DNA of 64,000 nucleotides from an uncultured Chryseobacterium sp. Its GTDB lineage: Bacteria; Bacteroidota; Bacteroidia; Palsa-965. Position numbers and translations under genes: made by a program. This document shows, one piece after another, positions 1 to 64,000 of the stretch (position 1 is the stretch's first letter; each line of letters opens with the position of its first letter). The stretch is taken from contig CBIHOC010000028.1 in assembly GCA_966211705.1 (NCBI GenBank), forward strand, positions 13,767 through 77,766. Direction: 5' to 3'. The notes below the pieces were generated by a model. The model searched no databases and was not told where the DNA came from. It saw only the letters and a list, made by a program, of their open reading frames with translations.

Positions 1-881
1 GCGATCTTGCGTGTCCAGTAAGCGTTCGGCATGCGCGGGCAGAACGTGTCCTTCACCGATTTGAGGTACGGCAATCCCGCCGTCCACACGTCCTCGCAGT
101 TCGCCGTTTGCCCGCCGCAGTTGGAATGGAACGCCGCCGTGATCAGGTTCAGCCCGCGATCGACCACCACGAGGCCTTCCGTTTCATCCACGCCGGCCTG
201 CACGTTCCGGTCTGTCGGGCGGCTGCGGTAAGCCTGGCAATGCACGCCGTCGCACACGTCGTAGCCTTCCGTGGCGTGGCGGAACAAATGCGCCAGCGCG
301 TACGTGCGGCAAAGAATGGCCTGCACCTTATAAAATTCTTTCGTGGTGCGCCCGCCTGATTCGGATTCCACCACGCCCGCCACGTAATGCTCGAGGTCGA
401 CGCTGTTGATGCATTGCATGAGCTTGTTCGCCACCGTGATCTCCAGCGTATGGTCGTAAACGCGCGTGCCGGAGTTCGGCTTCACAGGCTTGATCTTGAA
501 CACGGAGCTGTCGGAAAGCGCGGCAAGACGGAACGAAGCAAAACGCCCGAGGGTATCGCCCGGGATGCGCACCTCGACGGAATCGTTGATGAGAACGAGC
601 TGGAAAACTTTCGCGGAAAGCGAATCCGCCTGCAGCCGGTTGTCGAGGTACACCGCGTATTTCCCGCCGCTCACCGAAACGTTCACCGACGTCACCATCA
701 TCGTGGAGAGCAGGCGCACTTCCATGGTGTGGGCCTGGAGAATTGCGGTGAAGAGGAAAGTGGTCAGCACCACCAGGAAGCGGCGGCGGTTGACGGCGGC
801 GGTTGGCGGTTGTTTTGCCGAAGCTGCCGGGTGCGGGATTCCGGGGAAAAATGAATTGTAAGCCGGGGGTGTATTTTTCAT
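1..881 (-). CDS. SpoIID/LytB domain-containing protein (partial; 3' end runs off window start)
   Basis: Manual minus-strand translation from the ATG at 881-879 gives MKNTPPAYNSFFPGIPHPAASAKQPPTAAVNRRRFLVVLTTFLFTAILQA... (signal/TM). Further along it reads ...DLEHYVAGVVESE...AILCRTYALAH...VHCQAY...FHSNCGGQTANCEDVW, which are SpoIID-family motifs. There is no stop before position 1. It is absent from the ORF track because the ORF is open at the edge. Its ATG overlaps the lpxB stop as ATGA. Confidence 0.75.
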   Translation of the reverse strand, partial: MKNTPPAYNSFFPGIPHPAASAKQPPTAAVNRRRFLVVLTTFLFTAILQAHTMEVRLLSTMMVTSVNVSVSGGKYAVYLDNRLQADSLSAKVFQLVLINDSVEVRIPGDTLGRFASFRLAALSDSSVFKIKPVKPNSGTRVYDHTLEITVANKLMQCINSVDLEHYVAGVVESESGGRTTKEFYKVQAILCRTYALAHLFRHATEGYDVCDGVHCQAYRSRPTDRNVQAGVDETEGLVVVDRGLNLITAAFHSNCGGQTANCEDVWTAGLPYLKSVKDTFCPRMPNAYWTRKI

Positions 882-1975
882 CGAAGTAAATGTTCGAGAA
901 TTAGTGAAGCGGTCTTCCCGGAAGCCCCGGCGCCGCCGAGCTTTCCTGCGAGCTCGCGGTAATCGTTCAGCAGCCGTTCGCGCCCTGCCGGATCTTCCGT
1001 GATCTTTTTTAGTTCCGTGGCGATGTTCGCCGCTGTCATTTCTGCCTGGATGAGCTCCTTCACGATCTCGCGGTCCATGACCAGGTTGGGGAGGGAAATG
1101 TATTTCACGTTCGCAACGCGTTTGGCGATGTGGTAGGAAATGGCGCTCGTTTTATAGCAGACGACTTCCGGCAGGTTGAACAGCGCGGCTTCGAGCGTGG
1201 CCGTTCCGGACGTTACCAGCCCGGCATAAGCCTGGCGCAGCAACGCATACGTCTTCCCGAACACGATCTCCATGTTGTCGCCCGCCATCACTTCACGGTA
1301 AAACGATTCCGGCTGGGAAGGCGCGCCTGCAATAACAAAACGGTAAGCGGGAAACTTTGTTGCGGCTTCGAGCATCACGGGAAGGATCGTCCTGATCTCC
1401 TGCCTGCGGCTGCCGGGAAGCACGGCGATGATCTTCCTTCCGTCATCTTCCACCGCTTTCACGTCTTCGAATTTCGCCACGGCATCCAGCAGCGGGTGAC
1501 CGACGAAATCGACGTCGTAACCGAACTTTTTATAGAATTCTTTTTCGAACGGGAGAATGCAGAACACGCGGTCGGACGACTGGCGGATCTTGTGCACGCG
1601 CGATTGTTTCCACGCCCACACCTGCGGGGAAATGTAGTAGAACACGGGAATGCCCAGCTCGTGTGCGAACGGCGCGATGCGCAGGTTGAACCCGGGATAA
1701 TCGACAAGTACCAGCGCATCCGGTTTCCACTGCGCGATATCTTCTTTGCAGAATGAAATGTTGCGAAGGATCGTGCGCAGGTGCATCGCCACTTCGATGA
1801 AGCCCATGAACGCCAGGTCGCGGTAATGCTTTACCAGGTGCGCGCCCTGCGCCTGCATCAGGTCGCCGCCCCACGCACGGAACTCCGCGCCGGGATCGCG
1901 CGCCTTCAGCTCGCGCAGCAGGTTCGACGCATGGAGATCTCCGGAAGCCTCACCTGCTATGACGTAGTACTTCAT
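878..1975 (-). CDS. lpxB: lipid-A-disaccharide synthase
   Basis: The 365-aa ORF has the MKYYVIAGEASGDLH N-terminus and GGDLM...PQVWAWK...LPGSR motifs typical of LpxB. Confidence 0.9.
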   Translation of the reverse strand: MKYYVIAGEASGDLHASNLLRELKARDPGAEFRAWGGDLMQAQGAHLVKHYRDLAFMGFIEVAMHLRTILRNISFCKEDIAQWKPDALVLVDYPGFNLRIAPFAHELGIPVFYYISPQVWAWKQSRVHKIRQSSDRVFCILPFEKEFYKKFGYDVDFVGHPLLDAVAKFEDVKAVEDDGRKIIAVLPGSRRQEIRTILPVMLEAATKFPAYRFVIAGAPSQPESFYREVMAGDNMEIVFGKTYALLRQAYAGLVTSGTATLEAALFNLPEVVCYKTSAISYHIAKRVANVKYISLPNLVMDREIVKELIQAEMTAANIATELKKITEDPAGRERLLNDYRELAGKLGGAGASGKTASLILEHLLR

Positions 1976-1981
1976 ATCCGG

Positions 1982-2281
1982 TCAGGCGAGGAATTTTTCA
2001 TAAATGACCCAGAGCGTGTAGAGAATGGTGGAAAAAAGAACGCCTTTGGCGCTTTCGTTCCGCTCTTTCCAGATGAAGAAAAAAAACAGCGGAAGGTTCG
2101 ACGCGTACACGGCAAGGCTCATGGAAGGGATGATGATCTTGAGACGGGAAAAATATTCGATGAAGCCGGCGAAAGAAGTCTGGTAACGATACGTGAACAG
2201 GTAATACGTGAAGAAGATGGCGATGGGAAGCAGAACTCCCAGGGCAATGCCGACGACTACATGATCGAATCGCTTTTTCAT
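1982..2281 (-). CDS. small hydrophobic membrane protein (hypothetical)
   Basis: Internal start MKKRFDHVVVGIALGVLLPIAIFF... was chosen. Its ATG overlaps the surE stop as ATGA. The longer ORF-track start would overlap surE. Confidence 0.5.
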   Translation of the reverse strand: MKKRFDHVVVGIALGVLLPIAIFFTYYLFTYRYQTSFAGFIEYFSRLKIIIPSMSLAVYASNLPLFFFFIWKERNESAKGVLFSTILYTLWVIYEKFLA

Positions 2282-3066
2282 GACCGGCGTTTTTTGACGG
2301 ATGAAAGGGTTTCGAGCTGCTTCATGGCGTGATGCGCGGTGAGGTCGAACAGAGCAGGTACCACGGAAACGTAGCCGTTCTCCAGCGCCCATGCGTCGGT
2401 GTCGTGCGCGGCGGGCTCGAAATTTTCAAAATGTCCCGTCAGCCAGTAATACTTCCGGCCATACGGATCGGTGCGCTCGTCGAGTTCTTCTTCCCACGTG
2501 CCCCTCGCCTGCCTGCAGATCTTCACGCCTTTGATCTCGTCCACGTGCAGCTTCGGGATGTTCACGTTCAGGCAAACGCCTTCCGGCATGCCATGCTTCA
2601 GCACGCCGCCGATGATCTCCCCGCAATACGCTTCCGATGCGGAAAAGTCGGCTTCGATGCTGTAGTCGAGCAATGAAAAACCGATGGAGGGAATTCCTTC
2701 GATGGCGCCTTCGATCGCCGCCGACATGGTCCCGGAATAGATGATGTTGATGGAATGGTTGGCGCCGTGGTTGATGCCCGACAGGCAGAGCGCGGGTTTG
2801 CGCGGGAGCAATTTGTTCACCGCCATCTTCACGCAGTCCACCGGCGTGCCCGTGCAGCTCCACGATTCCGCGCCTTCATGCGCCGGCAATTTGTGCACGC
2901 GAATGGTCGAGTTGATCGTGATCGCGTGGCCCATGCCCGACTGGGGCTTGTCGGGCGCCACCACGAACACATCGCCGAACTGGCGCGCCACTTTCACCAG
3001 GGCAGTGATCCCCGGCGCGTGGATGCCGTCGTCGTTGGTGACAAGTATCAGCGGTTTCTGAGTCAT
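2278..3066 (-). CDS. surE: 5'/3'-nucleotidase SurE
   Basis: MTQKPLILVTNDDGIHAPGI...SGMGHAIT...NHGAN motifs are present. Start trimmed to MTQKP. Confidence 0.9.
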   Translation of the reverse strand: MTQKPLILVTNDDGIHAPGITALVKVARQFGDVFVVAPDKPQSGMGHAITINSTIRVHKLPAHEGAESWSCTGTPVDCVKMAVNKLLPRKPALCLSGINHGANHSINIIYSGTMSAAIEGAIEGIPSIGFSLLDYSIEADFSASEAYCGEIIGGVLKHGMPEGVCLNVNIPKLHVDEIKGVKICRQARGTWEEELDERTDPYGRKYYWLTGHFENFEPAAHDTDAWALENGYVSVVPALFDLTAHHAMKQLETLSSVKKRRS

Positions 3067-3154
3067 TTCCACAAAGTTAACAGGCCACAGGGGCCGGTTC
3101 TTCACGGAAAGGCCGAGTAATTAAAGGTTAATTGTTGATAAACGTTAAAATAAA

Positions 3155-3215
3155 AGACGGATGGTTCCCCGTCGGCGTGCATCCCCATGCCGGCCTCCGG
3201 GCAAACCATCCGTCT
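3155..3215 (-). terminator. hairpin plus T-run downstream of hsp20
   Basis: AGACGGATGGTT ... AACCATCCGTCT is a 12-bp stem with a long loop. It is followed on the minus strand by TTTTATTTT. Confidence 0.45.
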
Positions 3216-3282
3216 CATTCAACCGGTTGCCGCAACGCTTGTCAAACCCACCCTGCGCGGAAACTGGTGTTCTTTTCAGCCG

Positions 3283-3726
3283 TTACGCGACCGTTATCGC
3301 TTTCGGGCCCGGCTTCGGCTCTTCCTGTTTTTTCGGGATGCCGATGTGAAGCACGCCGTTTTCGTAAGCAGCGCTGATGCTTTCTTCGTTCACTTTTTCT
3401 TTCGGCAGGCGGAAGCTGCGTGTGAAGTCGCCCGTGCGGAATTCGCGGCGGGAGTAATTTTTCTCCTGGCCTTCTTTCGCTTTGTGCGTTGCGCTTACGG
3501 TCAACGTGTCGTTCTCGAGACCGATGCTGAATTCTTCTTTGCTGAATCCCGGTGCGGAAACTTCGATGTGCCAGCTCTTTTCATCCTCGGCGATGTTCAC
3601 CGGGGGAACGTGCGCGGCATGTTCTTTACCGAAAAAAACGTCGTCGAAAATGGACGGAAAGCTGTTGCGGAAAAACGGGTGGCGGTAAGCCTGGCGCTGA
3701 GGCGCGCTTTTCATTGTGTTGTTCAT
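3283..3726 (-). CDS. Hsp20/alpha-crystallin family small heat shock protein
   Basis: WHIEVSAPGFSKEEFSIGLENDTLTV...GVLHIGIPKK matches the alpha-crystallin domain. Confidence 0.9.
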   Translation of the reverse strand: MNNTMKSAPQRQAYRHPFFRNSFPSIFDDVFFGKEHAAHVPPVNIAEDEKSWHIEVSAPGFSKEEFSIGLENDTLTVSATHKAKEGQEKNYSRREFRTGDFTRSFRLPKEKVNEESISAAYENGVLHIGIPKKQEEPKPGPKAITVA

Positions 3727-3735
3727 GGCTATTTT

Positions 3736-3777
3736 GGTTCTGGGTTCTGGGTTCTGAGTTCTGGGTTCTGGGTTTTT
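3736..3777. repeat. tandem heptamer (GGTTCTG)x5-6, immediately upstream of the hsp20 start codon (CAGAACC on the coding strand)
   Basis: Read directly: ggttctg ggttctg ggttctg agttctg ggttctg ggttttt, ending 9 nt before the ATG at 3726. Confidence 0.9.
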
Positions 3778-3998
3778 GTTCTGTTAGAGGTTGTGCAGGA
3801 TTTGTACCAATAGCCGAAACCGTTGATTTTAATGCCATTGCGGCAGTTTTCCAGGTCTTCTTCCTGTCAATTTTTCCGTTTCACTTCTTTACATGCGACA
3901 AACTTTCCGGTAACCGGGCACGCGAAAATGCGCCGGTGAATTCACGCGGAAGAAAGGATCAGATGATGCAAGCGTGAATTGCGCTTCATGTTCAGCTG

Positions 3999-4883
3999 AT
4001 GGTGCCGCAGAATATTTGTAAAACTTTTTACCGGTTGAAAAAAACACGCTACAAGACGATCGTGCTCTCCGATATCCACCTGGGCACTTCGTCCTCCAAA
4101 GCGAAAGAAGTCGTTCATTTCCTGAAACACCACACCTGCGAAACGTTGATCCTTAACGGCGACATCATCGACGGGTGGCAGCTGCGAAAATCGGGAGCCT
4201 GGAAAAAGAAGCACACGAAATTCTTCCGCCTCATCCTCAAACGCGCCTCGAAAGGGACGCGTATCGTTTATGTACGCGGCAACCACGACGATTTCCTCGA
4301 TGAAGTGCTCCCGTTCCGGCTCGGTAATTTTTCCATCTGCCGCGACCATTACATCGGATCGGGAACGAAACGCTATTACGTCGTGCACGGCGACATTTTC
4401 GACACGGTAACGACGAAGCTGAAATGGATCGCGAAGCTGGGCGACGTGGGCTATACGCTCCTGCTTTGGATCAACAAGCATTACAACCTCTGGCGGGAAC
4501 GACGCGGCCTGCCATATTATTCGCTTTCACAGGCCGTGAAGGCGAAGGTGAAAGGCGCGGTAAGCTTCATTTCCGACTTCGAAACACAGCTCGCGGCAGT
4601 CGCCAGGGCGCGGCATTGCGACGGCGTGATCTGCGGCCACATCCACACGCCCGCGGACAAGATGATCGGGAACATTCACTACATCAACAGCGGCGACTGG
4701 GTGGAGTCGCTCACCGCGCTCGTGGAAACGGAAATGAACGAATGGAAAATTCTTCACTACACGGAATGGCTTCGTTCGCTGGAACCGGCACACGCGGCGG
4801 AAACGCCTTCCGGAGAAAACATCCGCCGCCTCACCCCGGAACCGGCCGCCGAACCGGTCGCACAGCAAAAATCCTCCACCTGA
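3999..4883 (+). CDS. UDP-2,3-diacylglucosamine hydrolase-like metallophosphoesterase (LpxH-like)
   Basis: Calcineurin-like phosphoesterase motifs are present: LSDIHLG, LNGDIIDGW, GNHDD, GHIHTP. Confidence 0.7.
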   Translation: MVPQNICKTFYRLKKTRYKTIVLSDIHLGTSSSKAKEVVHFLKHHTCETLILNGDIIDGWQLRKSGAWKKKHTKFFRLILKRASKGTRIVYVRGNHDDFLDEVLPFRLGNFSICRDHYIGSGTKRYYVVHGDIFDTVTTKLKWIAKLGDVGYTLLLWINKHYNLWRERRGLPYYSLSQAVKAKVKGAVSFISDFETQLAAVARARHCDGVICGHIHTPADKMIGNIHYINSGDWVESLTALVETEMNEWKILHYTEWLRSLEPAHAAETPSGENIRRLTPEPAAEPVAQQKSST

Positions 4884-4894
4884 AACGATCCACG

Positions 4895-6037
4895 ATGAAA
4901 CCCAAAGTGATGTTTACCGTCCAGGGCGAAGGCCGCGGGCACATGACACAAGCGATCTCCCTGCAAAAAATGCTGGTCAAAAACGGTTTCGAAATCTGCG
5001 GCGTAATTGTCGGCAGCAGCGGGCGGCGAAATGTGCCGGCGTTTTTCACGGAGAAATTTTCCGGCGTTCCGGTCCTGCAGTTGCAAAGCCCGAACTTTGT
5101 AACGAAAAATAATCGCGGCATCCGCATCGGTGCAACGGCGTGGAAAAACCTGCTGCGCATCCGCTCTTACTTCCGGAGCGCGCGGCTGATGAAGCAGAAG
5201 GTGGAAGAATGGAAGCCCGACCTTATCGTTAACTTTTACGAACCCGTCACCGGGCTGTACGCGAAAACGGTGCATAAGAGCCGCCGCCCGCCCGTGGTTT
5301 GCATCGCACATCAATACCTCGCCGCGCATCATGGTTTCCGTTTCCCGGAAGGGCGGCGCCTCGACCGGTATTTCCTGCGGGGCTATACGAATTTCACCGC
5401 TGCAGGATCGCAGCGCCGGCTGGCGCTCTCCTTCTACCCGCTCACGCAAAGCACGGATCCTCAGCTGAAAGTAGTTCCGCCCCTGCTGCGCGCGGAGATC
5501 AAAACGCTGAACGTTTCGGAGCAGGGCTATTTCCTCTGTTATCTTGTGAATGCCGGCTACCGCAATGACATCGAACGCTGGCACAGGCAGAACCGGCACG
5601 TAAAGCTGCATGTGTTTACCGATATGGCCTCGGAAAAAGAAACGATACAGCTCCATGAAAATTTGTTTTTTCACCAGCTCAGCGACACGCGCTTTATGGA
5701 AAAGATGGCGGGCTGCAACGGGCTGATCAGCTCGGCGGGATTTGAATCCGTGTGCGAAGCATTCTGGCTCGGCAAACCGGTTTACATGGTTCCGGTGGAA
5801 GGCCATTTCGAGCAGCTCTGCAATGCGCACGATGCGCTGCGGGCGGGCGCCGGTATCTTCGACACGGAATTCCGCATCGGGCGCTTCATGCTGTGGATGC
5901 CGACGCACACGTCGAAAAGCGCGGCGTTCCGCGAATGGGAAGCAAAAGCGGAAGAGCTCTTCGTGCGCAATTTCCGCGAAGTGCTGGCGGCGCGTTCTTC
6001 GCTGTTCCCGCTCACCACCGGCTTGCTGCCCGCGTAG
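4895..6037 (+). CDS. glycosyltransferase (GT28/MurG-like C-terminal domain)
   Basis: True start is MKPKVMFTVQGEGRGHMTQAISL, 11 nt after the lpxH-like stop. It lies in the same frame as the long ORF 4424..6037, whose upstream part overlaps lpxH-like and is rejected. Confidence 0.6.
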   Translation: MKPKVMFTVQGEGRGHMTQAISLQKMLVKNGFEICGVIVGSSGRRNVPAFFTEKFSGVPVLQLQSPNFVTKNNRGIRIGATAWKNLLRIRSYFRSARLMKQKVEEWKPDLIVNFYEPVTGLYAKTVHKSRRPPVVCIAHQYLAAHHGFRFPEGRRLDRYFLRGYTNFTAAGSQRRLALSFYPLTQSTDPQLKVVPPLLRAEIKTLNVSEQGYFLCYLVNAGYRNDIERWHRQNRHVKLHVFTDMASEKETIQLHENLFFHQLSDTRFMEKMAGCNGLISSAGFESVCEAFWLGKPVYMVPVEGHFEQLCNAHDALRAGAGIFDTEFRIGRFMLWMPTHTSKSAAFREWEAKAEELFVRNFREVLAARSSLFPLTTGLLPA

Positions 6038-6142
6038 CGGAAATCCAAAAAAACAAAATCCGCCGCGGCGGACAAATCCCAAATCCGCACCATTTGGATT
6101 TTAGGATTTGGATTCTGGAATTTGTCTTTTACTTTGTCGCCT

Positions 6143-7033
6143 ATGAAGCGTAAACGCATTGCATTCGTCATCAACCCGAACTCGGGCGCCGACCTGAAAA
6201 CAGACCGCATGGAGCTGATCCGCGGCATGCTGAGCGACGCGTACGACAACGAGATCATTCCCTGGAAAAATATCGGCGACCGCGACGCGATTTTCGACCG
6301 TGTGAAGTCGGAGAATTTCGACATCGCGGTGGCGGTGGGCGGCGACGGCACGGTGAGCCAGCTGGCGGATGCGCTGTGCGGGACGAATGTGGCGCTGGGC
6401 ATTGTGCCGTTCGGGTCGGGCAACGGGCTGGCGCGTCACCTCGGTGTGCCGATGGACCGTGCGGCGGCGATGAAGCTGCTGGAAACGGGCGTGGTGAAAA
6501 AGATCGACCGCGGGCGGATCAACGGGCATTCGTTCGTGTGCACGGCCGGTGTCGGCTTCGACGCGCGCATCGGGAAACTTTTCGCGGAAAGCACGAAGCG
6601 CGGCTTTGCGACGTACGCGCAGATGACGATGAAGGAATACAATTCCTACAAGCCGGAACACTACACGATCGAAGTGGACGGAAAAAAATACGAGCGCACC
6701 GCTTTTTTATTGACAGTTGCAAACGCCGGGCAGTACGGCAACAACGCGTGGATCGCGCCGAAAGCGAATGCGTGCGACGGCATCCTGCATCTTTCCCTCC
6801 TCAAGCCGTTCAGCTGGTGGAACATGCCCGGCATCGCCGCCAAAATGTTCGGCAAAACGCTCGACACCTCGCCTTTCCTGGAAACCTTCACCGGCCGGAA
6901 GATCCGCATCCTGCGCAACGAACCCGGCCCCGCACATTACGACGGCGAACCCGCCACAATGGGAACGGAACTGATCGCCACGATCGAACCCGCCGCGCTG
7001 AACGTAATGGTAGCCGAAACATTTACCGGGTAG
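6143..7033 (+). CDS. diacylglycerol/lipid kinase family protein (YegS/DgkA-like)
   Basis: MKRKRIAFVINPNSGA...AVGGDGTV...GIVPFGSGNGLARHLG is the DAGK catalytic domain. Confidence 0.8.
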   Translation: MKRKRIAFVINPNSGADLKTDRMELIRGMLSDAYDNEIIPWKNIGDRDAIFDRVKSENFDIAVAVGGDGTVSQLADALCGTNVALGIVPFGSGNGLARHLGVPMDRAAAMKLLETGVVKKIDRGRINGHSFVCTAGVGFDARIGKLFAESTKRGFATYAQMTMKEYNSYKPEHYTIEVDGKKYERTAFLLTVANAGQYGNNAWIAPKANACDGILHLSLLKPFSWWNMPGIAAKMFGKTLDTSPFLETFTGRKIRILRNEPGPAHYDGEPATMGTELIATIEPAALNVMVAETFTG

Positions 7034-7100
7034 CCACAGATTGCACAGATTTCACAGATGGATTTTTCAAATTAATCTGTGAAATCTGTGCAATCTGTGG
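7034..7100. terminator. 26-bp perfect inverted repeat hairpin between convergent genes
   Basis: CCACAGATTGCACAGATTTCACAGAT - loop - ATCTGTGAAATCTGTGCAATCTGTGG. The arms are themselves built of CACAGAT-like heptamers. Confidence 0.6.
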
Positions 7101-7113
7101 CTGTAATCTGTGC

Positions 7114-9351
7114 TTACCGGACGCGCACGAATGTGCCTGTACGCTCGAACGTATGCGGGATAACCACTTCGCCTTTTGCGTTGACGAAGCCGGTAAGCTG
7201 CGTATAATCCACCTGCGACTGGAGCGGCAATGATTTGTTGAAAGGCGGCTTTTCGGGCGTGACGGTTTTGCTCACCTTCCCGGCTTTGTCGATGTACACC
7301 GGTTCGTACAGGCGGATCTTCACGTACGCATAGCCGTGTTCGAACGAGTTCGCGACGTCGTATTTCGGGGGAATGACAAGCTTCCCGGCCTGGTCGATGT
7401 AGCCGAGATTGCCGTATTGTTCTTCCACGACGGCGAGCCCTTCGGAGAAACCGCTGGCGGAGGTGAACCGGGGCCTGATGACCCATTTCCCGGTTTTATC
7501 GATATAGCCGTAGTACACATTATCCTCGCTCTCATATTCCATTGCTTCCTCCGTTTTCGGAATGCCGGCTTCCAGCGGCGACGTTCCGATGAGCGCGAGG
7601 CCTTCGGGCGTGAACGAATGCGCCTGGCGGAATTTCAGCGGAATGACTTCCCTGCCGGTCTTGTCGATGTAGCCCCACTTGTCGCCGTGTCGCACCGCGG
7701 CAAGTCCCTGGCTGAACGGGCGGATGTCGTCGTACACCGGCGCCACGATGACCTTTCCCGTGGTGTCGATGAAACCGTACTTGTTGTTTTTGCAGATGCC
7801 GCCCATGCCTTCGCTGAACCTGTAGGAGCTGTAGCGCGACATGCCCACACCGCGGTTGGGGCCGGGCCGTTCGCCGCGATAGCCGTAATAACCGCCATAA
7901 TAGGCATCATCGTACGAAAGTTCGGACGGCCAGTCGAGCACCGGCATCATCACCCAATTTCCCTGCCGGTCGATAACGCCCCATTTGCCGCGGAAACAGA
8001 CGTAGGCACGACCTCCGCTGAATGGGAAAGCGATTTCGAACTTTGCGGGAATGACCATGTTCCCGGTCGTGTCGATATAGCCATACAGCCGGCGCGACGG
8101 GCGTTCGATGGAATCCGGCTGTCCGCCGCCGAGCACGAAAATATCACTCTCCCTGCGGTAACGCATTTCCCGCCCGAGTCCCAGGAGGTTGAGCGACTGA
8201 TCAGCAGGTTCCCAGTCATAATCGATTTCGAATACATCTCCCGGTTCCGCATCGCACAGCATATCGGAAGCTTTTAATGTCATTACCGCGGCCAGGCCTT
8301 CGCTGAAATCTTCGGCGGTAACGTACTGCGGCTCGATGAACCAGTTTCCTTTCGTGTCGATGTAGCCGTAAAATCCCGGCTCGCAGAAAATTTTGAATCC
8401 TTTCTGCTCTTTGTTCTCCGGCGGGGAAGTTTCCTTTCCGTCTTTGTCGATCCAGAATGTTTTTTCACCCAGCTTCACTTTCGCTTTTCCGTCGGCGTAA
8501 TCGTACACATAATCGTAGACCGGCGCCACCACTTCTTTCCCGTTGTTATCGAGAAATCCCCACTTGCCGCCGGTCATGCTCGTGCCGGAGGAATAACGGC
8601 GTTTTTGTTTCCACATGCCGCCTTTGTTGAACGCCGCGCGTCCTTCTTTCGGCTCCCGGATGAGATCGTACGGCTCCTGGTGCAGCTTCGTGCCTTGCCT
8701 GTCGATGAGGAAATATGAGCCTGCACGGTAACTGTAACGGCCGGAAGGCGAATAGTACATGCTTTGCTCGTACCCGGGCTTCAGCGATTGGTTTGCGATG
8801 ACGGCCACGCCCTCGTGCATCAATGAAGCGTAATCGTATTCAGCGCGGAGAAGCACCGTTCCGTCGGAATTCAGGAAGCCGTATTTTCCGTGCACGTCGG
8901 TGTACAGCACGCTGCCGTCTTCAGAAAGCTGGAGAAAATCATATGTCGCGTCGATGATCCATGTGCCGCTCTCGTCGATCACGCCGAATGCGATCACGCT
9001 GTCCTGGTAATCTCCTTCTTCGTAATAGCTTTCCGTGTTCCTGCGGAGTATTTTTTTGCCGCAAACCGCTTTCCCGCGCGAATACTGGACAAGGTATTCA
9101 TGCTCCGGGCGCATGAGCCATTCGCCTTTGCTGTTGATGACCCCGAATTTCCCGGCAACCTGCGCGATCCACGTGGCGCCTTCCTGCGCAATAAGCAGGG
9201 TGTATTTCGCTTCCACCGCCATTCCCCCGGCAGCATGTTCCAGCCCGTACAATTTCGGCTTGCACGCCGGCGCCAGCCACAGCTCGCCCGGCTTCTGCGC
9301 AAAAAGTATTGTTCCGGACAGGAAGCAGATCAGGCTGAGGAGAATTCGCAT
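7114..9351 (-). CDS. WG repeat-containing secreted protein
   Basis: Signal peptide, then many KYGFIDTTGK/KWGYIDKTG/LYGYIDTTG WG-type repeats. Confidence 0.8.
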   Translation of the reverse strand: MRILLSLICFLSGTILFAQKPGELWLAPACKPKLYGLEHAAGGMAVEAKYTLLIAQEGATWIAQVAGKFGVINSKGEWLMRPEHEYLVQYSRGKAVCGKKILRRNTESYYEEGDYQDSVIAFGVIDESGTWIIDATYDFLQLSEDGSVLYTDVHGKYGFLNSDGTVLLRAEYDYASLMHEGVAVIANQSLKPGYEQSMYYSPSGRYSYRAGSYFLIDRQGTKLHQEPYDLIREPKEGRAAFNKGGMWKQKRRYSSGTSMTGGKWGFLDNNGKEVVAPVYDYVYDYADGKAKVKLGEKTFWIDKDGKETSPPENKEQKGFKIFCEPGFYGYIDTKGNWFIEPQYVTAEDFSEGLAAVMTLKASDMLCDAEPGDVFEIDYDWEPADQSLNLLGLGREMRYRRESDIFVLGGGQPDSIERPSRRLYGYIDTTGNMVIPAKFEIAFPFSGGRAYVCFRGKWGVIDRQGNWVMMPVLDWPSELSYDDAYYGGYYGYRGERPGPNRGVGMSRYSSYRFSEGMGGICKNNKYGFIDTTGKVIVAPVYDDIRPFSQGLAAVRHGDKWGYIDKTGREVIPLKFRQAHSFTPEGLALIGTSPLEAGIPKTEEAMEYESEDNVYYGYIDKTGKWVIRPRFTSASGFSEGLAVVEEQYGNLGYIDQAGKLVIPPKYDVANSFEHGYAYVKIRLYEPVYIDKAGKVSKTVTPEKPPFNKSLPLQSQVDYTQLTGFVNAKGEVVIPHTFERTGTFVRVR

Positions 9352-9475
9352 GGGGTAAATGTTTATGCGAAAGTACGATGTTCAAAGATTCAAACGTCCC
9401 GGGTACTCGGGACTATTCAAAATTCAAAAATTGAACATTCAGAGATACACTCGATGATCCGAATTTTTGAATCTT

Positions 9476-10036
9476 TCAGAGTACCCGGCAGATTTTGACG
9501 AAGCGTTTCGGGTAAGCGGAATTGTAATAATCGGTAATGACCACGCCGGGGTGTTTTTTCGAAGAAGAAGAGTGAATGAACTTCACGGGCTGCCCGGGAT
9601 CGGAAATGATGATGCCGACATGGCCGACGCTTTTGTCGTTCGCGTGCGTGCCGCGGAAGAGGATGATGTCGCCTTTGCGGCATTCGCCGAGTGAGACTTC
9701 TTTCCCGAGGTTCACATAATCTTTCGAGGAGCGGGGAATGCTGTAGCCGTAATGTTTGAACACGAACCACGTGAAGCCGGAGCAGTCGAATCCGCTGGCG
9801 GGAGAGCAGCAGCCGTATTTGTAAGGCGTGCCGAGGAACGTATGCGCGTATTGCACGACGCTGTCGCCGATTGGATTGACAAGGGCGATCGTGTCGGGGA
9901 GCATCGCCGTTTCAGCAGGGATTTCCGGGGCCGCGTGAACAGCCGGCAAAACCGTGCGCGGGACAATGTGCCGGGCGAAAGCGTGGTAAGCGCCGGTGAG
10001 CACGAGCAAAAGAGAGATGGCGATCAGTCGTTTCAT
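9476..10036 (-). CDS. NlpC/P60 (C40) family peptidase
   Basis: GTPYKYGCCSPASGFDCSGFTWFVF...HVGII carries the Cys-His catalytic core and a signal peptide. Its ATG overlaps the upstream gene's stop as ATGA. Confidence 0.85.
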   Translation of the reverse strand: MKRLIAISLLLVLTGAYHAFARHIVPRTVLPAVHAAPEIPAETAMLPDTIALVNPIGDSVVQYAHTFLGTPYKYGCCSPASGFDCSGFTWFVFKHYGYSIPRSSKDYVNLGKEVSLGECRKGDIILFRGTHANDKSVGHVGIIISDPGQPVKFIHSSSSKKHPGVVITDYYNSAYPKRFVKICRVL

Positions 10037-11016
10037 CGTTCTTCAAAAAATTCAAATGCGCTGACAAGGTCAAGATAAACACCGTCGAAACCCGCATCCA
10101 CAACGCGGTCCAGGTAGGAATCCCCGTTTCCGCAGATGACACCCTTCCAGGCCGGGTCCCAGTAGTTAACGTAAAAATTGCCCGTCCAGTACGGATCCTC
10201 GGTGATCACGAACGAAGGCCGTGAGCTGTTCCACGACGGTTTCCAGTACCAGCGGTAGCTTTCCGCCTGCCCGATGCTCATGTAGCAGATCAGCAGGCGC
10301 GGGCCGCCATCCGGCTTCATGCGTATGCGGTCGAGGTCGGCGGAGGTGAACTGCGTGTTTTCGTCGTAAAAGAGGTCCATGATCACCGCATCGTAGCGGG
10401 TGGCGGCTACGGCGTCGAGGAATTCCTCTTTACCGGCGTACGCGGAAGGTGAAATGAGGTAAAGAAAATTTTTCGCCCGGGCCAGCGTGGCAATGGTGTC
10501 GCGGGTTTCGCTGTAAGGAGCGCCGGGATAAACGGGGATATTATCCAGCTCGCGGTGATCGGCGGCGAAGGAAATGAAACCTTCCGCGGCGTTCCGGGCA
10601 TACGAATCGTCGATTTTCGAAGGCGTGGAGCAATAATCGGTGGTCAATACGGCCAGGCCGTGCGCGCGGGCGAAGCGTGTCAGCCCCAGCAGCTCCGAAT
10701 GTTCGGCGTCCGGCGTGGAAACGTCGTCCGCATTGTCGTAGCCGTAAAAAAGCTCTTCCTGCCCCACCCCGTCGATGGCCGCAAGGTATTGAGCCTGCTC
10801 CATGCCCGACGGCGTCCCGTCGTCCGTCAGCAGCTGCAGCCCGTTCTGGGGAATAACGATGAAACCCGGCTTCACGGCCCGTCCCCGCTCACTGATCTCC
10901 TGCACGAACGCCCGCATCTGTGCCCGGTAGTCGGGATGCTCTTCTTCTTTCGTGCACGAAATGCATAGGGCTGAAAATGACGCGAAAAGAAAAAGAATCG
11001 GGGATAATGCTTTCAT
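10033..11016 (-). CDS. glycoside hydrolase family 114-like (endo-alpha-1,4-polygalactosaminidase-like) lipoprotein
   Basis: Lipoprotein signal (LCISC). ICYMSIGQAESYRWYW...NYWDPAWK...GFDGVYLDLV resemble the GH114 TIM-barrel motifs. Confidence 0.55.
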   Translation of the reverse strand: MKALSPILFLFASFSALCISCTKEEEHPDYRAQMRAFVQEISERGRAVKPGFIVIPQNGLQLLTDDGTPSGMEQAQYLAAIDGVGQEELFYGYDNADDVSTPDAEHSELLGLTRFARAHGLAVLTTDYCSTPSKIDDSYARNAAEGFISFAADHRELDNIPVYPGAPYSETRDTIATLARAKNFLYLISPSAYAGKEEFLDAVAATRYDAVIMDLFYDENTQFTSADLDRIRMKPDGGPRLLICYMSIGQAESYRWYWKPSWNSSRPSFVITEDPYWTGNFYVNYWDPAWKGVICGNGDSYLDRVVDAGFDGVYLDLVSAFEFFEER

Positions 11017-11118
11017 CTTTCCAAATTTACAGAAAAGTATTACTTTTGTCCTCCCTTAAAAGCCCGGCTTCAAGGGCATTTGTGTTCTTTTAACAGCGAG
11101 TTAGTTCATTTATCCCCT

Positions 11119-11162
11119 GCCCAGGTGGCGATCCCGATAATTATCGGGATGGCAGACGCACC
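11119..11162 (+). pseudogene. tRNA-Leu 5' fragment (acceptor/D-arm copy) interrupted by an 18-bp perfect palindrome
   Basis: GCCCAGGTGGCGA-[TCCCGATAATTATCGGGA]-TGGCAGACGCACC duplicates the first about 26 nt of the downstream tRNA (GCCCAGGTGGCGAAATTGGTAGACGCACC). The flank TCCCCTGCCCAGGTGGCGA occurs twice. Confidence 0.45.
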
Positions 11163-11182
11163 GAAAGCAAGGAGAATCCCCT

Positions 11183-11263
11183 GCCCAGGTGGCGAAATTG
11201 GTAGACGCACCATCTTGAGGGGGTGGCGCCTCTGGCGTGCTGGTTCGAATCCAGTCCTGGGCA
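11183..11263 (+). tRNA. tRNA-Leu (anticodon GAG), long variable arm
   Basis: Acceptor stem GCCCAGG/CCTGGGC, anticodon stem CCATC/GGTGG, loop TTGAGGG, T-arm GGTTCGAATCC. No encoded CCA. Confidence 0.85.
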
Positions 11264-11317
11264 CTTCACTTACCCCTTACCCCGGAATAAATTCCGGGGT
11301 AAGGAACTTCTCGTTAA

Positions 11318-11404
11318 GCCCAGGTGGCGAAATTGGTAAACGTTGCGGTCTCAGAAGCCGTTGTCTTAATCGACTTGAGAGTTCGAGTCTCTCCCTGGGC
11401 ACCA
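11318..11404 (+). tRNA. tRNA-Leu (anticodon CAG), long variable arm, CCA encoded
   Basis: Acceptor stem GCCCAGG/CCTGGGC, anticodon stem GCGGT/GCCGT, loop CTCAGAA, T-arm AGTTCGAGTCT, 3' ACCA. Confidence 0.85.
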
Positions 11405-11440
11405 GGAAATCCCGTTCCGAGCAGTCGAGACGGGATTTTT
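11405..11440 (+). terminator. rho-independent terminator after the tRNA pair
   Basis: AAATCCCGTTCCGAGCAGTCGAGACGGGATTTTTCATTT. Confidence 0.6.
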
Positions 11441-11504
11441 CATTTACAATTTACGAGGTACGATTGGGGATCGCGTACTTTTACCCCGGTTCAACCCTAC
11501 TTTT

Positions 11505-11578
11505 GCAAATCGTAAATCATACCTCGTAAATCATACCTCGTAAATCGTACCTCGTAAATTGTAAATCGTAATTCGTAA
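11505..11578. repeat. degenerate tandem array of about 14-nt unit TCGTAAATCATACC directly upstream of smpB
   Basis: tcgtaaatcatacc tcgtaaatcatacc tcgtaaatcgtacc tcgtaaattgtaaa tcgtaattcgtaaattcc. A related copy lies at 21470-21510 upstream of hbd. Confidence 0.85.
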
Positions 11579-11583
11579 ATTCC

Positions 11584-12036
11584 TTGTCTCTTCCGTCCAC
11601 CATCGACATCCGCAACCGCAAAGCATCTTTCGAGTATTCGTTCCTCGACAAGTACGTGGCGGGGCTTTCGCTGACGGGCACGGAGATCAAGTCGATACGG
11701 ATGGGGAAAGCGAATATTACGGACGGGTTCTGCGTGTTCGTGAACGGGGAGCTGATCGCGCGCAACATCCAGGTCAACGAATACGAGAAGGGCACGCATT
11801 ACAACCACGAGCCGAAGCGCGACCGGAAGCTGCTGCTGAAGAAAACGGAATTAAAGAAGCTTCAGAATGCGCTGAAAGACCAGGGACTGACGATCATCCC
11901 GCTCAAATTATTCATCAGCGAAAAAGGCTGGGCAAAGCTGGAGATCGCGCTGGCAAAGGGAAAGAAGCTGTACGACAAGCGCGAGGATATCAAGAAGAAG
12001 GATATCCAGCGGGAGACGGCAAGGAAGTTTAAATGA
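11584..12036 (+). CDS. smpB: SsrA-binding protein
   Basis: IDIRNRKASFEYSF...EIKSIRMGKANITDGF...KLEIALAKGKKLYDKRE aligns with SmpB. TTG start inferred. Confidence 0.85.
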   Translation: MSLPSTIDIRNRKASFEYSFLDKYVAGLSLTGTEIKSIRMGKANITDGFCVFVNGELIARNIQVNEYEKGTHYNHEPKRDRKLLLKKTELKKLQNALKDQGLTIIPLKLFISEKGWAKLEIALAKGKKLYDKREDIKKKDIQRETARKFK

Positions 12037-12073
12037 TGAAATGCTGTACCGTTGCTTATGGTTGCTATAAAAA

Positions 12074-12106
12074 GAGGCTGTCCCGCAATTGAGACAGCCT
12101 ATTTTC
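12074..12106. terminator. bidirectional hairpin terminator between smpB and the SBBP gene
   Basis: AGGCTGTCCCGCAATTGAGACAGCCT followed by ATTTTCC. Confidence 0.55.
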
Positions 12107-12120
12107 CATTTTAGCTGATT

Positions 12121-15069
12121 TTATTCAACAACCAGCTTCCCGGTGGCCGGTGTTTCCCGGTCGAAAAACAGGATGTAGGTGTAAAGTCCCGGGGCGAGGC
12201 CTTCTTTGCGAAGGAGTAGCTGGCCACCGAGCGTGCCGGACTGGCGGATGGCTTCGCGGCCCGATACGTCGTACAGGGCAAGTGTGTAGTTGCCTTCATA
12301 GTCGGCAGGAATGTCGAACACGGTGTAATCCGAGAACGGGTTGGGATAAACCGTAACGTTTTCAGCAGGCGGCGCTTCGGTTTCCTCGGCGGCGAGGCGG
12401 GCGAACGTGCCGTCGTCGAACGCGCATTTCTCGATGAAATAGCTGCCGTAATAATTCGTTCCGTCGATCACCGTCGAAGTGACGAAGTTCCCGGCTGCAT
12501 AAGCGTGACCCAGGGCGTCTATACCGAGACCTGTGGCTATGTCGGAGTTCGCCCCGCCGATCTGTTTAACCCATTGGTAAGTTCCGGCATTATCGAACTT
12601 TTCGACGAACACGTCGTTGTTTCCTGCTGAGGTCAACCCTACTACGGTCGTGCCATCACCGAACGTACCCGATCCGTTGAAATAGCCGGTAATGTATACC
12701 CCCGTCGCCGACGCATCCACCCGTTTGCCCAGTGCATCCGACGTGTTTTTCACTTCCCGCATCCAAGTCATTGTCATCGAAGCGGGATTGATCTTCACAA
12801 GCAAGCCGTCCCAGCTCCCCGACGAAGTGATAGAAGTGCCGCCGAACGAGCCTGTCCCCGGGCCTGAATAAGCCCCCACCGCATAAATGTTCCCTCCAGC
12901 GGCAACCAGGTCGAACATGTAATCGGCCCCGGTGGCGCCGCCTGCCATTACCGCCTGGCAGACTCCAGACGAGTTGTATTTTGCCACAAACATATCGTTG
13001 CCGCCGATGGCAAACACTGTAATTGTTGAAAAGGTGGCCCCTGAGTTGAACGTTCCCGACAGGAAAATATCGCTTCCCACGAGCGCGATGCCGAGCCCTT
13101 CGTCCTGGCCAGACCCGTAACAGGCTGTTGAGGCCATCAGGATGTTCCCGGCGTTGTCGAACTTGGCAATAAAGACATCGCCGTAAGTCACGGAAAGGTT
13201 GAAGAGCGTGATGGCCCCTGCGCCGGTCCCGAACGTGACATTGCCGGCATATTCACCCGTCATGTAAACGTTCCCGGAAGCGTCCGTGGTTATGTCGTTG
13301 ATGTAAACGTGACCGTTGAGCGCATTGGCCGCGCGGATCGCCCATTGCAGCACACCGGACGAATTGTATTTGACAAGGAAGCCTGCCTGGTTCGCCGTGC
13401 CTGCGGCAAGCGCAGTGGCGCCGAACGTTGCCGTTCCGAAGTACTGTCCTGCCCCGTATACGTTACCGGAAGCGTCGCACGTAACGGCTTTGGCTTTTAC
13501 GTCGCTGTTCAGACCGGGCGATCCGTAATTGATCCACTGCGGGGATCCAGAGGCATTGATTTTTTTAATGAATGCACTATAGTTGAATGCATTTTCACCG
13601 CAGATGTATACGTTCCCGGCCGCATCTACGTCGCTGTTGTTGATCATATCGTACGTGCCTTCCACGACAGGCCAGTCCGCGGGTTTCAGTTTCGCTGCAA
13701 AACCGTGCTGGGCTCCGCCCGTGCTGATTGTCGTGGGGCCGAAAACGAGGCCGTACTGGAAGCTCCCGGCAATGAAAACGTGGCCGATCGAAGAAACGGT
13801 AATGTCATCGGGATAACCAACGGCATAGGAGGGTGTACCGGACGGCGAAACGGCTTTGTTGAAAACGCCCGCATTTGTCAGCCGCGCGACAAAGGGATCC
13901 TGGGACGCGTCCTGCGTGAGGGCGATGGCGCCGAAATTCGCGATGGAGCTTGAAAAGTATCCGGTGATCCAAAGGTTGTCGGTGATATCGAGCGCAAGGC
14001 CCGTTACATTGTCGTTCCACGTGCCGCCTGCTTTCGTGGCCCACTGCTCGGTACCGGAAGAATTGTACTTCACGACTACGATGTCGGAGCCGCCCATGCC
14101 GGTCACGCTCAGCAAGCCGTAGGTGGATGTCCCGGAAGCATATTCCCCGGCCACGTAAAGGTTACCGGAAGCATCCGCGCGGAGATCACACCCCTGGTCG
14201 GTCGAGGTTCCCCCGCCCTGCTTCACCCATTGCTCGGTGCCTGAGGAATTGTATTTCATGGCAAACTGGTCGTTGCTGGTCGCAGCCAGCACGAAGCCTC
14301 CGAAGGTGGCGGTGCTGTAGAACATCCCGGTCACGTAAACGTTATTGGCCGCATCGGCCGTAATGGCCCTGCTGTACACGGAATTGGTTGTGGAGCTGGC
14401 TTGCCTGACCCAGTTGTTGGCTCCGGTATTACCCGAATAAGCAGCGGTGAACATGGAGCTGCTGACCGGGGAAATGATGGTGTTGGTGCCAAAAGTGCCC
14501 GTCCCGGTAAACATCCCCGTAATGTAGACGGAGCTCCCCTTGCAACCGTTGCATTTGGCCCAGGCGATATCGTAACATTCGTCGAAACTGGTTCCGCCGG
14601 CCTGAACGGCCCACACGAGCGCGCCGGAGGAGTTAAATTTTGCGATGAAAATATCGGCATTACCGGCACTGGTGAGCACTGTTGTTCCCCCGAAGGTCGC
14701 TGTGCCGTAAAACTGGCCGGTTACGTAAATATCGCTCCCGAGCGGATCGCAGATGACGGCTGTGCCCTGGTCGAAGCCGGTGCCGGCAATCACGGATGCG
14801 GTCCATACGTAATTACCACTCTCGTCCATCTTCGAGAGCGCCACATCGTAAGAGCCCCCGGTGGACACTAGAGTCGTGCTGCCGAAGGTACCGGTGCCCA
14901 CAAAGTTGCTGACGAGGTAATTATTGCGGTAATTATCCGTGGCGATGCCTTTTGTCTCTACGAAACTAGTAGCCGGAATATCCTTCGCCCAGCTCCAGGA
15001 TTGCGCGCCGGCTGAAAAGCAGGAAAGCGTGGCCGCCACAACAACCAAATGTTTAAATTTCTTTTTCAT
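12121..15069 (-). CDS. SBBP (beta-propeller) repeat protein with T9SS C-terminal sorting domain
   Basis: Signal peptide. About 20 repeats of the (A/V)GG(T/S)xxDxG.....D..GNxYxxG..... type. C-terminus VTVYPNPFSDYTVFDIP...LALYDVSGR...LAPGLYTYIL is a type A T9SS CTD. Confidence 0.8.
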   Translation of the reverse strand: MKKKFKHLVVVAATLSCFSAGAQSWSWAKDIPATSFVETKGIATDNYRNNYLVSNFVGTGTFGSTTLVSTGGSYDVALSKMDESGNYVWTASVIAGTGFDQGTAVICDPLGSDIYVTGQFYGTATFGGTTVLTSAGNADIFIAKFNSSGALVWAVQAGGTSFDECYDIAWAKCNGCKGSSVYITGMFTGTGTFGTNTIISPVSSSMFTAAYSGNTGANNWVRQASSTTNSVYSRAITADAANNVYVTGMFYSTATFGGFVLAATSNDQFAMKYNSSGTEQWVKQGGGTSTDQGCDLRADASGNLYVAGEYASGTSTYGLLSVTGMGGSDIVVVKYNSSGTEQWATKAGGTWNDNVTGLALDITDNLWITGYFSSSIANFGAIALTQDASQDPFVARLTNAGVFNKAVSPSGTPSYAVGYPDDITVSSIGHVFIAGSFQYGLVFGPTTISTGGAQHGFAAKLKPADWPVVEGTYDMINNSDVDAAGNVYICGENAFNYSAFIKKINASGSPQWINYGSPGLNSDVKAKAVTCDASGNVYGAGQYFGTATFGATALAAGTANQAGFLVKYNSSGVLQWAIRAANALNGHVYINDITTDASGNVYMTGEYAGNVTFGTGAGAITLFNLSVTYGDVFIAKFDNAGNILMASTACYGSGQDEGLGIALVGSDIFLSGTFNSGATFSTITVFAIGGNDMFVAKYNSSGVCQAVMAGGATGADYMFDLVAAGGNIYAVGAYSGPGTGSFGGTSITSSGSWDGLLVKINPASMTMTWMREVKNTSDALGKRVDASATGVYITGYFNGSGTFGDGTTVVGLTSAGNNDVFVEKFDNAGTYQWVKQIGGANSDIATGLGIDALGHAYAAGNFVTSTVIDGTNYYGSYFIEKCAFDDGTFARLAAEETEAPPAENVTVYPNPFSDYTVFDIPADYEGNYTLALYDVSGREAIRQSGTLGGQLLLRKEGLAPGLYTYILFFDRETPATGKLVVE

Positions 15070-15247
15070 GGGATAACGGGTTTATGTTAGACCATGAAAA
15101 TACACGCAGCAATACCCCGTTATTGAAGGCTTTTCGTGAATCGCGCTTTTAATTGCGTAATTCCCTTAACCGGTAGTGTAAATTACATCGCTCCTGTTTG
15201 GTGGCCAGCTTGCCCGAAAGAAGGGGCATTGGGAATGCGCACAAAAA

Positions 15248-15282
15248 AAGAAGGCCGCTCAGAGAGCAGCCTTCTTTTATGA
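15248..15282 (-). terminator. hairpin plus T-run after the OM beta-barrel gene
   Basis: Minus strand reads AAGAAGGCTGCTCTCTGAGCGGCCTTCTTTTTTTGT. Confidence 0.55.
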
Positions 15283-15297
15283 TGTTCCGGACTTCGC

Positions 15298-16161
15298 TTA
15301 GAAGTGGAAGTGCACGAGCACTGAACCGGAGTTGCCGATGAAACCGAAGTTGTTGTTGTCGGTGTCGAGGGCGAAAGAAGAAGACTTGCCGGTGTCGGTC
15401 GTCGTCGTCGTCGTGCCGGTTCCGTTCCAGGACTCGGTGGTCGTAGAACCTGCGCCGGTCGACATGAGACCGAAGCCCCAGCCGTACTCAACGCCGAGGG
15501 AAATTTTCGGCAGAACGAAATACTCAGCGCCGATGAAGCCGCGGAGGCCGATGCCCATGGTAGAGCCGGCTTTTGATTCCGTTACACGTGAGCCAACGTT
15601 TGCCGTGGTGCCCGTGAAGAAGTCAACCGTGGTGGTCGGGGTCGTGTTCGTGGTAGAGAACGCGTTGCCGTAAGAGAACGAGCTCTTGGAACCGCCGAAC
15701 ATGAACATGAACTGTCCACCATAGTAACCCTGGAGGCGGGTCTTGCCGCGACGCATTTCAACACCTGCGCCGATGCCGATGTTGTTGTACGACATCTTCA
15801 TTTCGTCTTCCGTCATCGCCGGGGGCGTGGAAGTAGAAGCATCGTCAACGAGCGGGTTGGTCATCTTCGTAGAGCCGAAGCCGATGCGGAGCATGCCGCG
15901 GTAAGCCATCGTCTCAGAAGCAAACATTTTGCCCGTGATCATCTGGTCGGAGTTCGTCCACTGCCCGGTGAAGGGAGAGTTGCCCGACGTACCGTTAAAC
16001 ATGTTGCCGAAGTAGCCAACAAAGGGAACAGCATCAAAGCCGATAGCCCAGTCGCCTGCTTCCGGAAGGTAGTTTTCACCTTTTTTGGACGTGAGATCCT
16101 GTGCAAAGGCCGTCGTTGCACCGAAGGCCAGGGCCGCTACGAGGAGCGTCGATTTTTTCAT
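15298..16161 (-). CDS. outer-membrane beta-barrel (porin-like) protein
   Basis: Start MKKSTLLVAALAFGATTAFAQ. Alternating beta-strand pattern, C-terminal ...VLVHFHF. Thr-rich loop TGTTTTTTDTG. Confidence 0.6.
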   Translation of the reverse strand: MKKSTLLVAALAFGATTAFAQDLTSKKGENYLPEAGDWAIGFDAVPFVGYFGNMFNGTSGNSPFTGQWTNSDQMITGKMFASETMAYRGMLRIGFGSTKMTNPLVDDASTSTPPAMTEDEMKMSYNNIGIGAGVEMRRGKTRLQGYYGGQFMFMFGGSKSSFSYGNAFSTTNTTPTTTVDFFTGTTANVGSRVTESKAGSTMGIGLRGFIGAEYFVLPKISLGVEYGWGFGLMSTGAGSTTTESWNGTGTTTTTTDTGKSSSFALDTDNNNFGFIGNSGSVLVHFHF

Positions 16162-16167
16162 AATGTG

Positions 16168-16201
16168 TGGTTTTGGTTTTACTTGGTTTGGTTTGGTTTT
16201 G
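16168..16201. repeat. (TGGTTT)n run immediately upstream of the OM protein start (CAAACCA on the coding strand)
   Basis: tggttttggttttacttggtttggtttggttttg. Confidence 0.8.
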
Positions 16202-16284
16202 AGATTATAAGAACCGTTCAAAGGTATTGAATTCTTACTCATACGTTGGTTATGAACAACCGCCGACTTATGCACGCATTTTTG

Positions 16285-16941
16285 TTAATAACCATGTTTC
16301 CACTCTTTTTCACCGAGCATCGGAACAAACCGGAACTTCCCGAGCTCACGTGTTGTGATTTGGCCGTCAGCATCTTTTGAGATCAACGTCATTTCCTGTA
16401 CATCGCCGGCGCCTACCGGAATCATCATCAGTCCGCCGGGGCGCAACTGGGCTACCAGGGTTTCCGGGATGAAAGTCGCGCCACAGGTCACTAATATTTT
16501 ATCGAACGGTGCAAATGCCGGCAAACCTTTATACCCGTCCCCGTAAAAAAAGTTCGGCTGGTAGCCCATTGCAGGCAGCATTTCCCGCACTTTATCATAC
16601 AACAGCTTCTGCCGTTCGATGGTGTACACGCGCGCGCCGCACCCGAGCAGCACCGCCGTCTGGTACCCGGAACCGGTGCCGATCTCCAGCACTTTATCGC
16701 CCTTACGGATCTGCAGCTGCTGGGTCTGGAAAGCTACGGTGTAAGGCTGGGAAATCGTTTGCCCGGCGCCGATCGGGAACGCTTTGTCGGCATAGGCGAA
16801 TTCCACGAAGGCGTTGTCCATAAAAAAATGGCGCGGCACGGTGTCGATCGCTTTCAGCACTTTTTCGTCGGTGATCCCTTTTGCCTGCAGCTCTTCCACG
16901 AGCTTCCGGCGTAATCCTTTATGTCGATACGAATCTTGCAT
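16285..16941 (-). CDS. pcm: protein-L-isoaspartate O-methyltransferase
   Basis: GQTISQPYTVA...VLEIGTGSGYQTAVL SAM-MTase motifs. Start at MQDSYRHKG. Confidence 0.85.
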   Translation of the reverse strand: MQDSYRHKGLRRKLVEELQAKGITDEKVLKAIDTVPRHFFMDNAFVEFAYADKAFPIGAGQTISQPYTVAFQTQQLQIRKGDKVLEIGTGSGYQTAVLLGCGARVYTIERQKLLYDKVREMLPAMGYQPNFFYGDGYKGLPAFAPFDKILVTCGATFIPETLVAQLRPGGLMMIPVGAGDVQEMTLISKDADGQITTRELGKFRFVPMLGEKEWKHGY

Positions 16942-17138
16942 ACTGGTCGCTAAAATGTGCGGCTTCAGGGGCAGGAGGTTATACGCGACCGGGATCATGC
17001 GGCAAAAGTAGCTGCGCAACAAATACCGTTACGTGACCACCTTCACAGGTGCGCATGACCTTTATCACACTTCCTTAAAACAACAGAAGCCTGTTAATAT
17101 GTTGCGAAGCTAATGCAATGAAACACCTTCTCAGCATC

Positions 17139-17146
17139 TACTTTTG
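17139..17146 (+). promoter_or_regulatory. Bacteroidota -7 box TACTTTTG, 19 nt upstream of the Gfo/Idh/MocA start
   Basis: Matches the TAnnTTTG consensus. Supports the 17165 start over 17144. Confidence 0.4.
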
Positions 17147-17164
17147 CAAGAAATCAAACGGTCT

Positions 17165-18160
17165 ATGTTGAAAATAGGAGTGCTTGGCGCCGGTCACCTG
17201 GGAAAGATCCACATCCGCCTGATCAAAGAGATCCCCGCTTACGAGCTTGTGGGCTTTTTCGATCCTTCGCCCGCGGTACAGGAAGCCGTTGCCAAAGAGT
17301 ACGGCACCAGGGCATTCCCTTCGGCCGGGGCGCTCATTGCAGCCTGCGACGTGGTAGACATCGTGGCGCCGACCGTCGCACATTTCGCCAACGCAGAAAA
17401 AGCCATCCGCCAGTCGAAGCATGTTTTTATCGAAAAGCCGCTGACCAATACGATCGACGAGGCCAAGATCCTGATGCGGCTGGCTTCCGAGGCGAATGTC
17501 AAAGTGCAGGTGGGGCACGTCGAACGGTTCAATCCCGCGTTCCTGGCGGCAAAGGAGCTGCTGAGCAACCCCATGTTCATCGAAACCCACCGGCTTGCCC
17601 AGTTCAACCCGCGGGGGACGGACGTTTCGGTGGTGCTGGACCTGATGATCCACGACATCGACATCGTGCTGAGCCTGGTGAAGGCCAATATCCGCCGGAT
17701 CAGCGCGAGCGGCGTGGCCGTGGTGAGCGAAACGCCGGACATCGCCAACGCGCGCATCGAATTCGACAACGGGGCCGTGGCCAACCTCACCGCCAGCCGC
17801 ATTTCCCTGAAAAACATGCGGAAATCGCGCTTTTTCCGCCGCGACGCTTATATCTCGGTCGATTTCCTGGAAAAAGCCGTGAGCCATGTAAAGCTGAACA
17901 ACGTGGAAGGCGAGCCCGATCCGCTTGCATTAACGATTGAATTAGGAGAAGGTAAAGGACTGAAACAGATATGGTTCGAGAATTTAAATATTGAGCCTGT
18001 CAACGCCATAAAAATGGAGCTGGAAAGTTTTGCGGAGGCCATTACGGCCAATACGCGACCGATGGTTTCGATCGATGACGGGTATAAAGCTTTGGATGTT
18101 GCGCATAAAATAATTGACCAGCTCCGTCTTAACGCTAATTTTGCGGCCGGCAAACAATAA
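17165..18160 (+). CDS. Gfo/Idh/MocA family oxidoreductase
   Basis: MLKIGVLGAGHLGKIHIR Rossmann N-terminus. Confidence 0.85.
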   Translation: MLKIGVLGAGHLGKIHIRLIKEIPAYELVGFFDPSPAVQEAVAKEYGTRAFPSAGALIAACDVVDIVAPTVAHFANAEKAIRQSKHVFIEKPLTNTIDEAKILMRLASEANVKVQVGHVERFNPAFLAAKELLSNPMFIETHRLAQFNPRGTDVSVVLDLMIHDIDIVLSLVKANIRRISASGVAVVSETPDIANARIEFDNGAVANLTASRISLKNMRKSRFFRRDAYISVDFLEKAVSHVKLNNVEGEPDPLALTIELGEGKGLKQIWFENLNIEPVNAIKMELESFAEAITANTRPMVSIDDGYKALDVAHKIIDQLRLNANFAAGKQ

Positions 18161-18195
18161 AGCGTCCGACCACCGCGTTATACAGGTGGCCCTGC

Positions 18196-19056
18196 ATGAA
18201 ACATATTTTCGCTTCTTCAATCCGGAATTACCTGGCCGGTGGAATCCTTTTCGGTTTCCTCGCCGGATGCTCGGTGCTCGACCCCGCCGAAGAGATCCCC
18301 TCCTACCTCCACATCGATGCGATGCAGCTCAGCGCCACGGGCAGCCAGGGCACCAGCATTTCGAATATAACGGACGCATGGGTGTTTATGGACGGCGAGC
18401 TGCTGGGCGCTTTCGAATTGCCCTGCACCCTCCCGATCCTCGCCGAAGGCACGCACAGCTTCATCGTCCGGGCCGGCGTGAAAATGAACGGCCTCACCTC
18501 CACCCGCGCCATCTATCCCTTCATGAAAGGCTGGGAAGGAAACATTACCCTTACACGGGCGGAAGTAACCTCGCTGAATACGCTCACGGTGAATTATTTC
18601 TCCGCGATCTCTTACGTGTGGATGGAGGATTTCGACGACGCGGGCTTCAGCATCGCCACGGAAACGGGCTCGGCAACCAGCATGGTGCGGACAAGCGTCA
18701 ACGGACTCGAAGGACAATACGGGCTGGTGCAGCTGAGCAGCGATACCTTTAACTATATCGGTTCGGGCCCTGCAAATGACCTTGCCCCGCCAACCAGCGA
18801 CACTTATATCGAATTCGATTACCGCTGCAACCAGCCGTTTACGGTGGGCGTGCTCAGCAACAGCACCGCGGGCCAGTACAGCCCGTGGGTCAGCGTAGAG
18901 CCCAGCGAGGAATGGAACAAGATCTACATCCGCCTCACCGATGTGCTCGGCAGCGTGAACCCTACCCCCAATTACAAGATCTATTTCGGTATGATCAAGG
19001 AGTCGGACGTCGCTCAACCCTATCTTAATATAGATAATATCAAATTATTGAAATAA
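18196..19056 (+). CDS. hypothetical lipoprotein
   Basis: LAGC lipobox; no recognisable catalytic motif. Adjacent to the sugar transferase. Confidence 0.55.
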   Translation: MKHIFASSIRNYLAGGILFGFLAGCSVLDPAEEIPSYLHIDAMQLSATGSQGTSISNITDAWVFMDGELLGAFELPCTLPILAEGTHSFIVRAGVKMNGLTSTRAIYPFMKGWEGNITLTRAEVTSLNTLTVNYFSAISYVWMEDFDDAGFSIATETGSATSMVRTSVNGLEGQYGLVQLSSDTFNYIGSGPANDLAPPTSDTYIEFDYRCNQPFTVGVLSNSTAGQYSPWVSVEPSEEWNKIYIRLTDVLGSVNPTPNYKIYFGMIKESDVAQPYLNIDNIKLLK

Positions 19057-19064
19057 AGATAGTT

Positions 19065-20486
19065 ATGAATAAGACCCGGCAGGTTATCAAGTACCTGTTC
19101 AGTGACATTGTTGCAGCCGCCTCCGCCTGGGTCGTGTTCTATACCTACCGGAAAGTCAGCATCGAATCCGTGAAGTACGGGGTCGATGTTCCTGTGAGCT
19201 ACGACGACACGTTCTGGGAAGGCCTCGCCGGGGTCACGGTTTTCTGGATCCTCTTTTACGCCCTTACGGGCACTTACCGCAGCATTTACCGCAAATCCCG
19301 CCTTCGGGAGCTGGGACAGACCTTCCTGCACACACTGATCGGCGTGATCGTCATTTTTTTCGTTCTCCTGCTCGACGACGAGGTGATCAGCTACCGCACG
19401 TATTACCTGAGCACGCTGACGCTTTTCGCTACGCATTTCCTCTTCACCGCCACCGGCAGGATGATCCTTTCCTCCATCACCAACAGCCGCATCCGCAGCC
19501 GCCGCCTCGGTTTCAACACGATCATGATCGGCAGCAACGCCAACGCGCTGAAGCTGTTCAACGAGCTCGAGACCCAGCCGAAATCATGGGGAAACCGGTT
19601 CATCGGCTTTGTGCACGTGGACCAGCGCAACGGCTATTCCGAGGATCTCAAAGCCCGCCTGCCGCACCTGGGCGAGGTGGAACAACTGAACAAGATCGTA
19701 AACGAGCACGCCGCCGAAGAAGTCATCATCGCCATCGAATCCTCGGAGCACGACCGGCTGAACACGATCATCAACCACGTCGACAGCACGAATGTGGCGA
19801 TCAAGATCGTGCCGGACATGTACGACATTCTTTCGGGGCAGGTGAAAATGACTTCCATTTACGGGGCGCCGCTCATCGAGATCAACCGGGAGATCATGCC
19901 GGCATGGCAGCAATCCACCAAGCGCCTCATCGACGTTTCGGCTTCGCTCCTGGCCCTTACGGTGCTTTCCCCGGTGTACATCATCGTGTCGATGTGCGTG
20001 AAGTTTTCGTCAAGGGGGCCCATCTTCTACAGCCACGAGCGCATCGGCCACCACGGCAAGCCGTTCATGATCCACAAGTTCCGCTCCATGTACACCGACG
20101 CGGAACGCAACGGCCCGGCCCTTTCCAGCAAGCACGACCCGCGCATCACCCCGTTCGGCCGCTTCATGCGCAAAACCCGCCTCGACGAGCTGCCGCAATT
20201 CTACAACGTGCTGATCGGTGAAATGTCCATCGTCGGCCCACGCCCCGAGCGCCAGTTCTTCATCGACCAGATCGTGCAGAAAGCCCCGCATTACCGCCAT
20301 TTGCACAAGGTGAAGCCCGGCATCACGTCGTGGGGACAGGTGAAATACGGCTACGCGGAGAACGTGGACCAGATGATCGAGCGGTTGAAATACGATCTGC
20401 TGTACATCGAGAACATGTCGCTGTACGTGGATTTCAAGATCCTTATTTATACGGTGCTGATCGTGGTGCAGGGGCGCGGGAAATAA
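19065..20486 (+). CDS. undecaprenyl-phosphate sugar phosphotransferase (WbaP/exopolysaccharide polyprenyl glycosylphosphotransferase family)
   Basis: Multiple TM helices then the bacterial sugar transferase domain: FRSMYTDAERNG...PRITPFGRFMRKTRLDELPQ...MSIVGPRP. Confidence 0.85.
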   Translation: MNKTRQVIKYLFSDIVAAASAWVVFYTYRKVSIESVKYGVDVPVSYDDTFWEGLAGVTVFWILFYALTGTYRSIYRKSRLRELGQTFLHTLIGVIVIFFVLLLDDEVISYRTYYLSTLTLFATHFLFTATGRMILSSITNSRIRSRRLGFNTIMIGSNANALKLFNELETQPKSWGNRFIGFVHVDQRNGYSEDLKARLPHLGEVEQLNKIVNEHAAEEVIIAIESSEHDRLNTIINHVDSTNVAIKIVPDMYDILSGQVKMTSIYGAPLIEINREIMPAWQQSTKRLIDVSASLLALTVLSPVYIIVSMCVKFSSRGPIFYSHERIGHHGKPFMIHKFRSMYTDAERNGPALSSKHDPRITPFGRFMRKTRLDELPQFYNVLIGEMSIVGPRPERQFFIDQIVQKAPHYRHLHKVKPGITSWGQVKYGYAENVDQMIERLKYDLLYIENMSLYVDFKILIYTVLIVVQGRGK

Positions 20487-20620
20487 GCCGCGGATTTCAC
20501 GGATTCCGCGGATTGATTGGGTTGGCGTGCCCTTTTTCTTCGATTTCGCCCAGGATCAGGTCGGGAAGGAAAATTGTCTTAGCCGCGTCAGTTGCGGGAC
20601 GAAGCGCATTCCCGGAAAAG

Positions 20621-21386
20621 TTATCTACCGCTTTCCAGGATTAATTTAATAACCCGGACATCCTCTTCGGTTTCGATCCTTGCGAAATAAAATCCGGGCG
20701 TCATTCCGGTCATATCTATGCTGATCCCCCCGGGAATCTGTTCCAGGTGAACAGGTTGAACTTCTTCACCGGTTACAGTAAAAATGGACGTTCGCAGAAC
20801 AGGCTGAGGAACAAGTAGTGTAACCGTTGAACTGAAAGGGTTAGGAAAAACCGCCAACCATAACGACCGAATTATCCGGTTGGGAATACGCCAGCGCCGC
20901 GCCGCCTTCTACCCCGGTTGCTGATGAGCCCATTCCTTTTGCCCAAAGGCTCAAGCCTGTCGAATCAAATTTTGCAAGAAAAATATCGCTTCCGCCTGCA
21001 GAAGTAAGTGTATCGTTCCCAAAAACGATCGTATTATCGAAGTAGCCACACATATACAGATTGCCAGATAAGTCACATACCAGGCTTTCTGCAAAATCGT
21101 TCCCGGTACCACCCAGACGTTTTGCCCACGCAAACTGCCCGTTTGACCGGTATTTAACGATAAAAATATCCCCTCCCCCGAATGTCGTATAGGTTTGACT
21201 GGCGATCGTGATGTTGGTACTGAGCGTATAAGAAACAGTATAAACGTTTCCGAAGGCATCGCTTGTTAAGGCATTCGCGAAATCGGAGCTGCTTCCACCA
21301 TAAGTACGTCCCCACTGGATGCTTTGCGCAGGTAAAACAAGCATATCCAGTAGTACCAGCAAAAGAAGCGTAACTGACCGTTTCAT
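20621..21386 (-). pseudogene. SBBP-repeat T9SS cargo gene split by a frameshift (181-aa repeat body plus 78-aa CTD in another frame)
   Basis: 20841..21386 encodes signal peptide plus SBBP repeats (GGSSSDFANALTSDAFGNVYTVS, GGTGNDFAESLVCDLSGNLYMCG). 20621..20857 encodes a T9SS CTD (VFPNPFSS...MTPGFYFARIETEE...IKLI). The CTD frame has a stop 18 codons upstream. The junction lies at an A5 run (20846-20850). Confidence 0.5.
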
Positions 21387-21514
21387 ATCGTAATTGTTAG
21401 GCTCAAATATAGGGCGATATGAGAAGTCTATTGTGCATTCCTTTTACCTTTATCCCCCGATCAACTACCCAAATCATACTTCGTACCTCGTAAATCGTAA
21501 ACAATAATTCCCAA

Positions 21515-22414
21515 ATGAAAAACATCACCGTCATCGGTTCAGGCACCATGGGCAACGGCATTGCCCATGTGTTCGCGCAGCATGGTTACAACGTTACGCT
21601 CGTCGACATTTCGAAAGAAGCGCTTGACCGCGGCATCGCCACCATCACCAAGAACATGGACCGCCAGGTCGCCAAAGGCGCGCTCACGGAAGGCGACAAA
21701 GCCGCCGCGCTGGGCCGCATCGCCCCCACCACCGATCTCGCTTCGGGTGTGAAGAACGCCGACCTCGTTGTGGAAGCCGCCACGGAGAACGTGGACCTCA
21801 AGCTGAAGATCTTCCGCGACATCGACGCAAATGCGCCGGCCAGCGCCATCCTCGCTTCAAACACCTCTTCCATCTCCATCACGAAGATCGCCGCGGTTAC
21901 CAAACGGCCCGGCCAGGTGATCGGCATGCATTTCATGAACCCCGTTCCGGTGATGAAGCTCGTGGAAGTGATCCGCGGCTATTCCACCACCGACGACGTA
22001 ACGGGCGCCATCATGGACCTTTCGAAAAAGCTGGAAAAAGTTCCCGTGGAAGTGAACGACTATCCCGGCTTCGTGGCCAACAAGATCCTGATGCCGATGA
22101 TCAACGAAGCGATCATTACGCTTCACGAAGGCACTGCCGGCGTGGAAGAGATCGACACGGTGATGAAGCTCGGCATGGGCCACCCGATGGGCCCGCTGCG
22201 CCTGGCAGATTTTATCGGCCTCGACGTGTGCCTGGCGATCCTGCGCGTGCTGCAGGACGGCTACGGCAACCCGAAATACGCGCCCTGCCCGCTTCTGGTG
22301 AACATGGTTACGGCCGGGCATCTCGGCGACAAGTCGGGCAAAGGTTTTTACGACTACGCCAACCCGAAAGCCCCGGTGGTGGCAGAACGTTTCCGGAAAA
22401 AGGAGCTTGTGTAA
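21515..22414 (+). CDS. hbd: 3-hydroxybutyryl-CoA / 3-hydroxyacyl-CoA dehydrogenase
   Basis: MKNITVIGSGTMGNGIAHV NAD-binding N-terminus and the HFMNPVPVMKLVEV signature. Confidence 0.9.
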   Translation: MKNITVIGSGTMGNGIAHVFAQHGYNVTLVDISKEALDRGIATITKNMDRQVAKGALTEGDKAAALGRIAPTTDLASGVKNADLVVEAATENVDLKLKIFRDIDANAPASAILASNTSSISITKIAAVTKRPGQVIGMHFMNPVPVMKLVEVIRGYSTTDDVTGAIMDLSKKLEKVPVEVNDYPGFVANKILMPMINEAIITLHEGTAGVEEIDTVMKLGMGHPMGPLRLADFIGLDVCLAILRVLQDGYGNPKYAPCPLLVNMVTAGHLGDKSGKGFYDYANPKAPVVAERFRKKELV

Positions 22415-22424
22415 ACAAACCGGC

Positions 22425-22458
22425 ACAAAAAAAGCCCGTTCCTGAACCGGAACGGGCT
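22425..22458. terminator. bidirectional terminator
   Basis: AAAAAAGCCCGTTCCTGAACCGGAACGGGCTTTTTTG. Confidence 0.7.
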
Positions 22459-22480
22459 TTTTTGATAATATTTTGATCGC

Positions 22481-22846
22481 TTATTCAGCGTTCTCCATGC
22501 TGTCGAGCGTATGCTGCATTTCTTCCTGCATGTCTTTTCCAAGCTGGTCGAGTGCGGTGCCGAGTTCGTCCGTTGCCTGCTTGATCTTCCAGATCCAGAA
22601 GATAGCGAGGCCGATAGCAACAACGTTCAGGATGATACCTGCAACGATTGCTCCTTTTTTCGGGTTATTGCCGCCCTTTGCCATAAAGAAAGCGATAACG
22701 CTTAAAATGAGGCCGACAACGGCTACCCAGAGTGCTCCTGCACCGAGCAGCGGGATGCATGCCCAAACGGCAGCAACAATACCGATAATCATGCCTGCGA
22801 GTCCGAGACCTTTTCCTTTAGTTGAGGGAGCGTTCGATTGTTCCAT
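22481..22846 (-). CDS. small membrane protein (hypothetical)
   Basis: Three hydrophobic helices and a charged C-terminal tail. Confidence 0.55.
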   Translation of the reverse strand: MEQSNAPSTKGKGLGLAGMIIGIVAAVWACIPLLGAGALWVAVVGLILSVIAFFMAKGGNNPKKGAIVAGIILNVVAIGLAIFWIWKIKQATDELGTALDQLGKDMQEEMQHTLDSMENAE

Positions 22847-22986
22847 AGTGATGGTTTTGGTTTAGTTGGTTTTCTGGCAACAAATGAAGATCAATTCCAC
22901 GGATTTTCAAATACTCCACAATTCATTTTATTAACACCCTTTAACAGCGCGTAATATCCTGACAAACAGAAAACTAGCAAGAGTTT

Positions 22987-24708
22987 TTAATACTTTTTCC
23001 CGCTCCAGCGCTGCCAGGCTTCCTTCCGGGAATCGTCCACACCGGGTTTCCGGCGGACTTTGGGGTTCGACAGCCAGTGCGTTCCGTCGCCGCTGAGGCG
23101 GATGTTTTTCACCCGCCCGCCCGAGGCAACAACGAGCTCGGTTTCAGTGCCGCCGAAGAAATTCACCCATTCCGACATATCCGCCCGCACCTGCATGCCG
23201 TTGACCGCAAGCACTTCGTCGCCCACGGCCAGTCCCGCAACCTCTGCCGGCGAACCGTAATAGATCTCGGAAACTTTCGTAATACCGGCGGGCTCGGCCA
23301 CTTTGAAGCCATACAGCCGCTCATGGTTGCGGCGCGCGGGAACCATTTCCAGCGTACAGCCGATCACGTCGAGCGCTTCGGAAATGATGGCCTCATAGCT
23401 GTTCGCCTTGTAAAAGAAATTATTCCAGTAATAGCTGAAATCCGCGCCGGATTCTTCTTCCACCAGACGCTTGTAGTCGGCTTCCGTGTAGCCTTTGCCT
23501 TTCGAGGCGAATTCCGTCCACAGCCGGTGCATCACCGAGTCGAGCGACTTCTGGTGGCCGGTGTTGCGGCGGATGAACATGTCGGTGACGAACGCAAGCA
23601 GGCAGCCTTCGTGGTAAATGGAAGTTTTGCGGTGCGGCGCGCCGGGCACATAACCGTCGAGCCAGGAATCGAAAGAGGCTTCCGAAACGGACTGGAAATG
23701 ACGCGCGTGGCTTTCGAAGTGTTTATCGAGGCGCTCTTCGAACGTGGGCCAGAACTCTTCTTCTTTCCAGACGCCGGAACGGAACAGCAAATAATCGCCG
23801 TAATAGGTGGTCACGCCTTCAGCCACGTAGCCGAGGCGGGAATAATTTTCTTTCGTGAGATCGTACGGGTGCATTTCCGCCGGGCGAATGGCCTTGATGT
23901 TCCAGGCATGGAACAATTCGTGGCAGCTCACGCCGAGGAAATCGTTGTACAGCTCTTTGTCCATGAGCTTGTACCCCGGTCCCAGCGCGCAAACCGTGGA
24001 CTCCGTATGCTCCACGCCATGGTAAAAACGCGTCGGCAGTACCTGGAAGAGAAAATGGAATTCTTCGGCAGGAAACGTTTTGAAGATCACCATCTGCTCG
24101 CTGATGAAAATGAAAAAGTCGGAAATGATCTTCGGCCATTCCGGTTTCGCTTTTCCCTGGAACCAGAGGTGAAACTCCACACCGTCGAGCACGAAAAAAT
24201 TGTGCTTCAGGCTGGGGCTGGCGATGAACGGGCTGTCGGCGAGATGGTCGAAATCGCGGGCGATGAGCGTGTTCCTGTCCTGCTTGAGCGCGCAGGCGAT
24301 CTTCCAGTTCTGCGGGATGTCGAGCGTTACGCGGCATTCCTCGTGGATGCGGCCGGGAATGTACACGAGGCAGTTCACCGGATTTACGTAAAGCTGCGTA
24401 TCGTCGGTGTATGTCGAGCCTGCATTCAGCTCGTTGGCGTAATACTCGTAACGAACCGCGACGCGGGAAACGCCTTTGGCCGCGATGGTCCAGAGGTCTT
24501 TGGTGATCTTTTCGGTTTTCAGCTCGCGCCCCTGCTCATCGTACGCGCGGAAATCGCGGACATTCTTCGCAAAATTCCCCAGCTCGTAACGTCCCGGTCG
24601 CCACGCCGGCAGCTGGATCTCGAGAATGTCTTTCGCCGGGTTATCGGCAAAGGCTTCGACGGTTATAAAACGGGAGTTCGGAACAAGAGAGGAAATGGTG
24701 TAATTCAT
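22987..24708 (-). CDS. M61 family glycyl aminopeptidase with C-terminal PDZ domain
   Basis: HELFHAWN zinc motif and PDZ-like GLAVGDEVLAVNG. Confidence 0.8.
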   Translation of the reverse strand: MNYTISSLVPNSRFITVEAFADNPAKDILEIQLPAWRPGRYELGNFAKNVRDFRAYDEQGRELKTEKITKDLWTIAAKGVSRVAVRYEYYANELNAGSTYTDDTQLYVNPVNCLVYIPGRIHEECRVTLDIPQNWKIACALKQDRNTLIARDFDHLADSPFIASPSLKHNFFVLDGVEFHLWFQGKAKPEWPKIISDFFIFISEQMVIFKTFPAEEFHFLFQVLPTRFYHGVEHTESTVCALGPGYKLMDKELYNDFLGVSCHELFHAWNIKAIRPAEMHPYDLTKENYSRLGYVAEGVTTYYGDYLLFRSGVWKEEEFWPTFEERLDKHFESHARHFQSVSEASFDSWLDGYVPGAPHRKTSIYHEGCLLAFVTDMFIRRNTGHQKSLDSVMHRLWTEFASKGKGYTEADYKRLVEEESGADFSYYWNNFFYKANSYEAIISEALDVIGCTLEMVPARRNHERLYGFKVAEPAGITKVSEIYYGSPAEVAGLAVGDEVLAVNGMQVRADMSEWVNFFGGTETELVVASGGRVKNIRLSGDGTHWLSNPKVRRKPGVDDSRKEAWQRWSGKKY

Positions 24709-24757
24709 AATGACCATAAAAATACCAAAACCCGGGTTGCGGAATAATGTTTGATGG

Positions 24758-24790
24758 GATATTACGGCAAAGGGGTCGACCAGTGGTCGA
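24758..24790. terminator. hairpin GGGGTCGACCAGTGGTCGACCCC
   Basis: Perfect stem between two minus-strand genes. Confidence 0.5.
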
Positions 24791-24823
24791 CCCCTATATG
24801 CCGTATTCCCATCAATATTTTTC

Positions 24824-25897
24824 CTAGCAAACCTTGAACACCCAATCGTGCGGGTCGGCGATGCGGCCGCGGCGGATGCCGTCGAGGGCTTTGTTGACGC
24901 GGCGGGAGAATGATTTCTCCGTCAGCTCGGGCAGCTTGTAATCCATGCCTTCGTAGCCGATGTGCGAAATGTGAGCGATGGTGGCCGCGGTGCCGGTGCC
25001 GAATGCTTCGGTGAGCGTGCCTTTCTGCAATCCTTCCACCACTTCATCGATGGCGATGCGGCGTTCCTCCACTTCCATTTCCCAGTCGCGCGCGAGCGTG
25101 AGCACGCTGTCGCGTGTGATGCCGGCGAGGATCGTGTCGCTGAGGTTGGGTGTAATGAGCTTGTTGTTGAGCACGAACATGAGGTTCATCGTTCCCGATT
25201 CCTCTACGTATTTGTGCTCGCGGCCGTCGGTCCAGATGAGCTGGTCGTAGCCTTCTTTGCGGGCGAGCGCAGACGGGTAAAGCGAGCGCCCGTAGTTGCC
25301 GGATGCTTTCACATATCCCACCCCGCCTTCCACCGCGCGGAAAAATGTTTTTTCGACTTTCACTTTCAGCGGGTGGTCGTAATACGCGCCTACGGGTGAA
25401 GCGATGATGAGGAACATGTACGAATCGGACGGTTTTACGCCGATGTAATCGTCGGTGGCGATGAGGAACGGGCGAACGTAGAGCGAACGACCGTCGCCGG
25501 CCGGCACCCAGTTCTGGTCGAGGCGCAGCAGCTCCACGAGGCCTTCCATGAACACTTCTTCCGGCACTTCCGGCATGGCCATGCGGATCGCAGAGCGGTT
25601 GAGGCGCTTCTGGTTTTCGTGCGGGCGGAACAGCAGCACGTCGGCATTGTCCGAGCGGTAGGCTTTCATGCCTTCGAAGATGGCCTGGCCGTAATGCATG
25701 ACCGAGCTGGCGGGGCTCATCTGGAGGTTCGCGTAAGGAGCGATCCGCAGCTTTTCCCAGCGCCCGTTGTGGTATTCGGCGAGGAACATGTGATCGGAAA
25801 ACACCTTGCCGAAAGGAAGGTTGTTGATATCGAGGCCGGGCAGGCGCGAATGTTGCGTCTTCTGCACTTCGATGGAAAGCGTTGCGCTGCTATTCAT
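24824..25897 (-). CDS. ilvE: branched-chain amino acid aminotransferase
   Basis: Class IV PLP fold motifs (HYGQAIFEGMKAYR, ...EESGTMN..., TGTAA). Confidence 0.9.
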   Translation of the reverse strand: MNSSATLSIEVQKTQHSRLPGLDINNLPFGKVFSDHMFLAEYHNGRWEKLRIAPYANLQMSPASSVMHYGQAIFEGMKAYRSDNADVLLFRPHENQKRLNRSAIRMAMPEVPEEVFMEGLVELLRLDQNWVPAGDGRSLYVRPFLIATDDYIGVKPSDSYMFLIIASPVGAYYDHPLKVKVEKTFFRAVEGGVGYVKASGNYGRSLYPSALARKEGYDQLIWTDGREHKYVEESGTMNLMFVLNNKLITPNLSDTILAGITRDSVLTLARDWEMEVEERRIAIDEVVEGLQKGTLTEAFGTGTAATIAHISHIGYEGMDYKLPELTEKSFSRRVNKALDGIRRGRIADPHDWVFKVC

Positions 25898-26038
25898 ACA
25901 GATCGTCCGTTTGAGGTGTGTGGGCGGGGGTTATGCCTAAAACAAAGATGCCAATTATATTCCGGAACATTCGCCCTGCCTGCGCGCTTTTCGACGGGCA
26001 CGGGGTTTGAAGGGATATTTGGCGTAATTTAGTGATGA

Positions 26039-26167
26039 ATGAAAGTTTTGCTTCTTTATACGGCCGCATTCGCCTTAATGTTCGCTACAGCCTGCAACGG
26101 CGGTAAACACGGACGCAAGTCGACCAACAAACATCCCTCCAGCTGCAACTGCGAGCACTTTGAATAG
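26039..26167 (+). CDS. candidate 42-aa Cys/His-rich lipoprotein (below ORF-track cutoff)
   Basis: Translation reads MKVLLLYTAAFALMFATACNGGKHGRKSTNKHPSSCNCEHFE: signal peptide plus lipobox (FATAC), then C/H cluster C-x3-H-x7-H-x3-C-x-C-x-H. Confidence 0.35.
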   Translation: MKVLLLYTAAFALMFATACNGGKHGRKSTNKHPSSCNCEHFE

Positions 26168-26277
26168 AGGTGTTAGGTATTAGGACTTGGACTTAGGACT
26201 TAGGTATTAGGATGGTTGCAGTATAACCTAACACCTAACACCTAACACCTAAGTCCTAAGTCCTAACTCCTAAGTCC
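26168..26277. repeat. imperfect 110-bp palindrome built from TTAGG-like pentamer units, abutting the lolD promoter
   Basis: Left arm GGTGTTAGGTATTAGGACTTGGACTTAGGACTTAGGTATTAGGA, loop TGGTTGCAGTATAA, right arm CCTAACACCTAACACCTAACACCTAAGTCCTAAGTCCTAACTCCTAAGTCCTA. A second family member lies at 40021-40130. Confidence 0.9.
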
Positions 26278-26285
26278 TATCTTTG
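26278..26285 (+). promoter_or_regulatory. -7 box TATCTTTG only 5 nt upstream of the lolD ATG (predicts a leaderless transcript)
   Basis: tatctttgcggccATG. Established Bacteroidota sigma-A -7 consensus is TAnnTTTG, with the TSS about 6-7 nt downstream. Confidence 0.4.
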
Positions 26286-26290
26286 CGGCC

Positions 26291-26947
26291 ATGTCACTTA
26301 TTTCCGCTACGAATATTACGAAGTCATATGGCGCGTTGCAAGTGCTGCGCGGGATCAATTTAGAGATCGCGAAAAGTGAGATCGTTTCCATCGTGGGCGC
26401 TTCCGGCGCGGGGAAAACGACGTTGCTCACCATCCTCGGCACGCTCGACCGGGCCGACGGCGGCCAGCTCATCATCGACAACCAGGATATTTCACTGCTC
26501 AGCACGCGCCAGCTGGCGGCATTCCGCAACAGCCGCATCGGGTTCGTGTTCCAGTTCCATCACCTGCTCCCGGAATTCACCGCCGTGGAGAATGTCTGCA
26601 TGCCCGCATTCATCGCCGGCAAATCGAAGGCCGATGCGGAAAAACGCGCAACGGAATTGCTGGGCCTGCTCGGACTTTCGGAACGCCTCACGCACAAGCC
26701 CGCACAGCTTTCCGGCGGCGAGCAGCAGCGCGTGGCCGTAGCGCGGGCCCTGGTGAACGACCCGGCGGTGATCTTCGCCGACGAGCCTTCCGGGAACCTC
26801 GATTCCGCGACGTCGAAAAGTCTTCACGAATTGTTCTTCACGCTCCGCAAAGAGCTGGGACAAACGTTCGTCATCGTCACGCATAATGAAGAACTGGCCG
26901 CGATGGCGGACAGGAAGCTGACGATCAAAGATGGCGTGGTAGCCTGA
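26291..26947 (+). CDS. lolD: ABC transporter ATP-binding protein, LolD/MacB-type
   Basis: Walker [10 protein letters not shown], signature LSGGEQQR, Walker B VIFADEP. Aligns with LolD from its first residues. Confidence 0.8.
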
Positions 26948-26951
26948 ACAT

Positions 26952-27008
26952 TCACTATTCAACAATTCAAAGATTCGTGTGTACAATCATTGAATTGTTG
27001 AATAGTGA
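26952..27008. terminator. 19-bp inverted repeat hairpin after lolD
   Basis: TCACTATTCAACAATTCAA - loop - TTGAATTGTTGAATAGTGA. Contains the TTCAAAGATTC family motif. Confidence 0.5.
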
Positions 27009-27087
27009 TTTGCGAAGCAAGAACGATTGAATCTTTGAATTGTCTGAAATGGCCGAAGGCGGCTCCTTTTTGGAAACCGCCTTCGTC

Positions 27088-27495
27088 ATAAAGTGCAGAC
27101 CTGTAAGCCGGGTTCTGTGTCCGCGGAAGAACGAATCCTCCACGGCTTCCGTCATTTCTCTGGGATCCCGCTCGCGCGAAGACCTCAAGCAACCTACCCG
27201 TCACGATAATCCCGGTTTCCCGGAAAAGGCAGCGGGCAGCTGCACGATCGTGACCTATTTGGTTTTTCAACACCCGGGGTTTACCCCAGCGACTGTCGCC
27301 AGCCGCAGCGTGCGCTCTTACCGCACGTTTTCACCCTTACTGTCCCGCCGAAACGAGATTAGCGGTATAGTTCTCTGTGGCACTTTCCATAGTTTCACAT
27401 TCCTGTGAAACCTCTTCCCGTTAGGAAGCGAGCCGCCCTGTGTTGCCCGGACTTTCCTCTATACATTGCTGCACAGCGACGGAATAGTCTGCGGT
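27088..27495 (-). ncRNA. rnpB: RNase P RNA (bacterial type A)
   Basis: Minus strand contains GAGGAAAGTCCGGGCAACACAGGG (P4 5' strand region) and ACAGAACCCGGCTTACAGGTCTGCAC (P4 3' strand / P1 3' strand). 5' GCAGAC pairs with 3' GTCTGC (P1). A TATCTTTG -7 box sits on the minus strand at 27505-27498. Only short mutually overlapping ORFs occur here. Confidence 0.75.
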
Positions 27496-27526
27496 GCAAA
27501 GATACGGCTAAAAGCCGACTGCGGCG

Positions 27527-28405
27527 TCACTTCCACCCGTTCTTCCCCGTCGCCGACAGGCTGTAATGCATCCCGAGCGTGAAGCTCACGGAGCTGAGCG
27601 GGTAAAATCGTTTCAGCGCGACGTACGGATTGTCGGGATTGTCGTTCTCGCGGTCGTCGAGCTGTTTGACGTAGATGAATTCTTTTTCGGCCGTGGGCAT
27701 GTTGTTCAGCTGGTCCACACCGTCGACCGTGGACCGCACGCGTTTACCTTGTGTGGGCGCCCAGTTCATGAAGCAACCGGTGGCTTCTGCGAAAATGAAC
27801 AGGTGGCTCGTGAGCTTGTAATTCACCCCGAAGCCGCTCATGAAGCCGAATGCCACGCCGCCGTCGTAAAGGAAGCGGTCTTCAACCACGCTTGTGCCTT
27901 CCTGGCTGGTAATCGTACGCACACGCTGTTCGGTGAAACGGTTCCACAGGCCGAGGGAAAGTCCGCCCCGCAGGTAGGGGAAAAAATCGGGGTTCATGTT
28001 GTCGCGCGTATTCCCCAGGCGGATCCGCACCGCAGGCGTCACTTTCAGCATGCACACGCGCTTTTCCACGTCTTCGAAATCCGACGCAGTCATGGAAAAT
28101 ACCTGGTGGTTCTCGAACCTGTGCTTCGACCCGAGCAGGTACGCTGCGCCGATCTCCACGCCGAAACGGCTGTTAAGCATGTACCCGGTGTAGATATTGG
28201 CGCCGAAACCGTTGCCGTACGTCCCCATTTCGTTGCGCATGAAAAACGTATTGACATACGTGTTGGAATGAACCGTCGTGCCCAGCACCTGCCTCACCAC
28301 CGGCAACGCATACGACCCGCCCCCGCCGAAATACAAGCCCTGCCCATGCGCCGTCGCAACAGTGATGACCAGCGATGCCGCAAAAATGATCTTCTTCAGC
28401 CCCAT
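27527..28405 (-). CDS. outer-membrane beta-barrel protein (hypothetical)
   Basis: Start MGLKKIIFAASLVITVATAHGQ. Gly/aromatic-rich amphipathic strands. Confidence 0.55.
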   Translation of the reverse strand: MGLKKIIFAASLVITVATAHGQGLYFGGGGSYALPVVRQVLGTTVHSNTYVNTFFMRNEMGTYGNGFGANIYTGYMLNSRFGVEIGAAYLLGSKHRFENHQVFSMTASDFEDVEKRVCMLKVTPAVRIRLGNTRDNMNPDFFPYLRGGLSLGLWNRFTEQRVRTITSQEGTSVVEDRFLYDGGVAFGFMSGFGVNYKLTSHLFIFAEATGCFMNWAPTQGKRVRSTVDGVDQLNNMPTAEKEFIYVKQLDDRENDNPDNPYVALKRFYPLSSVSFTLGMHYSLSATGKNGWK

Positions 28406-28511
28406 CGTGGATCGTTTTGCCAAAACCACGCCAACGCACTTGTTGAGGAAACGATTTTGGTCAGTCGCTACCTGGGAAAAACTGACACGCGTCAATTCAA
28501 TTGCCGATACG

Positions 28512-28664
28512 AGTCCCGTAGGGACGACCTGTTTATAATATCGGAATACCTCCTACAGAGAAAACCGGGCGGGGCGACCTTGATCGATGATCAATTAAGG
28601 ACGCCCCGCCCGGTTTTTAGCAGGTAGGATAGCTCTGTTATAAACGGGTCGTCCCTACGGGACT
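28512..28664. repeat. 153-bp nested inverted-repeat element (MITE-like or structured RNA)
   Basis: Outer arms AGTCCCGTAGGGACGACCTGTTTATAA (28512-28538) / TTATAAACGGGTCGTCCCTACGGGACT (28638-28664), 27 bp with one mismatch. Inner perfect 16-bp stem AAAACCGGGCGGGGCG / CGCCCCGCCCGGTTTT (28561-28617), whose loop contains TTGATCGATGATCAA. Confidence 0.85.
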
Positions 28665-28693
28665 GATGGAAATATCACTCGGAAATTAGAAAT

Positions 28694-29773
28694 TTACCCG
28701 AACAGCTCCACTTCCGTCGCGCCGAAACCGTAGCGCTGGTACGACGCGTCGTGGAAACGGATGCCTTTGTAGGTCGACAGGATGCGCCGCACTTCCTGTT
28801 TCAGCCTGCCGTTGCCGACGCCGTGGATGAACACGATGCGCTGCATACGCGCCGCGATCGCCGCGTCGAGCTCCTCCATCACTTTTTTCAGCTGCACGTC
28901 CATCAGTTGCGCATTGCCCAGGCCCGACCAGTTGTCCATCAATTCCTCGATGTGCAGGTCGATCTCCTTGTGCAGCTCCTGGTTCTTCCGCGCCGGGACG
29001 GATGTTTTTTTGCCGGTCAGCTGCTTCTCCTTCGCTTCCAGCATGCGGCGGATGTCGTCGTTGCTGATGAACGGGCGCTCCGTTTCACCCGGAAGCTCAT
29101 CCTGCAGGATCTCGATCTCCGCCACGTATGCGCGTTTGCCCGTCAGCAGGTCGGCCGTGTAGGTCGCGTCCTTGAAAAATTTCACGCCCTTCAGCTTCAG
29201 CTGGTCCGAAATCGGCGCGCGGTGCACATAACTTTCATCGCTGAAAAAAAGAAGGTCCGTTTTCACCGTTCCCCACTCGTCGATCTGCTGCGGCGTAAGC
29301 GTTTCCACCTCCGCATGCCTGCGCGGACCGAGCGCGCCCGACTGGATGCAGGTCCATTCCCGCCCGTCTTTCAGCGAAAGCGTGTAAAAAATATCGTAAT
29401 CCGTATGGTTATAAAAAACAAGATCGATCTCCCCCGCCGACGGAAACGCCTGGTGCCGCGGAATGAACGCAAGATAAATGCCGTCCGCCACACGCTCGTT
29501 AAACCCCGAAGGAGCCGTCAAATATTTTTCACCTGCAGTTTCCTTTTTCCCCCGTTCCCCGTTCCCTCGTCCCCCGTCCCTTCGTCCCTCGTCCCCTTCG
29601 TCCCTCGCCCCCTTCTCAATCGGCGCCGCCGGCACCAGCTGGTTCAGCGGGTACGGATACTCGAAGCCGCCTTCGATCTCCACCATCGCCATGCCGTTGC
29701 CCACGATCTTCGTTACCGTGCCTTCGCCGGTTTCGTTGAGGAATCGCACTTTGTCGCCTTTGCGGAACTGCAT
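28694..29773 (-). CDS. Smr domain-containing protein (DUF2027-like)
   Basis: C-terminal Smr domain KEIDLHIEEL...RIVFIHGVGNGRLKQEVRRIL. Start set at MQFRKGDKV. An internal low-complexity Gly/Arg/Asp linker is encoded by CGTCCCT heptamer repeats. Confidence 0.7.
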   Translation of the reverse strand: MQFRKGDKVRFLNETGEGTVTKIVGNGMAMVEIEGGFEYPYPLNQLVPAAPIEKGARDEGDEGRRDGGRGNGERGKKETAGEKYLTAPSGFNERVADGIYLAFIPRHQAFPSAGEIDLVFYNHTDYDIFYTLSLKDGREWTCIQSGALGPRRHAEVETLTPQQIDEWGTVKTDLLFFSDESYVHRAPISDQLKLKGVKFFKDATYTADLLTGKRAYVAEIEILQDELPGETERPFISNDDIRRMLEAKEKQLTGKKTSVPARKNQELHKEIDLHIEELMDNWSGLGNAQLMDVQLKKVMEELDAAIAARMQRIVFIHGVGNGRLKQEVRRILSTYKGIRFHDASYQRYGFGATEVELFG

Positions 29774-29775
29774 GG

Positions 29776-29880
29776 GGTAATGTTCGTTGTTTGTTGTTTG
29801 TTGTTTGATCGCTTGTTGTTTGTCGTTTGCTATTTGTTGTTTGACAGTTTGATCGTTTGCCAGTTTGTAGTTTGTCACTT
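29776..29880. repeat. tandem (TTGTTTG)-type heptamers directly upstream of the Smr gene start (CAAACAA on the coding strand)
   Basis: ttgtttgttgtttgttgtttgatcgcttgttgtttgtcgtttgctatttgttgtttgacagtttgatcgtttgccagtttgtagtttgtc. Confidence 0.85.
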
Positions 29881-30353
29881 CACTCCAGCACGCTTACGTT
29901 CTCCACGATTTCCGTAAAGGTGTTGAGGTGCGTTTCAACATCTTTCCCCGAATTGCCGGCAAGCGAAAAGTTCAGTACGATGTCTTTACCGCCTGCCTTT
30001 TTCCTGACTACAGCCAGTACCATGCGCGGATCATCAAGGTATTCCAGCGTCTGGTAGACCAGGTCATCTTTTTTTGTGATAGCGGAATACGCTGCCCAGT
30101 TGATATCTGTCTTGTAATAGCCGGATTTTATGGTTTCAAAAAAATCATCCAGCGTGTACTCCGGCACTTGCGACATGTCGCGCATGGAAACATTTAGCCG
30201 GATGGCGTCGTTTTTCGTCGCCCGCAGGGTTCCGTTGTCATTGGTAGTGGTCCAGTCTTCCGGTATCGCCAGGAGGAACGGTCCGAATTTCAGACCGGCG
30301 TAGTGATTTCCCGTTTCCGGCGTTTGCGTTTTTTTCTTGAATAATCCAAACAT
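29880..30353 (-). CDS. hypothetical protein
   Basis: Start MFGLFKKKTQ; no recognisable motif. Confidence 0.45.
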   Translation of the reverse strand: MFGLFKKKTQTPETGNHYAGLKFGPFLLAIPEDWTTTNDNGTLRATKNDAIRLNVSMRDMSQVPEYTLDDFFETIKSGYYKTDINWAAYSAITKKDDLVYQTLEYLDDPRMVLAVVRKKAGGKDIVLNFSLAGNSGKDVETHLNTFTEIVENVSVLE

Positions 30354-30618
30354 GTCTTTGGGTGTAATTAACGTTCGACGAATGCGTGCAATTAACGTTC
30401 GACTAAAGTAAGGATTCTTGAAATTTCCAGGGTTGGGCATTTTTGCGGGGAAGACTCCTGGGATGTTGCGGTTAGACAATCGTGCGCACACGCTCACCGT
30501 GAAAAAGCATTTCAGCAAAAGAAAAAGAGATCGCGGAATTTTTGGTGGAGAATTATTAGTTGTAAAAACCGTGACTTTTTGCCGGCATCATACTTATACC
30601 CCAAAACACACGATTCCG

Positions 30619-31089
30619 ATGAACCGCTTTTTCAGTTTATTAGTGTTGCTGCTGCCGTGCTGCGTGACGGGACAGGTCGATTCTGCTGTTTCAGTTGACT
30701 CAGCCCGGCCTCCGATGTGGATATTTACAGCTGCTTCAACAATAGTTACTGACACATCCTATCATCCACTCGAGGATGAGAAACATTATGTCAAAAGAGA
30801 CACAACCAAACCCGTTATCGTTGAAAAGGAACAAACAATATTGCAGGACGGTAAAAAAATTGGCTCCGTCAAAACCAATTATTCCCGGTATCGCGGGCAG
30901 GCGCTCACAAGCACGTCTTTTTGCACCATAACAGGTCAGCTCGTGGCCGTTGTCAGCATTCTCGAGACCAGCAATTCCTGCGAAGTTTACACCTATAAAG
31001 ACAGGAAAAAACAAACCGTCATCATCAACGATTATTTCGCGCATCAAAAAGAGCTGGCGGAATTTCTCGTGGAGAATAATTACCTGTAA
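30619..31089 (+). CDS. hypothetical secreted protein
   Basis: Start MNRFFSLLVLLLPCCVTGQ (signal peptide). Confidence 0.5.
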   Translation: MNRFFSLLVLLLPCCVTGQVDSAVSVDSARPPMWIFTAASTIVTDTSYHPLEDEKHYVKRDTTKPVIVEKEQTILQDGKKIGSVKTNYSRYRGQALTSTSFCTITGQLVAVVSILETSNSCEVYTYKDRKKQTVIINDYFAHQKELAEFLVENNYL

Positions 31090-31621
31090 ACAGTTGAATA
31101 GTTGGGCGCGGCGGATTATTTTTCAGATAGAGCCAATACGAATAGAACATGATATGATGGATTTTATTATCCATATCGGCCGGATCTGCTGACTGGTAAA
31201 CCACGTTTAATTGCTTCTTTGTCCAGTACGAAACCAGTTGCGGAGATGCTTCGAATTCCGTCATGGCTGGTCGGCCTAATTTCTTTTCTACACTGCTCCG
31301 GGTGTCGGACATCGTAAGCCCGTAAGGTAGTTTTCCGGAATAACTTTCAGTATACCTCCCAACTCCTTTGGAATAAATCATTACCCAGACGATAGTGTCT
31401 CCGTCGATGTAAAATTCGATTCCTTTGTTATAAAACCGGTAGAAATAAGGCTGCATCGGCCCAAGCTCTTCAATCGCGGGCTCTTCGTCCAGTTGGTCGA
31501 GAAACGTCTGCGCCTTTTTCGACATGATGTGCTCGCCGGGAAGCTTATGCGCTTCAACGACCTTTTCCGCACAGGAGGAAAGAAGCGCGGCAACGGCAAC
31601 CAGGAGAAAAGCCGCTCTCAC
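31025..31621 (-). CDS. hypothetical lipoprotein
   Basis: LLSSC lipobox. 3' end overlaps the convergent gene by about 65 nt. Confidence 0.5.
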   Translation of the reverse strand: MRAAFLLVAVAALLSSCAEKVVEAHKLPGEHIMSKKAQTFLDQLDEEPAIEELGPMQPYFYRFYNKGIEFYIDGDTIVWVMIYSKGVGRYTESYSGKLPYGLTMSDTRSSVEKKLGRPAMTEFEASPQLVSYWTKKQLNVVYQSADPADMDNKIHHIMFYSYWLYLKNNPPRPTIQLFTGNYSPREIPPALFDARNNR

Positions 31622-32751
31622 ACCTTCTCCTTTTTCAGCACGCTTTCATACAGCTCTTCATAAACCGGCAGAATATTCTTCATGTCGAATTTCTTCGCCT
31701 GCGCGTACGCCGCGGCTTTGAAGCGTTGCAGCGTGACCTCGTCGGAAAGGATCGTGATCGCGTTCTTCGCCATGTCGTCCACGTCGCCCACGTTGCTCGT
31801 AAAGCCCGTCACGCCGTTGATGTTCACTTCCGGCAGTCCGCCCGTGTTCGTCGAGATCACCGGCACATGCGAGGCCATGGCTTCCAGCGCGGCGAGACCG
31901 AAGCTTTCCGTTTCCGAAGGCAGCATGAACAGGTCCGCGATCGACAGCACCTGCGCCGGGTTCAGCACCTTGCCGAGCGAAATAATGTCGTCGCAGGTTT
32001 TCAGTTCACGGCACAGCTTCTCGATGTTCGAGCGCTCCGGCCCGTCGCCCACGAGGATGAGGCGGCACGGCACTTCTTTCCGAACCTTGTCGAACACCCG
32101 CAGCACGTCGTCCACGCGCTTCACCTTCCGGAAGTTCGACACGTGCACGATCAGCTTCTCCCCGTTCGGCGCGAACATGTGGCGCTGGCAATCTTTCGAA
32201 GCCTGCCCGTAATCGTCGAGGCAGATGAAGTTCGGGATCACGGCAATGTCGCGCGTCACGCTGAAGTAGTTGTACGTGTCCGCTTTCAGGCTTTCCGAAA
32301 CCGCCGTCACCGCGTCGGAATGGTTGATGGAAAACGTGATCACCGGCTCGAACGAAGCGTCGCGCCCCACGAGCGTAATGTCGGTGCCGTGCAGCGTGGT
32401 GATGAACGGCAGCTGTATGCCGCGGTCGGCGAGTATCTGTTTGGCCATGTAGGCCGCGGAGGCATGCGGGATGGCGTAATGCACGTGCAGCAGGTCGAGC
32501 TTCTCGCTCAGCACCACGTCCACCATGCGGCTCGTCAGCACCAGCTCATACGGCTGGTAGTCGAACAGCGGGTAATCCGAAACCACGACCTCGTGGTAAA
32601 AAATATTTTCCGTGAACGAATCCAGTCGCACCGGCTGGCTGTAGGTGATGAAATGCACCTCGTGGCCTTTATGCGCCAGCGCTTTCCCCAGCTCCGTAGC
32701 CACCACGCCCGATCCGCCGAAAGTGGGGTAACAAACGATCCCGATCTTCAT
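31618..32751 (-). CDS. bshA: N-acetyl-alpha-D-glucosaminyl L-malate synthase (bacillithiol biosynthesis GT4 glycosyltransferase)
   Basis: MKIGIVCYPTFGGSGVVATELGKALAHKGHEVHFIT N-terminus and the GT4 E-x7-E region (ETESFGLAALEAMA). Confidence 0.75.
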   Translation of the reverse strand: MKIGIVCYPTFGGSGVVATELGKALAHKGHEVHFITYSQPVRLDSFTENIFYHEVVVSDYPLFDYQPYELVLTSRMVDVVLSEKLDLLHVHYAIPHASAAYMAKQILADRGIQLPFITTLHGTDITLVGRDASFEPVITFSINHSDAVTAVSESLKADTYNYFSVTRDIAVIPNFICLDDYGQASKDCQRHMFAPNGEKLIVHVSNFRKVKRVDDVLRVFDKVRKEVPCRLILVGDGPERSNIEKLCRELKTCDDIISLGKVLNPAQVLSIADLFMLPSETESFGLAALEAMASHVPVISTNTGGLPEVNINGVTGFTSNVGDVDDMAKNAITILSDEVTLQRFKAAAYAQAKKFDMKNILPVYEELYESVLKKEKV

Positions 32752-32755
32752 GGAG

Positions 32756-32763
32756 CAAAGGTA
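32756..32763 (-). promoter_or_regulatory. -7 box TACCTTTG 4 nt upstream of the bshA ATG (leaderless prediction)
   Basis: Minus strand reads TACCTTTGCTCCATG. Confidence 0.35.
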
Positions 32764-32855
32764 AGATGTGCTAATGTGCCGAAATGCCGATGTGCCGATT
32801 TATTTTCCGGGAATGCGTCGATCATGCTTCCAAAATTCATCGGCATTTCGGCACA

Positions 32856-33869
32856 TCAGAAAACAACCGCCACCGTACAATTCCCCCAGCTGTGCGGATC
32901 GCCGTCATCGAATTCCTGCGTCAAATAGGTTTTCGAAAATTCGAAACGCAATTTTTTCCACGCAACAGAAGCGCCGGCGGTGGAGCGAAAAACGAGACGC
33001 TTCACATCCTGCGTTGGAATGACGTACGCGTTTTCCCTGTTGAACAATCCGCCCTGCAAGGTTGCATTGTAGGCCACGCCGTAAGCTTCCGACCGCGCGA
33101 AGAACCAGAAGCGGAAACGTTTCGTATAGCCCGGCGCGCTGAAATACGGATCCATTTCCCCCAGCCGCACCTGCAATCCCGCGCCTCCGTTGGTAAACAG
33201 CGTCCCGGCTTTCAGCATCCCGTACCCCGCCGCATCGAAGTACGAAGTGGTGATCAATCCTTTTTCGAGCTTCAGCGAATAGTTCACGATCACATCGTTC
33301 GAAACCTGGAACTGCCAGCCTTGCGGGAGGCTGTTGTTGAGCCAGAGGTGCAGCGTGGTCTGCGTCTGCTCGCAAACCGCGCAGGGACCGATGCCGCCCA
33401 GGCCGAGCTCCGAAAGCAGGCGCACCCGTTTTTCACGCACCGTCGACGTGCGCCCGAAACCGAGAAAAATGATCCCCGCAAACGGGCGGTCACCGAAATG
33501 GATCACGTCGTCGTCGAGGTTTTTCGGCGTGTAACAATCCTGGTTGTAGGAAACGGTGAAACCCGCGTCGCTTTCGCCATCCAGCTTCGGCAGCAGGCGG
33601 GTGAACGGGTTCTTCCGCGACACCGGGAACAAAACTTCGATGCGCGTGCCCTGCGTGTAATAATGGTCCGTGGTGCTCATCACGTCGTTGTCGTAGCTGA
33701 TCTTCCACGCGTGACGGAACACGGTTGCGCTGTCCTGCGCAGGTAAGGTTACGGGGAGACTAATGGCCAGGAGAAAAATACGGATCACCCGAAGCGGATT
33801 TCGGATGAAAGTACAAATTGTCGCCCACGTGCCGCGCGGGTATCGAGTAGCGGGACAAACGATGGACAC
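32856..33869 (-). CDS. lipid A deacylase LpxR family protein (DUF2219), paralog 1
   Basis: SYDNDVMSTTDHYYTQGTRIE... beta-barrel. 38% or more identity to the neighbouring paralog by eye. Confidence 0.6.
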   Translation of the reverse strand: MSIVCPATRYPRGTWATICTFIRNPLRVIRIFLLAISLPVTLPAQDSATVFRHAWKISYDNDVMSTTDHYYTQGTRIEVLFPVSRKNPFTRLLPKLDGESDAGFTVSYNQDCYTPKNLDDDVIHFGDRPFAGIIFLGFGRTSTVREKRVRLLSELGLGGIGPCAVCEQTQTTLHLWLNNSLPQGWQFQVSNDVIVNYSLKLEKGLITTSYFDAAGYGMLKAGTLFTNGGAGLQVRLGEMDPYFSAPGYTKRFRFWFFARSEAYGVAYNATLQGGLFNRENAYVIPTQDVKRLVFRSTAGASVAWKKLRFEFSKTYLTQEFDDGDPHSWGNCTVAVVF

Positions 33870-33920
33870 AAATTCTACCCAATACCCGCTACCCGATACT
33901 CGATACCCGATACCCGCTAC

Positions 33921-34853
33921 CTAAAAATACACGGTTATGTTGAAATGTCCCCAGCCGTGGGAAAATCCGCCACGGAATTCGGGGGTGATGTGGACTTTGG
34001 TGTATTCGAGGCGTATCCGTTTCCACGCGAGCACAACGCCGCCGTTCGTGCGGATCAGCACGCGTTTGATGTCGGCGGCGGGAATTGTGTAAATGTTTTC
34101 CCTGCTGAGCAGTGCGCCCTGCAAGGTGCCGTTGTAGGCGATGCCGTAGACGGCGGCCTGCCCGGAAAGCCAGAGGCGGAGCTGTTTCGTGTAGCCGGGC
34201 GGAAAAAAATACGGCTCCAGCAGCCCGATGCGGATCATCATGCCTGAGCCGGCGTTGTTGAACACGGTTCCGATCTCCATGCTTCCGAACGCCGTCACGT
34301 CGAACAAAGGCGAAATGAGCAATCCTTTCTCCAGCCGCACGCTGTAGTCCAGCAGCAGGCCGTTCCGCATTTGGTTCTGCCATCCGTGCGGCAGGTCGTT
34401 CCGGAACAGGCGGTGGATCTCGTTCTGGGCCTGCTCGCACGCCGCGCACCGCCCGATGCCGCCCGCACCGAGCTCCGTGATCAGCCGCAGGTTCTTCGCC
34501 GGCAGGCCGGAGCTGCGGATGAACGTGGCGTAAATGAGCCCCGCAAACGGCCGGTCGCCAGCAAGCACTTTATCCTCCCGCACGCTCGTGGGCGTGTAGC
34601 AACGCTGGTTTACCGACACGCCGTAATATTCGTCCATGCTCCCCGGCAGCCGCACGAGCAGCGCGCCCATCGGATTTTTCTTCCCCGGCCGGAACGTCAT
34701 GCCGATGCGTATGCCCTGCGAGTAATAACGGTCCTCCTGGTCCATCACGTCGTTATCGTAATGGATGTCCACCGACCGCCGGAAGATCCCGGTCGAATCC
34801 TGCGCAAACGAAAAAACAGGAATCACCAACAGCACAAAAACCAACCGCAACAT
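33921..34853 (-). CDS. lipid A deacylase LpxR family protein (DUF2219), paralog 2
   Basis: Signal peptide MLRLVFVLLVIPVFSFAQ, then DIHYDNDVMDQEDRYYSQGIRIG... Confidence 0.6.
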   Translation of the reverse strand: MLRLVFVLLVIPVFSFAQDSTGIFRRSVDIHYDNDVMDQEDRYYSQGIRIGMTFRPGKKNPMGALLVRLPGSMDEYYGVSVNQRCYTPTSVREDKVLAGDRPFAGLIYATFIRSSGLPAKNLRLITELGAGGIGRCAACEQAQNEIHRLFRNDLPHGWQNQMRNGLLLDYSVRLEKGLLISPLFDVTAFGSMEIGTVFNNAGSGMMIRIGLLEPYFFPPGYTKQLRLWLSGQAAVYGIAYNGTLQGALLSRENIYTIPAADIKRVLIRTNGGVVLAWKRIRLEYTKVHITPEFRGGFSHGWGHFNITVYF

Positions 34854-34920
34854 GCCAAATCCACCTGCAAATCAATTTCCAGATACGTTGCTTCCGAAAA
34901 AAAAGTTTACTGAGTTTCGT

Positions 34921-35040
34921 CATTGACAACCGCGCACGTCCACAACCGACAACTGACAAACCGACAACAGATCACCGACAACAGACCACCGACAGCCGAT
35001 CACCGACAACAGACCACCGACAACTGCACACCGCTCATCA
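34921..35040. repeat. tandem CCGACAAC(AGAYCA) repeats upstream of the VOC gene
   Basis: caaccgacaactgacaaaccgacaacagatcaccgacaacagaccaccgacagccgatcaccgacaacagaccaccgacaactgcacacc. Confidence 0.85.
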
Positions 35041-35100
35041 TAATTTCACACTCCGTTAATTTCCCTTCTCTATCTTGTCCTCCTAAAAAACAAAACTACT

Positions 35101-35484
35101 ATGGACGCAACCGTCAACACGCTCAACTGGTTCGAAGTTCCCGTCGCGGATTTCGAACGTGCAAAAAAATTTTACGAAACGATCTTCGGCATCGAGCTGC
35201 AAGTGATGGATTTCCAGGGCTTCAAAATGGGCATGTTCCCGTCAACGCCCGGCGACGGCAAGCTTTCCGGGGCCATCGTGCATGGAGAATGGTACAAGCC
35301 GTCAGCAGAAGGAACGCTCGTTTATTTCAACGGTAATCCCGACCTGCAGGTGGCGCTCGACAAAATTGAAAAGGCGGGCGGAAAAGTGCTCCAGCCGAAA
35401 ACGCAGATCACGCCGGAATACGGTTACATGGCCATCTTTATGGATACGGAAGGCAACCGGGTGGCGCTGCATTCGCAGGAGTAA
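35101..35484 (+). CDS. VOC/glyoxalase family protein
   Basis: NWFEVPVADFERAKKFYETIFG...GNRVALHS. Confidence 0.8.
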   Translation: MDATVNTLNWFEVPVADFERAKKFYETIFGIELQVMDFQGFKMGMFPSTPGDGKLSGAIVHGEWYKPSAEGTLVYFNGNPDLQVALDKIEKAGGKVLQPKTQITPEYGYMAIFMDTEGNRVALHSQE

Positions 35485-35487
35485 ATG

Positions 35488-35670
35488 ATGTGCGGATATG
35501 CAGATGTGCAGATGCGAGGATTCGCGCTGACCAGCCGCACAAATGTTAACCACGAGGCACGGAGACACGGGGAAAAGGGATGTGCTGAAATGCTGATGTG
35601 TCGAAATGCCGATGCGCACGAACAGCCGCACAAATGTTAACCACGGAGGCACGGAGACACGGGGGAATGT
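35488..35670. repeat. two tandem units of about 92 bp, each a GATGTGC/ATGCCGAT oligo-repeat block plus a conserved 41-nt core
   Basis: Core CAGCCGCACAAATGTTAACCACG(A/G)AGGCACGGAGACACGGGG at 35531-35571 and 35623-35665. Confidence 0.85.
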
Positions 35671-35723
35671 GTAATTTTCCTTCGTGACTTTGTGCCTTCG
35701 TGGCATTTTTATTTTTCGCCCCG

Positions 35724-36782
35724 ATGCAACGTTTTCTTTTAGCGACTTTTTTGTTTCTCTCCGGCGGGCTTTCGGCGCAGGTGGATTCGTTTATTGTGGA
35801 AGGCAAGATGTTCAAATTTGAAATCCCGCAGGATTGGGTGCTGGAGGGGATTGCGGACGGTTTAGTAAATAATCGAAATGGGTGGAATCTAATACTAAGT
35901 CATGCGGTTCAGACAAAAAAAGTGAATGCAAAAATCTATGTTGGCTTTAGAAATTATTTTTCTTTCCCTGAAGCCAAAAGTGGAGGGCGTCTGAAACCAG
36001 AGATCAATAAAATAATCGATACTTCTTTTCTGCCTATAATTAGACTGGAATATCTCAATGGAGGAAACGCGTTTCATCCAGACAAATGGACAAATTGTGA
36101 TTTGATCCAATTAAACGACTCCGTGGTGTTACAGGTAATTGTTGTTTTTACAGGTCCCCGAACATACCTGGATACAATAACGCAAACTCATAACAGCTTT
36201 TCGAGCAAATTCAGGAAGAGCAATCGTACACAGCTTTTCTCGCTGACACCTTTAGGGCTTTTTACGAGTAACTATTCCGTAAAGGCGATTAACATTGGTC
36301 AAAATCAATTTAAGTATCGACTACCAGATTCCTGGAACACGATATCAACTTCTGTCGCAGACTCTCTTTCATTAGAAATACAATATAAATCAACACATTG
36401 TATTAACAGCAAGATTAGGGTATGGCAAATAGATTCCGTTCCATTTAATTCCGAGTCATGCATTCGGATTAACCCTGCCCGAAACGACGGGTATTTCAAC
36501 CCAAATCCAAGGCTGCCTACAATATGGCACGATACCATTGCAGGACGTCCAGGTTTTTTTTCTGAAGTAACAGCAAATTCCAGCTGTAAAAAGGGCTACG
36601 TAGATGTGACTTTAAAATGTTATGTAAATAGCGGGAATAAATATAAAAGAGGAACTAGTCTTGCATTCGAAATCACTTTTACCACAAACAGTCTTATTAA
36701 TAAAGGGTACTATGAAAAAGCGTTACAAAGGTTCGCCAGTATTTTTATTTACGAAAATATTTATGTTCTGAATTCACAGTAA
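35724..36782 (+). CDS. hypothetical secreted protein; GC-rich 5' end then AT-rich body
   Basis: Signal peptide MQRFLLATFLFLSGGLSAQ. Composition drops from about 60% GC to about 40% GC near 35870. Confidence 0.5.
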   Translation: MQRFLLATFLFLSGGLSAQVDSFIVEGKMFKFEIPQDWVLEGIADGLVNNRNGWNLILSHAVQTKKVNAKIYVGFRNYFSFPEAKSGGRLKPEINKIIDTSFLPIIRLEYLNGGNAFHPDKWTNCDLIQLNDSVVLQVIVVFTGPRTYLDTITQTHNSFSSKFRKSNRTQLFSLTPLGLFTSNYSVKAINIGQNQFKYRLPDSWNTISTSVADSLSLEIQYKSTHCINSKIRVWQIDSVPFNSESCIRINPARNDGYFNPNPRLPTIWHDTIAGRPGFFSEVTANSSCKKGYVDVTLKCYVNSGNKYKRGTSLAFEITFTTNSLINKGYYEKALQRFASIFIYENIYVLNSQ

Positions 36783-36848
36783 AGTGCGCTTTCCTGCCTA
36801 GAATAACGACAGCTTTCATATCCAAAAAAGAATCTTTGAATTGTTGAA

Positions 36849-39800
36849 TCACTGAATCTTCTCACACTTCCTCCCCTCACCGACCAAAATCGACATGATC
36901 GCCGTCCGTATCCCCATCTTCGCCAGCTTGTTCACTTCCGCATCGGGATAAACGCGGTTCGACAAAAACACGTAAACGATTCCCGTCTCAGGGTCGGCCC
37001 ATGTTTGTGTGCCGGTGAAGCCCTGGTGGCCGAAGCTCGCGGGTGAGATGCTGTCGCAGGCCGGGTTGGGCTTGTCTTTGTTCGTCTCGGGCTTGTCGAA
37101 GCCGAGGCCGCGGCGGTTGCCGTTGTATTGTGCGCGGGTGAACTCGTTCACGGTTGCTTCTTTGAAGTAACGTTTGCCGCCGTACGTGCCGCCGTTGAGG
37201 AACAGCTGCATCATCACGGCCACGTCGTTCGCGTTGCTGAACACGCCGGCATGGCCGCCGATGCCGCCCATCAGCGCGGCGCCCTGGTCGTGCACATCGG
37301 CCTGCAGCTGGCGTTTGCGCCACACTTTATCGTTCTCCGTGGGTGCGCAGCGGGCGCTGGGGAAACGCAGGCGCGGCTGGTAGCCCATCGTGGGCAGACC
37401 GAGCGGTGCGTAGAAGGTGGTCATCGCGTGCGCGCTGAGCAGCGTGTCGGCGTCTTCCTCGATGATCTCCTTCAGGTAATAATAGCCGAGATCGCTGTAG
37501 AGGAACTTGTGCTCGCTGCTCACCGGGCTGTCGTTGATGCGCTTGTAGATGGTGTCGGTGTAGCCTTTGCGGACGAACATGCCGGGGGCGACGTACATCG
37601 GGAATGAATCGCTGAACGATTTCTGGAACATGCCTTTCTTCAGCGTGCCGTCTTTTTCCATCGTGCGCAGGTAGAACGGGATCCACGCCTGCAGCCCGGC
37701 CTGGTGCGCCAGCATTTCGCGGAGGATGATGCTGTCCTTGTTGGTTCCTTTCACCATCGGCAGGTACGTGCCGAGCCGCCCGTCCACGTTCAGCTTGTTC
37801 TCGTCCACCAGCTGCATCACGCACGGCACCGTGGCCACGATCTTCGTGATCGACGCGATGTCGTAGAGATCGAGGTTGCTGACGCGGCGCTTTTTTTCGT
37901 AGGTGAAATGACCGTACGATTTATTCAGGAACACTTTCCCGTCTTTCGCCGCAAACACCTGGCAGCCGGGATACGCATGTTCCTTAATTCCCTCCGCTAC
38001 GATGGAATCGATGCGCTCCAACGCTTCGCGGCTGAAACCGATCTCTTCGGGCATGGTGTATTTGAAACGCGTCGCGGGCGGCGTGGAAATGCCGCTTCCC
38101 GCCGGCCACATGTTCGTCGACACCGGCAAGCGCCCGGAAGCGCTCACGCCGCCGAACAAAACCTGCGCGGACAGATCTTCGCAATACTCCTCGCTCTGGT
38201 ACGAAAGCAGCACCGCGGAACAACGCTCGTGCCCGGGCAGCGCATTCAACGCGTACGGCGGACCGAACACGTCGAGCACCACTGTTTTCCCCGTAGCCAG
38301 CACAAGGTTCAGCAGTTCACGGTCGATATCTTCGAGCGCCGCATCTTTCACCGAACGCTGCGCCAGCTTGTGCATGCTGAGGATGATCACGTTGAAATCC
38401 TTCAATTTTTTCATCAGCGTGTCTTTCTCCGCCTGTTTCGCATCGCGCCTGATGCTGAACGGAGCCACGTTCGTGTAAACGCCGAGCCGGTCCTGGAAAA
38501 CCGTCGAGCCGCGCACGCCGATGGCCACGGAAGCGATCTTCAGCGTGTCGGGACGCATGAACGGGATGAGGGAATTGTCGTTCTTCAGCAGCGTTGCGGA
38601 ATGTTCGGCAATGTCGCGGCAGAGCAAATTCGCTTCCTGCGTGTTCAGGTCGCGGTAAAGATTTTTCACCTTTACCAGCTTCTGCTTGTCGAGGCCGCAC
38701 CATTTTTTCACCATCAATATTTTCCTGCACCGCGCGTCGATCTCTTCCTGCGTGATCTCGCCTTTCGCGATGGAGGCTTTGATCATTTGCACCGCTTTGG
38801 GAACGTTGCCGGAAAACAGCAGCATGTCGTTGCCCGCGAGCAGGGCTTTGACGTCCACTTCTCCCGGCGCGAAATAATTGCTAACGCCTTTCATGTTCAG
38901 CGCATCGGTGAAAATGAGGCCGCGGAACGAAAGTTTTTCCTTCAGCAATTCCGTCACGACGTTTTTTGAAAGCGTAGTCGGCGTATTCAAAGCTGTATCG
39001 TACGCGGGAATGTTGAGGTGCGCCACCATCATGCTCCCGAGACCGGCATCGATCATGCGTTTGAACGGGTACAGCTCCAGCGAATCGAGGCGCTCTTTCG
39101 TGTGGCTGATGACGGGCAATGTTTTGTGCGAATCGCTGTCGGTGTCGCCGTGGCCGGGAAAATGTTTCCCGCAGGCCAGCACGCCGCCATCCTGCAGGCC
39201 GTTCATGTATAGGATCGCCTTGTCGGCCACGCGGTATTTATCTTCCCCGAACGAGCGCGTGCCGATCACGGGATTTTTCGGGTTGTTGTTCACGTCGGCC
39301 ACCGGTGAAAAGCTCACATGCACGCCGAGGCGTTTGCATTCCCGCGCCATTTCTTTCCCCAGCTCGTAGATCAGCGAATCGTTCTGCATGGCGCCCATCG
39401 TCATCTGCATCGGGAATTCCGGCGTGCTGTCGAGGCGCATGGCCAGCCCCCACTCCGCGTCCATCGCGATGAGCAGCGGCACGGAAGAAAGTTTCTGGTA
39501 TTTGTTCGTGAGGTTCGCCTGCCGCACCGGCCCGCCCTGCATGAAAATGAGGCCGCCGACCTTGTTGTTGCGGATGAGGCTGGTGACTTCTTTAATATGC
39601 GCGGCGTCTTTGTTCGACCACGCCGCCGTCATGAACAGCTGGCCAATGCGTTCTTCCGGCGTCAATTTGCGCATGATGGAATCCACCCACGCGTCCGCTT
39701 CATGGGCAAAAAACGGCGGGGCCGAAAAGCGTTCGGGCAATTGCGCCGGCGCATCGGGTTCATAATAGCCTGTAGCCGCGGGACTTTGGAGCAGCACGGG

Positions 39801-39851
39801 CACGGGCAGCAACAGCAAAAAGCAAATAAGGGTCAGCGATAATTTTCTCAT
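36849..39851 (-). CDS. glycoside hydrolase family 3 (NagZ-like beta-N-acetylhexosaminidase) fused to a serine hydrolase/beta-lactamase-family domain
   Basis: N-terminal half has GH3 motifs (KHFPGHGDTDSDSH, FTDALNMKG). C-terminal half has a class C/DD-peptidase-like S-x-x-K (ASITK) plus YSD/GHQG motifs. About 1000 aa. Confidence 0.8.
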   Translation of the reverse strand: MRKLSLTLICFLLLLPVPVLLQSPAATGYYEPDAPAQLPERFSAPPFFAHEADAWVDSIMRKLTPEERIGQLFMTAAWSNKDAAHIKEVTSLIRNNKVGGLIFMQGGPVRQANLTNKYQKLSSVPLLIAMDAEWGLAMRLDSTPEFPMQMTMGAMQNDSLIYELGKEMARECKRLGVHVSFSPVADVNNNPKNPVIGTRSFGEDKYRVADKAILYMNGLQDGGVLACGKHFPGHGDTDSDSHKTLPVISHTKERLDSLELYPFKRMIDAGLGSMMVAHLNIPAYDTALNTPTTLSKNVVTELLKEKLSFRGLIFTDALNMKGVSNYFAPGEVDVKALLAGNDMLLFSGNVPKAVQMIKASIAKGEITQEEIDARCRKILMVKKWCGLDKQKLVKVKNLYRDLNTQEANLLCRDIAEHSATLLKNDNSLIPFMRPDTLKIASVAIGVRGSTVFQDRLGVYTNVAPFSIRRDAKQAEKDTLMKKLKDFNVIILSMHKLAQRSVKDAALEDIDRELLNLVLATGKTVVLDVFGPPYALNALPGHERCSAVLLSYQSEEYCEDLSAQVLFGGVSASGRLPVSTNMWPAGSGISTPPATRFKYTMPEEIGFSREALERIDSIVAEGIKEHAYPGCQVFAAKDGKVFLNKSYGHFTYEKKRRVSNLDLYDIASITKIVATVPCVMQLVDENKLNVDGRLGTYLPMVKGTNKDSIILREMLAHQAGLQAWIPFYLRTMEKDGTLKKGMFQKSFSDSFPMYVAPGMFVRKGYTDTIYKRINDSPVSSEHKFLYSDLGYYYLKEIIEEDADTLLSAHAMTTFYAPLGLPTMGYQPRLRFPSARCAPTENDKVWRKRQLQADVHDQGAALMGGIGGHAGVFSNANDVAVMMQLFLNGGTYGGKRYFKEATVNEFTRAQYNGNRRGLGFDKPETNKDKPNPACDSISPASFGHQGFTGTQTWADPETGIVYVFLSNRVYPDAEVNKLAKMGIRTAIMSILVGEGRKCEKIQ

Positions 39852-40020
39852 CTCGGGAGGGCTGGGAAGCGCTAAAACAAAGGATTTCAACGGAAATTTA
39901 AAAGTAAAACAAAGGATATGCCGCTTTCCCGTACAAGAAGCGACTTTTCAACAAATTAATTGTTGATGAAGCGGAGAATTAAGAATAGTTAACAGGTGTG
40001 GGGAAATTTTGAATAAGCGT

Positions 40021-40130
40021 GGAGAAAGGTATTAGGTGTTAGGGCTTAGGTATTAGGATTTAGGAATTAGGAATAAATATAACACCCCAGCCTAATACCT
40101 AAGTCCTAAGACCTAAGACCTAAGTCCTAT
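40021..40130. repeat. second TTAGG-unit palindrome, abutting the mutL promoter
   Basis: GTATTAGGTGTTAGGGCTTAGGTATTAGGATTTAGGAATTAGGAAT - loop - CCAGCCTAATACCTAAGTCCTAAGACCTAAGACCTAAGTCCTA. Confidence 0.9.
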
Positions 40131-40134
40131 TACT

Positions 40135-40142
40135 TACCTTTG
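40135..40142 (+). promoter_or_regulatory. -7 box TACCTTTG, 23 nt upstream of the mutL ATG
   Basis: Matches TAnnTTTG, immediately downstream of the palindrome. Confidence 0.4.
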
Positions 40143-40165
40143 GAGAGAAATTTTACTGCCCGGAA

Positions 40166-42064
40166 ATGCCCGATATCATTCGCCTCCTTCCTGATTCCGT
40201 CGCCAACCAGATCGCAGCCGGCGAGGTCGTCCAGCGGCCTGCTTCTGCCGTGAAGGAATTGCTCGAGAATGCGGTGGATGCGGGCGCGACGTCGGTCAAG
40301 CTCATCATCAAAGACGCAGGCCGCACGCTCATCCAGGTGGTCGACGACGGCTGCGGCATGTCGGACACCGACGCGCGCCTTTCCTTCGAACGCCACGCCA
40401 CGTCGAAGATCCGTTCCGCCGACGATCTCTTTAAAATTAAGACCATGGGCTTCCGCGGCGAAGCGCTCGCTTCCATCGCGGCGATTGCGCAGGTGGAATT
40501 GAAAACGAAACGCCCGGAAGACGAAGCGGGTACCTGCATCTCCATCGACGGCAGCGTGTTCCAATCGCAGGAGCCGTGCGCGATGGCGACGGGAACTTCC
40601 TTCTCCATCAAAAATCTTTTTTACAACGTTCCCGCCCGCCGCAACTTCCTGAAGTCCGACGCGGTGGAATTCCGCCACATCGTGGAAGAGTTCGAGCGCG
40701 TGGCGTTCGCGCATCCGCACATCTCGTTTTCACTGGTGCACAACGGGAACGAAGTGTTCAACGTGGCGAAAGGAAATTCCGCCGACTGGCAGGCCGGGCT
40801 GCGCCAGCGCATCGTGGCGTTATATGGCAACCCATACAACCAGCGCCTCGTGCCGGTGGAGGAATCCACGGACATCGTGCGCGTGACGGGATACGTGGGC
40901 AAGCCGGAATTCGCGAAGCGCACGCGGGGCGAACAATTCTTTTTCCTCAACAAGCGCTTCATCAAAAGCGGCTATCTCCATCATGCCGTGCAGGCCGCGT
41001 TCGAACAGTTGCTCCCGCCCGACAGCCACGCGACGTATTTCCTCTTCCTCGACGTCGACCCGAAAACGATCGACGTGAACATTCACCCCACAAAAACGGA
41101 AGTGAAGTTCGAGGACGAGCGTTCCGTTTATGCCATTCTCCGCTCCTCGGTGAAACGCGCGCTGGGGCAATACAACATCGCGCCCACGCTTGATTTCGAG
41201 CAGGAGATGAGCATGGAAATTCCGTGGAGGCCGAACATGAATCCCGTTTCCGCGCCGGGCATTACCGTTGACCCGAACTACAACCCGTTTGCATCGAACA
41301 ACGCCGACACGGCCCCGGGAAATTCGTGGGGCGGAACGAAATCGCCGCTTCCTTCCCGCGAAAAAGCCAACACGGACAACTGGCAGGAAATGTTCGCGTC
41401 GCACATGCAGTCCATGCAGGGCGACGAACCCGCCACGCACGAAAGCCGCCAGCAGGTGCTCCACAGCGACTTCGAGACCGCCGGGGAACACAAAGGCAAC
41501 ACGTCCGGCATCTGGCAATTGCACGAGCGTTACATCCTCACGCCCATCAAGTCGGGCATTCTTGTGATCGACCAGCAGCGCGCGCACGAGCGCATTCTTT
41601 TCGAACGTTACCTCCGCGCGCTCGAGCAGCGCCAGTCGAACACGCAGCAACTGCTGTTCCCCGAAACGCTGGAATTTTCCACGGCAGATACGGCTTTGCT
41701 CACGCCACTGCTCGACGACATCAACGCGCTGGGCTTCGACCTGCAGCCGTTCGGCAGCAACACGTTCGTCGTGCACGGCGTTCCGGCGGGAACGGAAGAG
41801 ACCGGCTGCGCGCAGTTGCTCGAAGGCATGCTGGAATTGTACAAGGAGAACCAGCAGGAGCTGCACCTCCAGCCAAGGGAAAACATTGCCCGCTCGCTTG
41901 CCCGCCAGGCCGCGGTAAAGCCGGGGCGTTCGCTTACGATGCAGGAAATGCAGGCGCTGGCGGATGAACTGTTCGCGTGTGAAACGCCTTCGCACGCGCC
42001 CGACGGAAAACCCGCGTTCATCAACTTCCCGATCGCGGAGCTGGATAAGCGGTTCAAGCGGTGA
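40166..42064 (+). CDS. mutL: DNA mismatch repair protein MutL
   Basis: MPDIIRLLPDSVANQIAAGEVVQRPASAVKELLENAVDAGAT... GHKL ATPase domain. C-terminal dimerisation region. Confidence 0.95.
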   Translation: MPDIIRLLPDSVANQIAAGEVVQRPASAVKELLENAVDAGATSVKLIIKDAGRTLIQVVDDGCGMSDTDARLSFERHATSKIRSADDLFKIKTMGFRGEALASIAAIAQVELKTKRPEDEAGTCISIDGSVFQSQEPCAMATGTSFSIKNLFYNVPARRNFLKSDAVEFRHIVEEFERVAFAHPHISFSLVHNGNEVFNVAKGNSADWQAGLRQRIVALYGNPYNQRLVPVEESTDIVRVTGYVGKPEFAKRTRGEQFFFLNKRFIKSGYLHHAVQAAFEQLLPPDSHATYFLFLDVDPKTIDVNIHPTKTEVKFEDERSVYAILRSSVKRALGQYNIAPTLDFEQEMSMEIPWRPNMNPVSAPGITVDPNYNPFASNNADTAPGNSWGGTKSPLPSREKANTDNWQEMFASHMQSMQGDEPATHESRQQVLHSDFETAGEHKGNTSGIWQLHERYILTPIKSGILVIDQQRAHERILFERYLRALEQRQSNTQQLLFPETLEFSTADTALLTPLLDDINALGFDLQPFGSNTFVVHGVPAGTEETGCAQLLEGMLELYKENQQELHLQPRENIARSLARQAAVKPGRSLTMQEMQALADELFACETPSHAPDGKPAFINFPIAELDKRFKR

Positions 42065-42446
42065 TCAAAAAATTCAAGATTCAAAATCACTGTTGTCCGG
42101 GAAACTTTTTGCTACGACAAAGTCACCGTGTTGATCGAAAAAGCGAGGCCACGAAGGCACGAAGACACTAAGGAAAGGCAGGAAGTCAATGGAAAAATTC
42201 TTTGTGAAACTTTGCGTCTTTCTGCCTTTGTGGCCTCGAAGCCCTGTTCGGGCAGAAAGTCCTGTAACGCTGTAAAATGAATCATTCCGGAGCATTTGTC
42301 AATTTTATCCCGGACAACAATGATTCAAAATTCAAGATTCAAATTGTCACTGATGGTGAGTAACGAATACCCGATCACCAAATCTTTGAATCTTGAATAG
42401 TCCCGAGTACTCGGGACGCTTGAATCTTTAACTTTACGGGAAATTC

Positions 42447-43133
42447 GTGAGCTACCGCCGCTATACTCCAACATCCAGCAACCGCATGCCGCCCGCGGTG
42501 CTGAACCTGATCATCCTCAACGTGATCCTGTTCGTCACCAAGCAGCTCGCCGGGGAACGCGTCAACCTCGATTACGAGCTCGGCCTGCACCATCCCTGGT
42601 CGCCGGATTTTCACTGGTACCAGTACATCACGAGCCTGTTCATGCATGGCGATTTCGGTCACCTGGCGTTCAACATGCTCGGCCTGTGGATGTTCGGACA
42701 CATGCTGGAAAACGCGTACGGGCTGAAACGTTTTCTCATTTTCTATTTCATTTCAGGACTCGGCGCCTCGCTCATTTACCAGGTGTGGATCTCGATCGTG
42801 CGGTACAATCTTTTCGAGGGCGCGATGAGCTTTACGGAGGTGATGAATATGTTTCCCCCGGAAAATTACCTGATCGGCGCTTCCGGCGCGGTGTACGGGC
42901 TGATGATGGGTGCTGCGCTGCTGTTTCCCAATACCGAAATGTATTTCATGGGCTTCATGGGCATACCGATCAAACTGAAATGGCTGGCGGTGATCTACGG
43001 CGGCGGCGAGCTCATCCGTGCGTACCAGTCGGAAAGCGGCGACAACGTGGCGCACCTCGCGCACATCGGTGGAATGATTTTTGGGTTTATTCTGGTGAAA
43101 ATTTATGCGCGCGATAAAACGCACTTTTACTGA
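42447..43133 (+). CDS. rhomboid family intramembrane serine protease
   Basis: GASGAVYGLMM (Ser) and AHLAHIGGMIFG (His) motifs in TM helices. Start could be the internal M at 42486. Confidence 0.75.
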   Translation: MSYRRYTPTSSNRMPPAVLNLIILNVILFVTKQLAGERVNLDYELGLHHPWSPDFHWYQYITSLFMHGDFGHLAFNMLGLWMFGHMLENAYGLKRFLIFYFISGLGASLIYQVWISIVRYNLFEGAMSFTEVMNMFPPENYLIGASGAVYGLMMGAALLFPNTEMYFMGFMGIPIKLKWLAVIYGGGELIRAYQSESGDNVAHLAHIGGMIFGFILVKIYARDKTHFY

Positions 43134-43136
43134 GCT

Positions 43137-44009
43137 ATGAGCATTACCCGTGACATACGGATGGCCCTCCGGGGAACCTACGGGGCGCTGATACGGCTGA
43201 TCGTCATCAACGTGGTGGTGTTTCTCGGCGTGAACATTTTCGCCCAGTCGCTGATCATTTCCGGCTACCGCGACGTGGAAGCGGATCACGCCGTGTCGTA
43301 TTGGGTGGCGCTTCCTTCGGGCATTTCCGACGTGCCGGGGCGCATCTGGACGCTTTTCACCTACATGTTCGTGCATTTCGGCCTGCTGCACATCCTTTCG
43401 AACATGCTGTGGCTCTATTTCCTCGGCCGCGTGTTCAGCGACCTGCTGGGCGGTGCGCGTCTTACCGCAGTTTACATCATCGGCGGGCTGGCGGGCGGGC
43501 TGCTGTTCATTGCGGGCGATGCGATCCTTCCCGGCGGGGGAAACCACTCGCTGGTGGGCGCGTCGGCGGGCGTAACGGCGATCGTCGTGGCGGCGGCGGC
43601 GTTCAGCCCGGATTACACGATGTTCCCGTTCGGCCAGCGCATGAAGCTGAAATGGGTGGCGCTGATCATGATCGTGCTCACCACGCTCATCGGGCTGTCG
43701 GAAAACACCGGCGGGAAAGTGGCGCACATGGGCGGCGCGATCTTCGGCTTCATTTACGGCGCGCGCATGCGTACACGCGGCAATTTTATGGAAGGGTTCA
43801 CCGGCCTGTTCCGGAAAAAAAGCGGCAAGCTCCGCGTCGAGCACAGCCGTTCCCGCTCGGCCCGCACAAGCGATGAAGTGTACGTGGAGCAGAAATTAAC
43901 GATCCGCAAACGTGTCGACGAGATCCTCGACAAGATCTCACGCTCCGGCTACGACAGCCTGACGCGGGAGGAGAAAAATTTCCTCCAGAAGAACCACGAC
44001 AAATTCTGA
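43137..44009 (+). CDS. rhomboid family intramembrane serine protease with C-terminal soluble extension
   Basis: GASAGVTAI and AHMGGAIFG motifs. Confidence 0.75.
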   Translation: MSITRDIRMALRGTYGALIRLIVINVVVFLGVNIFAQSLIISGYRDVEADHAVSYWVALPSGISDVPGRIWTLFTYMFVHFGLLHILSNMLWLYFLGRVFSDLLGGARLTAVYIIGGLAGGLLFIAGDAILPGGGNHSLVGASAGVTAIVVAAAAFSPDYTMFPFGQRMKLKWVALIMIVLTTLIGLSENTGGKVAHMGGAIFGFIYGARMRTRGNFMEGFTGLFRKKSGKLRVEHSRSRSARTSDEVYVEQKLTIRKRVDEILDKISRSGYDSLTREEKNFLQKNHDKF

Positions 44010-44022
44010 CCCGCCCCCGGCT

Positions 44023-45189
44023 TTGACCGAAAACACGATACATACTGATCCCTCTGCCGAAGTTCCCGCGAAGAAAACCGTGCCGCGCAAAAAGCTGGGC
44101 TGGTTCAACCGCGTGGTGCTCGGCCTGAACTGGTTTGCGATCGCCGGGCTTGCGCTTGCGTGCCTGGCACCGCTGGTGAGCCCCGCGGTATTCTGGCCGC
44201 TCGCGTTCTTCGGCCTGCTGTTTCCCGCGTTCGTAGTGCTCAACCTGCTTTTCCTCGTGTGGTGGTCGGTGCGGAAACGCCGGCAATTCGTTTACACGCT
44301 CGCCATATTGCTCCTCAGCCTGCCTTATTTCGGAACGCAGCTGCGCATCCGCTTCGGCGGTCCCGGTCCCGCGCCGGAAAAATCGTTCACCGCGATGAGC
44401 TACAACGTCAAGCTGTTCGACCTGTACAACTGGAGCGGAAACAAGCAGACCCGCGCGAAAATGTTCGACATCATCCACGGTGAAAAACCGGACATTCTCT
44501 GCCTGCAGGAATTTTTCAACGAAGACTCCGGCGATTTCCGCAACCTCGATTCCCTGCGCAGCCTGCTGCAGCTCCCGCACGTGCACAAAGAATACACCAT
44601 CACGCTCCGCAAAACCGATCACTGGGGACTCGCCACGTTCAGCCGCTATCCCATCATCGGCCAGGGCAAGATCGTTTTCAACAACCGCAACAACAACATG
44701 TGCATCTACACCGACATCGTGATCGGGAAAGACACGTTGCGCGTGTACAACATGCATTTACAGTCGGTGAATTTCGGATACGCCGATTACAAATTCATTT
44801 CCCAGCTGAAAAGCGGTGAAGAAGCCGAAGATGAAGTGGAGAACACAAAAAACATTTTACGCCGCATGAAACGCGCCTCCACCAAACGCGCCCGCCAGTC
44901 GGAGTCCATCGCCACGCACATCGCCGCCTGCCCCTACCCCGTCATCGTCTGCGGCGATTTCAACGACACGCCCGTTTCCTATTGCTACCGCACCATTTCC
45001 GGCGGCCTCGACGATGCGTTCATGGAATCCGGCAGCGGCTTCGGCAAAACATTCATCAACCCGTTCCCCGTGCCGCGCATCGACTACATCCTGCACAGCC
45101 CGGCGTTCAAGTCGTGGGAATTCAAAACCGTCGAAGCGGATGGCTTGTCGGATCATTACCCGGTGGTGTGTAAGATTTCTAAACAGTGA
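44023..45189 (+). CDS. endonuclease/exonuclease/phosphatase (EEP) family membrane protein
   Basis: N-terminal TM helices, then MSYNVKLF...ILCLQEF...SDHYPV EEP motifs. Confidence 0.75.
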   Translation: MTENTIHTDPSAEVPAKKTVPRKKLGWFNRVVLGLNWFAIAGLALACLAPLVSPAVFWPLAFFGLLFPAFVVLNLLFLVWWSVRKRRQFVYTLAILLLSLPYFGTQLRIRFGGPGPAPEKSFTAMSYNVKLFDLYNWSGNKQTRAKMFDIIHGEKPDILCLQEFFNEDSGDFRNLDSLRSLLQLPHVHKEYTITLRKTDHWGLATFSRYPIIGQGKIVFNNRNNNMCIYTDIVIGKDTLRVYNMHLQSVNFGYADYKFISQLKSGEEAEDEVENTKNILRRMKRASTKRARQSESIATHIAACPYPVIVCGDFNDTPVSYCYRTISGGLDDAFMESGSGFGKTFINPFPVPRIDYILHSPAFKSWEFKTVEADGLSDHYPVVCKISKQ

Positions 45190-45264
45190 TCGGTTGTCCG
45201 GTCTTCGGTTATTACCATACCGACAACTGACAACCGACAACCTTTGACAACCTTAGACAACCGA
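45176..45264. repeat. 17-bp perfect inverted repeat (AACAGTGATCGGTTGTC / GACAACCGATCACTGTT) flanking GACAAC repeats between convergent genes
   Basis: Read directly. It overlaps the EEP stop codon. The loop contains ACCGACAACTGACAACCGACAACCTTTGACAACCTTAGACAACC. Confidence 0.85.
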
Positions 45265-45272
45265 TCACTGTT

Positions 45273-46307
45273 CTACGGCAGAATAGCCGGCCGCTGTGTA
45301 ATCTCATGATAGCAGATCACATCACCTTTGCAGAAGTAATGCGCGACAAGGCTTTTACGGGATGACGTTTCATTCGTGACGGGCTCGCCTCCGTGTAAAA
45401 GATTTGCATGCCACACCAGCAGGTCGCCTTTTTTCGCCAGGAAAATTTCTTTCTCCGGTTTTTTCTCCTTCACGATCTCCGCGATCTTCTGCTCGTAGTT
45501 CCCGTAGAGGTCGTCGCCCACGGCGAATGCGGAGCTGCTGTGCGGGAAATCCTCGCCCATCACGTACGGGAGCTTGTGACTTCCCACATAATAATGAAGC
45601 GGGCCGCTGTCTGAAGAAATATCTTCCAGCGCCATCCACGTCGCCACGAGGTAGCCGGGCGGCTCGGTGGTCATGTGGATGCTGTCGGAATGCGTTTTCT
45701 GGCGACTGCCTTTCAGGAAGCTGATCGTCTGGAACGGAAGCACCGGGCGGCCGAGCGTGAAGCTGAGAAATTCGTTCAGGCGTTCATCATTCACGATGGT
45801 TTTGATCGCGGGGGAATGTTTCCACGCATTCATCACGCGCGAATTCGTGTAGTCGAAGTCCACCGTTTTTGTGTCGATGAGCTGCTGAAGATCGGCGTTG
45901 ATTTTATCGCACGTGGCGGCATCCGCAAATCCTTCCAGGATCATGTAGCCTTTTTCCGGCCAGGCCAGCAACGCTTCCCGCCACTGCGCCGGGAATTTTT
46001 GCAGGCCGGGATGCTCCTTCAGCTGCGCCGCGCCGCCGGGCTGATCGAGCCAGGGAATATCGCTGCCGGGCTTTGCGATGTCTTTGTGCGCAAGCGGCCC
46101 GACGACAGTACGGTTCACGCCGAAACGGTCGTAGAGCGGCTTATTGCCTTTCAGCTTGCCGTAATGCCGCACGTTGTACAGCACGTGCAGGAGGCGCAGG
46201 CGGCGTAAGGTGGACCAGTAATGTTTGAAGAGGCTCAAAATTGAAAATTCAGGATTCCAAAGATTCAAAGATTTTTGCTGGGAAGATAGGTTGCCTGTTA
46301 TTTTCAT
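45273..46307 (-). CDS. phytanoyl-CoA dioxygenase (PhyH) family protein
   Basis: Fe(II)/2OG dioxygenase HxD...H motifs (HSDSIHM..., WHANLLHGG). Confidence 0.7.
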   Translation of the reverse strand: MKITGNLSSQQKSLNLWNPEFSILSLFKHYWSTLRRLRLLHVLYNVRHYGKLKGNKPLYDRFGVNRTVVGPLAHKDIAKPGSDIPWLDQPGGAAQLKEHPGLQKFPAQWREALLAWPEKGYMILEGFADAATCDKINADLQQLIDTKTVDFDYTNSRVMNAWKHSPAIKTIVNDERLNEFLSFTLGRPVLPFQTISFLKGSRQKTHSDSIHMTTEPPGYLVATWMALEDISSDSGPLHYYVGSHKLPYVMGEDFPHSSSAFAVGDDLYGNYEQKIAEIVKEKKPEKEIFLAKKGDLLVWHANLLHGGEPVTNETSSRKSLVAHYFCKGDVICYHEITQRPAILP

Positions 46308-46380
46308 CGCGCGGGTGGTGTCGGATGCTACATACGACACGGAACGTGCGGCTGGCAAAATTGTACAATTGTCGCTTCCC

Positions 46381-47151
46381 TCAATGCTTTGATGCCTTTA
46401 CCCGAAAATTTTTCGCCAGCGAAAACACCTGCTTCTCCAGCCGCACCTGCTCCGCGCGCAGCTTCGACAACAACTTTTTATCCGCCGACCGCGCTTTCTT
46501 CAGCAACAGTTGCGCGTCAAGAATATCATGCCACGTGCCGATGAGCTCCTGCAGCTTCGTGAGGTACAGCTTGCCGAACTTCAGCTTCGCGGCGAGCGGC
46601 TTGCCGAGCGAGGCGTGGATGTAAAGTAAGTTTTTCAGCTTCTTACGACATTCGTGGAGCTGCTCCGGGTCGCGGGTGGAGAAAAGGGTGGAAAGCTGGT
46701 CGAGCTGCGTGGCGGACATGTTCTGCACGTATTTGTCGTCGATGTCTTTCAGCTTGCGGAGGAACTTTTTTTTGACGGGCTTGAGCGAATCGAGATAATC
46801 GTCCACGTTATCGCGGAATTTTATCGACTGTTTTCTCAACGCGGTTTCCTGCGACCTGCGGAACGTATCGCCGGGAATTTTGTAGTTGTCGAGCAACTGG
46901 AGGTTAACGTGCGGCGTGCGCACACCGGCGGCATCTTTAAACAACGTTTTCACCGGTTTGAATTCCCCCGGCAAATGCCCGCTGTCGAGCGCGTCGGACT
47001 GGAGCAAAAGGATTGCCCGCAACTTTTTTATCTCCACGCGGAGCTTGTGCAATTCTTCCGGCTCCTGTGTTTTCCGGAACGCGCGCAGGCGGGTGCGGAT
47101 GGCGCTGAAACGCTTGCCGATGATTTTGGCTGTTCTTTTCTTTTTCAGCAT
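46381..47151 (-). CDS. CHAD domain-containing protein
   Basis: Helical, HKLRVEIKKLRA... CHAD-like pattern. Confidence 0.6.
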   Translation of the reverse strand: MLKKKRTAKIIGKRFSAIRTRLRAFRKTQEPEELHKLRVEIKKLRAILLLQSDALDSGHLPGEFKPVKTLFKDAAGVRTPHVNLQLLDNYKIPGDTFRRSQETALRKQSIKFRDNVDDYLDSLKPVKKKFLRKLKDIDDKYVQNMSATQLDQLSTLFSTRDPEQLHECRKKLKNLLYIHASLGKPLAAKLKFGKLYLTKLQELIGTWHDILDAQLLLKKARSADKKLLSKLRAEQVRLEKQVFSLAKNFRVKASKH

Positions 47152-47288
47152 GGTGTGCGGGGCAATATTAAAGTTACGGCAGTTTAACCGTGCCTGCATG
47201 TTAAGTTTTTAACCGGGAGGCTGGAAGCGCAATCTATTGGCCTCAGGTTCAAATCAGTAACAGCCCGCTCCATTTCCCGCGAAAACCG

Positions 47289-47296
47289 CTATTTTT
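47289..47296 (+). promoter_or_regulatory. -7 box TATTTTTG, 37 nt upstream of the E2 gene
   Basis: Matches TAnnTTTG. Confidence 0.4.
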
Positions 47297-47332
47297 GCGG
47301 AACAATAACAGCATCCAAATTCAGAATTTCCT

Positions 47333-48730
47333 ATGGCGCAGGTAGAACTGATCATGCCGAAAATGGGCGAAAGCGTCGCCGAAGCTACGATCATCAAATG
47401 GCTGAAGAACGAGGGCGACAAGATCGCGCTCGACGAGCCGGTGCTGGAGATCGCAACCGATAAGGTCGATTCCGAAATCCCTTCCCCGTTCGAAGGTGTT
47501 CTCACTAAAAAACTCTTCAACGAAGGCGACGTGGTGCAGGTCGGCAAAGCCGTCGCCCTCATTTCCACCGAAGCGGATGCCGCCACCTCTTCCGCCCCGC
47601 AAACTTCCGCGCCCGCTGCAGAAAAACAAAACGCCACTGCCGACGCATTCCCGACCGCGGTGAACAACCAGATCACAGACGCGGTTACCCAGGCGGTCAA
47701 CGAACAGGTCACGGACACGGTGAAGACCGGCGAATCCGGCCGCTTCTACAGCCCGCTCGTGCGCAACATCGCCAGGCAGGAAGGCATTTCCGTAGCCGAG
47801 CTCGAAACCATTCCCGGAACCGGCCAGCACGGACGCGTCACGAAAAACGACATTCTCAGTTACCTCCCGAATAAAGGAAAAGCCCAGCCACAGAAACAGG
47901 TGGCCCAGCCTTCTATCTCTTCCAACGGTAACGGATCGACCAGCACCACCACCGCGAAACCCGAAACTGCACAAACTTCCCAGCCCGTGCAGCACAAGGC
48001 CCCGGCCGTAACGATGATGAACGGCGACGAGATCATCGAGATGGACCGCATGCGCAAGCTCATCTCCGAGCACATGGTGATGAGCAAGCACACCGCCCCG
48101 CACGTCACGTCATTCGTGGAAGCCGACGTCACCAACCTCGTGCTCTGGCGCGAGAAAGTGAAAAAAGATTTCGAAAAACGCGAAAAAGAAAAGCTCACGT
48201 TCACGCCGCTCTTCATCGAAGCCGTGGTGAAAGCGATCAAGGATTTCCCGATGATCAACATCTCCGTCGACGGGCAGCGCATCATCGTGCGCAAGAACAT
48301 CAACATCGGCATGGCGGCGGCGCTTCCCAGCGGTAACCTCATCGTGCCCGTGATCAAGAACGCCGACCGCATGAACCTGTTCGGCCTGACCGCAGCGGTG
48401 AACGACCTTTCTTCCCGCGCCCGCGCCGGCAAGCTTACGCCCGACGACATTTCCGGCGGAACGTACACGCTTTCCAACGTCGGCACGTTCGGCAACGTGA
48501 TGGGAACGCCCATCATCAACCAGCCGCAGGTGGCCATCCTCGCCGTCGGCGCGATCCGCAAAAAACCCGCCGTCATCGAAACACCTTCCGGCGACACGAT
48601 CGGCATCCGTCACATGATGTTCCTCTCCCACTCCTACGACCACCGCGTGGTGGACGGCGCGCTGGGCGGGCAGTTTGTCCGGAGAGTTGCGGATTACCTG
48701 GAGCAGTGGGACCTGAACAGGGAGATTTAA
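47333..48730 (+). CDS. 2-oxoacid dehydrogenase E2 component (dihydrolipoyllysine-residue acyltransferase)
   Basis: Lipoyl domain (IATDKVDSEIPSP), E3-binding domain (RNIARQEGISVAEL...GTGQHGRVTKNDI), catalytic SHSYDHRVVDGALGG. Confidence 0.9.
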   Translation: MAQVELIMPKMGESVAEATIIKWLKNEGDKIALDEPVLEIATDKVDSEIPSPFEGVLTKKLFNEGDVVQVGKAVALISTEADAATSSAPQTSAPAAEKQNATADAFPTAVNNQITDAVTQAVNEQVTDTVKTGESGRFYSPLVRNIARQEGISVAELETIPGTGQHGRVTKNDILSYLPNKGKAQPQKQVAQPSISSNGNGSTSTTTAKPETAQTSQPVQHKAPAVTMMNGDEIIEMDRMRKLISEHMVMSKHTAPHVTSFVEADVTNLVLWREKVKKDFEKREKEKLTFTPLFIEAVVKAIKDFPMINISVDGQRIIVRKNINIGMAAALPSGNLIVPVIKNADRMNLFGLTAAVNDLSSRARAGKLTPDDISGGTYTLSNVGTFGNVMGTPIINQPQVAILAVGAIRKKPAVIETPSGDTIGIRHMMFLSHSYDHRVVDGALGGQFVRRVADYLEQWDLNREI

Positions 48731-48813
48731 ACTCTACCCCGGATTCAGCAATTCTCCACAGGAGTCCTTCGTACCAATCGCGTTCGCTTCATTATCATTG
48801 AAAAAATCTGCTT

Positions 48814-49398
48814 ATGAAAAACTCTATTATCCTGGTTCTTGCACTACTGGTTTTTACGGCAATTGCAAACGGGCAATCACGGTGTATCGTCGTAAAATTT
48901 AATGGAGATACGCTCCGATGCGATAATGTTTCAGCAGGCGGAAAAACTATCGTTTGTAAAACCAAAGGCGCGGACAAAATCAAGCTCCAGGCGACAGAAG
49001 TAAAATATTATATGGAGCCTTTTCGCATGTATGAAACCTCTAACGGAGAAACGAAAAAACTGGACACGCTCCGCAAGAAGTTTGTGCCCGGAGATGGAAA
49101 AATTCATACAGTGCTCATGGAAAACGATTCGGTTTACCTTTCGGAAATTACAAAGACCATAGATGGCATGGAGTTCCAGGATTACTATATCCACCGTAAG
49201 CAGAATAACGGGGAAATCATGGAAATCAGGGAAGACAAAACAGCCATTAATGTGCTGGCGAAATACTTTGGCGGCTCTTGTCCTGAATTCGATAAAGCAA
49301 TTGCAGATGCACGGCCAAAATTCCAGAAGAAACTTTTCCCGATAGTCGAATGGAGAACCCTCATCTACATATATACAACTAAGTGCGGACGGGGCTAA
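48814..49398 (+). CDS. hypothetical secreted protein in an AT-rich island
   Basis: Signal peptide MKNSIILVLALLVFTAIANGQ. Local GC is far below the window average. Confidence 0.5.
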   Translation: MKNSIILVLALLVFTAIANGQSRCIVVKFNGDTLRCDNVSAGGKTIVCKTKGADKIKLQATEVKYYMEPFRMYETSNGETKKLDTLRKKFVPGDGKIHTVLMENDSVYLSEITKTIDGMEFQDYYIHRKQNNGEIMEIREDKTAINVLAKYFGGSCPEFDKAIADARPKFQKKLFPIVEWRTLIYIYTTKCGRG

Positions 49399-49548
49399 CT
49401 AACTTCTTGCCTGAACGACCACGCCGCAGCCAGCGGAGTTTCAAGAAATTATTGAACAGCAAGCGAACCGATAGCTTCGGGATGAATTGTTGAATGATTC
49501 CCGGAAAGTTCCCATCCTTCCGGAATGAATGCTCGTCGGCGATTTTTC

Positions 49549-49556
49549 TATCTTTG
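49549..49556 (+). promoter_or_regulatory. -7 box TATCTTTG, 21 nt upstream of PorE-like paralog 1
   Basis: Matches TAnnTTTG. Supports the 49577 start. Confidence 0.4.
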
Positions 49557-49576
49557 ACAGCCTTTTAGCCGGACCC

Positions 49577-51619
49577 ATGAAAAAGACCTTCCTCGGCGCC
49601 GCCGCGCTCGTTTCCATCGTTATTTTCCTTCTTGCAGCCGGAATGCCCAAAGCTGCCCGCCAGAATATCGTCAAGGGCGATTCGTATTTTGTCGTCGAGC
49701 AATATGAAGAGGCGCTGAACTATTACAGCGAAGCATTCAAGCTCGATCCGGCCAATGCCAACCTTTCGTTCAAGATGGGCGTTTGCTGCCTCAACATTTC
49801 CCGTGAAAAAGCGAACGCGGAAAAGTACCTGTTCATCGCTGTTTCCAGTGTTTCCCTGAAATACCGCGAGACGAGCGTGAAAGAGCGCAAAGCTCCTCCG
49901 GTCGCCTATTTCTATTACGGGCAGGCGCTGCACTTCAATGCGAAGTTCGACGACGCGATCGCCGCCTTTGAAAGCTACAAAACGTATGTCGACCCGGCGG
50001 ATACGAAAACGATGAACGAGATCGCCCTGCGCATCACCTGGTGCAACAACGGGAAAACGCTCATGGCGAATCCCGTGAACATCAAAGTGGAAAACGTCGG
50101 GCAAGGCGTGAACACGGAATTCCCGGAATATTCCCCGGTGATCTCTGCCGACCAGCGCACGCTCATCTTCACCGCGCGCCGCGCCTCCACCACGGGCGGC
50201 CAGAAAGATGCGCGCGACGGGATGTATTTCGAAGACCTTTACATCAGCACGCGCGACGACGCCGGCAACTGGTCGGCCGCCATGCCGATGGGCAACAACA
50301 TCAACACCCCCGGCCACGAGGCCACGATCGGCATCAGCGCCGACGGGCAGCAACTCCTCATTTATAAGGACGACGCCGGCGACGGCAACGTGTACATCAG
50401 CCAGCTCATGGGCGCCAACTGGATGATGCCGCAGAAGCTCACGGAAAACGTCAACAGCAAAGCCTGGGAACCCAGCGCCTGCATCACGCCCGACGGGAAC
50501 ACGCTTTATTTCACGAGCAACGTTGCCGGCGGTTTCGGCGGACGCGACATCTACAAATCGGTGCGCCTGCCCAACGGGGAATGGTCGAAACCGACTAACC
50601 TCGGCCCGAAGATCAATTCCGCCTACGATGAAGACGCGCCGGCCATTCTCGCCGACGGGCAGACGCTTTATTTCGCCTCCAACGGCACGAAGTCGATGGG
50701 CGGGTTCGATATTCTCTTCACGACATTTTCTCCCGACAGCGGCTGGAGCGAGCCGGCAAACGTTGGCTACCCGGTGAATTCCACGGACGACGACGTGTTC
50801 TTCGCGCCCACGCCGGACAACACGCACGCGTATTTTTCTTCCGCCAACAACCCGGGCGGTTACGGCGAAAAGGATATTTATTTCCTCACCTTCCCGGAAA
50901 AAGAAGAAACGCGCCTCACCGTCCTCGAAGGCTCCATCACCAGCATCTACGGCGGCATCCCCGAAAATACGGTCATCACGGTGACGGACGTGGAAACGGG
51001 CGATATCATGGGCATGTACGTGCCGAACAGCGCGACGGGCCGTTACGTCATCATCCTTCCCCCGGGCCGCAACTACAGCATCAGCTACGAAGCCACCGAT
51101 TACCTCTACCAGTCCGACAACATCAACATTGCCGATACGATGGCGTACCAGGTGATCGAACGTCCCGTAGAGCTCGAGCCGCTCAAAGTGGGACAAAAGA
51201 TCGTCGTGCGGAACATCTTTTTCGCTTCAGGAAAATCGCAGCTTGCACCCGAATCCAAAATGGAGCTCGACAAGCTGGTGGACCTGATGACGAAATTCCC
51301 GAAGCTTATTCTTGAAATTTCCGGCCACACCGACGCCGCCGGCTCCGATGAGCTCAACCAGCGCCTTTCCGAGCAGCGCGCCCAGTCTGTCGCCGATTAC
51401 CTCATCGCGCACGGCATCGACAAAAGCCGCCTGCGCACCGTCGGCTACGGGGAATCCAAACCGATCGCCGTCAATTACAACAAGGACGGCTCGCCCAACC
51501 GCAACGGCATGGCGATGAACCGGCGCTTCGAATTCACCGTGCTGAGCGTGGACGGCGTGCTGAAAGACGTGGTGGAGCCGATCAACGTGCCGGAAAACCT
51601 GAAGAATAAAGGGAAATAG
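49577..51619 (+). CDS. PorE-like protein: TPR + PD40/TolB beta-propeller + CarboxypepD_reg + OmpA_C (paralog 1)
   Basis: MKKTFLGAAALV signal. TPR-like YYSEAFKLDPANANLSFKMGVCCL. PD40 blades SPDGNTLYFTSNVAGGFGGRDIYKS / LYFASNGTKSMGGFDILF. CRD RLTVLEGSIT...VTDVETG. OmpA_C NIFFASGKSQL...ISGHTDAAGSDELNQRLSEQRAQSV...NRRFEFTV. Confidence 0.7.
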   Translation: MKKTFLGAAALVSIVIFLLAAGMPKAARQNIVKGDSYFVVEQYEEALNYYSEAFKLDPANANLSFKMGVCCLNISREKANAEKYLFIAVSSVSLKYRETSVKERKAPPVAYFYYGQALHFNAKFDDAIAAFESYKTYVDPADTKTMNEIALRITWCNNGKTLMANPVNIKVENVGQGVNTEFPEYSPVISADQRTLIFTARRASTTGGQKDARDGMYFEDLYISTRDDAGNWSAAMPMGNNINTPGHEATIGISADGQQLLIYKDDAGDGNVYISQLMGANWMMPQKLTENVNSKAWEPSACITPDGNTLYFTSNVAGGFGGRDIYKSVRLPNGEWSKPTNLGPKINSAYDEDAPAILADGQTLYFASNGTKSMGGFDILFTTFSPDSGWSEPANVGYPVNSTDDDVFFAPTPDNTHAYFSSANNPGGYGEKDIYFLTFPEKEETRLTVLEGSITSIYGGIPENTVITVTDVETGDIMGMYVPNSATGRYVIILPPGRNYSISYEATDYLYQSDNINIADTMAYQVIERPVELEPLKVGQKIVVRNIFFASGKSQLAPESKMELDKLVDLMTKFPKLILEISGHTDAAGSDELNQRLSEQRAQSVADYLIAHGIDKSRLRTVGYGESKPIAVNYNKDGSPNRNGMAMNRRFEFTVLSVDGVLKDVVEPINVPENLKNKGK

Positions 51620-51713
51620 GCTTCGATACGGTCGGCAGACTGAGACGCGCCCTCCTTGTTATCAACTTGACATTCAGGTAAATCCTTCGTATTTTTAAAG
51701 TTCATATTCCCTC

Positions 51714-53897
51714 ATGATGAACTTTCTCCGGATTCTTCTCGCCGGTTGCCTGTTGCTCGCAGCGCTGCCGGCCGAGGCTAAAAAAGCTCTCGACGAGCGC
51801 AAGATGGCGCGTAAAGCGGAAACGCATTTCCAGTTTTCGGAATATGACGAAGCGCTGCCGATGTTCCTCAAGTTGCTGGAAAAGAACCCGGACAATGCGA
51901 GGTATTGCTTTTACACGGGCATCTGCTATTACTACTCCTCCACCGCCCGCCCGCTTGCCGTGCCCTATTTCGAACGCGCGCTGCGCCTGCCGGGGATCGA
52001 TAAAACGGCCGACCTGTATCTCCACGCGGGCCTCGCCTATTTATCCGTCAACCGCTTCGGCGACGCGAGCACATGCTTCCATTTGTTCCGCCAGAAAGCC
52101 GACGCAGCTTACGATCCCACCGTCGCCGACCGCCTCATTAAATATTGCGAAAACGGCCTGAAGTTCTGGGCGAAACCGGCCCGCGCGCGCATCCGCAACC
52201 TCGGAAAGAACGTGAACTCGAAATATCCCGATTACGCGCCGGTGTTCACCAAAGACGAAAGCCAGCTGCTGTTCACTTCGAAACGCCCGGGCACGACCGG
52301 CGGCCGAAGGGATGAGAACGGCTATTTCTACGAAGACATTTACCTCTCGAGAAATCTCGCCAGCCGCAAATGGGGCGAATCGGGGCGTTACGACACATCG
52401 TACAAAGCCCCGAAATTCGGGCCGTTCCGCTTTTTCTTCGCGCGCGCCGAAAATGTTTCGGAGATCAACACCAACGACCACGACGGATCCATCGCCATGT
52501 CGCCGGAAGGGGAAAACCTGTTCATCTACCGCTACGGCGACATCTGGAAAGCGGCGTGGGGCGGGTCGCGCTGGGAAAAACCGGAAAAGCTGCACCAGGA
52601 AGTGGACGCGCGTTCGAGCGTCGAGCCCAGCCTTTGTTTTTCGCCCGACGGCAATACGCTTTATTTTGTGAGCGACCGGAAAGGCGGCATGGGCGGGAAA
52701 GACATCTGGATGTGCCGGAAAAATGGGAATTCGTGGAGCCTTCCGGAAAATCTCGGGCCGAAGATCAACACCGCGCAGAATGAAGATGCGCCCAATCTTA
52801 CGAAAGACGGTAACACGCTTTATTTTTCCTCCGAAGGCCACAACAGCATGGGCGGCTTCGACGTGTTCCGCTCGGATATGGCCGCCGACGGTTCCTGGGA
52901 TGCGCCTGAAAATCTCGGGGCGCCGATCAATAACGGCGGTGACGATATTTTTTACACGCCCGGGCAGGACGGGAACTTCGCGTATTACGCCACGCTCAAC
53001 CGCTACGATGAAGGCGATCTCGATCTGTATTCGGTGATGTATTATCCCGAAGTGAAACCCATGGCAAAGCTGCGGCTGGCGAAAGACGAGCTTCCCGCAG
53101 GCGCAAGCGTACAGCTCGTGGTCGACAACGGCAATGGCCCGAAAACGTACGACGTTGCTGCCGGCGACAGCGTGATGTATGAATTCACGCCCGGCGGAAC
53201 AGCCATGATCACGGTGAAAGCCGACGGTTATCGCCCATTCGCCGACACGATCGTGCTCAGCGGGACCGAATACGAATATGCCCTGCAGGAAATTTCCGTG
53301 GGCACGAAAGACGACGATCGCCTTGCGCTGCAGCTCAGCAGCTATTTCTTCGACATCGATTACGCCGTAGATGCCGACACGCTGCTCGACCAGCTGGCCG
53401 ACCGGAAGCAGGCCCGCACGCTTTTCCTCGGCGGCCTCACCGACATGCGTTCCGTGTACACCGCGTACAGCACGCAGGCCGACCGCGTCACGCTCGTCAG
53501 CGCCGGCAGCACGATCGACCCGCTGGCCGCAACTGCACTGGCTTCGGGCGGATCATGGCTCACGCTGGACAATGGGCAGGTGCTGTTCGACGTCAACGAA
53601 GCGTTCGTGCGCAACGACATGAAAGCCCAGCTCGACCGGATGGCAAACATGTTGAAAAAAGATCCTTCGGCCACGCTGCGCATCACCGGCCACGCCGACA
53701 GCCAGGGCGGCGACGACTACAACCTGAAGCTTTCGAAGCGCAGGGCGACCGCGGTGAGAAATTATTTCATCATCAGCGGCATTTCCCCCTCGCGCCTTGT
53801 CGTGCAGGGCGAAGGCGAAAATGTTCCCGTGGCGCCGAACGACAACCCGCAGGGCCGCAGCATGAACCGCCGTGTCGAGATCCAGCTCGTGCGCTGA
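51714..53897 (+). CDS. PorE-like protein: TPR + PD40 + CRD + OmpA_C (paralog 2)
   Basis: LLAGC lipobox-like signal. SPDGNTLYFVSDRKGGMGGKDIWM, LYFSSEGHNSMGGFDVF. OmpA_C ITGHADSQGGDDYNLKLSKRRATAV...NRRVEIQLV. Confidence 0.7.
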   Translation: MMNFLRILLAGCLLLAALPAEAKKALDERKMARKAETHFQFSEYDEALPMFLKLLEKNPDNARYCFYTGICYYYSSTARPLAVPYFERALRLPGIDKTADLYLHAGLAYLSVNRFGDASTCFHLFRQKADAAYDPTVADRLIKYCENGLKFWAKPARARIRNLGKNVNSKYPDYAPVFTKDESQLLFTSKRPGTTGGRRDENGYFYEDIYLSRNLASRKWGESGRYDTSYKAPKFGPFRFFFARAENVSEINTNDHDGSIAMSPEGENLFIYRYGDIWKAAWGGSRWEKPEKLHQEVDARSSVEPSLCFSPDGNTLYFVSDRKGGMGGKDIWMCRKNGNSWSLPENLGPKINTAQNEDAPNLTKDGNTLYFSSEGHNSMGGFDVFRSDMAADGSWDAPENLGAPINNGGDDIFYTPGQDGNFAYYATLNRYDEGDLDLYSVMYYPEVKPMAKLRLAKDELPAGASVQLVVDNGNGPKTYDVAAGDSVMYEFTPGGTAMITVKADGYRPFADTIVLSGTEYEYALQEISVGTKDDDRLALQLSSYFFDIDYAVDADTLLDQLADRKQARTLFLGGLTDMRSVYTAYSTQADRVTLVSAGSTIDPLAATALASGGSWLTLDNGQVLFDVNEAFVRNDMKAQLDRMANMLKKDPSATLRITGHADSQGGDDYNLKLSKRRATAVRNYFIISGISPSRLVVQGEGENVPVAPNDNPQGRSMNRRVEIQLVR

Positions 53898-53946
53898 ACA
53901 TGCTCTATATCAGCCGCATTTTTCGACAAATATCCGGATAAAGGAT

Positions 53947-53954
53947 TATTTTTG
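53947..53954 (+). promoter_or_regulatory. -7 box TATTTTTG upstream of paralog 3
   Basis: Matches TAnnTTTG, 36 nt before the ATG. Confidence 0.4.
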
Positions 53955-53989
53955 CGGAAATGCACCCCGCGATTTAAAGTAAACTGTTT

Positions 53990-56083
53990 ATGATTTTGAA
54001 GCGCATTGTATTGTTGCTCCTCGTCGTGTTTTCGGGAGCGATCCTGAGGGGGCAGACGCCTATTCCCGGCAATTACAGGGACAATTTCCTTGAAGGCAAC
54101 CGCCTCATCGAGGAGAAGAACTGGCCGATGGCGCTGCTTTATTTCCAGGAAGCCTACAAGGTGGATTCCACGAACGCCAACATCAACTACAAGATGGGCC
54201 TTTGCTACCTGAATTCCGCCTCGGAAAAAGACAAAGCCCTGCCGTTCCTCCGCATTGCCGCCCGCGACGTAGCACGCAATTACGACCCGTACGAGCCGAA
54301 AGTGAAAAAGGCACCCGAGAATACGTTCTACTATCTCGCACAGGCGTACCATTACAATTACAAGTTCGATTCGGCCATCAGCTATTTCGACTCGTACAAA
54401 GCCATCCTCGGCAACCGCGATCCCGCCACCACCAAAGACATCAACACGCGCATCAACTGGTCGATGAACGCACAGGAATTCATGCGCTCTCCCCTGCCCG
54501 TGACGATCGCCAACATGGGCGACAGCATCAACGGCAGCCTGCCCGACTACGGCCCCGTGATCTCGATCGATGAGAACACGATCATCTTCACTTCCCGCCG
54601 TTTCGGGGAAAGAGCCATCGACGGACAGTTTTACGAAGACATCCTCATTTCGGAAAAGAAAGCCGACGGAACGTGGACCACGGCGCGTCCCATCAGTCCA
54701 TACATCAACACCGTGACGAACGAGGCGACGATCTCCCTTTCCGCCGACGGGCAGAAGCTTTTCCTTTACCGCGATGACGGGGGCGGGGACATTTATTCCA
54801 GCACGAACATGAACGGCGAATGGATGGCGCCGGTGCCGCTCGGCGGCGAGATCAACACCAAATACTGGGAAACGCACGCCTGTCTTTCGGCCGACGGAAA
54901 TACGCTTTATTTCGTGAGCGATCGCCCGGGCGGGTTCGGCGGGCGCGACATCTACCGCTGCGTGCTGCTGCCCAACGGGAAATGGTCGAAAGCCCTCAAC
55001 CTCGGACCTGCGGTGAATACGGCGGAGGACGAGGACGCCCCGTTCATTCACCCCGACCAGCAAACGCTTTTCTTCTCCTCCAAAGGACACAAGTCCATGG
55101 GCGGCTTCGACATTTTCTTCACGTCGAAAAATGAAGAAGGCATGTGGGCCGCCCCGGTGAATATCGGCTACCCGATCAACACGCCGGACGACGACATTTT
55201 TTACATGACTTCGCCGGACGGTAAGCGCGCTTATTTTTCTTCCGTGCGTGAAGGCGGTTACGGTGAAAAGGACATTTACATGGCCACGCTGGAAAAGGCG
55301 GTGGACGTGAGCCTCACGCTGCTCAAGGGCCGCATCTACAACGCCGACGGCAGCCCGCTCACGCAGAAGATCGACATTATCGTGACGAACAGCCTTTCGG
55401 GCGAGCTGAACGGGAACTACAAGCCGAACAAGAACGGCAACTTCACGATCATCCTCAACCCGGGCAACACGTACCAGATCTCCTACCTCGTCGACGATAA
55501 AGAATTCTCCAACGAGATCATCGACATTCCCGCCGGTTCCGGCTTCGACGTGATCGAACGCGCGATCGACCTGCGCGACCTTGTGCTCGGAAAGCTCCCG
55601 ACGACGTTCCCGAAAGACACGAACCTGGTGCGCGTCAACCCGCTTCCCGGGGATTCCGTGAAGCCCGGACAGCGCCCGAAGAACTGGAAAGCAGAGCTGA
55701 CGGAAACGCACAACCTGAATTTCTCGATGTTCTTCAAATACAACATTTCGAGCATCGACCCGAACGATCCCGATTTCAAAACGTTCATCGACAGCTGCGT
55801 GGCGCACATCAATAAGTTCGGCGAGATCAATTTCCGGATTACCGCCGCCGCTTCGCAGGTTCCGACAAAGAAATTCAAGGACAACAAAGAGCTTGCCCGC
55901 GACCGTGCAGACAAAGCCCAGGCCGTGGTCGACAAAGCGCTGAAAGCGAAAGGCGTCGACATGTCGAAGGTGCACTGGGTGAAAGTCAACGCATACGTGC
56001 TTGGCCCCCAGTACAAGTCCGACTTCGAGAAACGGAAAGCGACGTACGAGAAATACCAGTACGTAAAGATCCGGGGATACTAA
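53990..56083 (+). CDS. PorE-like protein: TPR + PD40 + CRD with a divergent non-canonical C-terminal domain (paralog 3)
   Basis: YFQEAYKVDSTNANINYKMGLCYLN. SADGNTLYFVSDRPGGFGGRDIYR, LFFSSKGHKSMGGFDIFF. C-terminus lacks the OmpA_C signature. Confidence 0.65.
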   Translation: MILKRIVLLLLVVFSGAILRGQTPIPGNYRDNFLEGNRLIEEKNWPMALLYFQEAYKVDSTNANINYKMGLCYLNSASEKDKALPFLRIAARDVARNYDPYEPKVKKAPENTFYYLAQAYHYNYKFDSAISYFDSYKAILGNRDPATTKDINTRINWSMNAQEFMRSPLPVTIANMGDSINGSLPDYGPVISIDENTIIFTSRRFGERAIDGQFYEDILISEKKADGTWTTARPISPYINTVTNEATISLSADGQKLFLYRDDGGGDIYSSTNMNGEWMAPVPLGGEINTKYWETHACLSADGNTLYFVSDRPGGFGGRDIYRCVLLPNGKWSKALNLGPAVNTAEDEDAPFIHPDQQTLFFSSKGHKSMGGFDIFFTSKNEEGMWAAPVNIGYPINTPDDDIFYMTSPDGKRAYFSSVREGGYGEKDIYMATLEKAVDVSLTLLKGRIYNADGSPLTQKIDIIVTNSLSGELNGNYKPNKNGNFTIILNPGNTYQISYLVDDKEFSNEIIDIPAGSGFDVIERAIDLRDLVLGKLPTTFPKDTNLVRVNPLPGDSVKPGQRPKNWKAELTETHNLNFSMFFKYNISSIDPNDPDFKTFIDSCVAHINKFGEINFRITAAASQVPTKKFKDNKELARDRADKAQAVVDKALKAKGVDMSKVHWVKVNAYVLGPQYKSDFEKRKATYEKYQYVKIRGY

Positions 56084-56281
56084 ACCGTAAACATCAAAAG
56101 AGGCGTCGTAAAAGGCGCCTTTTTTTATTCCCTGTCCCATGTCTTTTACCGGCAACAGCAGGTATCAACCGATACCTTTCACCAGACTGGTAAAAAAGCG
56201 GGTATTTTGCTATTTTTGAAGAGAATAACCTCCTTTGGAGCAGTTATTGTTTGACCTAACCCAACCATCGAGAATCCTTAC

Positions 56282-57853
56282 GTGAAAACGGTGAAGTTGC
56301 TTTGTGTAGTGCTGATGCTGGGGATCGTATGCCAGCTGCATGCGCAAGCCGCGCGGCCTTCCGGCACGCCCGACCCTGAACTTGCCGCCGAGCATTACAA
56401 GCACGGGAACTTCGTGATGGCGCGGCCCATCTATGTCGCCCTCGTTAAAAAAGAACCTTCCAATTACGAATACAATTTCCGCGCAGGCATGTGTTACCTG
56501 GAAACGAACGGGCACAAAACGGAAGCGGTAAACTATTTCGAAGCCTGCACGAAAAACCCCAAAGCGGAAAAAGAGGCATGGCTGTACCTCGGCCAGGCGT
56601 ATCACCATGCATTGCGTTTAGACGACGCGATCAAGGCTTATGAAACATATAAGACAAAAGCCGGGAAAGACGGAATTGCGGAAGCGGATTATCTTATCCA
56701 GCAATGTAAAAACGCGAAGATCCTGGTCAAGAACCCGCTCGATGTTTCGTTCGTCAATATCGGCAAGGAGATCAATTCCGAATTTCCCGATTATTACCCG
56801 TTCGTGACTTCCGACGAGTCGATGATGATCTTCACCACCCGCCGGAAAGGCAACGTGGGCGCGACTTCCGTGGAGATGGACGGTTATTATCCTTCGGATG
56901 TTTATTTCGCAAAATCCGTCAACGGCGTTTTCCAGAAAAGCAAAGGAGCAGGCCCGTCGATCAACGGAAATTATGACGAGCAGTGCACCGGGCTTTCGGC
57001 CGACGGAAAATGGATGACGGTTTACGTGGACAACATCACCACAGCGGGCGACATTTACCAGTCGGCATACAAAACCTCTTTTGCGAGAATGCAAAAGATC
57101 GAAGAGCCGGTCAATGACGGTTTCGAGACGGCAGCGGCATTTTCTCCCGACGGCAACGCGGTTTTTTTCTCGAGCAAGCGCGACGGCGGACAGGGCGGAA
57201 CCGACATCTACATGTGCCGCAGGCTCCCGCCCATCAAAGACGGAAAAACATGGGGACTTCCCATCAACATCACGGTGATCAACACGCCGCTCAACGAAGA
57301 TTTCCCGTTCATGTCGCCCGACGGGGAAACGTTGTACTTCGCATCGCAGGGACACAACAGCATGGGCGGCTACGATCTTTTCGTCACCGTGTTCGACGAG
57401 GAAACAAATACATGGTCAACGCCCCGCAACGTCGGCTATCCCGTCAATTCCCCCTCCGACGACCTCACGATCTGCTTCACCGAGAACAACCGCGTGGCGT
57501 ACGTTTCCAGCGACCGTGAAGGCGGCATGGGCGACCTCGACATCTGGCGCGTGGTGTTCAACGAAGTGCAGGCCTCTTCCTTCACCGTGCTCACCGGCAA
57601 CATCATCACCGCCGACTCCACGATGAACAAAGCCGAGCTCACGATCATGGTCACCAACGTATCAACGAACGAAGATTACGGGAGCTACCGCCCCAACCCG
57701 ACGACCGGCAAATACGTGATGGCTTTGCCTCCCGGCAAATACATCATGTCGCTCGACGCGCCCGGCCACAAGCCTTACCTGGAAACGGTCATCATCTTCG
57801 ACATCGGCCCGCAGGGAGCGATGAGCAAGGACATCATGCTGGTGAAGCAGTGA
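56282..57853 (+). CDS. PorE-like protein, short: TPR + PD40 + CRD, no OmpA_C (paralog 4)
   Basis: GTG start (in-frame stop at 56252-56254). YNFRAGMCYLE. SPDGNAVFFSSKRDGGQGGTDIYM, LYFASQGHNSMGGYDLFV. CRD VLTGNIITAD...MVTNVSTNE. -7 box TATTTTTG at 56211. Confidence 0.6.
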   Translation: MKTVKLLCVVLMLGIVCQLHAQAARPSGTPDPELAAEHYKHGNFVMARPIYVALVKKEPSNYEYNFRAGMCYLETNGHKTEAVNYFEACTKNPKAEKEAWLYLGQAYHHALRLDDAIKAYETYKTKAGKDGIAEADYLIQQCKNAKILVKNPLDVSFVNIGKEINSEFPDYYPFVTSDESMMIFTTRRKGNVGATSVEMDGYYPSDVYFAKSVNGVFQKSKGAGPSINGNYDEQCTGLSADGKWMTVYVDNITTAGDIYQSAYKTSFARMQKIEEPVNDGFETAAAFSPDGNAVFFSSKRDGGQGGTDIYMCRRLPPIKDGKTWGLPINITVINTPLNEDFPFMSPDGETLYFASQGHNSMGGYDLFVTVFDEETNTWSTPRNVGYPVNSPSDDLTICFTENNRVAYVSSDREGGMGDLDIWRVVFNEVQASSFTVLTGNIITADSTMNKAELTIMVTNVSTNEDYGSYRPNPTTGKYVMALPPGKYIMSLDAPGHKPYLETVIIFDIGPQGAMSKDIMLVKQ

Positions 57854-57891
57854 CGCCTACAACCCAGGACGTAAGGGCAGGGGTGGAGGCG

Positions 57892-59148
57892 TCACTGCGA
57901 CCCTCTCTCCACCCAGCTCAATGCCAGGGGCACGATCACAGTAACCGCTTTTTCCATGTCCTGCACCGACACCCATTCCTGGCGCGAATGGAACGCATGC
58001 TCGCCGGCGAAAATGTTCGGGCAGGGCAAACCCAGGAAGGACAAACGCGATCCGTCGGTGCCGCCGCGGATGCTGGAGCGGATGGGCGTCATGCCCGCGC
58101 GCTGTATGGCTTCCAGCGCATAGTCGACGACCTGCGGGTGCTTGTCGAGCACGACTTTCATGTTGCGGTATTGCTCCTTTACGAGCAACGTGTAGGAAGA
58201 TCGCGGAAAATTTTTCATCACCTCCCGCACGGTCGACTCCAGCAGTTCGCGCTTGTGCTTTAACCCTTCTTCGGAAAAATCGCGGAGAATAAAATTGACC
58301 GTGGCCTGCTCGAGCGTGCCGTTCATCGCAGTAGGATGTATGAAACCTTCTTTGCCGGAAGTAGTTTCGGGAGAATGCGTGTCTTTGGGTAAACGGTCGA
58401 GCACCTGGGCAGCGATCTTCAGCGCATTTTCCATTTTATCTTTTGCGAAACCCGGGTGCGTGCTCACGCCGTTGATGACGAGCGTGGCGCCGTCGGCGGA
58501 AAACGTTTCATCCTCGATGTGTCCGGCCGATTCACCGTCCATTGTATAACCGAAATCCGCGCCCAGCTTTTTCATGTCCACCTTGTCCACCCCGCGGCCG
58601 ATCTCTTCGTCGGGCGTGAACAGGATGCGGATCTTGCCGTGCTTCACTTCAGGGTGCGTCATAAAAAAATATGCCGCGTCCATAATTTCCGCCACGCCGG
58701 CTTTGTTGTCCGCGCCCAGCAGCGTTGTGCCGTCGGAGGTGATGATGGTGTTGCCGAATTGATTTTCCAGGTCGTCATGATCCGCCAGCCAGATCACCTG
58801 CGACGTGTCGCCCGGAAGCACGATGTCTTTCCCCTGGTAATCGGTGTGCAGCTGCGGCTTCACGCCCTTCCCGCTGCAGTCGGGCGACGTGTCCATGTGC
58901 GAGCAGAAGCAGATCACGGGAACTTTTTTCTCCGTATTCGCCGGGATCGTCGCGTACACGTAGCCGTGCTCGTCGAGGTGCGCGTCGTTCACGCCCATGG
59001 CCAGCAATTCCGCCACCAGCTCGCGGCCGAGATCTTTCTGCTTTTCGGTGGACGGGCAGGTCGGTGAATTCGGGTCCGATTGCGTGTCGATCTGCACATA
59101 ACGAAGGAAACGTTCGGTGACGGTGTGGTTGATGGAAAGCGGTTTCAT
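57892..59148 (-). CDS. pepT: peptidase T (tripeptide aminopeptidase, M20B)
   Basis: Start MKPLSINHTVTERFLRYVQIDTQSD. CSHMDTSPD, GADNKAG, DPEEIG-like M20 motifs. Confidence 0.9.
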   Translation of the reverse strand: MKPLSINHTVTERFLRYVQIDTQSDPNSPTCPSTEKQKDLGRELVAELLAMGVNDAHLDEHGYVYATIPANTEKKVPVICFCSHMDTSPDCSGKGVKPQLHTDYQGKDIVLPGDTSQVIWLADHDDLENQFGNTIITSDGTTLLGADNKAGVAEIMDAAYFFMTHPEVKHGKIRILFTPDEEIGRGVDKVDMKKLGADFGYTMDGESAGHIEDETFSADGATLVINGVSTHPGFAKDKMENALKIAAQVLDRLPKDTHSPETTSGKEGFIHPTAMNGTLEQATVNFILRDFSEEGLKHKRELLESTVREVMKNFPRSSYTLLVKEQYRNMKVVLDKHPQVVDYALEAIQRAGMTPIRSSIRGGTDGSRLSFLGLPCPNIFAGEHAFHSRQEWVSVQDMEKAVTVIVPLALSWVERGSQ

Positions 59149-59190
59149 AATGAGAGTTGGTTGGGGATGTGAAATTAGGAATTCCCGGTA

Positions 59191-59390
59191 CACGACGGAA
59201 CGCTCAATGCCAAACGAACAACTAACAATGTTCAATGAATTCCTTGTTCATTGAACATTGGGCGTTTGACATTGTTCATTTTTTCTCCGGAAGGAATTTC
59301 CCTGCACAACGGAACGCTCATCCGATAGCTATCGGATGCCAAACGAACAACGAACAATGTTCAAGGATTTTCCTTGTGAGTTAAACATTG
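59191..59390. repeat. two direct copies (about 70 and about 86 bp) of a palindrome-containing element in the pepT/dinB divergent promoter region
   Basis: Copy 1 is 59191-59260 and copy 2 is 59305-59390. Both read CACGACGGAACGCTCA...CCAAACGAACAAC(T/G)AACAATGTTCAA(T/G)GA...TTG...AACATTG. Copy 2 carries an inserted perfect 16-bp palindrome TCCGATAGCTATCGGA. Confidence 0.85.
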
Positions 59391-59453
59391 CTCGTGTAAA
59401 TGCAGTCATTCCTCAGCCGGTCGATTTCCGCGCTGAATGATTAATTTCACAAC

Positions 59454-60002
59454 ATGAGCACAACCGCCGATCTCGAACAGCTTCGTTATCCCATCGGGAA
59501 CTGGAACCGCCCCGAAACATCCGTTCCCGCCGACACTTCCTCCGGCATCGCCGTCATCCGGGAATTCCCGGCCCTGCTCCGCGCTGCCACCGCGCACCTC
59601 ACGGATGAGCAGCTCGACACGCCTTACCGCCCGGGCGGCTGGACAGTGCGGCAGGTGGTGCACCATTGCGCCGACAGCCACATGAACGCGTTCATCCGCT
59701 GCAAACTTGCGCTGACGGAAGACAAGCCGACCGTAAAACCGTATTTCGAAGATCAGTGGGCGGAGCTGAAAGACGGGAAAACCTTGCCCGTGGAAGTTTC
59801 CCTGCGCCTGCTCGAAGCGCTGCACCAACGCTGGGAAGTCCTGCTGACCTCGCTTACCGCCGACCAGCTTCAGCGTTCTTTCATTCACCCCGAACACGGC
59901 ACGGAATTCCGCCTGTTCCAGGTGATCTCGCTCTACGCCTGGCATTCGAAGCATCATCTTGGACACATCCATGGGTTGAAGGAACGAAATGGATGGAAGT
60001 AA
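59454..60002 (+). CDS. DinB/YfiT family metal-dependent hydrolase (putative bacillithiol S-transferase-like)
   Basis: DinB_2 His triad (HHCADSHMNAF...HSKHHLGHI). Confidence 0.7.
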   Translation: MSTTADLEQLRYPIGNWNRPETSVPADTSSGIAVIREFPALLRAATAHLTDEQLDTPYRPGGWTVRQVVHHCADSHMNAFIRCKLALTEDKPTVKPYFEDQWAELKDGKTLPVEVSLRLLEALHQRWEVLLTSLTADQLQRSFIHPEHGTEFRLFQVISLYAWHSKHHLGHIHGLKERNGWK

Positions 60003-60004
60003 CG

Positions 60005-60112
60005 GAGAAGGGACGAAGAAGGGACGCGGGACGTAACGGGATAATGACAACGCCATCCGCATATCCGCCATCCGCATATCCGCACATCTGCACATCTGCA
60101 TATCTGCACATC
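60005..60112. repeat. GGGACG(A/C)AG repeats followed by (CCGCATAT/CTGCACAT)x7 octamer array
   Basis: gagaagggacgaagaagggacgcgggacg..., then ccatccgcatatccgccatccgcatatccgcacatctgcacatctgcatatctgcacatc. Confidence 0.85.
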
Positions 60113-60176
60113 ATTTTCCACATCACTTTTCTTCTTTCCACGGCTTATACGATCGAACACCCGATTCTCGTTACCT

Positions 60177-60824
60177 TTGAAACCTATGCGCCGGTTCGCG
60201 ATCTTAACCCTTTCGATGGCCTTTTTGTACGCCTGCAACGGCGACACGCCCGATGTGGCCCATGATTCCGTGGACAGCGTGCGGGACAGCGCGGACGTGG
60301 TGAAAATCCCGGTGGATACGCTGGATGGCGATACGGCTGCAACGCAGGTAACGGTGAAAACCGATTGTTCGGTGCTGCGCCGGAGAATTCCCTCGGAAAA
60401 TGAAACGGCCAGGATCAACCGCGACCTGGTTGACCTTTCCCATTGCGGGATCGACAGCTTCGATTTCCTTTACGTCGTTCCGAATCTTTTTCCGCGCTGG
60501 CTCGGTTCCAGCCGTGTGCAGGGAAACGACAGCCTGACGTACGGGGATTTTGTGAAGCACGTCAAGGAATTCAAAACCACGGAAGCTTACGCGCAGCTGC
60601 ATGACCGCGTGAACACGCTCGACAGCCTGCGCTCGGTGGCATTCGATCCCGCAAAAATCCATACGATGAAACCTGTGCTGGGCAAGCTCGGCTTCACGCA
60701 GCCCGAATGGGAAATGTTCTCCGGCTTCGCGCGCACCTATCCTGTTCCGGACAAAGGAATTTTTACCTGGGGCGACATGCTCGACGCATTCGAAAAATAC
60801 AGCTCCACCGCACCGGTCAACTGA
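60177..60824 (+). CDS. hypothetical lipoprotein
   Basis: FLYAC lipobox. Confidence 0.5.
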   Translation: MKPMRRFAILTLSMAFLYACNGDTPDVAHDSVDSVRDSADVVKIPVDTLDGDTAATQVTVKTDCSVLRRRIPSENETARINRDLVDLSHCGIDSFDFLYVVPNLFPRWLGSSRVQGNDSLTYGDFVKHVKEFKTTEAYAQLHDRVNTLDSLRSVAFDPAKIHTMKPVLGKLGFTQPEWEMFSGFARTYPVPDKGIFTWGDMLDAFEKYSSTAPVN

Positions 60825-60830
60825 ACGACT

Positions 60831-62099
60831 ATGAACCGCTTTTTACTGCTGCTGCTTTTCCCGCTGATAGCTCTCGGCTGCGGTGGACCAACTCCCGGCA
60901 CGAAGGACAAAGACATCCCGGAATTCGATCCATTCCGTGAAAATGTGCTGGCGATGCGTCGCACCGGGCTGCTGAAAAACGTGCCGGATAAAGCGCTGGA
61001 TTCTCTCCTGAAAATTTACCGGAAAGACACGCTCAATGGCCTGGAGGAATTGCTCGCTGCTTCAGGCGACCTGCTCAATATCCGTGCGGAGCTGAACGGC
61101 CGGCCGGTGGAACAAGTGTACCGGCAGATCTGCGACACGATCGGGATGCGCTGGCCGGATTTGAAATGCGACGAAGTGCAAACTTCATTCCTGCCGGATT
61201 TCCCCGGCGGCAACGATTCCGGCTGGACCTTGCTGCGCGTGCGTTTCGGGGAAACGTGGTACGAGCGGCGGCTGTATTATTTCAAAGACTGGCCGGTCGA
61301 CGAGCTGATGTATTATTTGTTCAACACGCGCATGGCCGATCTCGGCATGAACGAGCGCCTGGCGCTGATCCAGTTTGCCTGCGGCGATTGCCCGAAAACC
61401 GAATCCGATTTTATGGGCAATACGGATACGCGGCGTTTCGGTTTCCTGCGCGTGAACAAAACCCAGCAGGACACGCTGCTCGCCATGCGCCCGCTGCGGA
61501 TCGACCCGGAAGACAATTTTTCCATTTTCACCACGGCGCAGATCAAAACCGCGGTGGAACAATTCGAAGCCACAGGTTTGACCGGGCCGAAGGACAAGGC
61601 CTGGTACAAACAAGCGCGGCAGGATATTTTCCGCAGCTCCATCCACGGCAAGGAACAGTTTTACGACATGCTCGACACGCTGTTCTGCACCGTTTCCTTC
61701 GACACGATCAACCCGTACAACCCGTACGAAGAAATGATCAAGTCGCTGTCGAAAGCTTCGCGCGGCAATTTCAGGCCGGGCACAGTTTCCGACGAAGAGG
61801 TCAACCCGAGCACGCGCACTGTTCGGTTCAGCCTCGGCAGCAAAGTGTACGAACGCGATGCGGAACAACACGGCGGATTGCTTTCACCGGAGATCATCGA
61901 CGACGTGAACAAGGCGCTGGAGGAAGAGAAAGCAGGCGGAGCATTCTACACCGTGCTGAGCCGCGACAAAGTTTGCCTGCTGGTGTACATCGAGGATAAG
62001 AACGTGGAGAAGGCGAAGAACTCGGGATTATTCACGGAATTCACCAAAGGCACGCCGGAGCGGTTGAGGGAATTGTACAGGACGTCGCCGGTGATGTAG
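60831..62099 (+). CDS. hypothetical lipoprotein
   Basis: IALGCGG lipobox. 7 nt after the upstream gene. Confidence 0.5.
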   Translation: MNRFLLLLLFPLIALGCGGPTPGTKDKDIPEFDPFRENVLAMRRTGLLKNVPDKALDSLLKIYRKDTLNGLEELLAASGDLLNIRAELNGRPVEQVYRQICDTIGMRWPDLKCDEVQTSFLPDFPGGNDSGWTLLRVRFGETWYERRLYYFKDWPVDELMYYLFNTRMADLGMNERLALIQFACGDCPKTESDFMGNTDTRRFGFLRVNKTQQDTLLAMRPLRIDPEDNFSIFTTAQIKTAVEQFEATGLTGPKDKAWYKQARQDIFRSSIHGKEQFYDMLDTLFCTVSFDTINPYNPYEEMIKSLSKASRGNFRPGTVSDEEVNPSTRTVRFSLGSKVYERDAEQHGGLLSPEIIDDVNKALEEEKAGGAFYTVLSRDKVCLLVYIEDKNVEKAKNSGLFTEFTKGTPERLRELYRTSPVM

Positions 62100-62110
62100 A
62101 ATATAATCCT

Positions 62111-62503
62111 ATGAACTCCATCCTCTTCATCCTCTACGTCCGCGACCAGCAGGCCGCCCGCGACTTCTACGCAAAAGCATTGAACCTGCAGCCCACGCTC
62201 GACGTGCCGGGCATGACGGAATTCACGTTGCTCAACGGCGCAAAGCTCGGGCTCATGCCGTCGAAAAACATCGCGAAGCTCATCACGCCTCCCCTGCCCG
62301 ATCCCGCGTCAGGAGACGGCATCCCGCGCTGTGAAGTTTATTTTTACGTGAATGATCCCGCGTCTTACATCAAACGCGCATTGGCTGCAGGCGCAAAACC
62401 GGTCAACCCGCTGCAACATCGCGATTGGGGTGATAATGCGGGTTACGTCGCCGACATGGACGGGCACGTTGTGGTCTTCGCTACTGCTTTACCGCGGGAT
62501 TAA
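62111..62503 (+). CDS. VOC family protein
   Basis: Glyoxalase-like fold pattern LYVRDQQAARDFYAKAL. Confidence 0.65.
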   Translation: MNSILFILYVRDQQAARDFYAKALNLQPTLDVPGMTEFTLLNGAKLGLMPSKNIAKLITPPLPDPASGDGIPRCEVYFYVNDPASYIKRALAAGAKPVNPLQHRDWGDNAGYVADMDGHVVVFATALPRD

Positions 62504-62525
62504 TTTCGCGGTAAAGCAGTAGAAT
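62490..62525. terminator. bidirectional hairpin CTGCTTTACCGCG-loop-CGCGGTAAAGCAG
   Basis: Perfect 13-bp stem overlapping both convergent stop codons. Confidence 0.6.
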
Positions 62526-64000
62526 TACTGGCCTTTTACGACTTTACGCGTAAACGTTCCGTCTTCGCTCCTCACCTGTAAGATGTAAACGCCTGTCGCC
62601 ACTGCGCCGAGCTCGGTGAGCGTGTAGTGGTTCTCCGAATTTCCCACCGCAAAAAGCTGCTGGTCGACGAGCTTCCTTCCGCGTGAATCGTACAGCGTGA
62701 TCTGCAGCTCCTGGTCGACGGTCGAATAGAAAGAGAAATAGAGCTCGTTGCCGAACGGCACGGGGGAAATGCTGTACAGCGCATCGGCTGTTGCCGGCAT
62801 TGTTCCGCCGAGCGTGAGGTTTGCGGCGCAGAAATCGGGAATGCCGTAACCCATGAGCGAATCCGGGTTCGAAGCCTGGCTGGCGCTTTGCTCCACGGCC
62901 TGCAGCAGCTGCATGTTGGTGAACGAGGGCTGCGCCTGGATCAGGCAAGCCACCAGCCCGCAAAGCACCGGCGAAGCGAAAGAAGTCCCGTTGCCGGTCT
63001 GGATGCCCATGTTGAACGGATCGCAGACCACCGTGGAAGCGCCCTGCGCGGCGACATTCGGTTTCACGTCGCCGTCGGATGCGGGACCGCGTGAGCTGAA
63101 GCCGGCGAGCACGCCGGCAGGATCAACGGCTGCAATCGCCAGCGCGCTGTCGGCGTCGGCAGGGGCGCCAATGTAGAACCAGGGACTTTGCCCGGAATTT
63201 CCCGCGCTTACGATGACGGCAATTCCTTTGCGCGCCGCAAGGTTGGCGGCCCTGGAGCACGGCGTGGTGTACCCGTTCATGTCGGCATACGTATGGTTCT
63301 GCGCGGGGTCGTCGAATGTCGTGTAGCCGAGCGAGGAGTTGATCGCGTCCGCTCCTGCGCTGTCGGCGAATTCGGCGGCGGAGGCCCAGTAATATTCTTC
63401 CACGAGATATTCCGTGGCCGCTTCTTCGCTGCGGAGGAGCCAGTAGCTCGCATCCGGCGCAGTTCCCACGAGCTGGCCGGGAAGATTTCCGCCCATGCAG
63501 GAAAGCACCATCGTGCCGTGCGTGTTGTCTTCATAAACGGAAGAATCGCCTGCGACGAAATCCCAGGTGCCGAGGATGCGGTTGTTCATGAACAAACTGT
63601 CGAAGCAGGGAAGCGAATCGGCATTGTAAAAGCCGGCATCGATCACCGCGATGTGAACGCCTTCGCCGGTGAATCCCGCATTGTGCAGGCAAACGCCGCC
63701 GAGCATGTCGACCTGGTTGAACGAGGCGCCGTAATTGAGCGTGGAAGAGATCACATTGCCGGAACGGATGCGCGCCTGGCGGACCGGCCCGAAGGTTTCT
63801 GCGTCGAACTTGTTGTCGCTTTCACCAGCGGTCCGCAGTCCCACTCCAGAATAACCGGCCACATACGGCAACGCCGCGATGAGGTTCAGCGCGTTCGTAT
63901 CGGTGGTGAAGATCACGACGCCGTTCAGCCATTTCGATGTTGCGTGAACGGTCACCCCGGTTGCCGCAACACCCGCCACATACGCCGGCGTCACCGGCAG
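62525..64000 (-). CDS. S8 family serine peptidase (subtilase) with T9SS C-terminal sorting domain; 5' end beyond window
   Basis: HIAVIDAGF (Asp), HGTMVLSCMGG (His), GTSFASPVLCGLVA (Ser). CTD ...ISPVPFGNELYFSF...YILQVRSEDG. Frame stays open past 64000, so the listed M at 63994 is a GTG. Confidence 0.8.
   Translation of the reverse strand: MPVTPAYVAGVAATGVTVHATSKWLNGVVIFTTDTNALNLIAALPYVAGYSGVGLRTAGESDNKFDAETFGPVRQARIRSGNVISSTLNYGASFNQVDMLGGVCLHNAGFTGEGVHIAVIDAGFYNADSLPCFDSLFMNNRILGTWDFVAGDSSVYEDNTHGTMVLSCMGGNLPGQLVGTAPDASYWLLRSEEAATEYLVEEYYWASAAEFADSAGADAINSSLGYTTFDDPAQNHTYADMNGYTTPCSRAANLAARKGIAVIVSAGNSGQSPWFYIGAPADADSALAIAAVDPAGVLAGFSSRGPASDGDVKPNVAAQGASTVVCDPFNMGIQTGNGTSFASPVLCGLVACLIQAQPSFTNMQLLQAVEQSASQASNPDSLMGYGIPDFCAANLTLGGTMPATADALYSISPVPFGNELYFSFYSTVDQELQITLYDSRGRKLVDQQLFAVGNSENHYTLTELGAVATGVYILQVRSEDGTFTRKVVKGQ

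Follow-up and report, generated by a model that had tools for sequence, protein, structure and literature searches.

The locus considered here is the intergenic region upstream of lolD in an uncultured Bacteroidia lineage, together with a second region upstream of mutL, both lying in the single 64-kb stretch of DNA that was analysed and that is called the window below. At lolD, a small lipoprotein ORF ends in a TAG stop codon (26165-26167) and is followed directly by an imperfect palindrome (26168-26277), which is flanked by AATAG...TCTTT and runs with a gap of 0 nt into a -7-type box of the form TAnnTTTG. Because the upstream 42-aa ORF is conserved in the related loci L202 and L203, the element can be placed between a stop codon and a putative promoter box. 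Its parts are as follows.

26039-26167, + strand: lipoprotein-like ORF of 42 aa, conserved in L202 and L203
26168-26211, + strand: left arm of the lolD element, six NNTTAGG heptamers (AGG TGTTAGG TATTAGG ACTTGG ACTTAGG ACTTAGG TATTAGG), G-rich on the + strand
26212-26226: loop of the lolD element, ATGGTTGCAGTATAA, with a TATAAC junction to the right arm that is common to the mutL element
26227-26277, + strand: right arm of the lolD element, seven CCTAANN heptamers (three CCTAACA, two CCTAAGT, then CCTAACT, CCTAAGT and CC), C-rich on the lolD sense strand
26278-26285, + strand: -7-type box TATCTTTG, 5 nt before the lolD ATG (26291)

The second palindrome, which the preliminary description had placed at 40021-40130, is indeed present and is delimited here at 40027-40130, with GAGAA...TTACT as its flanks. 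Its right arm stops 4 nt short of a second box, so the earlier statement that both elements end 0-5 nt before TAnnTTTG is borne out. This element is placed between the divergent, back-to-back promoters of a GH3 gene and mutL, with no gene end upstream of it.

40027-40071, + strand: left arm of the mutL element, AGGTATT AGGTGTT AGGGCTT AGGTATT AGGATTT AGGAATT AGG
40072-40090: loop of the mutL element, AATAAATATAACACCCCAG
40091-40130, + strand: right arm of the mutL element, CCTAATA CCTAAGT CCTAAGA CCTAAGA CCTAAGT CCTAT
40135-40142, + strand: -7-type box TACCTTTG, 23 nt before the mutL ATG (40166)

Upstream of the mutL palindrome is a conserved block in which a small ORF was considered but rejected; judged by eye, neither its frames nor its peptides are conserved, and the window copy ends at 8 codons. 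A minus-strand promoter and leader serving the divergent GH3 gene would account better for this block.

Both elements have a repeat period of 7, with 4.6-6.9 copies per arm in TRF, and TTAGG/CCTAA is the constant core of this heptamer rather than a pentamer repeat. Of the pentamer/heptamer units first proposed, only the heptamer is thus retained, and the comparison with telomeres is lost along with the pentamer. A metagenome scan with (CCTAANN)x3-CCTAA gave at least 120 matches; about two thirds of the 120 listed contain CCCTAAA eukaryotic telomere units and are unrelated sequences, and among the matches listed none came from the window's species and only the L119 array matched. In the window, CCTAANNCCTAA (with at most 1 mismatch) has 20 matches against 1.4 expected, all 20 inside the two elements. 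The heptamer pattern of both elements is therefore far beyond chance, in agreement with the earlier view that this is not random low complexity. The arms are 81-90% complementary (90% over 31 nt at mutL), are separated by spacers of 15 nt (lolD) and 19 nt (mutL), and each pair could form a hairpin of about 40 base pairs. The strong hairpin potential that had been noted can be given in numbers: folded as single-stranded DNA, the lolD and mutL elements reach -27.3 and -25.4 kcal/mol (z = -6.35 and -6.87), and 0 of 200 shuffles folded as well. Neither element has a strand-specific RNA signal, as judged by G-U pairs and the minimum free energy per strand. A search of Rfam 15 gave no match at the gathering score, returning only sub-threshold miRNA-precursor and generic hairpin models that reached 14-31 bits where the gathering scores are 43-230.

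An independent metagenome contig, L001, matches the window sequence at 100% over 10.8 kb, and since this copy is identical the sequence is not an artefact of one assembly. It is the one second copy found of the window's own two elements, in which no strain variation was therefore seen. A look-up of LolD returned an identical 11-kb contig as its sole result, and an exact-protein look-up found no identical MutL protein.

The two elements resemble each other beyond their unit. They share the outer ends AGGTRTTAGG ... CCTAAGTCCTAT and the TATAAC at the junction of loop and right arm; their loops are otherwise unrelated. This supports the conclusion that they are related copies of a dispersed repeat, and it raises the question of whether the palindrome could be a MITE- or REPIN-like non-autonomous transposon inserting upstream of promoters. 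The common outer ends and junction can be read in this way, as can the recurrence of unit families at unlinked loci and a difference between L202 and L203, in which the arms flank a replaceable insert of either 125 nt or 600 nt. REPs and REPINs are likewise dispersed intergenic imperfect palindromes of about 100 nt with two inverted halves, often at gene ends. REPs, however, are not known to contain internal tandem heptamers, occur as near-identical copies and are associated with a RAYT gene, whereas the copies here are diverged, with a mean column identity of only about 73% when both elements are aligned in both orientations, and their arms are repeat arrays. A Pfam scan of 47 window proteins found no transposase, Y1 (RAYT-type) transposases included. 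Neither the lolD nor the mutL element is bounded by a target-site duplication, and TATAAC is the only conserved part of their interior. Arrays also occupy matching spacers of long-diverged genomes, and at the lolD site of L207 the last 11 nt of the right arm remain, unlike an empty insertion site. A transposon of this kind, one of two readings suggested in the preliminary description, is thus very improbable, and we do not regard either element as one.

The boxes themselves deserve separate attention. In Bacteroidetes, the sigma-A promoter consists of a -33 TTTG and a -7 TAnnTTTG. The window contains 21 TAnnTTTG motifs where 20.6 would be expected, so the motif as such shows no enrichment. The lolD and mutL boxes both keep their distance from the start codon among orthologs. 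At 6 orthologous mutL loci the box or a near-variant lies at an approximately equal distance from the ATG, with an exact TAnnTTTG in four and TAACTTTA and TACATTTG in the other two; at lolD, L207 has TATCTTTG with the spacing found in the window, and L205 has the variant TATCTTTA, likewise 5 nt from the ATG. On this sequence evidence the two boxes can be taken as putative sigma-A -7 elements. No -33 TTTG or TTG is present about 19-21 nt upstream of either box, where CCTAAGN units are found instead. With the -33 region taken up by array units, lolD and mutL would be left with promoters that have a -7 box alone. A sigma-70 promoter scan is uninformative for this phylum. At the RNase P RNA gene, a short and unrelated hairpin, CGGCTTTTAGCCG, lies directly before a TATCTTTG box.

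Adjacency of array and box is a recurring arrangement. It is seen at a third window site, upstream of a GT4 glycosyltransferase gene, at the orthologous mutL sites of L002 and L004, and at the lolD site of L205. At lolD, mutL and GT4, as at orthologous and other loci, it is the C-rich arm that adjoins the box. In related loci, boxes within 14 nt of an array end face outward in 16 cases against 4 inward-facing controls, and in 13 of those 16 the array is C-rich on the box's own strand. This pattern, together with the missing TTG, would be expected if the heptamers bound a regulator, or if an UP-like or cruciform element tuned -7-only promoters. A precedent can be found in Nostoc, where deletion of heptamers near the recO and recF promoters altered the response of a reporter to LexA and NtcA (bioRxiv 10.1101/2022.06.06.494920). 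The unit, however, is not conserved at orthologous promoters; L207 lacks the palindrome yet keeps the box and its spacing; and a period of 7 bp does not align successive sites on one face of the helix. Similar arrays also occupy 5'UTRs, coding sequence, the spacers of convergent genes and the DNA that follows stop codons, and box adjacency is equally expected if arrays simply expand up to constrained bases. A regulatory array is therefore a doubtful explanation, and the operator for a sequence-specific regulator suggested in the preliminary description can be set aside, because unit sequence is not maintained at orthologous sites.

The window holds much more than the two family members first reported. 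About 19 arrays of period 7 or 8, built from roughly ten different units, lie in about one third of its intergenic regions, and 11 period-7 segments were found against 0 at periods 5, 6 and 9. Several of them are listed here.

3736-3774, - strand: (CAGAACC)5.6 array; 9 nt, which contain no -7 box, separate its end from the hsp20 ATG
7032-7102: near-perfect palindrome of CACAGATTG units between convergent genes
11432-11583, + strand: ATTTACG/CGTAAAT heptamer palindrome whose right arm reaches the smpB start; the unit recurs at 21461-21512
29781-29875, - strand: (ACAAACA)-type array filling the spacer of two co-oriented genes, 8 nt from the Smr ATG
32765-32858, - strand: third palindrome, of 8-mers (GATGTGCC/GGCACATC), with the architecture of the lolD and mutL elements
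34942-35033, + strand: (ACCGACA/ACAGATC) array in a divergent intergenic region; the unit recurs in a palindrome at 45180-45275
60054-60131, + strand: (CATCCGCA) array of 8-mers, reverse-complementary to the GATGTGC family (35483-35614, 32765-32858)

The third palindrome reads TGATGTGCC GAAATGCC ... GGCACATC GGCATTTC GGCACATT AGCACATC. It begins on the TGA stop codon of an LpxR gene, and a single nucleotide separates its end from a TACCTTTG box (32763-32756), which in turn lies 4 nt before the ATG of the GT4 gene (32751). The smpB palindrome has a TACTTTTG box within its loop and comes after a pair of tRNA genes and a T-run hairpin that resembles a terminator (11408-11440). Several units are shared between loci within the 64 kb (TTAGG at 2, GATGTGC at 3-4, CGTAAAT at 2 and ACCGACA at 2). 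Arrays of other units are found at start codons without a box (hsp20, Smr), in a 5'UTR (smpB) and between convergent genes; some directly follow stop codons, and one kind of site is even inside a coding region. What remains of the promoter-associated family first proposed is the dispersal of copies and the recurring adjacency to boxes, whereas specificity for TTAGG or for promoters is lost, given about ten other units and these non-promoter sites. The idea that the TTAGG/CCTAA units exist to supply six-frame stop codons was discarded, since a stop triplet is absent from many of the other units.

The same variety of units bears on whether the G-rich arm forms a G-quadruplex or some other non-B DNA. 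The left arms have at least 6 GG runs spaced 7 nt apart, and the GGGAATC and GGGGAYT heptamers of Xanthomonas and Nostoc form G-quadruplexes in vitro (PMC4692102). Runs of GG would give two-tetrad quadruplexes at best, though, the complementary arm would compete for pairing, and most other window units have no G-runs at all (CGTAAAT, ACAAACA, ATTCAAA). This explanation is hardly credible.

Comparison of related genomes can reveal how such arrays change. L202 and L203 are 98.6% identical, and 3 of their 9 small indels are of unit length and lie inside arrays (7, 7 and 8 nt: GGAGTTG, ATTACTT and GCCACGAA). Over longer distances, arrays persist in the orthologous spacer at a MutL identity of 76% while the units at orthologous promoters vary between TTAGG, TTGAG/TTGGG, GGTAATT-type and CTAACAA-type. 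At the mutL site, for instance, the window has TATTAGG facing CCTAATA, and in L004 CCCAATA lies opposite TATTGGG and CTCAATA opposite TATTGAG; the array of L002 belongs to the unit family of L004 and has a decayed left arm. At the lolD site, L205 has a perfect 31-nt mirrored palindrome ending on TATCTTTA, L207 keeps only AACTAACAACT and the adjoining TATCTTTG, and L202 and L203 have two arrays that are not complementary. In L004 and L205 the arms are mirrored position by position, variant units included.

Such co-change of orthologous arms, perfect in L004 and L205, would be expected of a selected hairpin, and a terminator or insulator has to be weighed on this ground. In such a compact terminator-promoter module, the hairpin would stop or stabilise upstream transcripts, with the T-rich box (UAUCUUUG, UACCUUUG) in the role of the U-tract. 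Of the three palindromes in the window, two run exactly from stop codon to -7 box, with no other terminator-like feature there, and the unrelated RNase P hairpin is likewise placed directly before its box. Some related pairs are rich in G-U on one strand only (17 vs 5, 11 vs 2 and 8 vs 2), and a role in termination or stability has been proposed for cyanobacterial STRR hairpins (PMC2670836). Against this, the lolD and mutL elements fold equally on both strands with few G-U pairs, and they lack features of intrinsic terminators: their stems, at about 40 base pairs, are long and AT-rich and pair imperfectly at the base, and the tails that follow them (UAUCUUUG and UAUUACUU) are only moderately U-rich. 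A terminator scan of the window showed no enrichment (24 found against 26.9 expected) and did not call either element. Position is a further difficulty. The mutL element sits between divergent promoters without an upstream gene end, and hairpins with a T-run already precede the palindromes at 11408-11440 and directly before the lolD palindrome of L205, so that the palindrome is not needed for termination there. Loops in the clade range from 5 to about 125 nt, one contains a 600-nt gene, and many arrays stand alone or beside an array that is not their complement. Selection for termination or insulation is accordingly an unlikely, though not a negligible, account of the palindromes.

The arrays were counted across the clade. 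Related MAGs supplied 1.26 Mb of mutL-linked loci, in which TRF found 54 arrays of period 7 and 32 of period 8, against 4, 1, 5 and 2 at periods 5, 6, 9 and 10. Every 100 kb contains 30 arrays in the window and 38 in the closest lolD relatives, and the figure is 14-15 for mid-clade genomes and 2.6 for distant Flavobacteriales; extrapolation from about 30 per 100 kb gives more than 1,000 arrays per genome. Of 118 arrays, 105 are intergenic, and many begin between -7 and +2 nt from a stop codon or end a few nt from a start codon. Their polarity follows the genes: within 15 nt of stop codons the sense strand is G-rich in 44 cases against 7, within 15 nt of start codons it is C-rich in 19 against 5, and both the lolD and the mutL elements obey this rule. 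The signal is clear solely for arrays directly abutting gene ends, and at a loose limit of 120 nt it is not significant (p = 0.10 and 0.44). Among adjacent array pairs 18 of 40 are complementary (inverted), and in inverted pairs the G-rich arm comes first in 14 and the C-rich arm in 3.

Taken as a whole, the lolD and mutL loci are probably inverted pairs of slippage-driven heptamer SSR arrays that have grown in unconstrained spacer DNA. Replication slippage would lengthen and shorten arrays one unit at a time, as the unit-length indels of relatives show, and arrays would be long-lived in one intergenic spacer while their unit drifts in both arms together, as seen between orthologs. The mirroring of arms in L004 and L205 is beyond independent slippage in each arm and demands either template switching or selected pairing; the complementarity may be made or kept by inverted duplication, or by a switch of template from one arm to the other. 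Similarly, one unit at unlinked loci of a genome and other units at orthologous sites elsewhere require a process of dispersal or homogenisation, which may be an exchange that homogenises units among loci. The boundary positions suggest that expansion stops at constrained nucleotides. An array expanding up to such bases would run from the upstream stop codon to the -7 box, as at lolD and GT4; it would lie between back-to-back promoters, as at mutL, or end at a start codon, as at hsp20, Smr and smpB. Polarity, with the sense strand G-rich after stops and C-rich before starts, is a further feature that is found here and in Xanthomonas and Nostoc alike. Any transcript reading in from upstream would form a hairpin of about 40 base pairs ending on the T-rich box. 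If these slippage-driven arrays have a function, it is best read as structural.

These arrays can best be understood as a Bacteroidia counterpart of the heptamer SSR and STRR arrays of Xanthomonas, heterocystous cyanobacteria and Beggiatoaceae. According to PMC4679880 and PMC4692102, heptamer tandem repeats were described in cyanobacteria decades ago and, in 2007, as the over-represented class of long SSR in many bacteria. In Xanthomonas there are about 185 tandem 7-nt arrays per genome, about 90% of them intergenic, and 70-75 inverted GGGAATC array pairs per genome, of which 83% are positionally conserved with varying length (PMC4692102); downstream of ORFs it is the coding strand that is G-rich, upstream of them the non-coding one (Rehm et al. 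2015, PMC4692102). The likeness extends from the 7-nt, mostly intergenic tandem units to the use of one unit at dispersed loci, the close inverted pairs, the conservation of position between species with variable length and sequence, and an identical gene-relative polarity. The differences are also clear. Phylum and units are others, many unit families coexist here where one is dominant there, octamers accompany heptamers, the extrapolated density is far higher, and adjacency to -7 boxes is undescribed for Xanthomonas. The units here have no GGG runs and therefore no G-quadruplex potential, unlike GGGAATC.

In cyanobacteria, 7-bp STRR hairpins occur upstream of hoxW and in the hupS-hupL region, and roles in transcript stability, termination and translational coupling have been proposed (PMC2670836). 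They too are intergenic 7-bp tandem units of few families at many loci, with facing arrays that form hairpins near the 3' end of the preceding gene. The host here is a member of the Bacteroidota, not a heterocystous cyanobacterium, and inverted pairs are common here, whereas in Nostoc they are reported as rare (PMC4692102). The TAACTGA direct repeats known from Beggiatoaceae, Cyanobacteria and five Bacteroidetes (MacGregor 2015, PMC4679880) are a third relative; they usually have 2-6 copies, form inverted pairs in 1 of 170 sets, and have been proposed to lie in 5'UTRs and act on translation (PMC4679880). As here, they are almost all intergenic, have a fixed orientation to the downstream gene and often lie a few nt from its start codon; in some Bacteroidetes they stand beside other heptamer repeats, and their presence or absence differs among close relatives. 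They consist of a single unit and form next to no inverted pairs, and the lolD and mutL arrays differ from them in lying upstream of a -7 box. Cyanobacterial STRR units are CCCCAGT, TTGGTCA and CAACAGT, none of which appears in the TRF output of the window.

That arrays persist in one spacer at 76% MutL identity and show so strong a polarity could point to a selected function instead of tolerance. Taken to its end, this thought would make the heptamer and octamer arrays a modular intergenic system rather than a passive one, constrained in polarity and forming terminator-insulator-promoter-spacer cassettes (for example, hairpin plus -7 box) or cruciforms. We hold this to be improbable. If it were true, a dedicated unit-specific factor would write, mirror and homogenise arrays across loci, and cruciforms absorbing supercoils would sit between back-to-back promoters such as those of GH3 and mutL.

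The lineage contributes a very dense case of heptamer arrays from a third phylum, and one that gives clear examples of both arms changing together at orthologous sites. A gene-relative polarity like that of Xanthomonas and Nostoc argues for a general cause linked to transcription or translation. Arrays can, moreover, replace the entire -33 region of Bacteroidetes promoters, and in the annotation of such genomes palindromes beside TAnnTTTG boxes should not be taken for operators or transposons.

The two elements are inverted pairs of heptamer arrays, that is, facing tandem repeats around a short loop:

26168-26277, lolD element: six NNTTAGG units in the G-rich left arm, a 15-nt loop and seven CCTAANN units in the C-rich right arm
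40027-40130, mutL element: built as the lolD element, with a 19-nt loop

Both palindromes are present as the preliminary description had them, and they are non-random. The doublet pattern CCTAANNCCTAA occurs 20 times in the window (1.4 expected), every time within these two elements, which fold as single-stranded DNA at -27.3 (lolD, z = -6.35) and -25.4 kcal/mol (mutL, z = -6.87). An independent metagenome contig is 100% identical to the window across 10.8 kb. The repeat period is 7 in both elements, so TTAGG is only the constant core of a heptamer and not a pentamer unit. Pfam identifies the gene products as an ABC_tran ATPase (LolD) and MutL (DNA_mis_repair and MutL_C). The first base of the lolD element directly follows the TAG stop that closes a small lipoprotein-like ORF (26039-26167), and its last base directly precedes the TAnnTTTG (-7) box TATCTTTG (26278-26285), with the lolD ATG 5 nt further 3'. 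At mutL, the TACCTTTG box (40135-40142) lies 4 nt 3' of the element and 23 nt 5' of the ATG, so the claimed proximity to -7 boxes is accurate. The array takes up the -33 position at both promoters, where TTG is absent, and these promoters would therefore depend on the -7 box alone. The 42-aa lipoprotein-like ORF (MKVLLLYTAAFALMFATAC...) is uncalled in the public contig annotation; it is kept, and duplicated, 5' of lolD in the related loci L202 and L203.

The two elements are not a special family. Approximately 19 period-7 or period-8 arrays with about 10 different units occupy roughly one third of the window's intergenic regions; 11 segments have period 7 and none has period 5, 6 or 9. The other loci are as follows:

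3736-3774, CAGAACC array, 9 nt 5' of the hsp20 ATG
7032-7102, CACAGATTG palindrome with convergent genes on either side
9384-9441 and 42060-42430, ATTCAAA arrays
11432-11583, CGTAAAT palindrome 5' of smpB
21461-21512, CGTAAAT array, the family's second locus
29547-29615, TCCCCCG heptamer array within the DUF2027-Smr coding region
29781-29875, ACAAACA array, the whole spacer 5' of the Smr gene
32765-32858, 35483-35614 and 60054-60131, GATGTGCC-type 8-mers; the first of these is, on the minus strand (32858-32765), a third palindrome that starts on an LpxR gene's TGA stop
33876-33921, TACCCGA array between two LpxR genes
34942-35033 and 45219-45262, ACCGACA arrays

The third palindrome ends 1 nt 5' of a TACCTTTG box, itself 4 nt 5' of the ATG of a GT4 glycosyltransferase gene, and thus repeats the stop-codon-to-box architecture seen at lolD. 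At smpB the TACTTTTG box falls within the palindrome loop and the right arm would be 5'UTR, while at hsp20 and Smr the array reaches to 8-9 nt of the ATG with no intervening box. The reading as a promoter element stands only in part: the adjacency to boxes is real, but the same arrays break off just as abruptly at start and stop codons.

The window region is ordinary core chromosome, with several further repeats. The TCCCCCG array codes for a low-complexity G/R/D/E-rich linker (GARDEGDEGRRDGGRGNGERG), and the LpxR genes are tandem paralogs of the lipid A deacylase family (32856-34853). The region 3' of mutL (42060-42430) is a complex palindromic region of ~370 nt that combines ATTCAAA heptamers with CACGAAGG octamers and a GTCCCGAGTACTCGGGAC hairpin, and a 49-nt piece of it has a 92% complementary copy at 9384-9432. 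At 35530-35700, between a glyoxalase gene and an ORF without a Pfam match, two direct ~40-nt copies (GCCGCACAAATGTTAACCACGRAGGCACGGAGACACGGGG) spaced by ~95 nt are interspersed with octamer arrays of GATGTGC, and a strong hairpin comes after them. L202/L203 also carry the GGCACGAA/GACACGAA octamer family, 3' of lolD. Four tandem paralogous genes (49529-57853) have a DNA likeness of about 60-80% in places; both of the two scanned with Pfam have TPR and PD40 domains, one also OmpA.

Arrays persist in the same spacers of related loci, and both arms change together. At mutL, the -7 box and downstream leader are kept in six orthologous loci. The palindrome of L004 ends 8 nt 5' of the box, with arms of GGGTATT GAGTATT GAGTATT GGGTATT and an exact mirror; in L002 the palindrome is of the L004 family, but its left arm has decayed. 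Compared with TATTAGG/CCTAATA in the window, the L004 units (TATTGGG, TATTGAG / CCCAATA, CTCAATA) have changed in both arms. At lolD, L205 carries a perfect 31-nt mirrored palindrome (AGTTGTT AGTTTGG AGTTTTT ACTTCGG AGA; loop 104 nt) ending exactly on TATCTTTA-CCGCG-ATG, L202 and L203 each have two arrays, (TTCGGAG)n and (CGTAATY)n, that do not complement each other, and L207 has only AACTAACAACT left, 5' of the TATCTTTG box. The spacer 5' of a 3-hydroxyacyl-CoA dehydrogenase gene contains arrays in the window, L202, L203, L205 and L207, adjoining a box in the last four. An operator array, in which the repeated unit would bind a regulator, is disfavoured because the unit is not kept at orthologous promoters and L207 retains its box without the palindrome. 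A mobile element of the MITE or REPIN type is likewise disfavoured, since there are neither target duplications nor a conserved core, the arrays occupy orthologous sites, and transposase, integrase and reverse transcriptase were found in 0 of the 47 window proteins scanned with Pfam.

In relatives the arrays are slippage-prone: between L202 and L203 (98.6% identical), unit-length indels within arrays make up three of nine small indels (7, 7 and 8 nt). L203 also has a palindrome at 3914-4170, (GGTGATT)11 ... (CCAATYA)4 followed by TAACTTTG, with a 125-nt loop; in L202 (3383-4160) the loop of the same palindrome is swapped for 600 nt encoding an ORF of 185 aa, for which Pfam gives no match. Between these heptamer arms lies a replaceable segment.

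Two further observations concern the mutL spacer. In the more distant relative L011 (~9700-9950), a 60-65-nt unit (GGTTTTACAGGTTATTTATCCGTCGAAGTCTCTAACGATAAGC...) is repeated in tandem about four times 5' of mutL, in place of heptamers. In the window, between a GH3/beta-lactamase fusion gene (36849-39848, minus strand) and the mutL palindrome, a block at 39930-39975 (GACTTTTCAACAAnnTAnnTGTTRATGA and upstream GACAAAG..TGCCGTTT) is conserved at orthologous positions in L002, L004, L005, L006, L008, L013 and L014. The block probably serves the fusion gene as promoter and leader on the minus strand; a small ORF was ruled out, as the ORF is not conserved.

Adjacency to -7 boxes recurs. Within 14 nt of array ends, outward-facing TAnnTTTG boxes occur at 16 flanks, including orthologous ones (~11 independent), versus 4 inward-facing controls; at 13 of the 16, the strand that carries the box is the C-rich strand of the array. 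Arrays follow a polarity rule and end at constrained bases: for arrays no more than 15 nt from a stop codon, the gene's sense strand is the G-rich one (44:7), and for those no more than 15 nt from a start codon it is the C-rich one (19:5), a signal lost at a loose 120-nt limit. This rule alone is enough for inverted pairs to begin with the G-rich arm; of 40 pairs of adjacent arrays, 18 are complementary, and these split 14:3. Folding of the G-rich arms into a G-quadruplex is unlikely, because they have GG runs only.

Boxes lie 4-6 nt 5' of the ATG at lolD (26278-26291), GT4 (32763-32749, minus strand) and a lipoprotein gene (60172-60188) whose true start is ATG 60186, not TTG 60177. With the Bacteroidetes -7 motif placed as published, these three mRNAs would be leaderless or nearly so, which suggests that such transcripts may be frequent in this organism. 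A box also lies 1 nt 5' of the RNase P RNA gene (27504-27495, minus strand).

The strongest rival explanation is a selected terminator or insulator hairpin. Palindromes that span stop codon to box, perfectly mirrored arms and one-sided G-U pairs in some relatives all fit, as does a short non-repeat hairpin, CGGCTTTTAGCCG (27517-27497, minus strand), which has the position of a repeat palindrome: just 3' of an OMP gene stop and with no gap to the RNase P RNA gene's TATCTTTG box, a T-rich box that may also serve as terminator tail. However, the mutL element sits between back-to-back promoters, neither strand of the window elements folds better than the other, loops range from 5 nt to a whole gene, and terminator-like hairpins with T-runs already precede the palindromes at 11408-11440 and in L205.

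The nearest genomes are uncultured Bacteroidia/Bacteroidota MAGs (MutL identity <=78%). TRF on 1.26 Mb around relatives' mutL genes found 54 period-7 and 32 period-8 arrays, against 4, 1, 5 and 2 with periods 5, 6, 9 and 10. In relatives, 105 of 118 arrays are intergenic, many beginning -7 to +2 nt from a stop codon or finishing at a start codon. Density falls from 30 per 100 kb in the window and 38 in the closest lolD relatives to 14-15 in mid-clade and to 2.6 for Flavobacteriales further away, so the phenomenon is clade-specific. Among the matches listed by a metagenome scan, many unrelated bacteria have NNTTAGG-type arrays, in part arranged as inverted pairs, and there is (CCTAATT)4 six nt 5' of a TACCTTTG box in L129, a Bacteroidetes-like contig. 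About two thirds of the (CCTAANN)n matches listed (L082-L201) contain CCCTAAA telomere-type units from eukaryotes; the remainder are NNTTAGG-type arrays, single or in inverted pairs (L144, L169, L112), in bacteria whose GC content is 37 to 69%.

The lolD and mutL elements belong to the known class of heptameric SSR or STRR-like arrays and inverted pairs; the lineage is new, and so are the units. Xanthomonas genomes each carry ~185 GGGAATC arrays, ~90% intergenic and 70-75 of them in inverted pairs, with position kept between species in 83%, variable length, preserved pair type and the same strand rule relative to ORFs as here (Rehm et al., PMC4692102). In Cyanobacteria, STRR hairpins of 7-bp repeats lie near gene 3' ends, function unknown (PMC2670836), and TAACTGA arrays lie just 5' of start codons in Beggiatoaceae and others, including five Bacteroidetes (MacGregor, PMC4679880). 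As cited there, Mrazek 2007 describes heptanucleotides as the commonest long SSR class, possibly through polymerase slippage.

Such arrays would expand until the first constrained nucleotide, which would account for their apparent placement exactly 5' of -7 boxes. Arm complementarity could come from inverted duplication or template switching, or be selected, and some process may homogenise units between loci. No feature is new in kind, and the organism is uncultured. An old problem that awaits its solution is nonetheless touched by the very high array density, by a polarity rule shared across phyla and by arms that change jointly.

Follow-up and report, generated by a model that had tools for sequence, protein, structure and literature searches.

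Four consecutive genes on the + strand, P1 (49577..51619), P2 (51714..53897), P3 (53990..56083) and P4 (56282..57853), fill positions 49577-57853 of the 64-kb window, the whole stretch of DNA analysed, and all four ORFs lie where the sequence-only reading had placed its tandem same-strand paralogs. Their products share 29-39% pairwise identity (BLASTP, E 1e-66 to 1e-152), making them paralogs far beyond chance, and a tblastn search of the 64-kb window found no family member beyond these four. Counted from an ATG start at 49577, P1 has 680 aa; there is also a longer ORF starting at 49529, and the 49577 start is adopted because orthologues are 680-682 aa long and a TAnnTTTG box lies at 49549. 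P2, P3 and P4 encode 727, 697 and 523 aa. Recent gene conversion among the four genes was considered and rejected, the DNA repeats being just 60-75% identical and no longer than 300 nt.

Each protein begins with what reads as a type I signal peptide (cleavage judged by eye), followed by a TPR region and a propeller. A Pfam HMM search, which had been proposed as a check, matched TPR and PD40 in all four proteins and OmpA (PF00691) in P1 and P2 only, at 84.1 and 77.5 bits against a gathering score of 27.2, in agreement with the canonical OmpA_C domains claimed for these two; P3 and P4 had no PF00691 match at E<=0.1. At the same E<=0.1 limit, CarboxypepD_reg matched none of the four window copies. 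The CRD claimed for all four therefore lacks direct Pfam support here and holds indirectly, because 16 of 27 P1 orthologues match CarboxypepD_reg (best E 2e-9) and residues 443-512 form a beta-sandwich in the AF2 model of P3.

P1 has the plain layout of signal peptide, TPR (TPR_2, 30 bits), PD40 propeller (78 bits), CRD and canonical OmpA_C (aa 548-638, nt 51218-51490), and its orthologues hold the first array position in 8 other genomes; Asp586, Asn594 and Arg601 are kept in 26-27 of 27 orthologues. In P2 the PD40 propeller (68 bits) carries an insert, and a CRD-like region and an unassigned insert of about 100 aa precede the OmpA_C domain (aa 624-719, nt 53583-53870), which has a GHAD...NRR motif. 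P1 Asp586/Asn594 and the equivalent P2 pair have the +8 spacing of Asp576 and Asn584 in PorE, both essential residues of its OmpA_C domain (PMC12773672). P2 is the fastest-evolving member, with 65% identity to the related locus L003 against about 75% for the other three and a dN/dS of 0.10 in comparison with locus L092, and it is the gene missing from three-gene arrays.

In P3, a TPR region (29-166), a propeller (171-434), the CRD beta-sandwich (443-512) and a disordered linker (536-568) lead to a variant OmpA_C-like domain (aa 571-696, nt 55700-56077). The divergent C-terminal domain claimed for this protein is real: modelled on its own for fold comparison, it gave a confident predicted structure with the beta-alpha-beta-alpha-beta arrangement of the OmpA_C fold. 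A Foldseek search of the PDB with the whole P3 model returned generic beta-propellers only. Compared with the OmpA_C/MotB/Pal domains of PF00691, it has SxVPT in place of GHTD and YxKYQYVK in place of NRR.E, and it lies under Pfam detection. Over 36 homologues 14 residues are invariant; SxVPT, an N and an R do not vary, and Ser622 stands where PorE has its Asp. The variant domain is common to about 409 representatives at 50% clustering, and SxVPT itself is present in 63/64 single-copy genes and in 139/147 representatives of the P3-type domain family. Purifying selection is strong, with a dN/dS of 0.046 for the whole gene and 0.030 for the C-terminal domain. Since the pocket Asp has become an invariant Ser, the wall ligand of P3 is probably a different or a modified one. 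Fusions of P3-type domains to DUF1573 and a multihaem cytochrome also occur; several “stand-alone” matches of about 170 aa, which come from contigs 0.6-1.7 kb long, could be fragments.

P4 consists of signal peptide, TPR (TPR_16, 42 bits), PD40 propeller (84 bits) and CRD and then stops, without a wall-binding domain: it aligns with P1 residues 1-506, and Pfam finds no OmpA in it. The absence of an anchor had been read correctly, and it is shared by the P4 orthologues, which are 513-549 aa long, also stop after the CRD, hold the last array position in 7 other genomes and form one clade with bootstrap 100 in a neighbor-joining (NJ) tree.

Each gene had been credited with its own TAnnTTTG box, and an exact box does precede three of the four, all on the + strand: TATCTTTG at 49549..49556, of the Bacteroidota -7 type and 21 nt 5' of the P1 ATG; TATTTTTG at 53947..53954, 5' of P3 within a conserved spacer; and TATTTTTG again at 56211..56218, 5' of P4 within a conserved segment of about 75 nt. 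Upstream of P2 there is no exact box; the region offers just TATTTTTA and, in the P1-P2 spacer at 51667..51695 (+ strand), a sigma-70-like TTGACA-17-TATTTT sequence, a consensus match and nothing further. TAnnTTTG is not enriched in the whole window (21 observed, 20.6 expected), and the weight of the boxes comes solely from their position and their conservation in L092: the P2-P3 spacer is about 95% identical to that of L092, against a synonymous divergence of about 0.55-0.6 in the flanking genes, and the segment 5' of P4 is near-identical there, the remainder of the P3-P4 spacer being unalignable. Directly 3' of the P3 stop lies a terminator-like hairpin followed by a T-run (56096..56126, + strand), read by eye and missed by a consensus terminator scan because its loop exceeds 8 nt; at the same site L092 has a different, stronger hairpin (GGCGTC-AATTAC-GACGCC and a T-run).

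The best full-length curated matches of P1-P4 in NCBIfam are to T9SS_PorE (NF052230; 307, 232, 190 and 163 bits, cutoff 600) and CHU_0125_OmpA (NF053607; 313, 227, 196 and 184 bits, cutoff 620). Neither cutoff is reached, and by model score the four proteins are equally distant from PorE and CHU_0125. The PorE model gives 186-308 bits to orthologues, to single-copy relatives and to a fifth paralog; as this fifth paralog, in locus L090, likewise attains only 326 and 308 bits on the curated models, under both cutoffs, the shortfall may mean no more than that the models were trained narrowly, and it is a weak negative for function. The PorE order of TPR, propeller, CRD and OmpA_C is found in P1 and P2, at fold level only in P3, and not in P4, which is without the last domain; the CHU_0125 order of TPR, PD40 and OmpA_C is found in P1 and P2, partly in P3, and not in P4.

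One possibility, which we regard as credible but unlikely, is that these are general outer-membrane integrity proteins, that is, fused TolB-like/Pal-like tethers resembling CHU_0125, with no specific secretion link. CHU_0125 itself combines TPR, PD40 and OmpA_C and affects outer-membrane integrity (PMC5891637), its model is the top NCBIfam match for P1, P3 and P4, and the locus, conserved across the order, sits amid housekeeping genes. However, the scores fall short of the CHU_0125 cutoff twofold, the TolB scores (TIGR02800) are negligible at 19.4 bits for P3 and 23.4 for P4 against a cutoff of 343, with generic PD40 repeats alone in common, and the retention of a variant-pocket and an anchorless member would be left unexplained.

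It is doubtful, too, that they are true T9SS components, diversified PorE equivalents, each of which would give wall attachment to a different PorP/SprF-like shuttle with its type B cargo, or to the PorK/N ring. An analogous proposal exists for five PorE-homologue operons of F. johnsoniae, the T9SS_PorE model matches nearly the whole of P1, which has the PorE layout of domains, P1 and P2 keep the Asp and Asn that are essential in PorE (PMC12773672), and the genome does carry type A T9SS cargo: all three CTD proteins reported earlier, at 12121-15069, 20621-20857 and 62525-64000, were confirmed by TIGR04183 (32-47 bits, cutoff 23). Against this, the scores reach half the curated cutoff at best and are no different from those obtained with the CHU_0125 model, a non-T9SS family, and the Asp required for PorE function is Ser622 in P3, while P4 lacks the whole domain. 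PorE is an outer-membrane lipoprotein with a type II signal peptide and lipobox Cys (PMC5053529); by pattern test, a lipobox is absent in 62/63 family members (26/27 P1-family, 36/36 P3-family). Among the Pfam-annotated genes of 8 loci, some window neighbours having no Pfam match, no PorP_SprF family member or type B CTD protein occurs in the 10 kb around the array, unlike the F. johnsoniae operons (PMC12618676, PMC9143113), although absent T9SS neighbours are weak evidence because P. gingivalis porE is itself in an operon with the housekeeping genes queD/queE (PMC5053529). What stands of the original identification with PorE is thus the architecture, the OmpA_C residues of P1 and P2 and the presence of T9SS cargo; the scores do not bear it out, nor do the missing lipoprotein signal and porP-like neighbour. 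On sequence grounds, P1-P4 are best called PorE relatives, without being demonstrable PorE orthologues.

Copy number in relatives, another suggested comparison, is four, three or a single P3-type gene at the same slot. The slot is marked by a 2-oxoacid dehydrogenase E2 gene (47333..48730, + strand), a syntenic anchor outside the system, with Biotin_lipoyl, E3_binding and 2-oxoacid_dh Pfam matches in orthologous loci; in 57 single-copy loci, as in the arrays, it is the gene directly upstream of the family member(s). The array is four genes long in four other genomes (four-gene arrays: L002-L006 and L008) and three genes long in four more (L010 and L089-L091), and in 66 other Flavobacteriales species one P3-type gene occupies the slot after the E2 gene. 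In the NJ tree each paralog type clusters as its own clade across genomes; given the weak support for the deep branching order, the case for P3 as the ancestral type comes mainly from synteny and the shared C-terminal domain. Values of dN/dS over the array comparisons are 0.03-0.10, indicating purifying selection.

The sequence-only reading had described an anchor progressively lost along the array, possibly leaving decoy variants. Both ideas are contradicted by these data: P3-type genes are widespread single-copy occupants of the slot and under purifying selection (domain dN/dS 0.03), and the order canonical, canonical, variant, none is fixed by position across diverged genomes, so the array represents stable differentiation rather than decay. 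A decay series, in which one working PorE-like gene is followed by copies losing their anchor (a degenerate P3 and a truncated P4, decoys or pseudogenes-to-be), would fit C-terminal modules that run canonical, canonical, Pfam-unrecognised and absent, but it is extremely improbable, being contradicted by the dN/dS values (lowest in the supposedly degenerate domain) and by conservation: the invariant residues and confident fold of P3, its lone conserved counterparts in other species, and the constant-length P4-type clade.

The reading we prefer, with a probability of roughly 60%, is that P1-P4 are a fixed set of PorE/CHU_0125-superfamily paralogs dividing an ancestral role, as periplasmic tethers with differing wall modules. 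It builds on observed genes, domains, folds, motifs, synteny and selection, and would add to them a localisation, partner binding, a change of ligand and a division of labour. Each product would be exported by its cleavable Sec signal peptide as a soluble periplasmic protein and not a lipoprotein; the TPR region and PD40 propeller would bind an outer-membrane partner, which may belong to the T9SS or be a protein of the envelope in general, and the C-terminal module would fix the complex to the wall. This tether model is drawn wholly by analogy with P. gingivalis PorE, in which the propeller binds PorP and the OmpA_C domain binds peptidoglycan (PMC9143113, PMC12773672, PMC7192894). P1 and P2 would bind peptidoglycan through the canonical pocket (Asp, Asn, Arg); P3, the orthologue of the lone gene filling the slot in other Flavobacteriales, would use an OmpA_C-fold pocket with Ser for Asp to hold another or modified wall ligand; P4 would be an unanchored scaffold version. 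P4 without an anchor and P3 with its changed pocket may, alternatively, tether nothing. Purifying selection keeps the set; at least P1, P3 and P4 have promoter-like boxes of their own, and the terminator-like hairpin ends P3.

A bolder and rather improbable extension is that the array forms a purpose-built heteromeric tether with three modes of wall attachment, namely a classical DAP-pocket OmpA_C in P1 and P2, an SxVPT pocket that takes a different ligand in P3, and the lack of any anchor in P4. The P3-type protein would then be an unrecognised core envelope component; its gene is present in single copy and at a fixed position across the Flavobacteriales, and the C-terminal domain falls in a branch of the OmpA_C superfamily that has no annotation and comprises about 400 clusters at 50% identity. 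The locus shows that a position-fixed, single-copy “hypothetical PD40 protein” of many Flavobacteriales carries at its end a cryptic domain of OmpA_C type whose pocket is changed, and which sequence annotation misses. The locus is also a natural comparison set, one scaffold whose wall module is classical, altered or absent, retained together across long evolutionary distances. PorE is the least understood link of the T9SS with the cell wall, and environmental Bacteroidota carry many PorE-like genes; the findings are leads for envelope biology and leave the present T9SS picture unchanged.

Among known systems, P. gingivalis PorE (PG1058/PGN_1296) differs from the array proteins, which have a cleavable signal peptide, no lipoprotein signal and no porP link, and which come as three or four tandem copies with differentiated C-termini, including the Ser-for-Asp change in P3 and, in P4, the loss of a domain that PorE cannot do without (PMC12773672). 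CHU_0125 of Cytophaga hutchinsonii has TPR, PD40 and OmpA_C in common with them and is the top curated match for P1, P3 and P4, the P1 match spanning positions 7-638 of 639 in the model; the array scores nevertheless stay at 184-313 bits, and CHU_0125 carries a lipoprotein annotation and was studied as a single gene (PMC5891637). The array resembles the PorE-like proteins of Flavobacterium johnsoniae (such as Fjoh_3950), thought to be static anchors of complexes to the wall (PMC12618676, PMC9143113), in that one Flavobacteriales genome holds multiple homologues; those are dispersed, and the operon of each also encodes a type B CTD substrate and an SprF/PorP-like shuttle, whereas here the copies adjoin each other, without such neighbours. 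PorE had been taken to be normally single-copy, which is wrong for species other than P. gingivalis: Heath et al. (2016) counted 2-13 homologues per species (PMC5053529), and F. johnsoniae and C. hutchinsonii are credited with “multiple” or “many” (PMC9127263, PMC11611037). The proviso attached to the PorE identification, that these might belong to a common family while a different PorE orthologue lies elsewhere in the genome, applies in its first half, the family being widespread. Because multi-copy PorE/CHU_0125 families are already known in environmental Bacteroidota, the locus is a modest variation on a known theme, and its sole fresh detail is the hidden, re-tooled wall-binding domain in P3.

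Four consecutive ORFs on the + strand, arranged head-to-tail, make up the array: P1 (49577-51619, 680 aa), P2 (51714-53897, 727 aa), P3 (53990-56083, 697 aa) and P4 (56282-57853, 523 aa). A P1 start at 49577, rather than at the upstream ATG at 49529, fits because its orthologues are 680-682 aa long and a TATCTTTG box lies at 49549. The four proteins match each other with BLASTP E-values of 1e-66 to 1e-152 at only 29-39% identity, and are clearly paralogs; a search of the whole 64,000-nt window found no further family members. At the DNA level, 60-75% identity is confined to short pieces of the propeller region, ruling out recent gene conversion; with the low protein identity, this makes the duplications old. 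Long antisense ORFs over P3 (797 aa, 53762-56155, -) and P1 (543 aa, 49565-51196, -) are by-products of GC-rich coding sequence; a naive longest-ORF choice prefers one of them to P3.

The shared architecture proposed by the sequence-only reading is borne out: each of the four proteins has Pfam matches to TPR and PD40 repeats, and the CarboxypepD_reg domain (CRD), below Pfam detection in the window copies, is matched in 16/27 P1 orthologues and represented in the AF2 model of P3 (pLDDT 82) by a beta-sandwich (residues 443-512) following TPR helices (29-166) and propeller (171-434). P1-P4 are four exported proteins on one TPR-propeller-CRD scaffold, conserved as a set, differing at the C-terminus: P1 and P2 have the classical peptidoglycan pocket, in P3 the pocket of an OmpA_C fold is remodelled, and P4 has no wall module. 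As that reading had also claimed, a Pfam match to canonical OmpA_C (PF00691) is limited to P1 (84 bits) and P2 (77.5 bits), where the domain's Asp, Asn (+8) and Arg are retained; in ungapped register against 6TOP, P1 Asp586/Asn594 map onto PorE Asp576/Asn584, which are essential in PorE (PMC12773672). Between its CRD and OmpA_C, P2 has about 100 aa (residues ~510-620, window 53240-53580) with no family match; this insert may be the remnant of a second OmpA_C copy, because the opening residues (YFFDIDYAVDADTLLDQL) are similar to that domain's first strand and helix.

The P3 C-terminus (residues 571-696, window 55700-56077, +), a cryptic OmpA_C-like domain, is a useful by-product of the array study. 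It had been called divergent; it does diverge from canonical OmpA_C, and fold model and profile alignment additionally place it within that fold. Residues 580-662 align in register with P1 OmpA_C (profile-profile E 1.2e-4), and the domain modelled by itself reaches pLDDT 88.9 and pTM 0.81. In place of canonical GHTD stands xSASQVPT, with Ser622 at the position expected for the peptidoglycan-binding Asp; S622, V624, P625, T626, N632 and R639 are invariant across 36 homologues. A phmmer search of 1.84 billion representatives found the variant in 409 proteins (229 at E<=1e-10), although some matches of ~170 aa may be fragments. S.[VI]P[TS] is present in 139 of 147 checked representatives and GH[TAS]D in none, and no Pfam or NCBIfam model is above threshold on the domain. 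The SxVPT variant is its own family, with 409 representatives at 50% clustering (including P0241-P0387). Most have a TPR-PD40-CRD body; in a few the domain is C-terminal to DUF1573 (P0248, P0260) or a multihaem cytochrome (P0245), and it also ends very long PD40 proteins (1832-1956 aa).

The array occupies a conserved slot. The same four genes occur in the same order in loci L003, L006 and L008 of other genomes (P1 orthologue identity 75%, 55% and 53%), and P1-P3-P4 arrays lacking P2 in four more (L010, L089, L090, L091); a 2-oxoacid dehydrogenase E2 gene (47333-48730, + in the window) precedes all of these, and an RNase T-like and an FAA-hydrolase gene follow most. Scanning one genome per species added 66 Flavobacteriales loci in which the family has a single member, with E2 directly upstream in 57 and the RNase T-like gene directly downstream in 46. 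Slot copy number is therefore 1, 3 or 4 by lineage. The single genes match P3 over its full length (37-42% identity), carry SxVPT in 63/64 cases and GH[TAS]D in 0/64, and cluster with P3 in an NJ tree of the 501 columns common to the paralogs; by position, P3 is thus the orthologue of this widespread single gene. The tree places the sequences of each paralog type from the different genomes in a clade of their own (bootstrap 79, 58, 71 and 100 for P1-P4), deeper branching order being beyond it.

The C-terminal module follows position (gene 2 canonical, gene 3 SxVPT, last gene none), also in L008. There, the second gene (12103-14400) has an N-terminal body nearer P3 (48%) than P2 (36%) yet a canonical OmpA_C, which suggests module exchange or independent duplication at position 2. 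L090 has a fifth, distant member (1-1980; 25-27% identity to P1-P4, canonical OmpA_C) 8 kb upstream of its array. A signal-peptide-bearing ORF of 194 aa (48814-49398, +), without Pfam or NCBIfam match, separates E2 from P1 here and in same-species contigs L001 and L002, and is missing there in L003, L006 and L008, where P1 directly follows E2.

Elsewhere in the window, all three proposed T9SS type A C-terminal domains (CTDs) are real (TIGR04183, 32-47 bits, cutoff 23). One, a 78-aa ORF (33 bits), shares 17 nt, in a different frame, with the end of an SBBP-repeat ORF of 181 aa; the region (20621-21386, -) looks like a single SBBP-CTD gene that a frameshift has split, as a pseudogene or through an assembly error. 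Also present are class A RNase P RNA (27088-27495, -; 241 bits), two tRNA-Leu genes (11183-11264 and 11318-11404, +; GAG and CAG anticodons), a 1013-aa fusion of a glycoside hydrolase family 3 protein with a beta-lactamase-fold domain (36849-39890, -) and a 745-aa protein of seven WG_beta_rep repeats (7114-9351, -).

On the model of PorE, P1-P4 would bind an outer-membrane partner through the N-terminal scaffold and fix it to the cell wall through the C-terminus, the paralogs perhaps splitting the work by partner, wall ligand, or anchored versus free state. We put the probability of such a periplasmic tether or scaffold at roughly 0.6, a figure within which the readings of its partner are nested. 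On curated full-length models, P1/P2/P3/P4 score 313/227/196/184 bits for CHU_0125_OmpA (cutoff 620) and 307/232/190/163 for T9SS_PorE (cutoff 600); orthologues, single-copy genes and the L090 fifth paralog (PorE 308, CHU_0125 326, below both cutoffs) span 186-326. P1-P4 are related at equal distance to the two families and belong to neither; since the cutoffs could just be too narrow, these misses weigh little against a shared function. A role in general envelope integrity, as for CHU_0125, is somewhat unlikely.

That the partner is the T9SS, as the proposed PorE identity would have it, is rather unlikely. Architecture, the P1/P2 Asp/Asn and the T9SS CTDs favor it; against it stand the missed cutoff and two differences: PorE is a lipoprotein (PMC5053529), whereas P1-P4 have type I signal peptides without a lipobox (by pattern), and PorE acts with PorP (PMC9143113), its F. 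johnsoniae homologues sharing operons with genes for SprF-like shuttles and type B substrates (PMC12618676), whereas none of the loci read has a SprF/PorP-like or type B substrate gene less than 10 kb from the array. P. gingivalis porE is co-transcribed with queD/queE (PMC5053529), so housekeeping surroundings are compatible with a T9SS role.

That the array consists of decaying or decoy copies progressively losing their anchor is very improbable, since in comparison with L092, a close relative whose P3 is 96% identical in amino acids, dN/dS is 0.046 for P3, 0.030 for its OmpA-like domain, 0.20 for its linker and 0.10 for the P2 C-terminal 621 aa (dS 0.54-0.78), the spacer between P2 and P3, which holds a TATTTTTG box, is ~95% conserved, a ~75-nt segment with the P4 TATTTTTG box is near-identical (the rest of the P3-P4 spacer being unalignable), a hairpin and T-run of differing sequence follow P3 in both genomes, and C-termini are fixed by position. 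Exact TAnnTTTG boxes, claimed for each gene, precede P1, P3 and P4, with none before P2.

The sequence-only reading holds as to what is there and in part as to what it means. PorE had been taken as normally single-copy, which holds for P. gingivalis only: Heath et al. (2016; PMC5053529) counted, across 174 Bacteroidetes species, 424 proteins whose domains are ordered as in PG1058, some species having 2 to 13, and reviews credit F. johnsoniae with "multiple" homologues and C. hutchinsonii with "many" (PMC9127263, PMC11611037). In the open-access literature searched, neither a tandem, position-fixed array nor the SxVPT domain is described; the array is a fixed tandem set inside a family already known as multi-copy.
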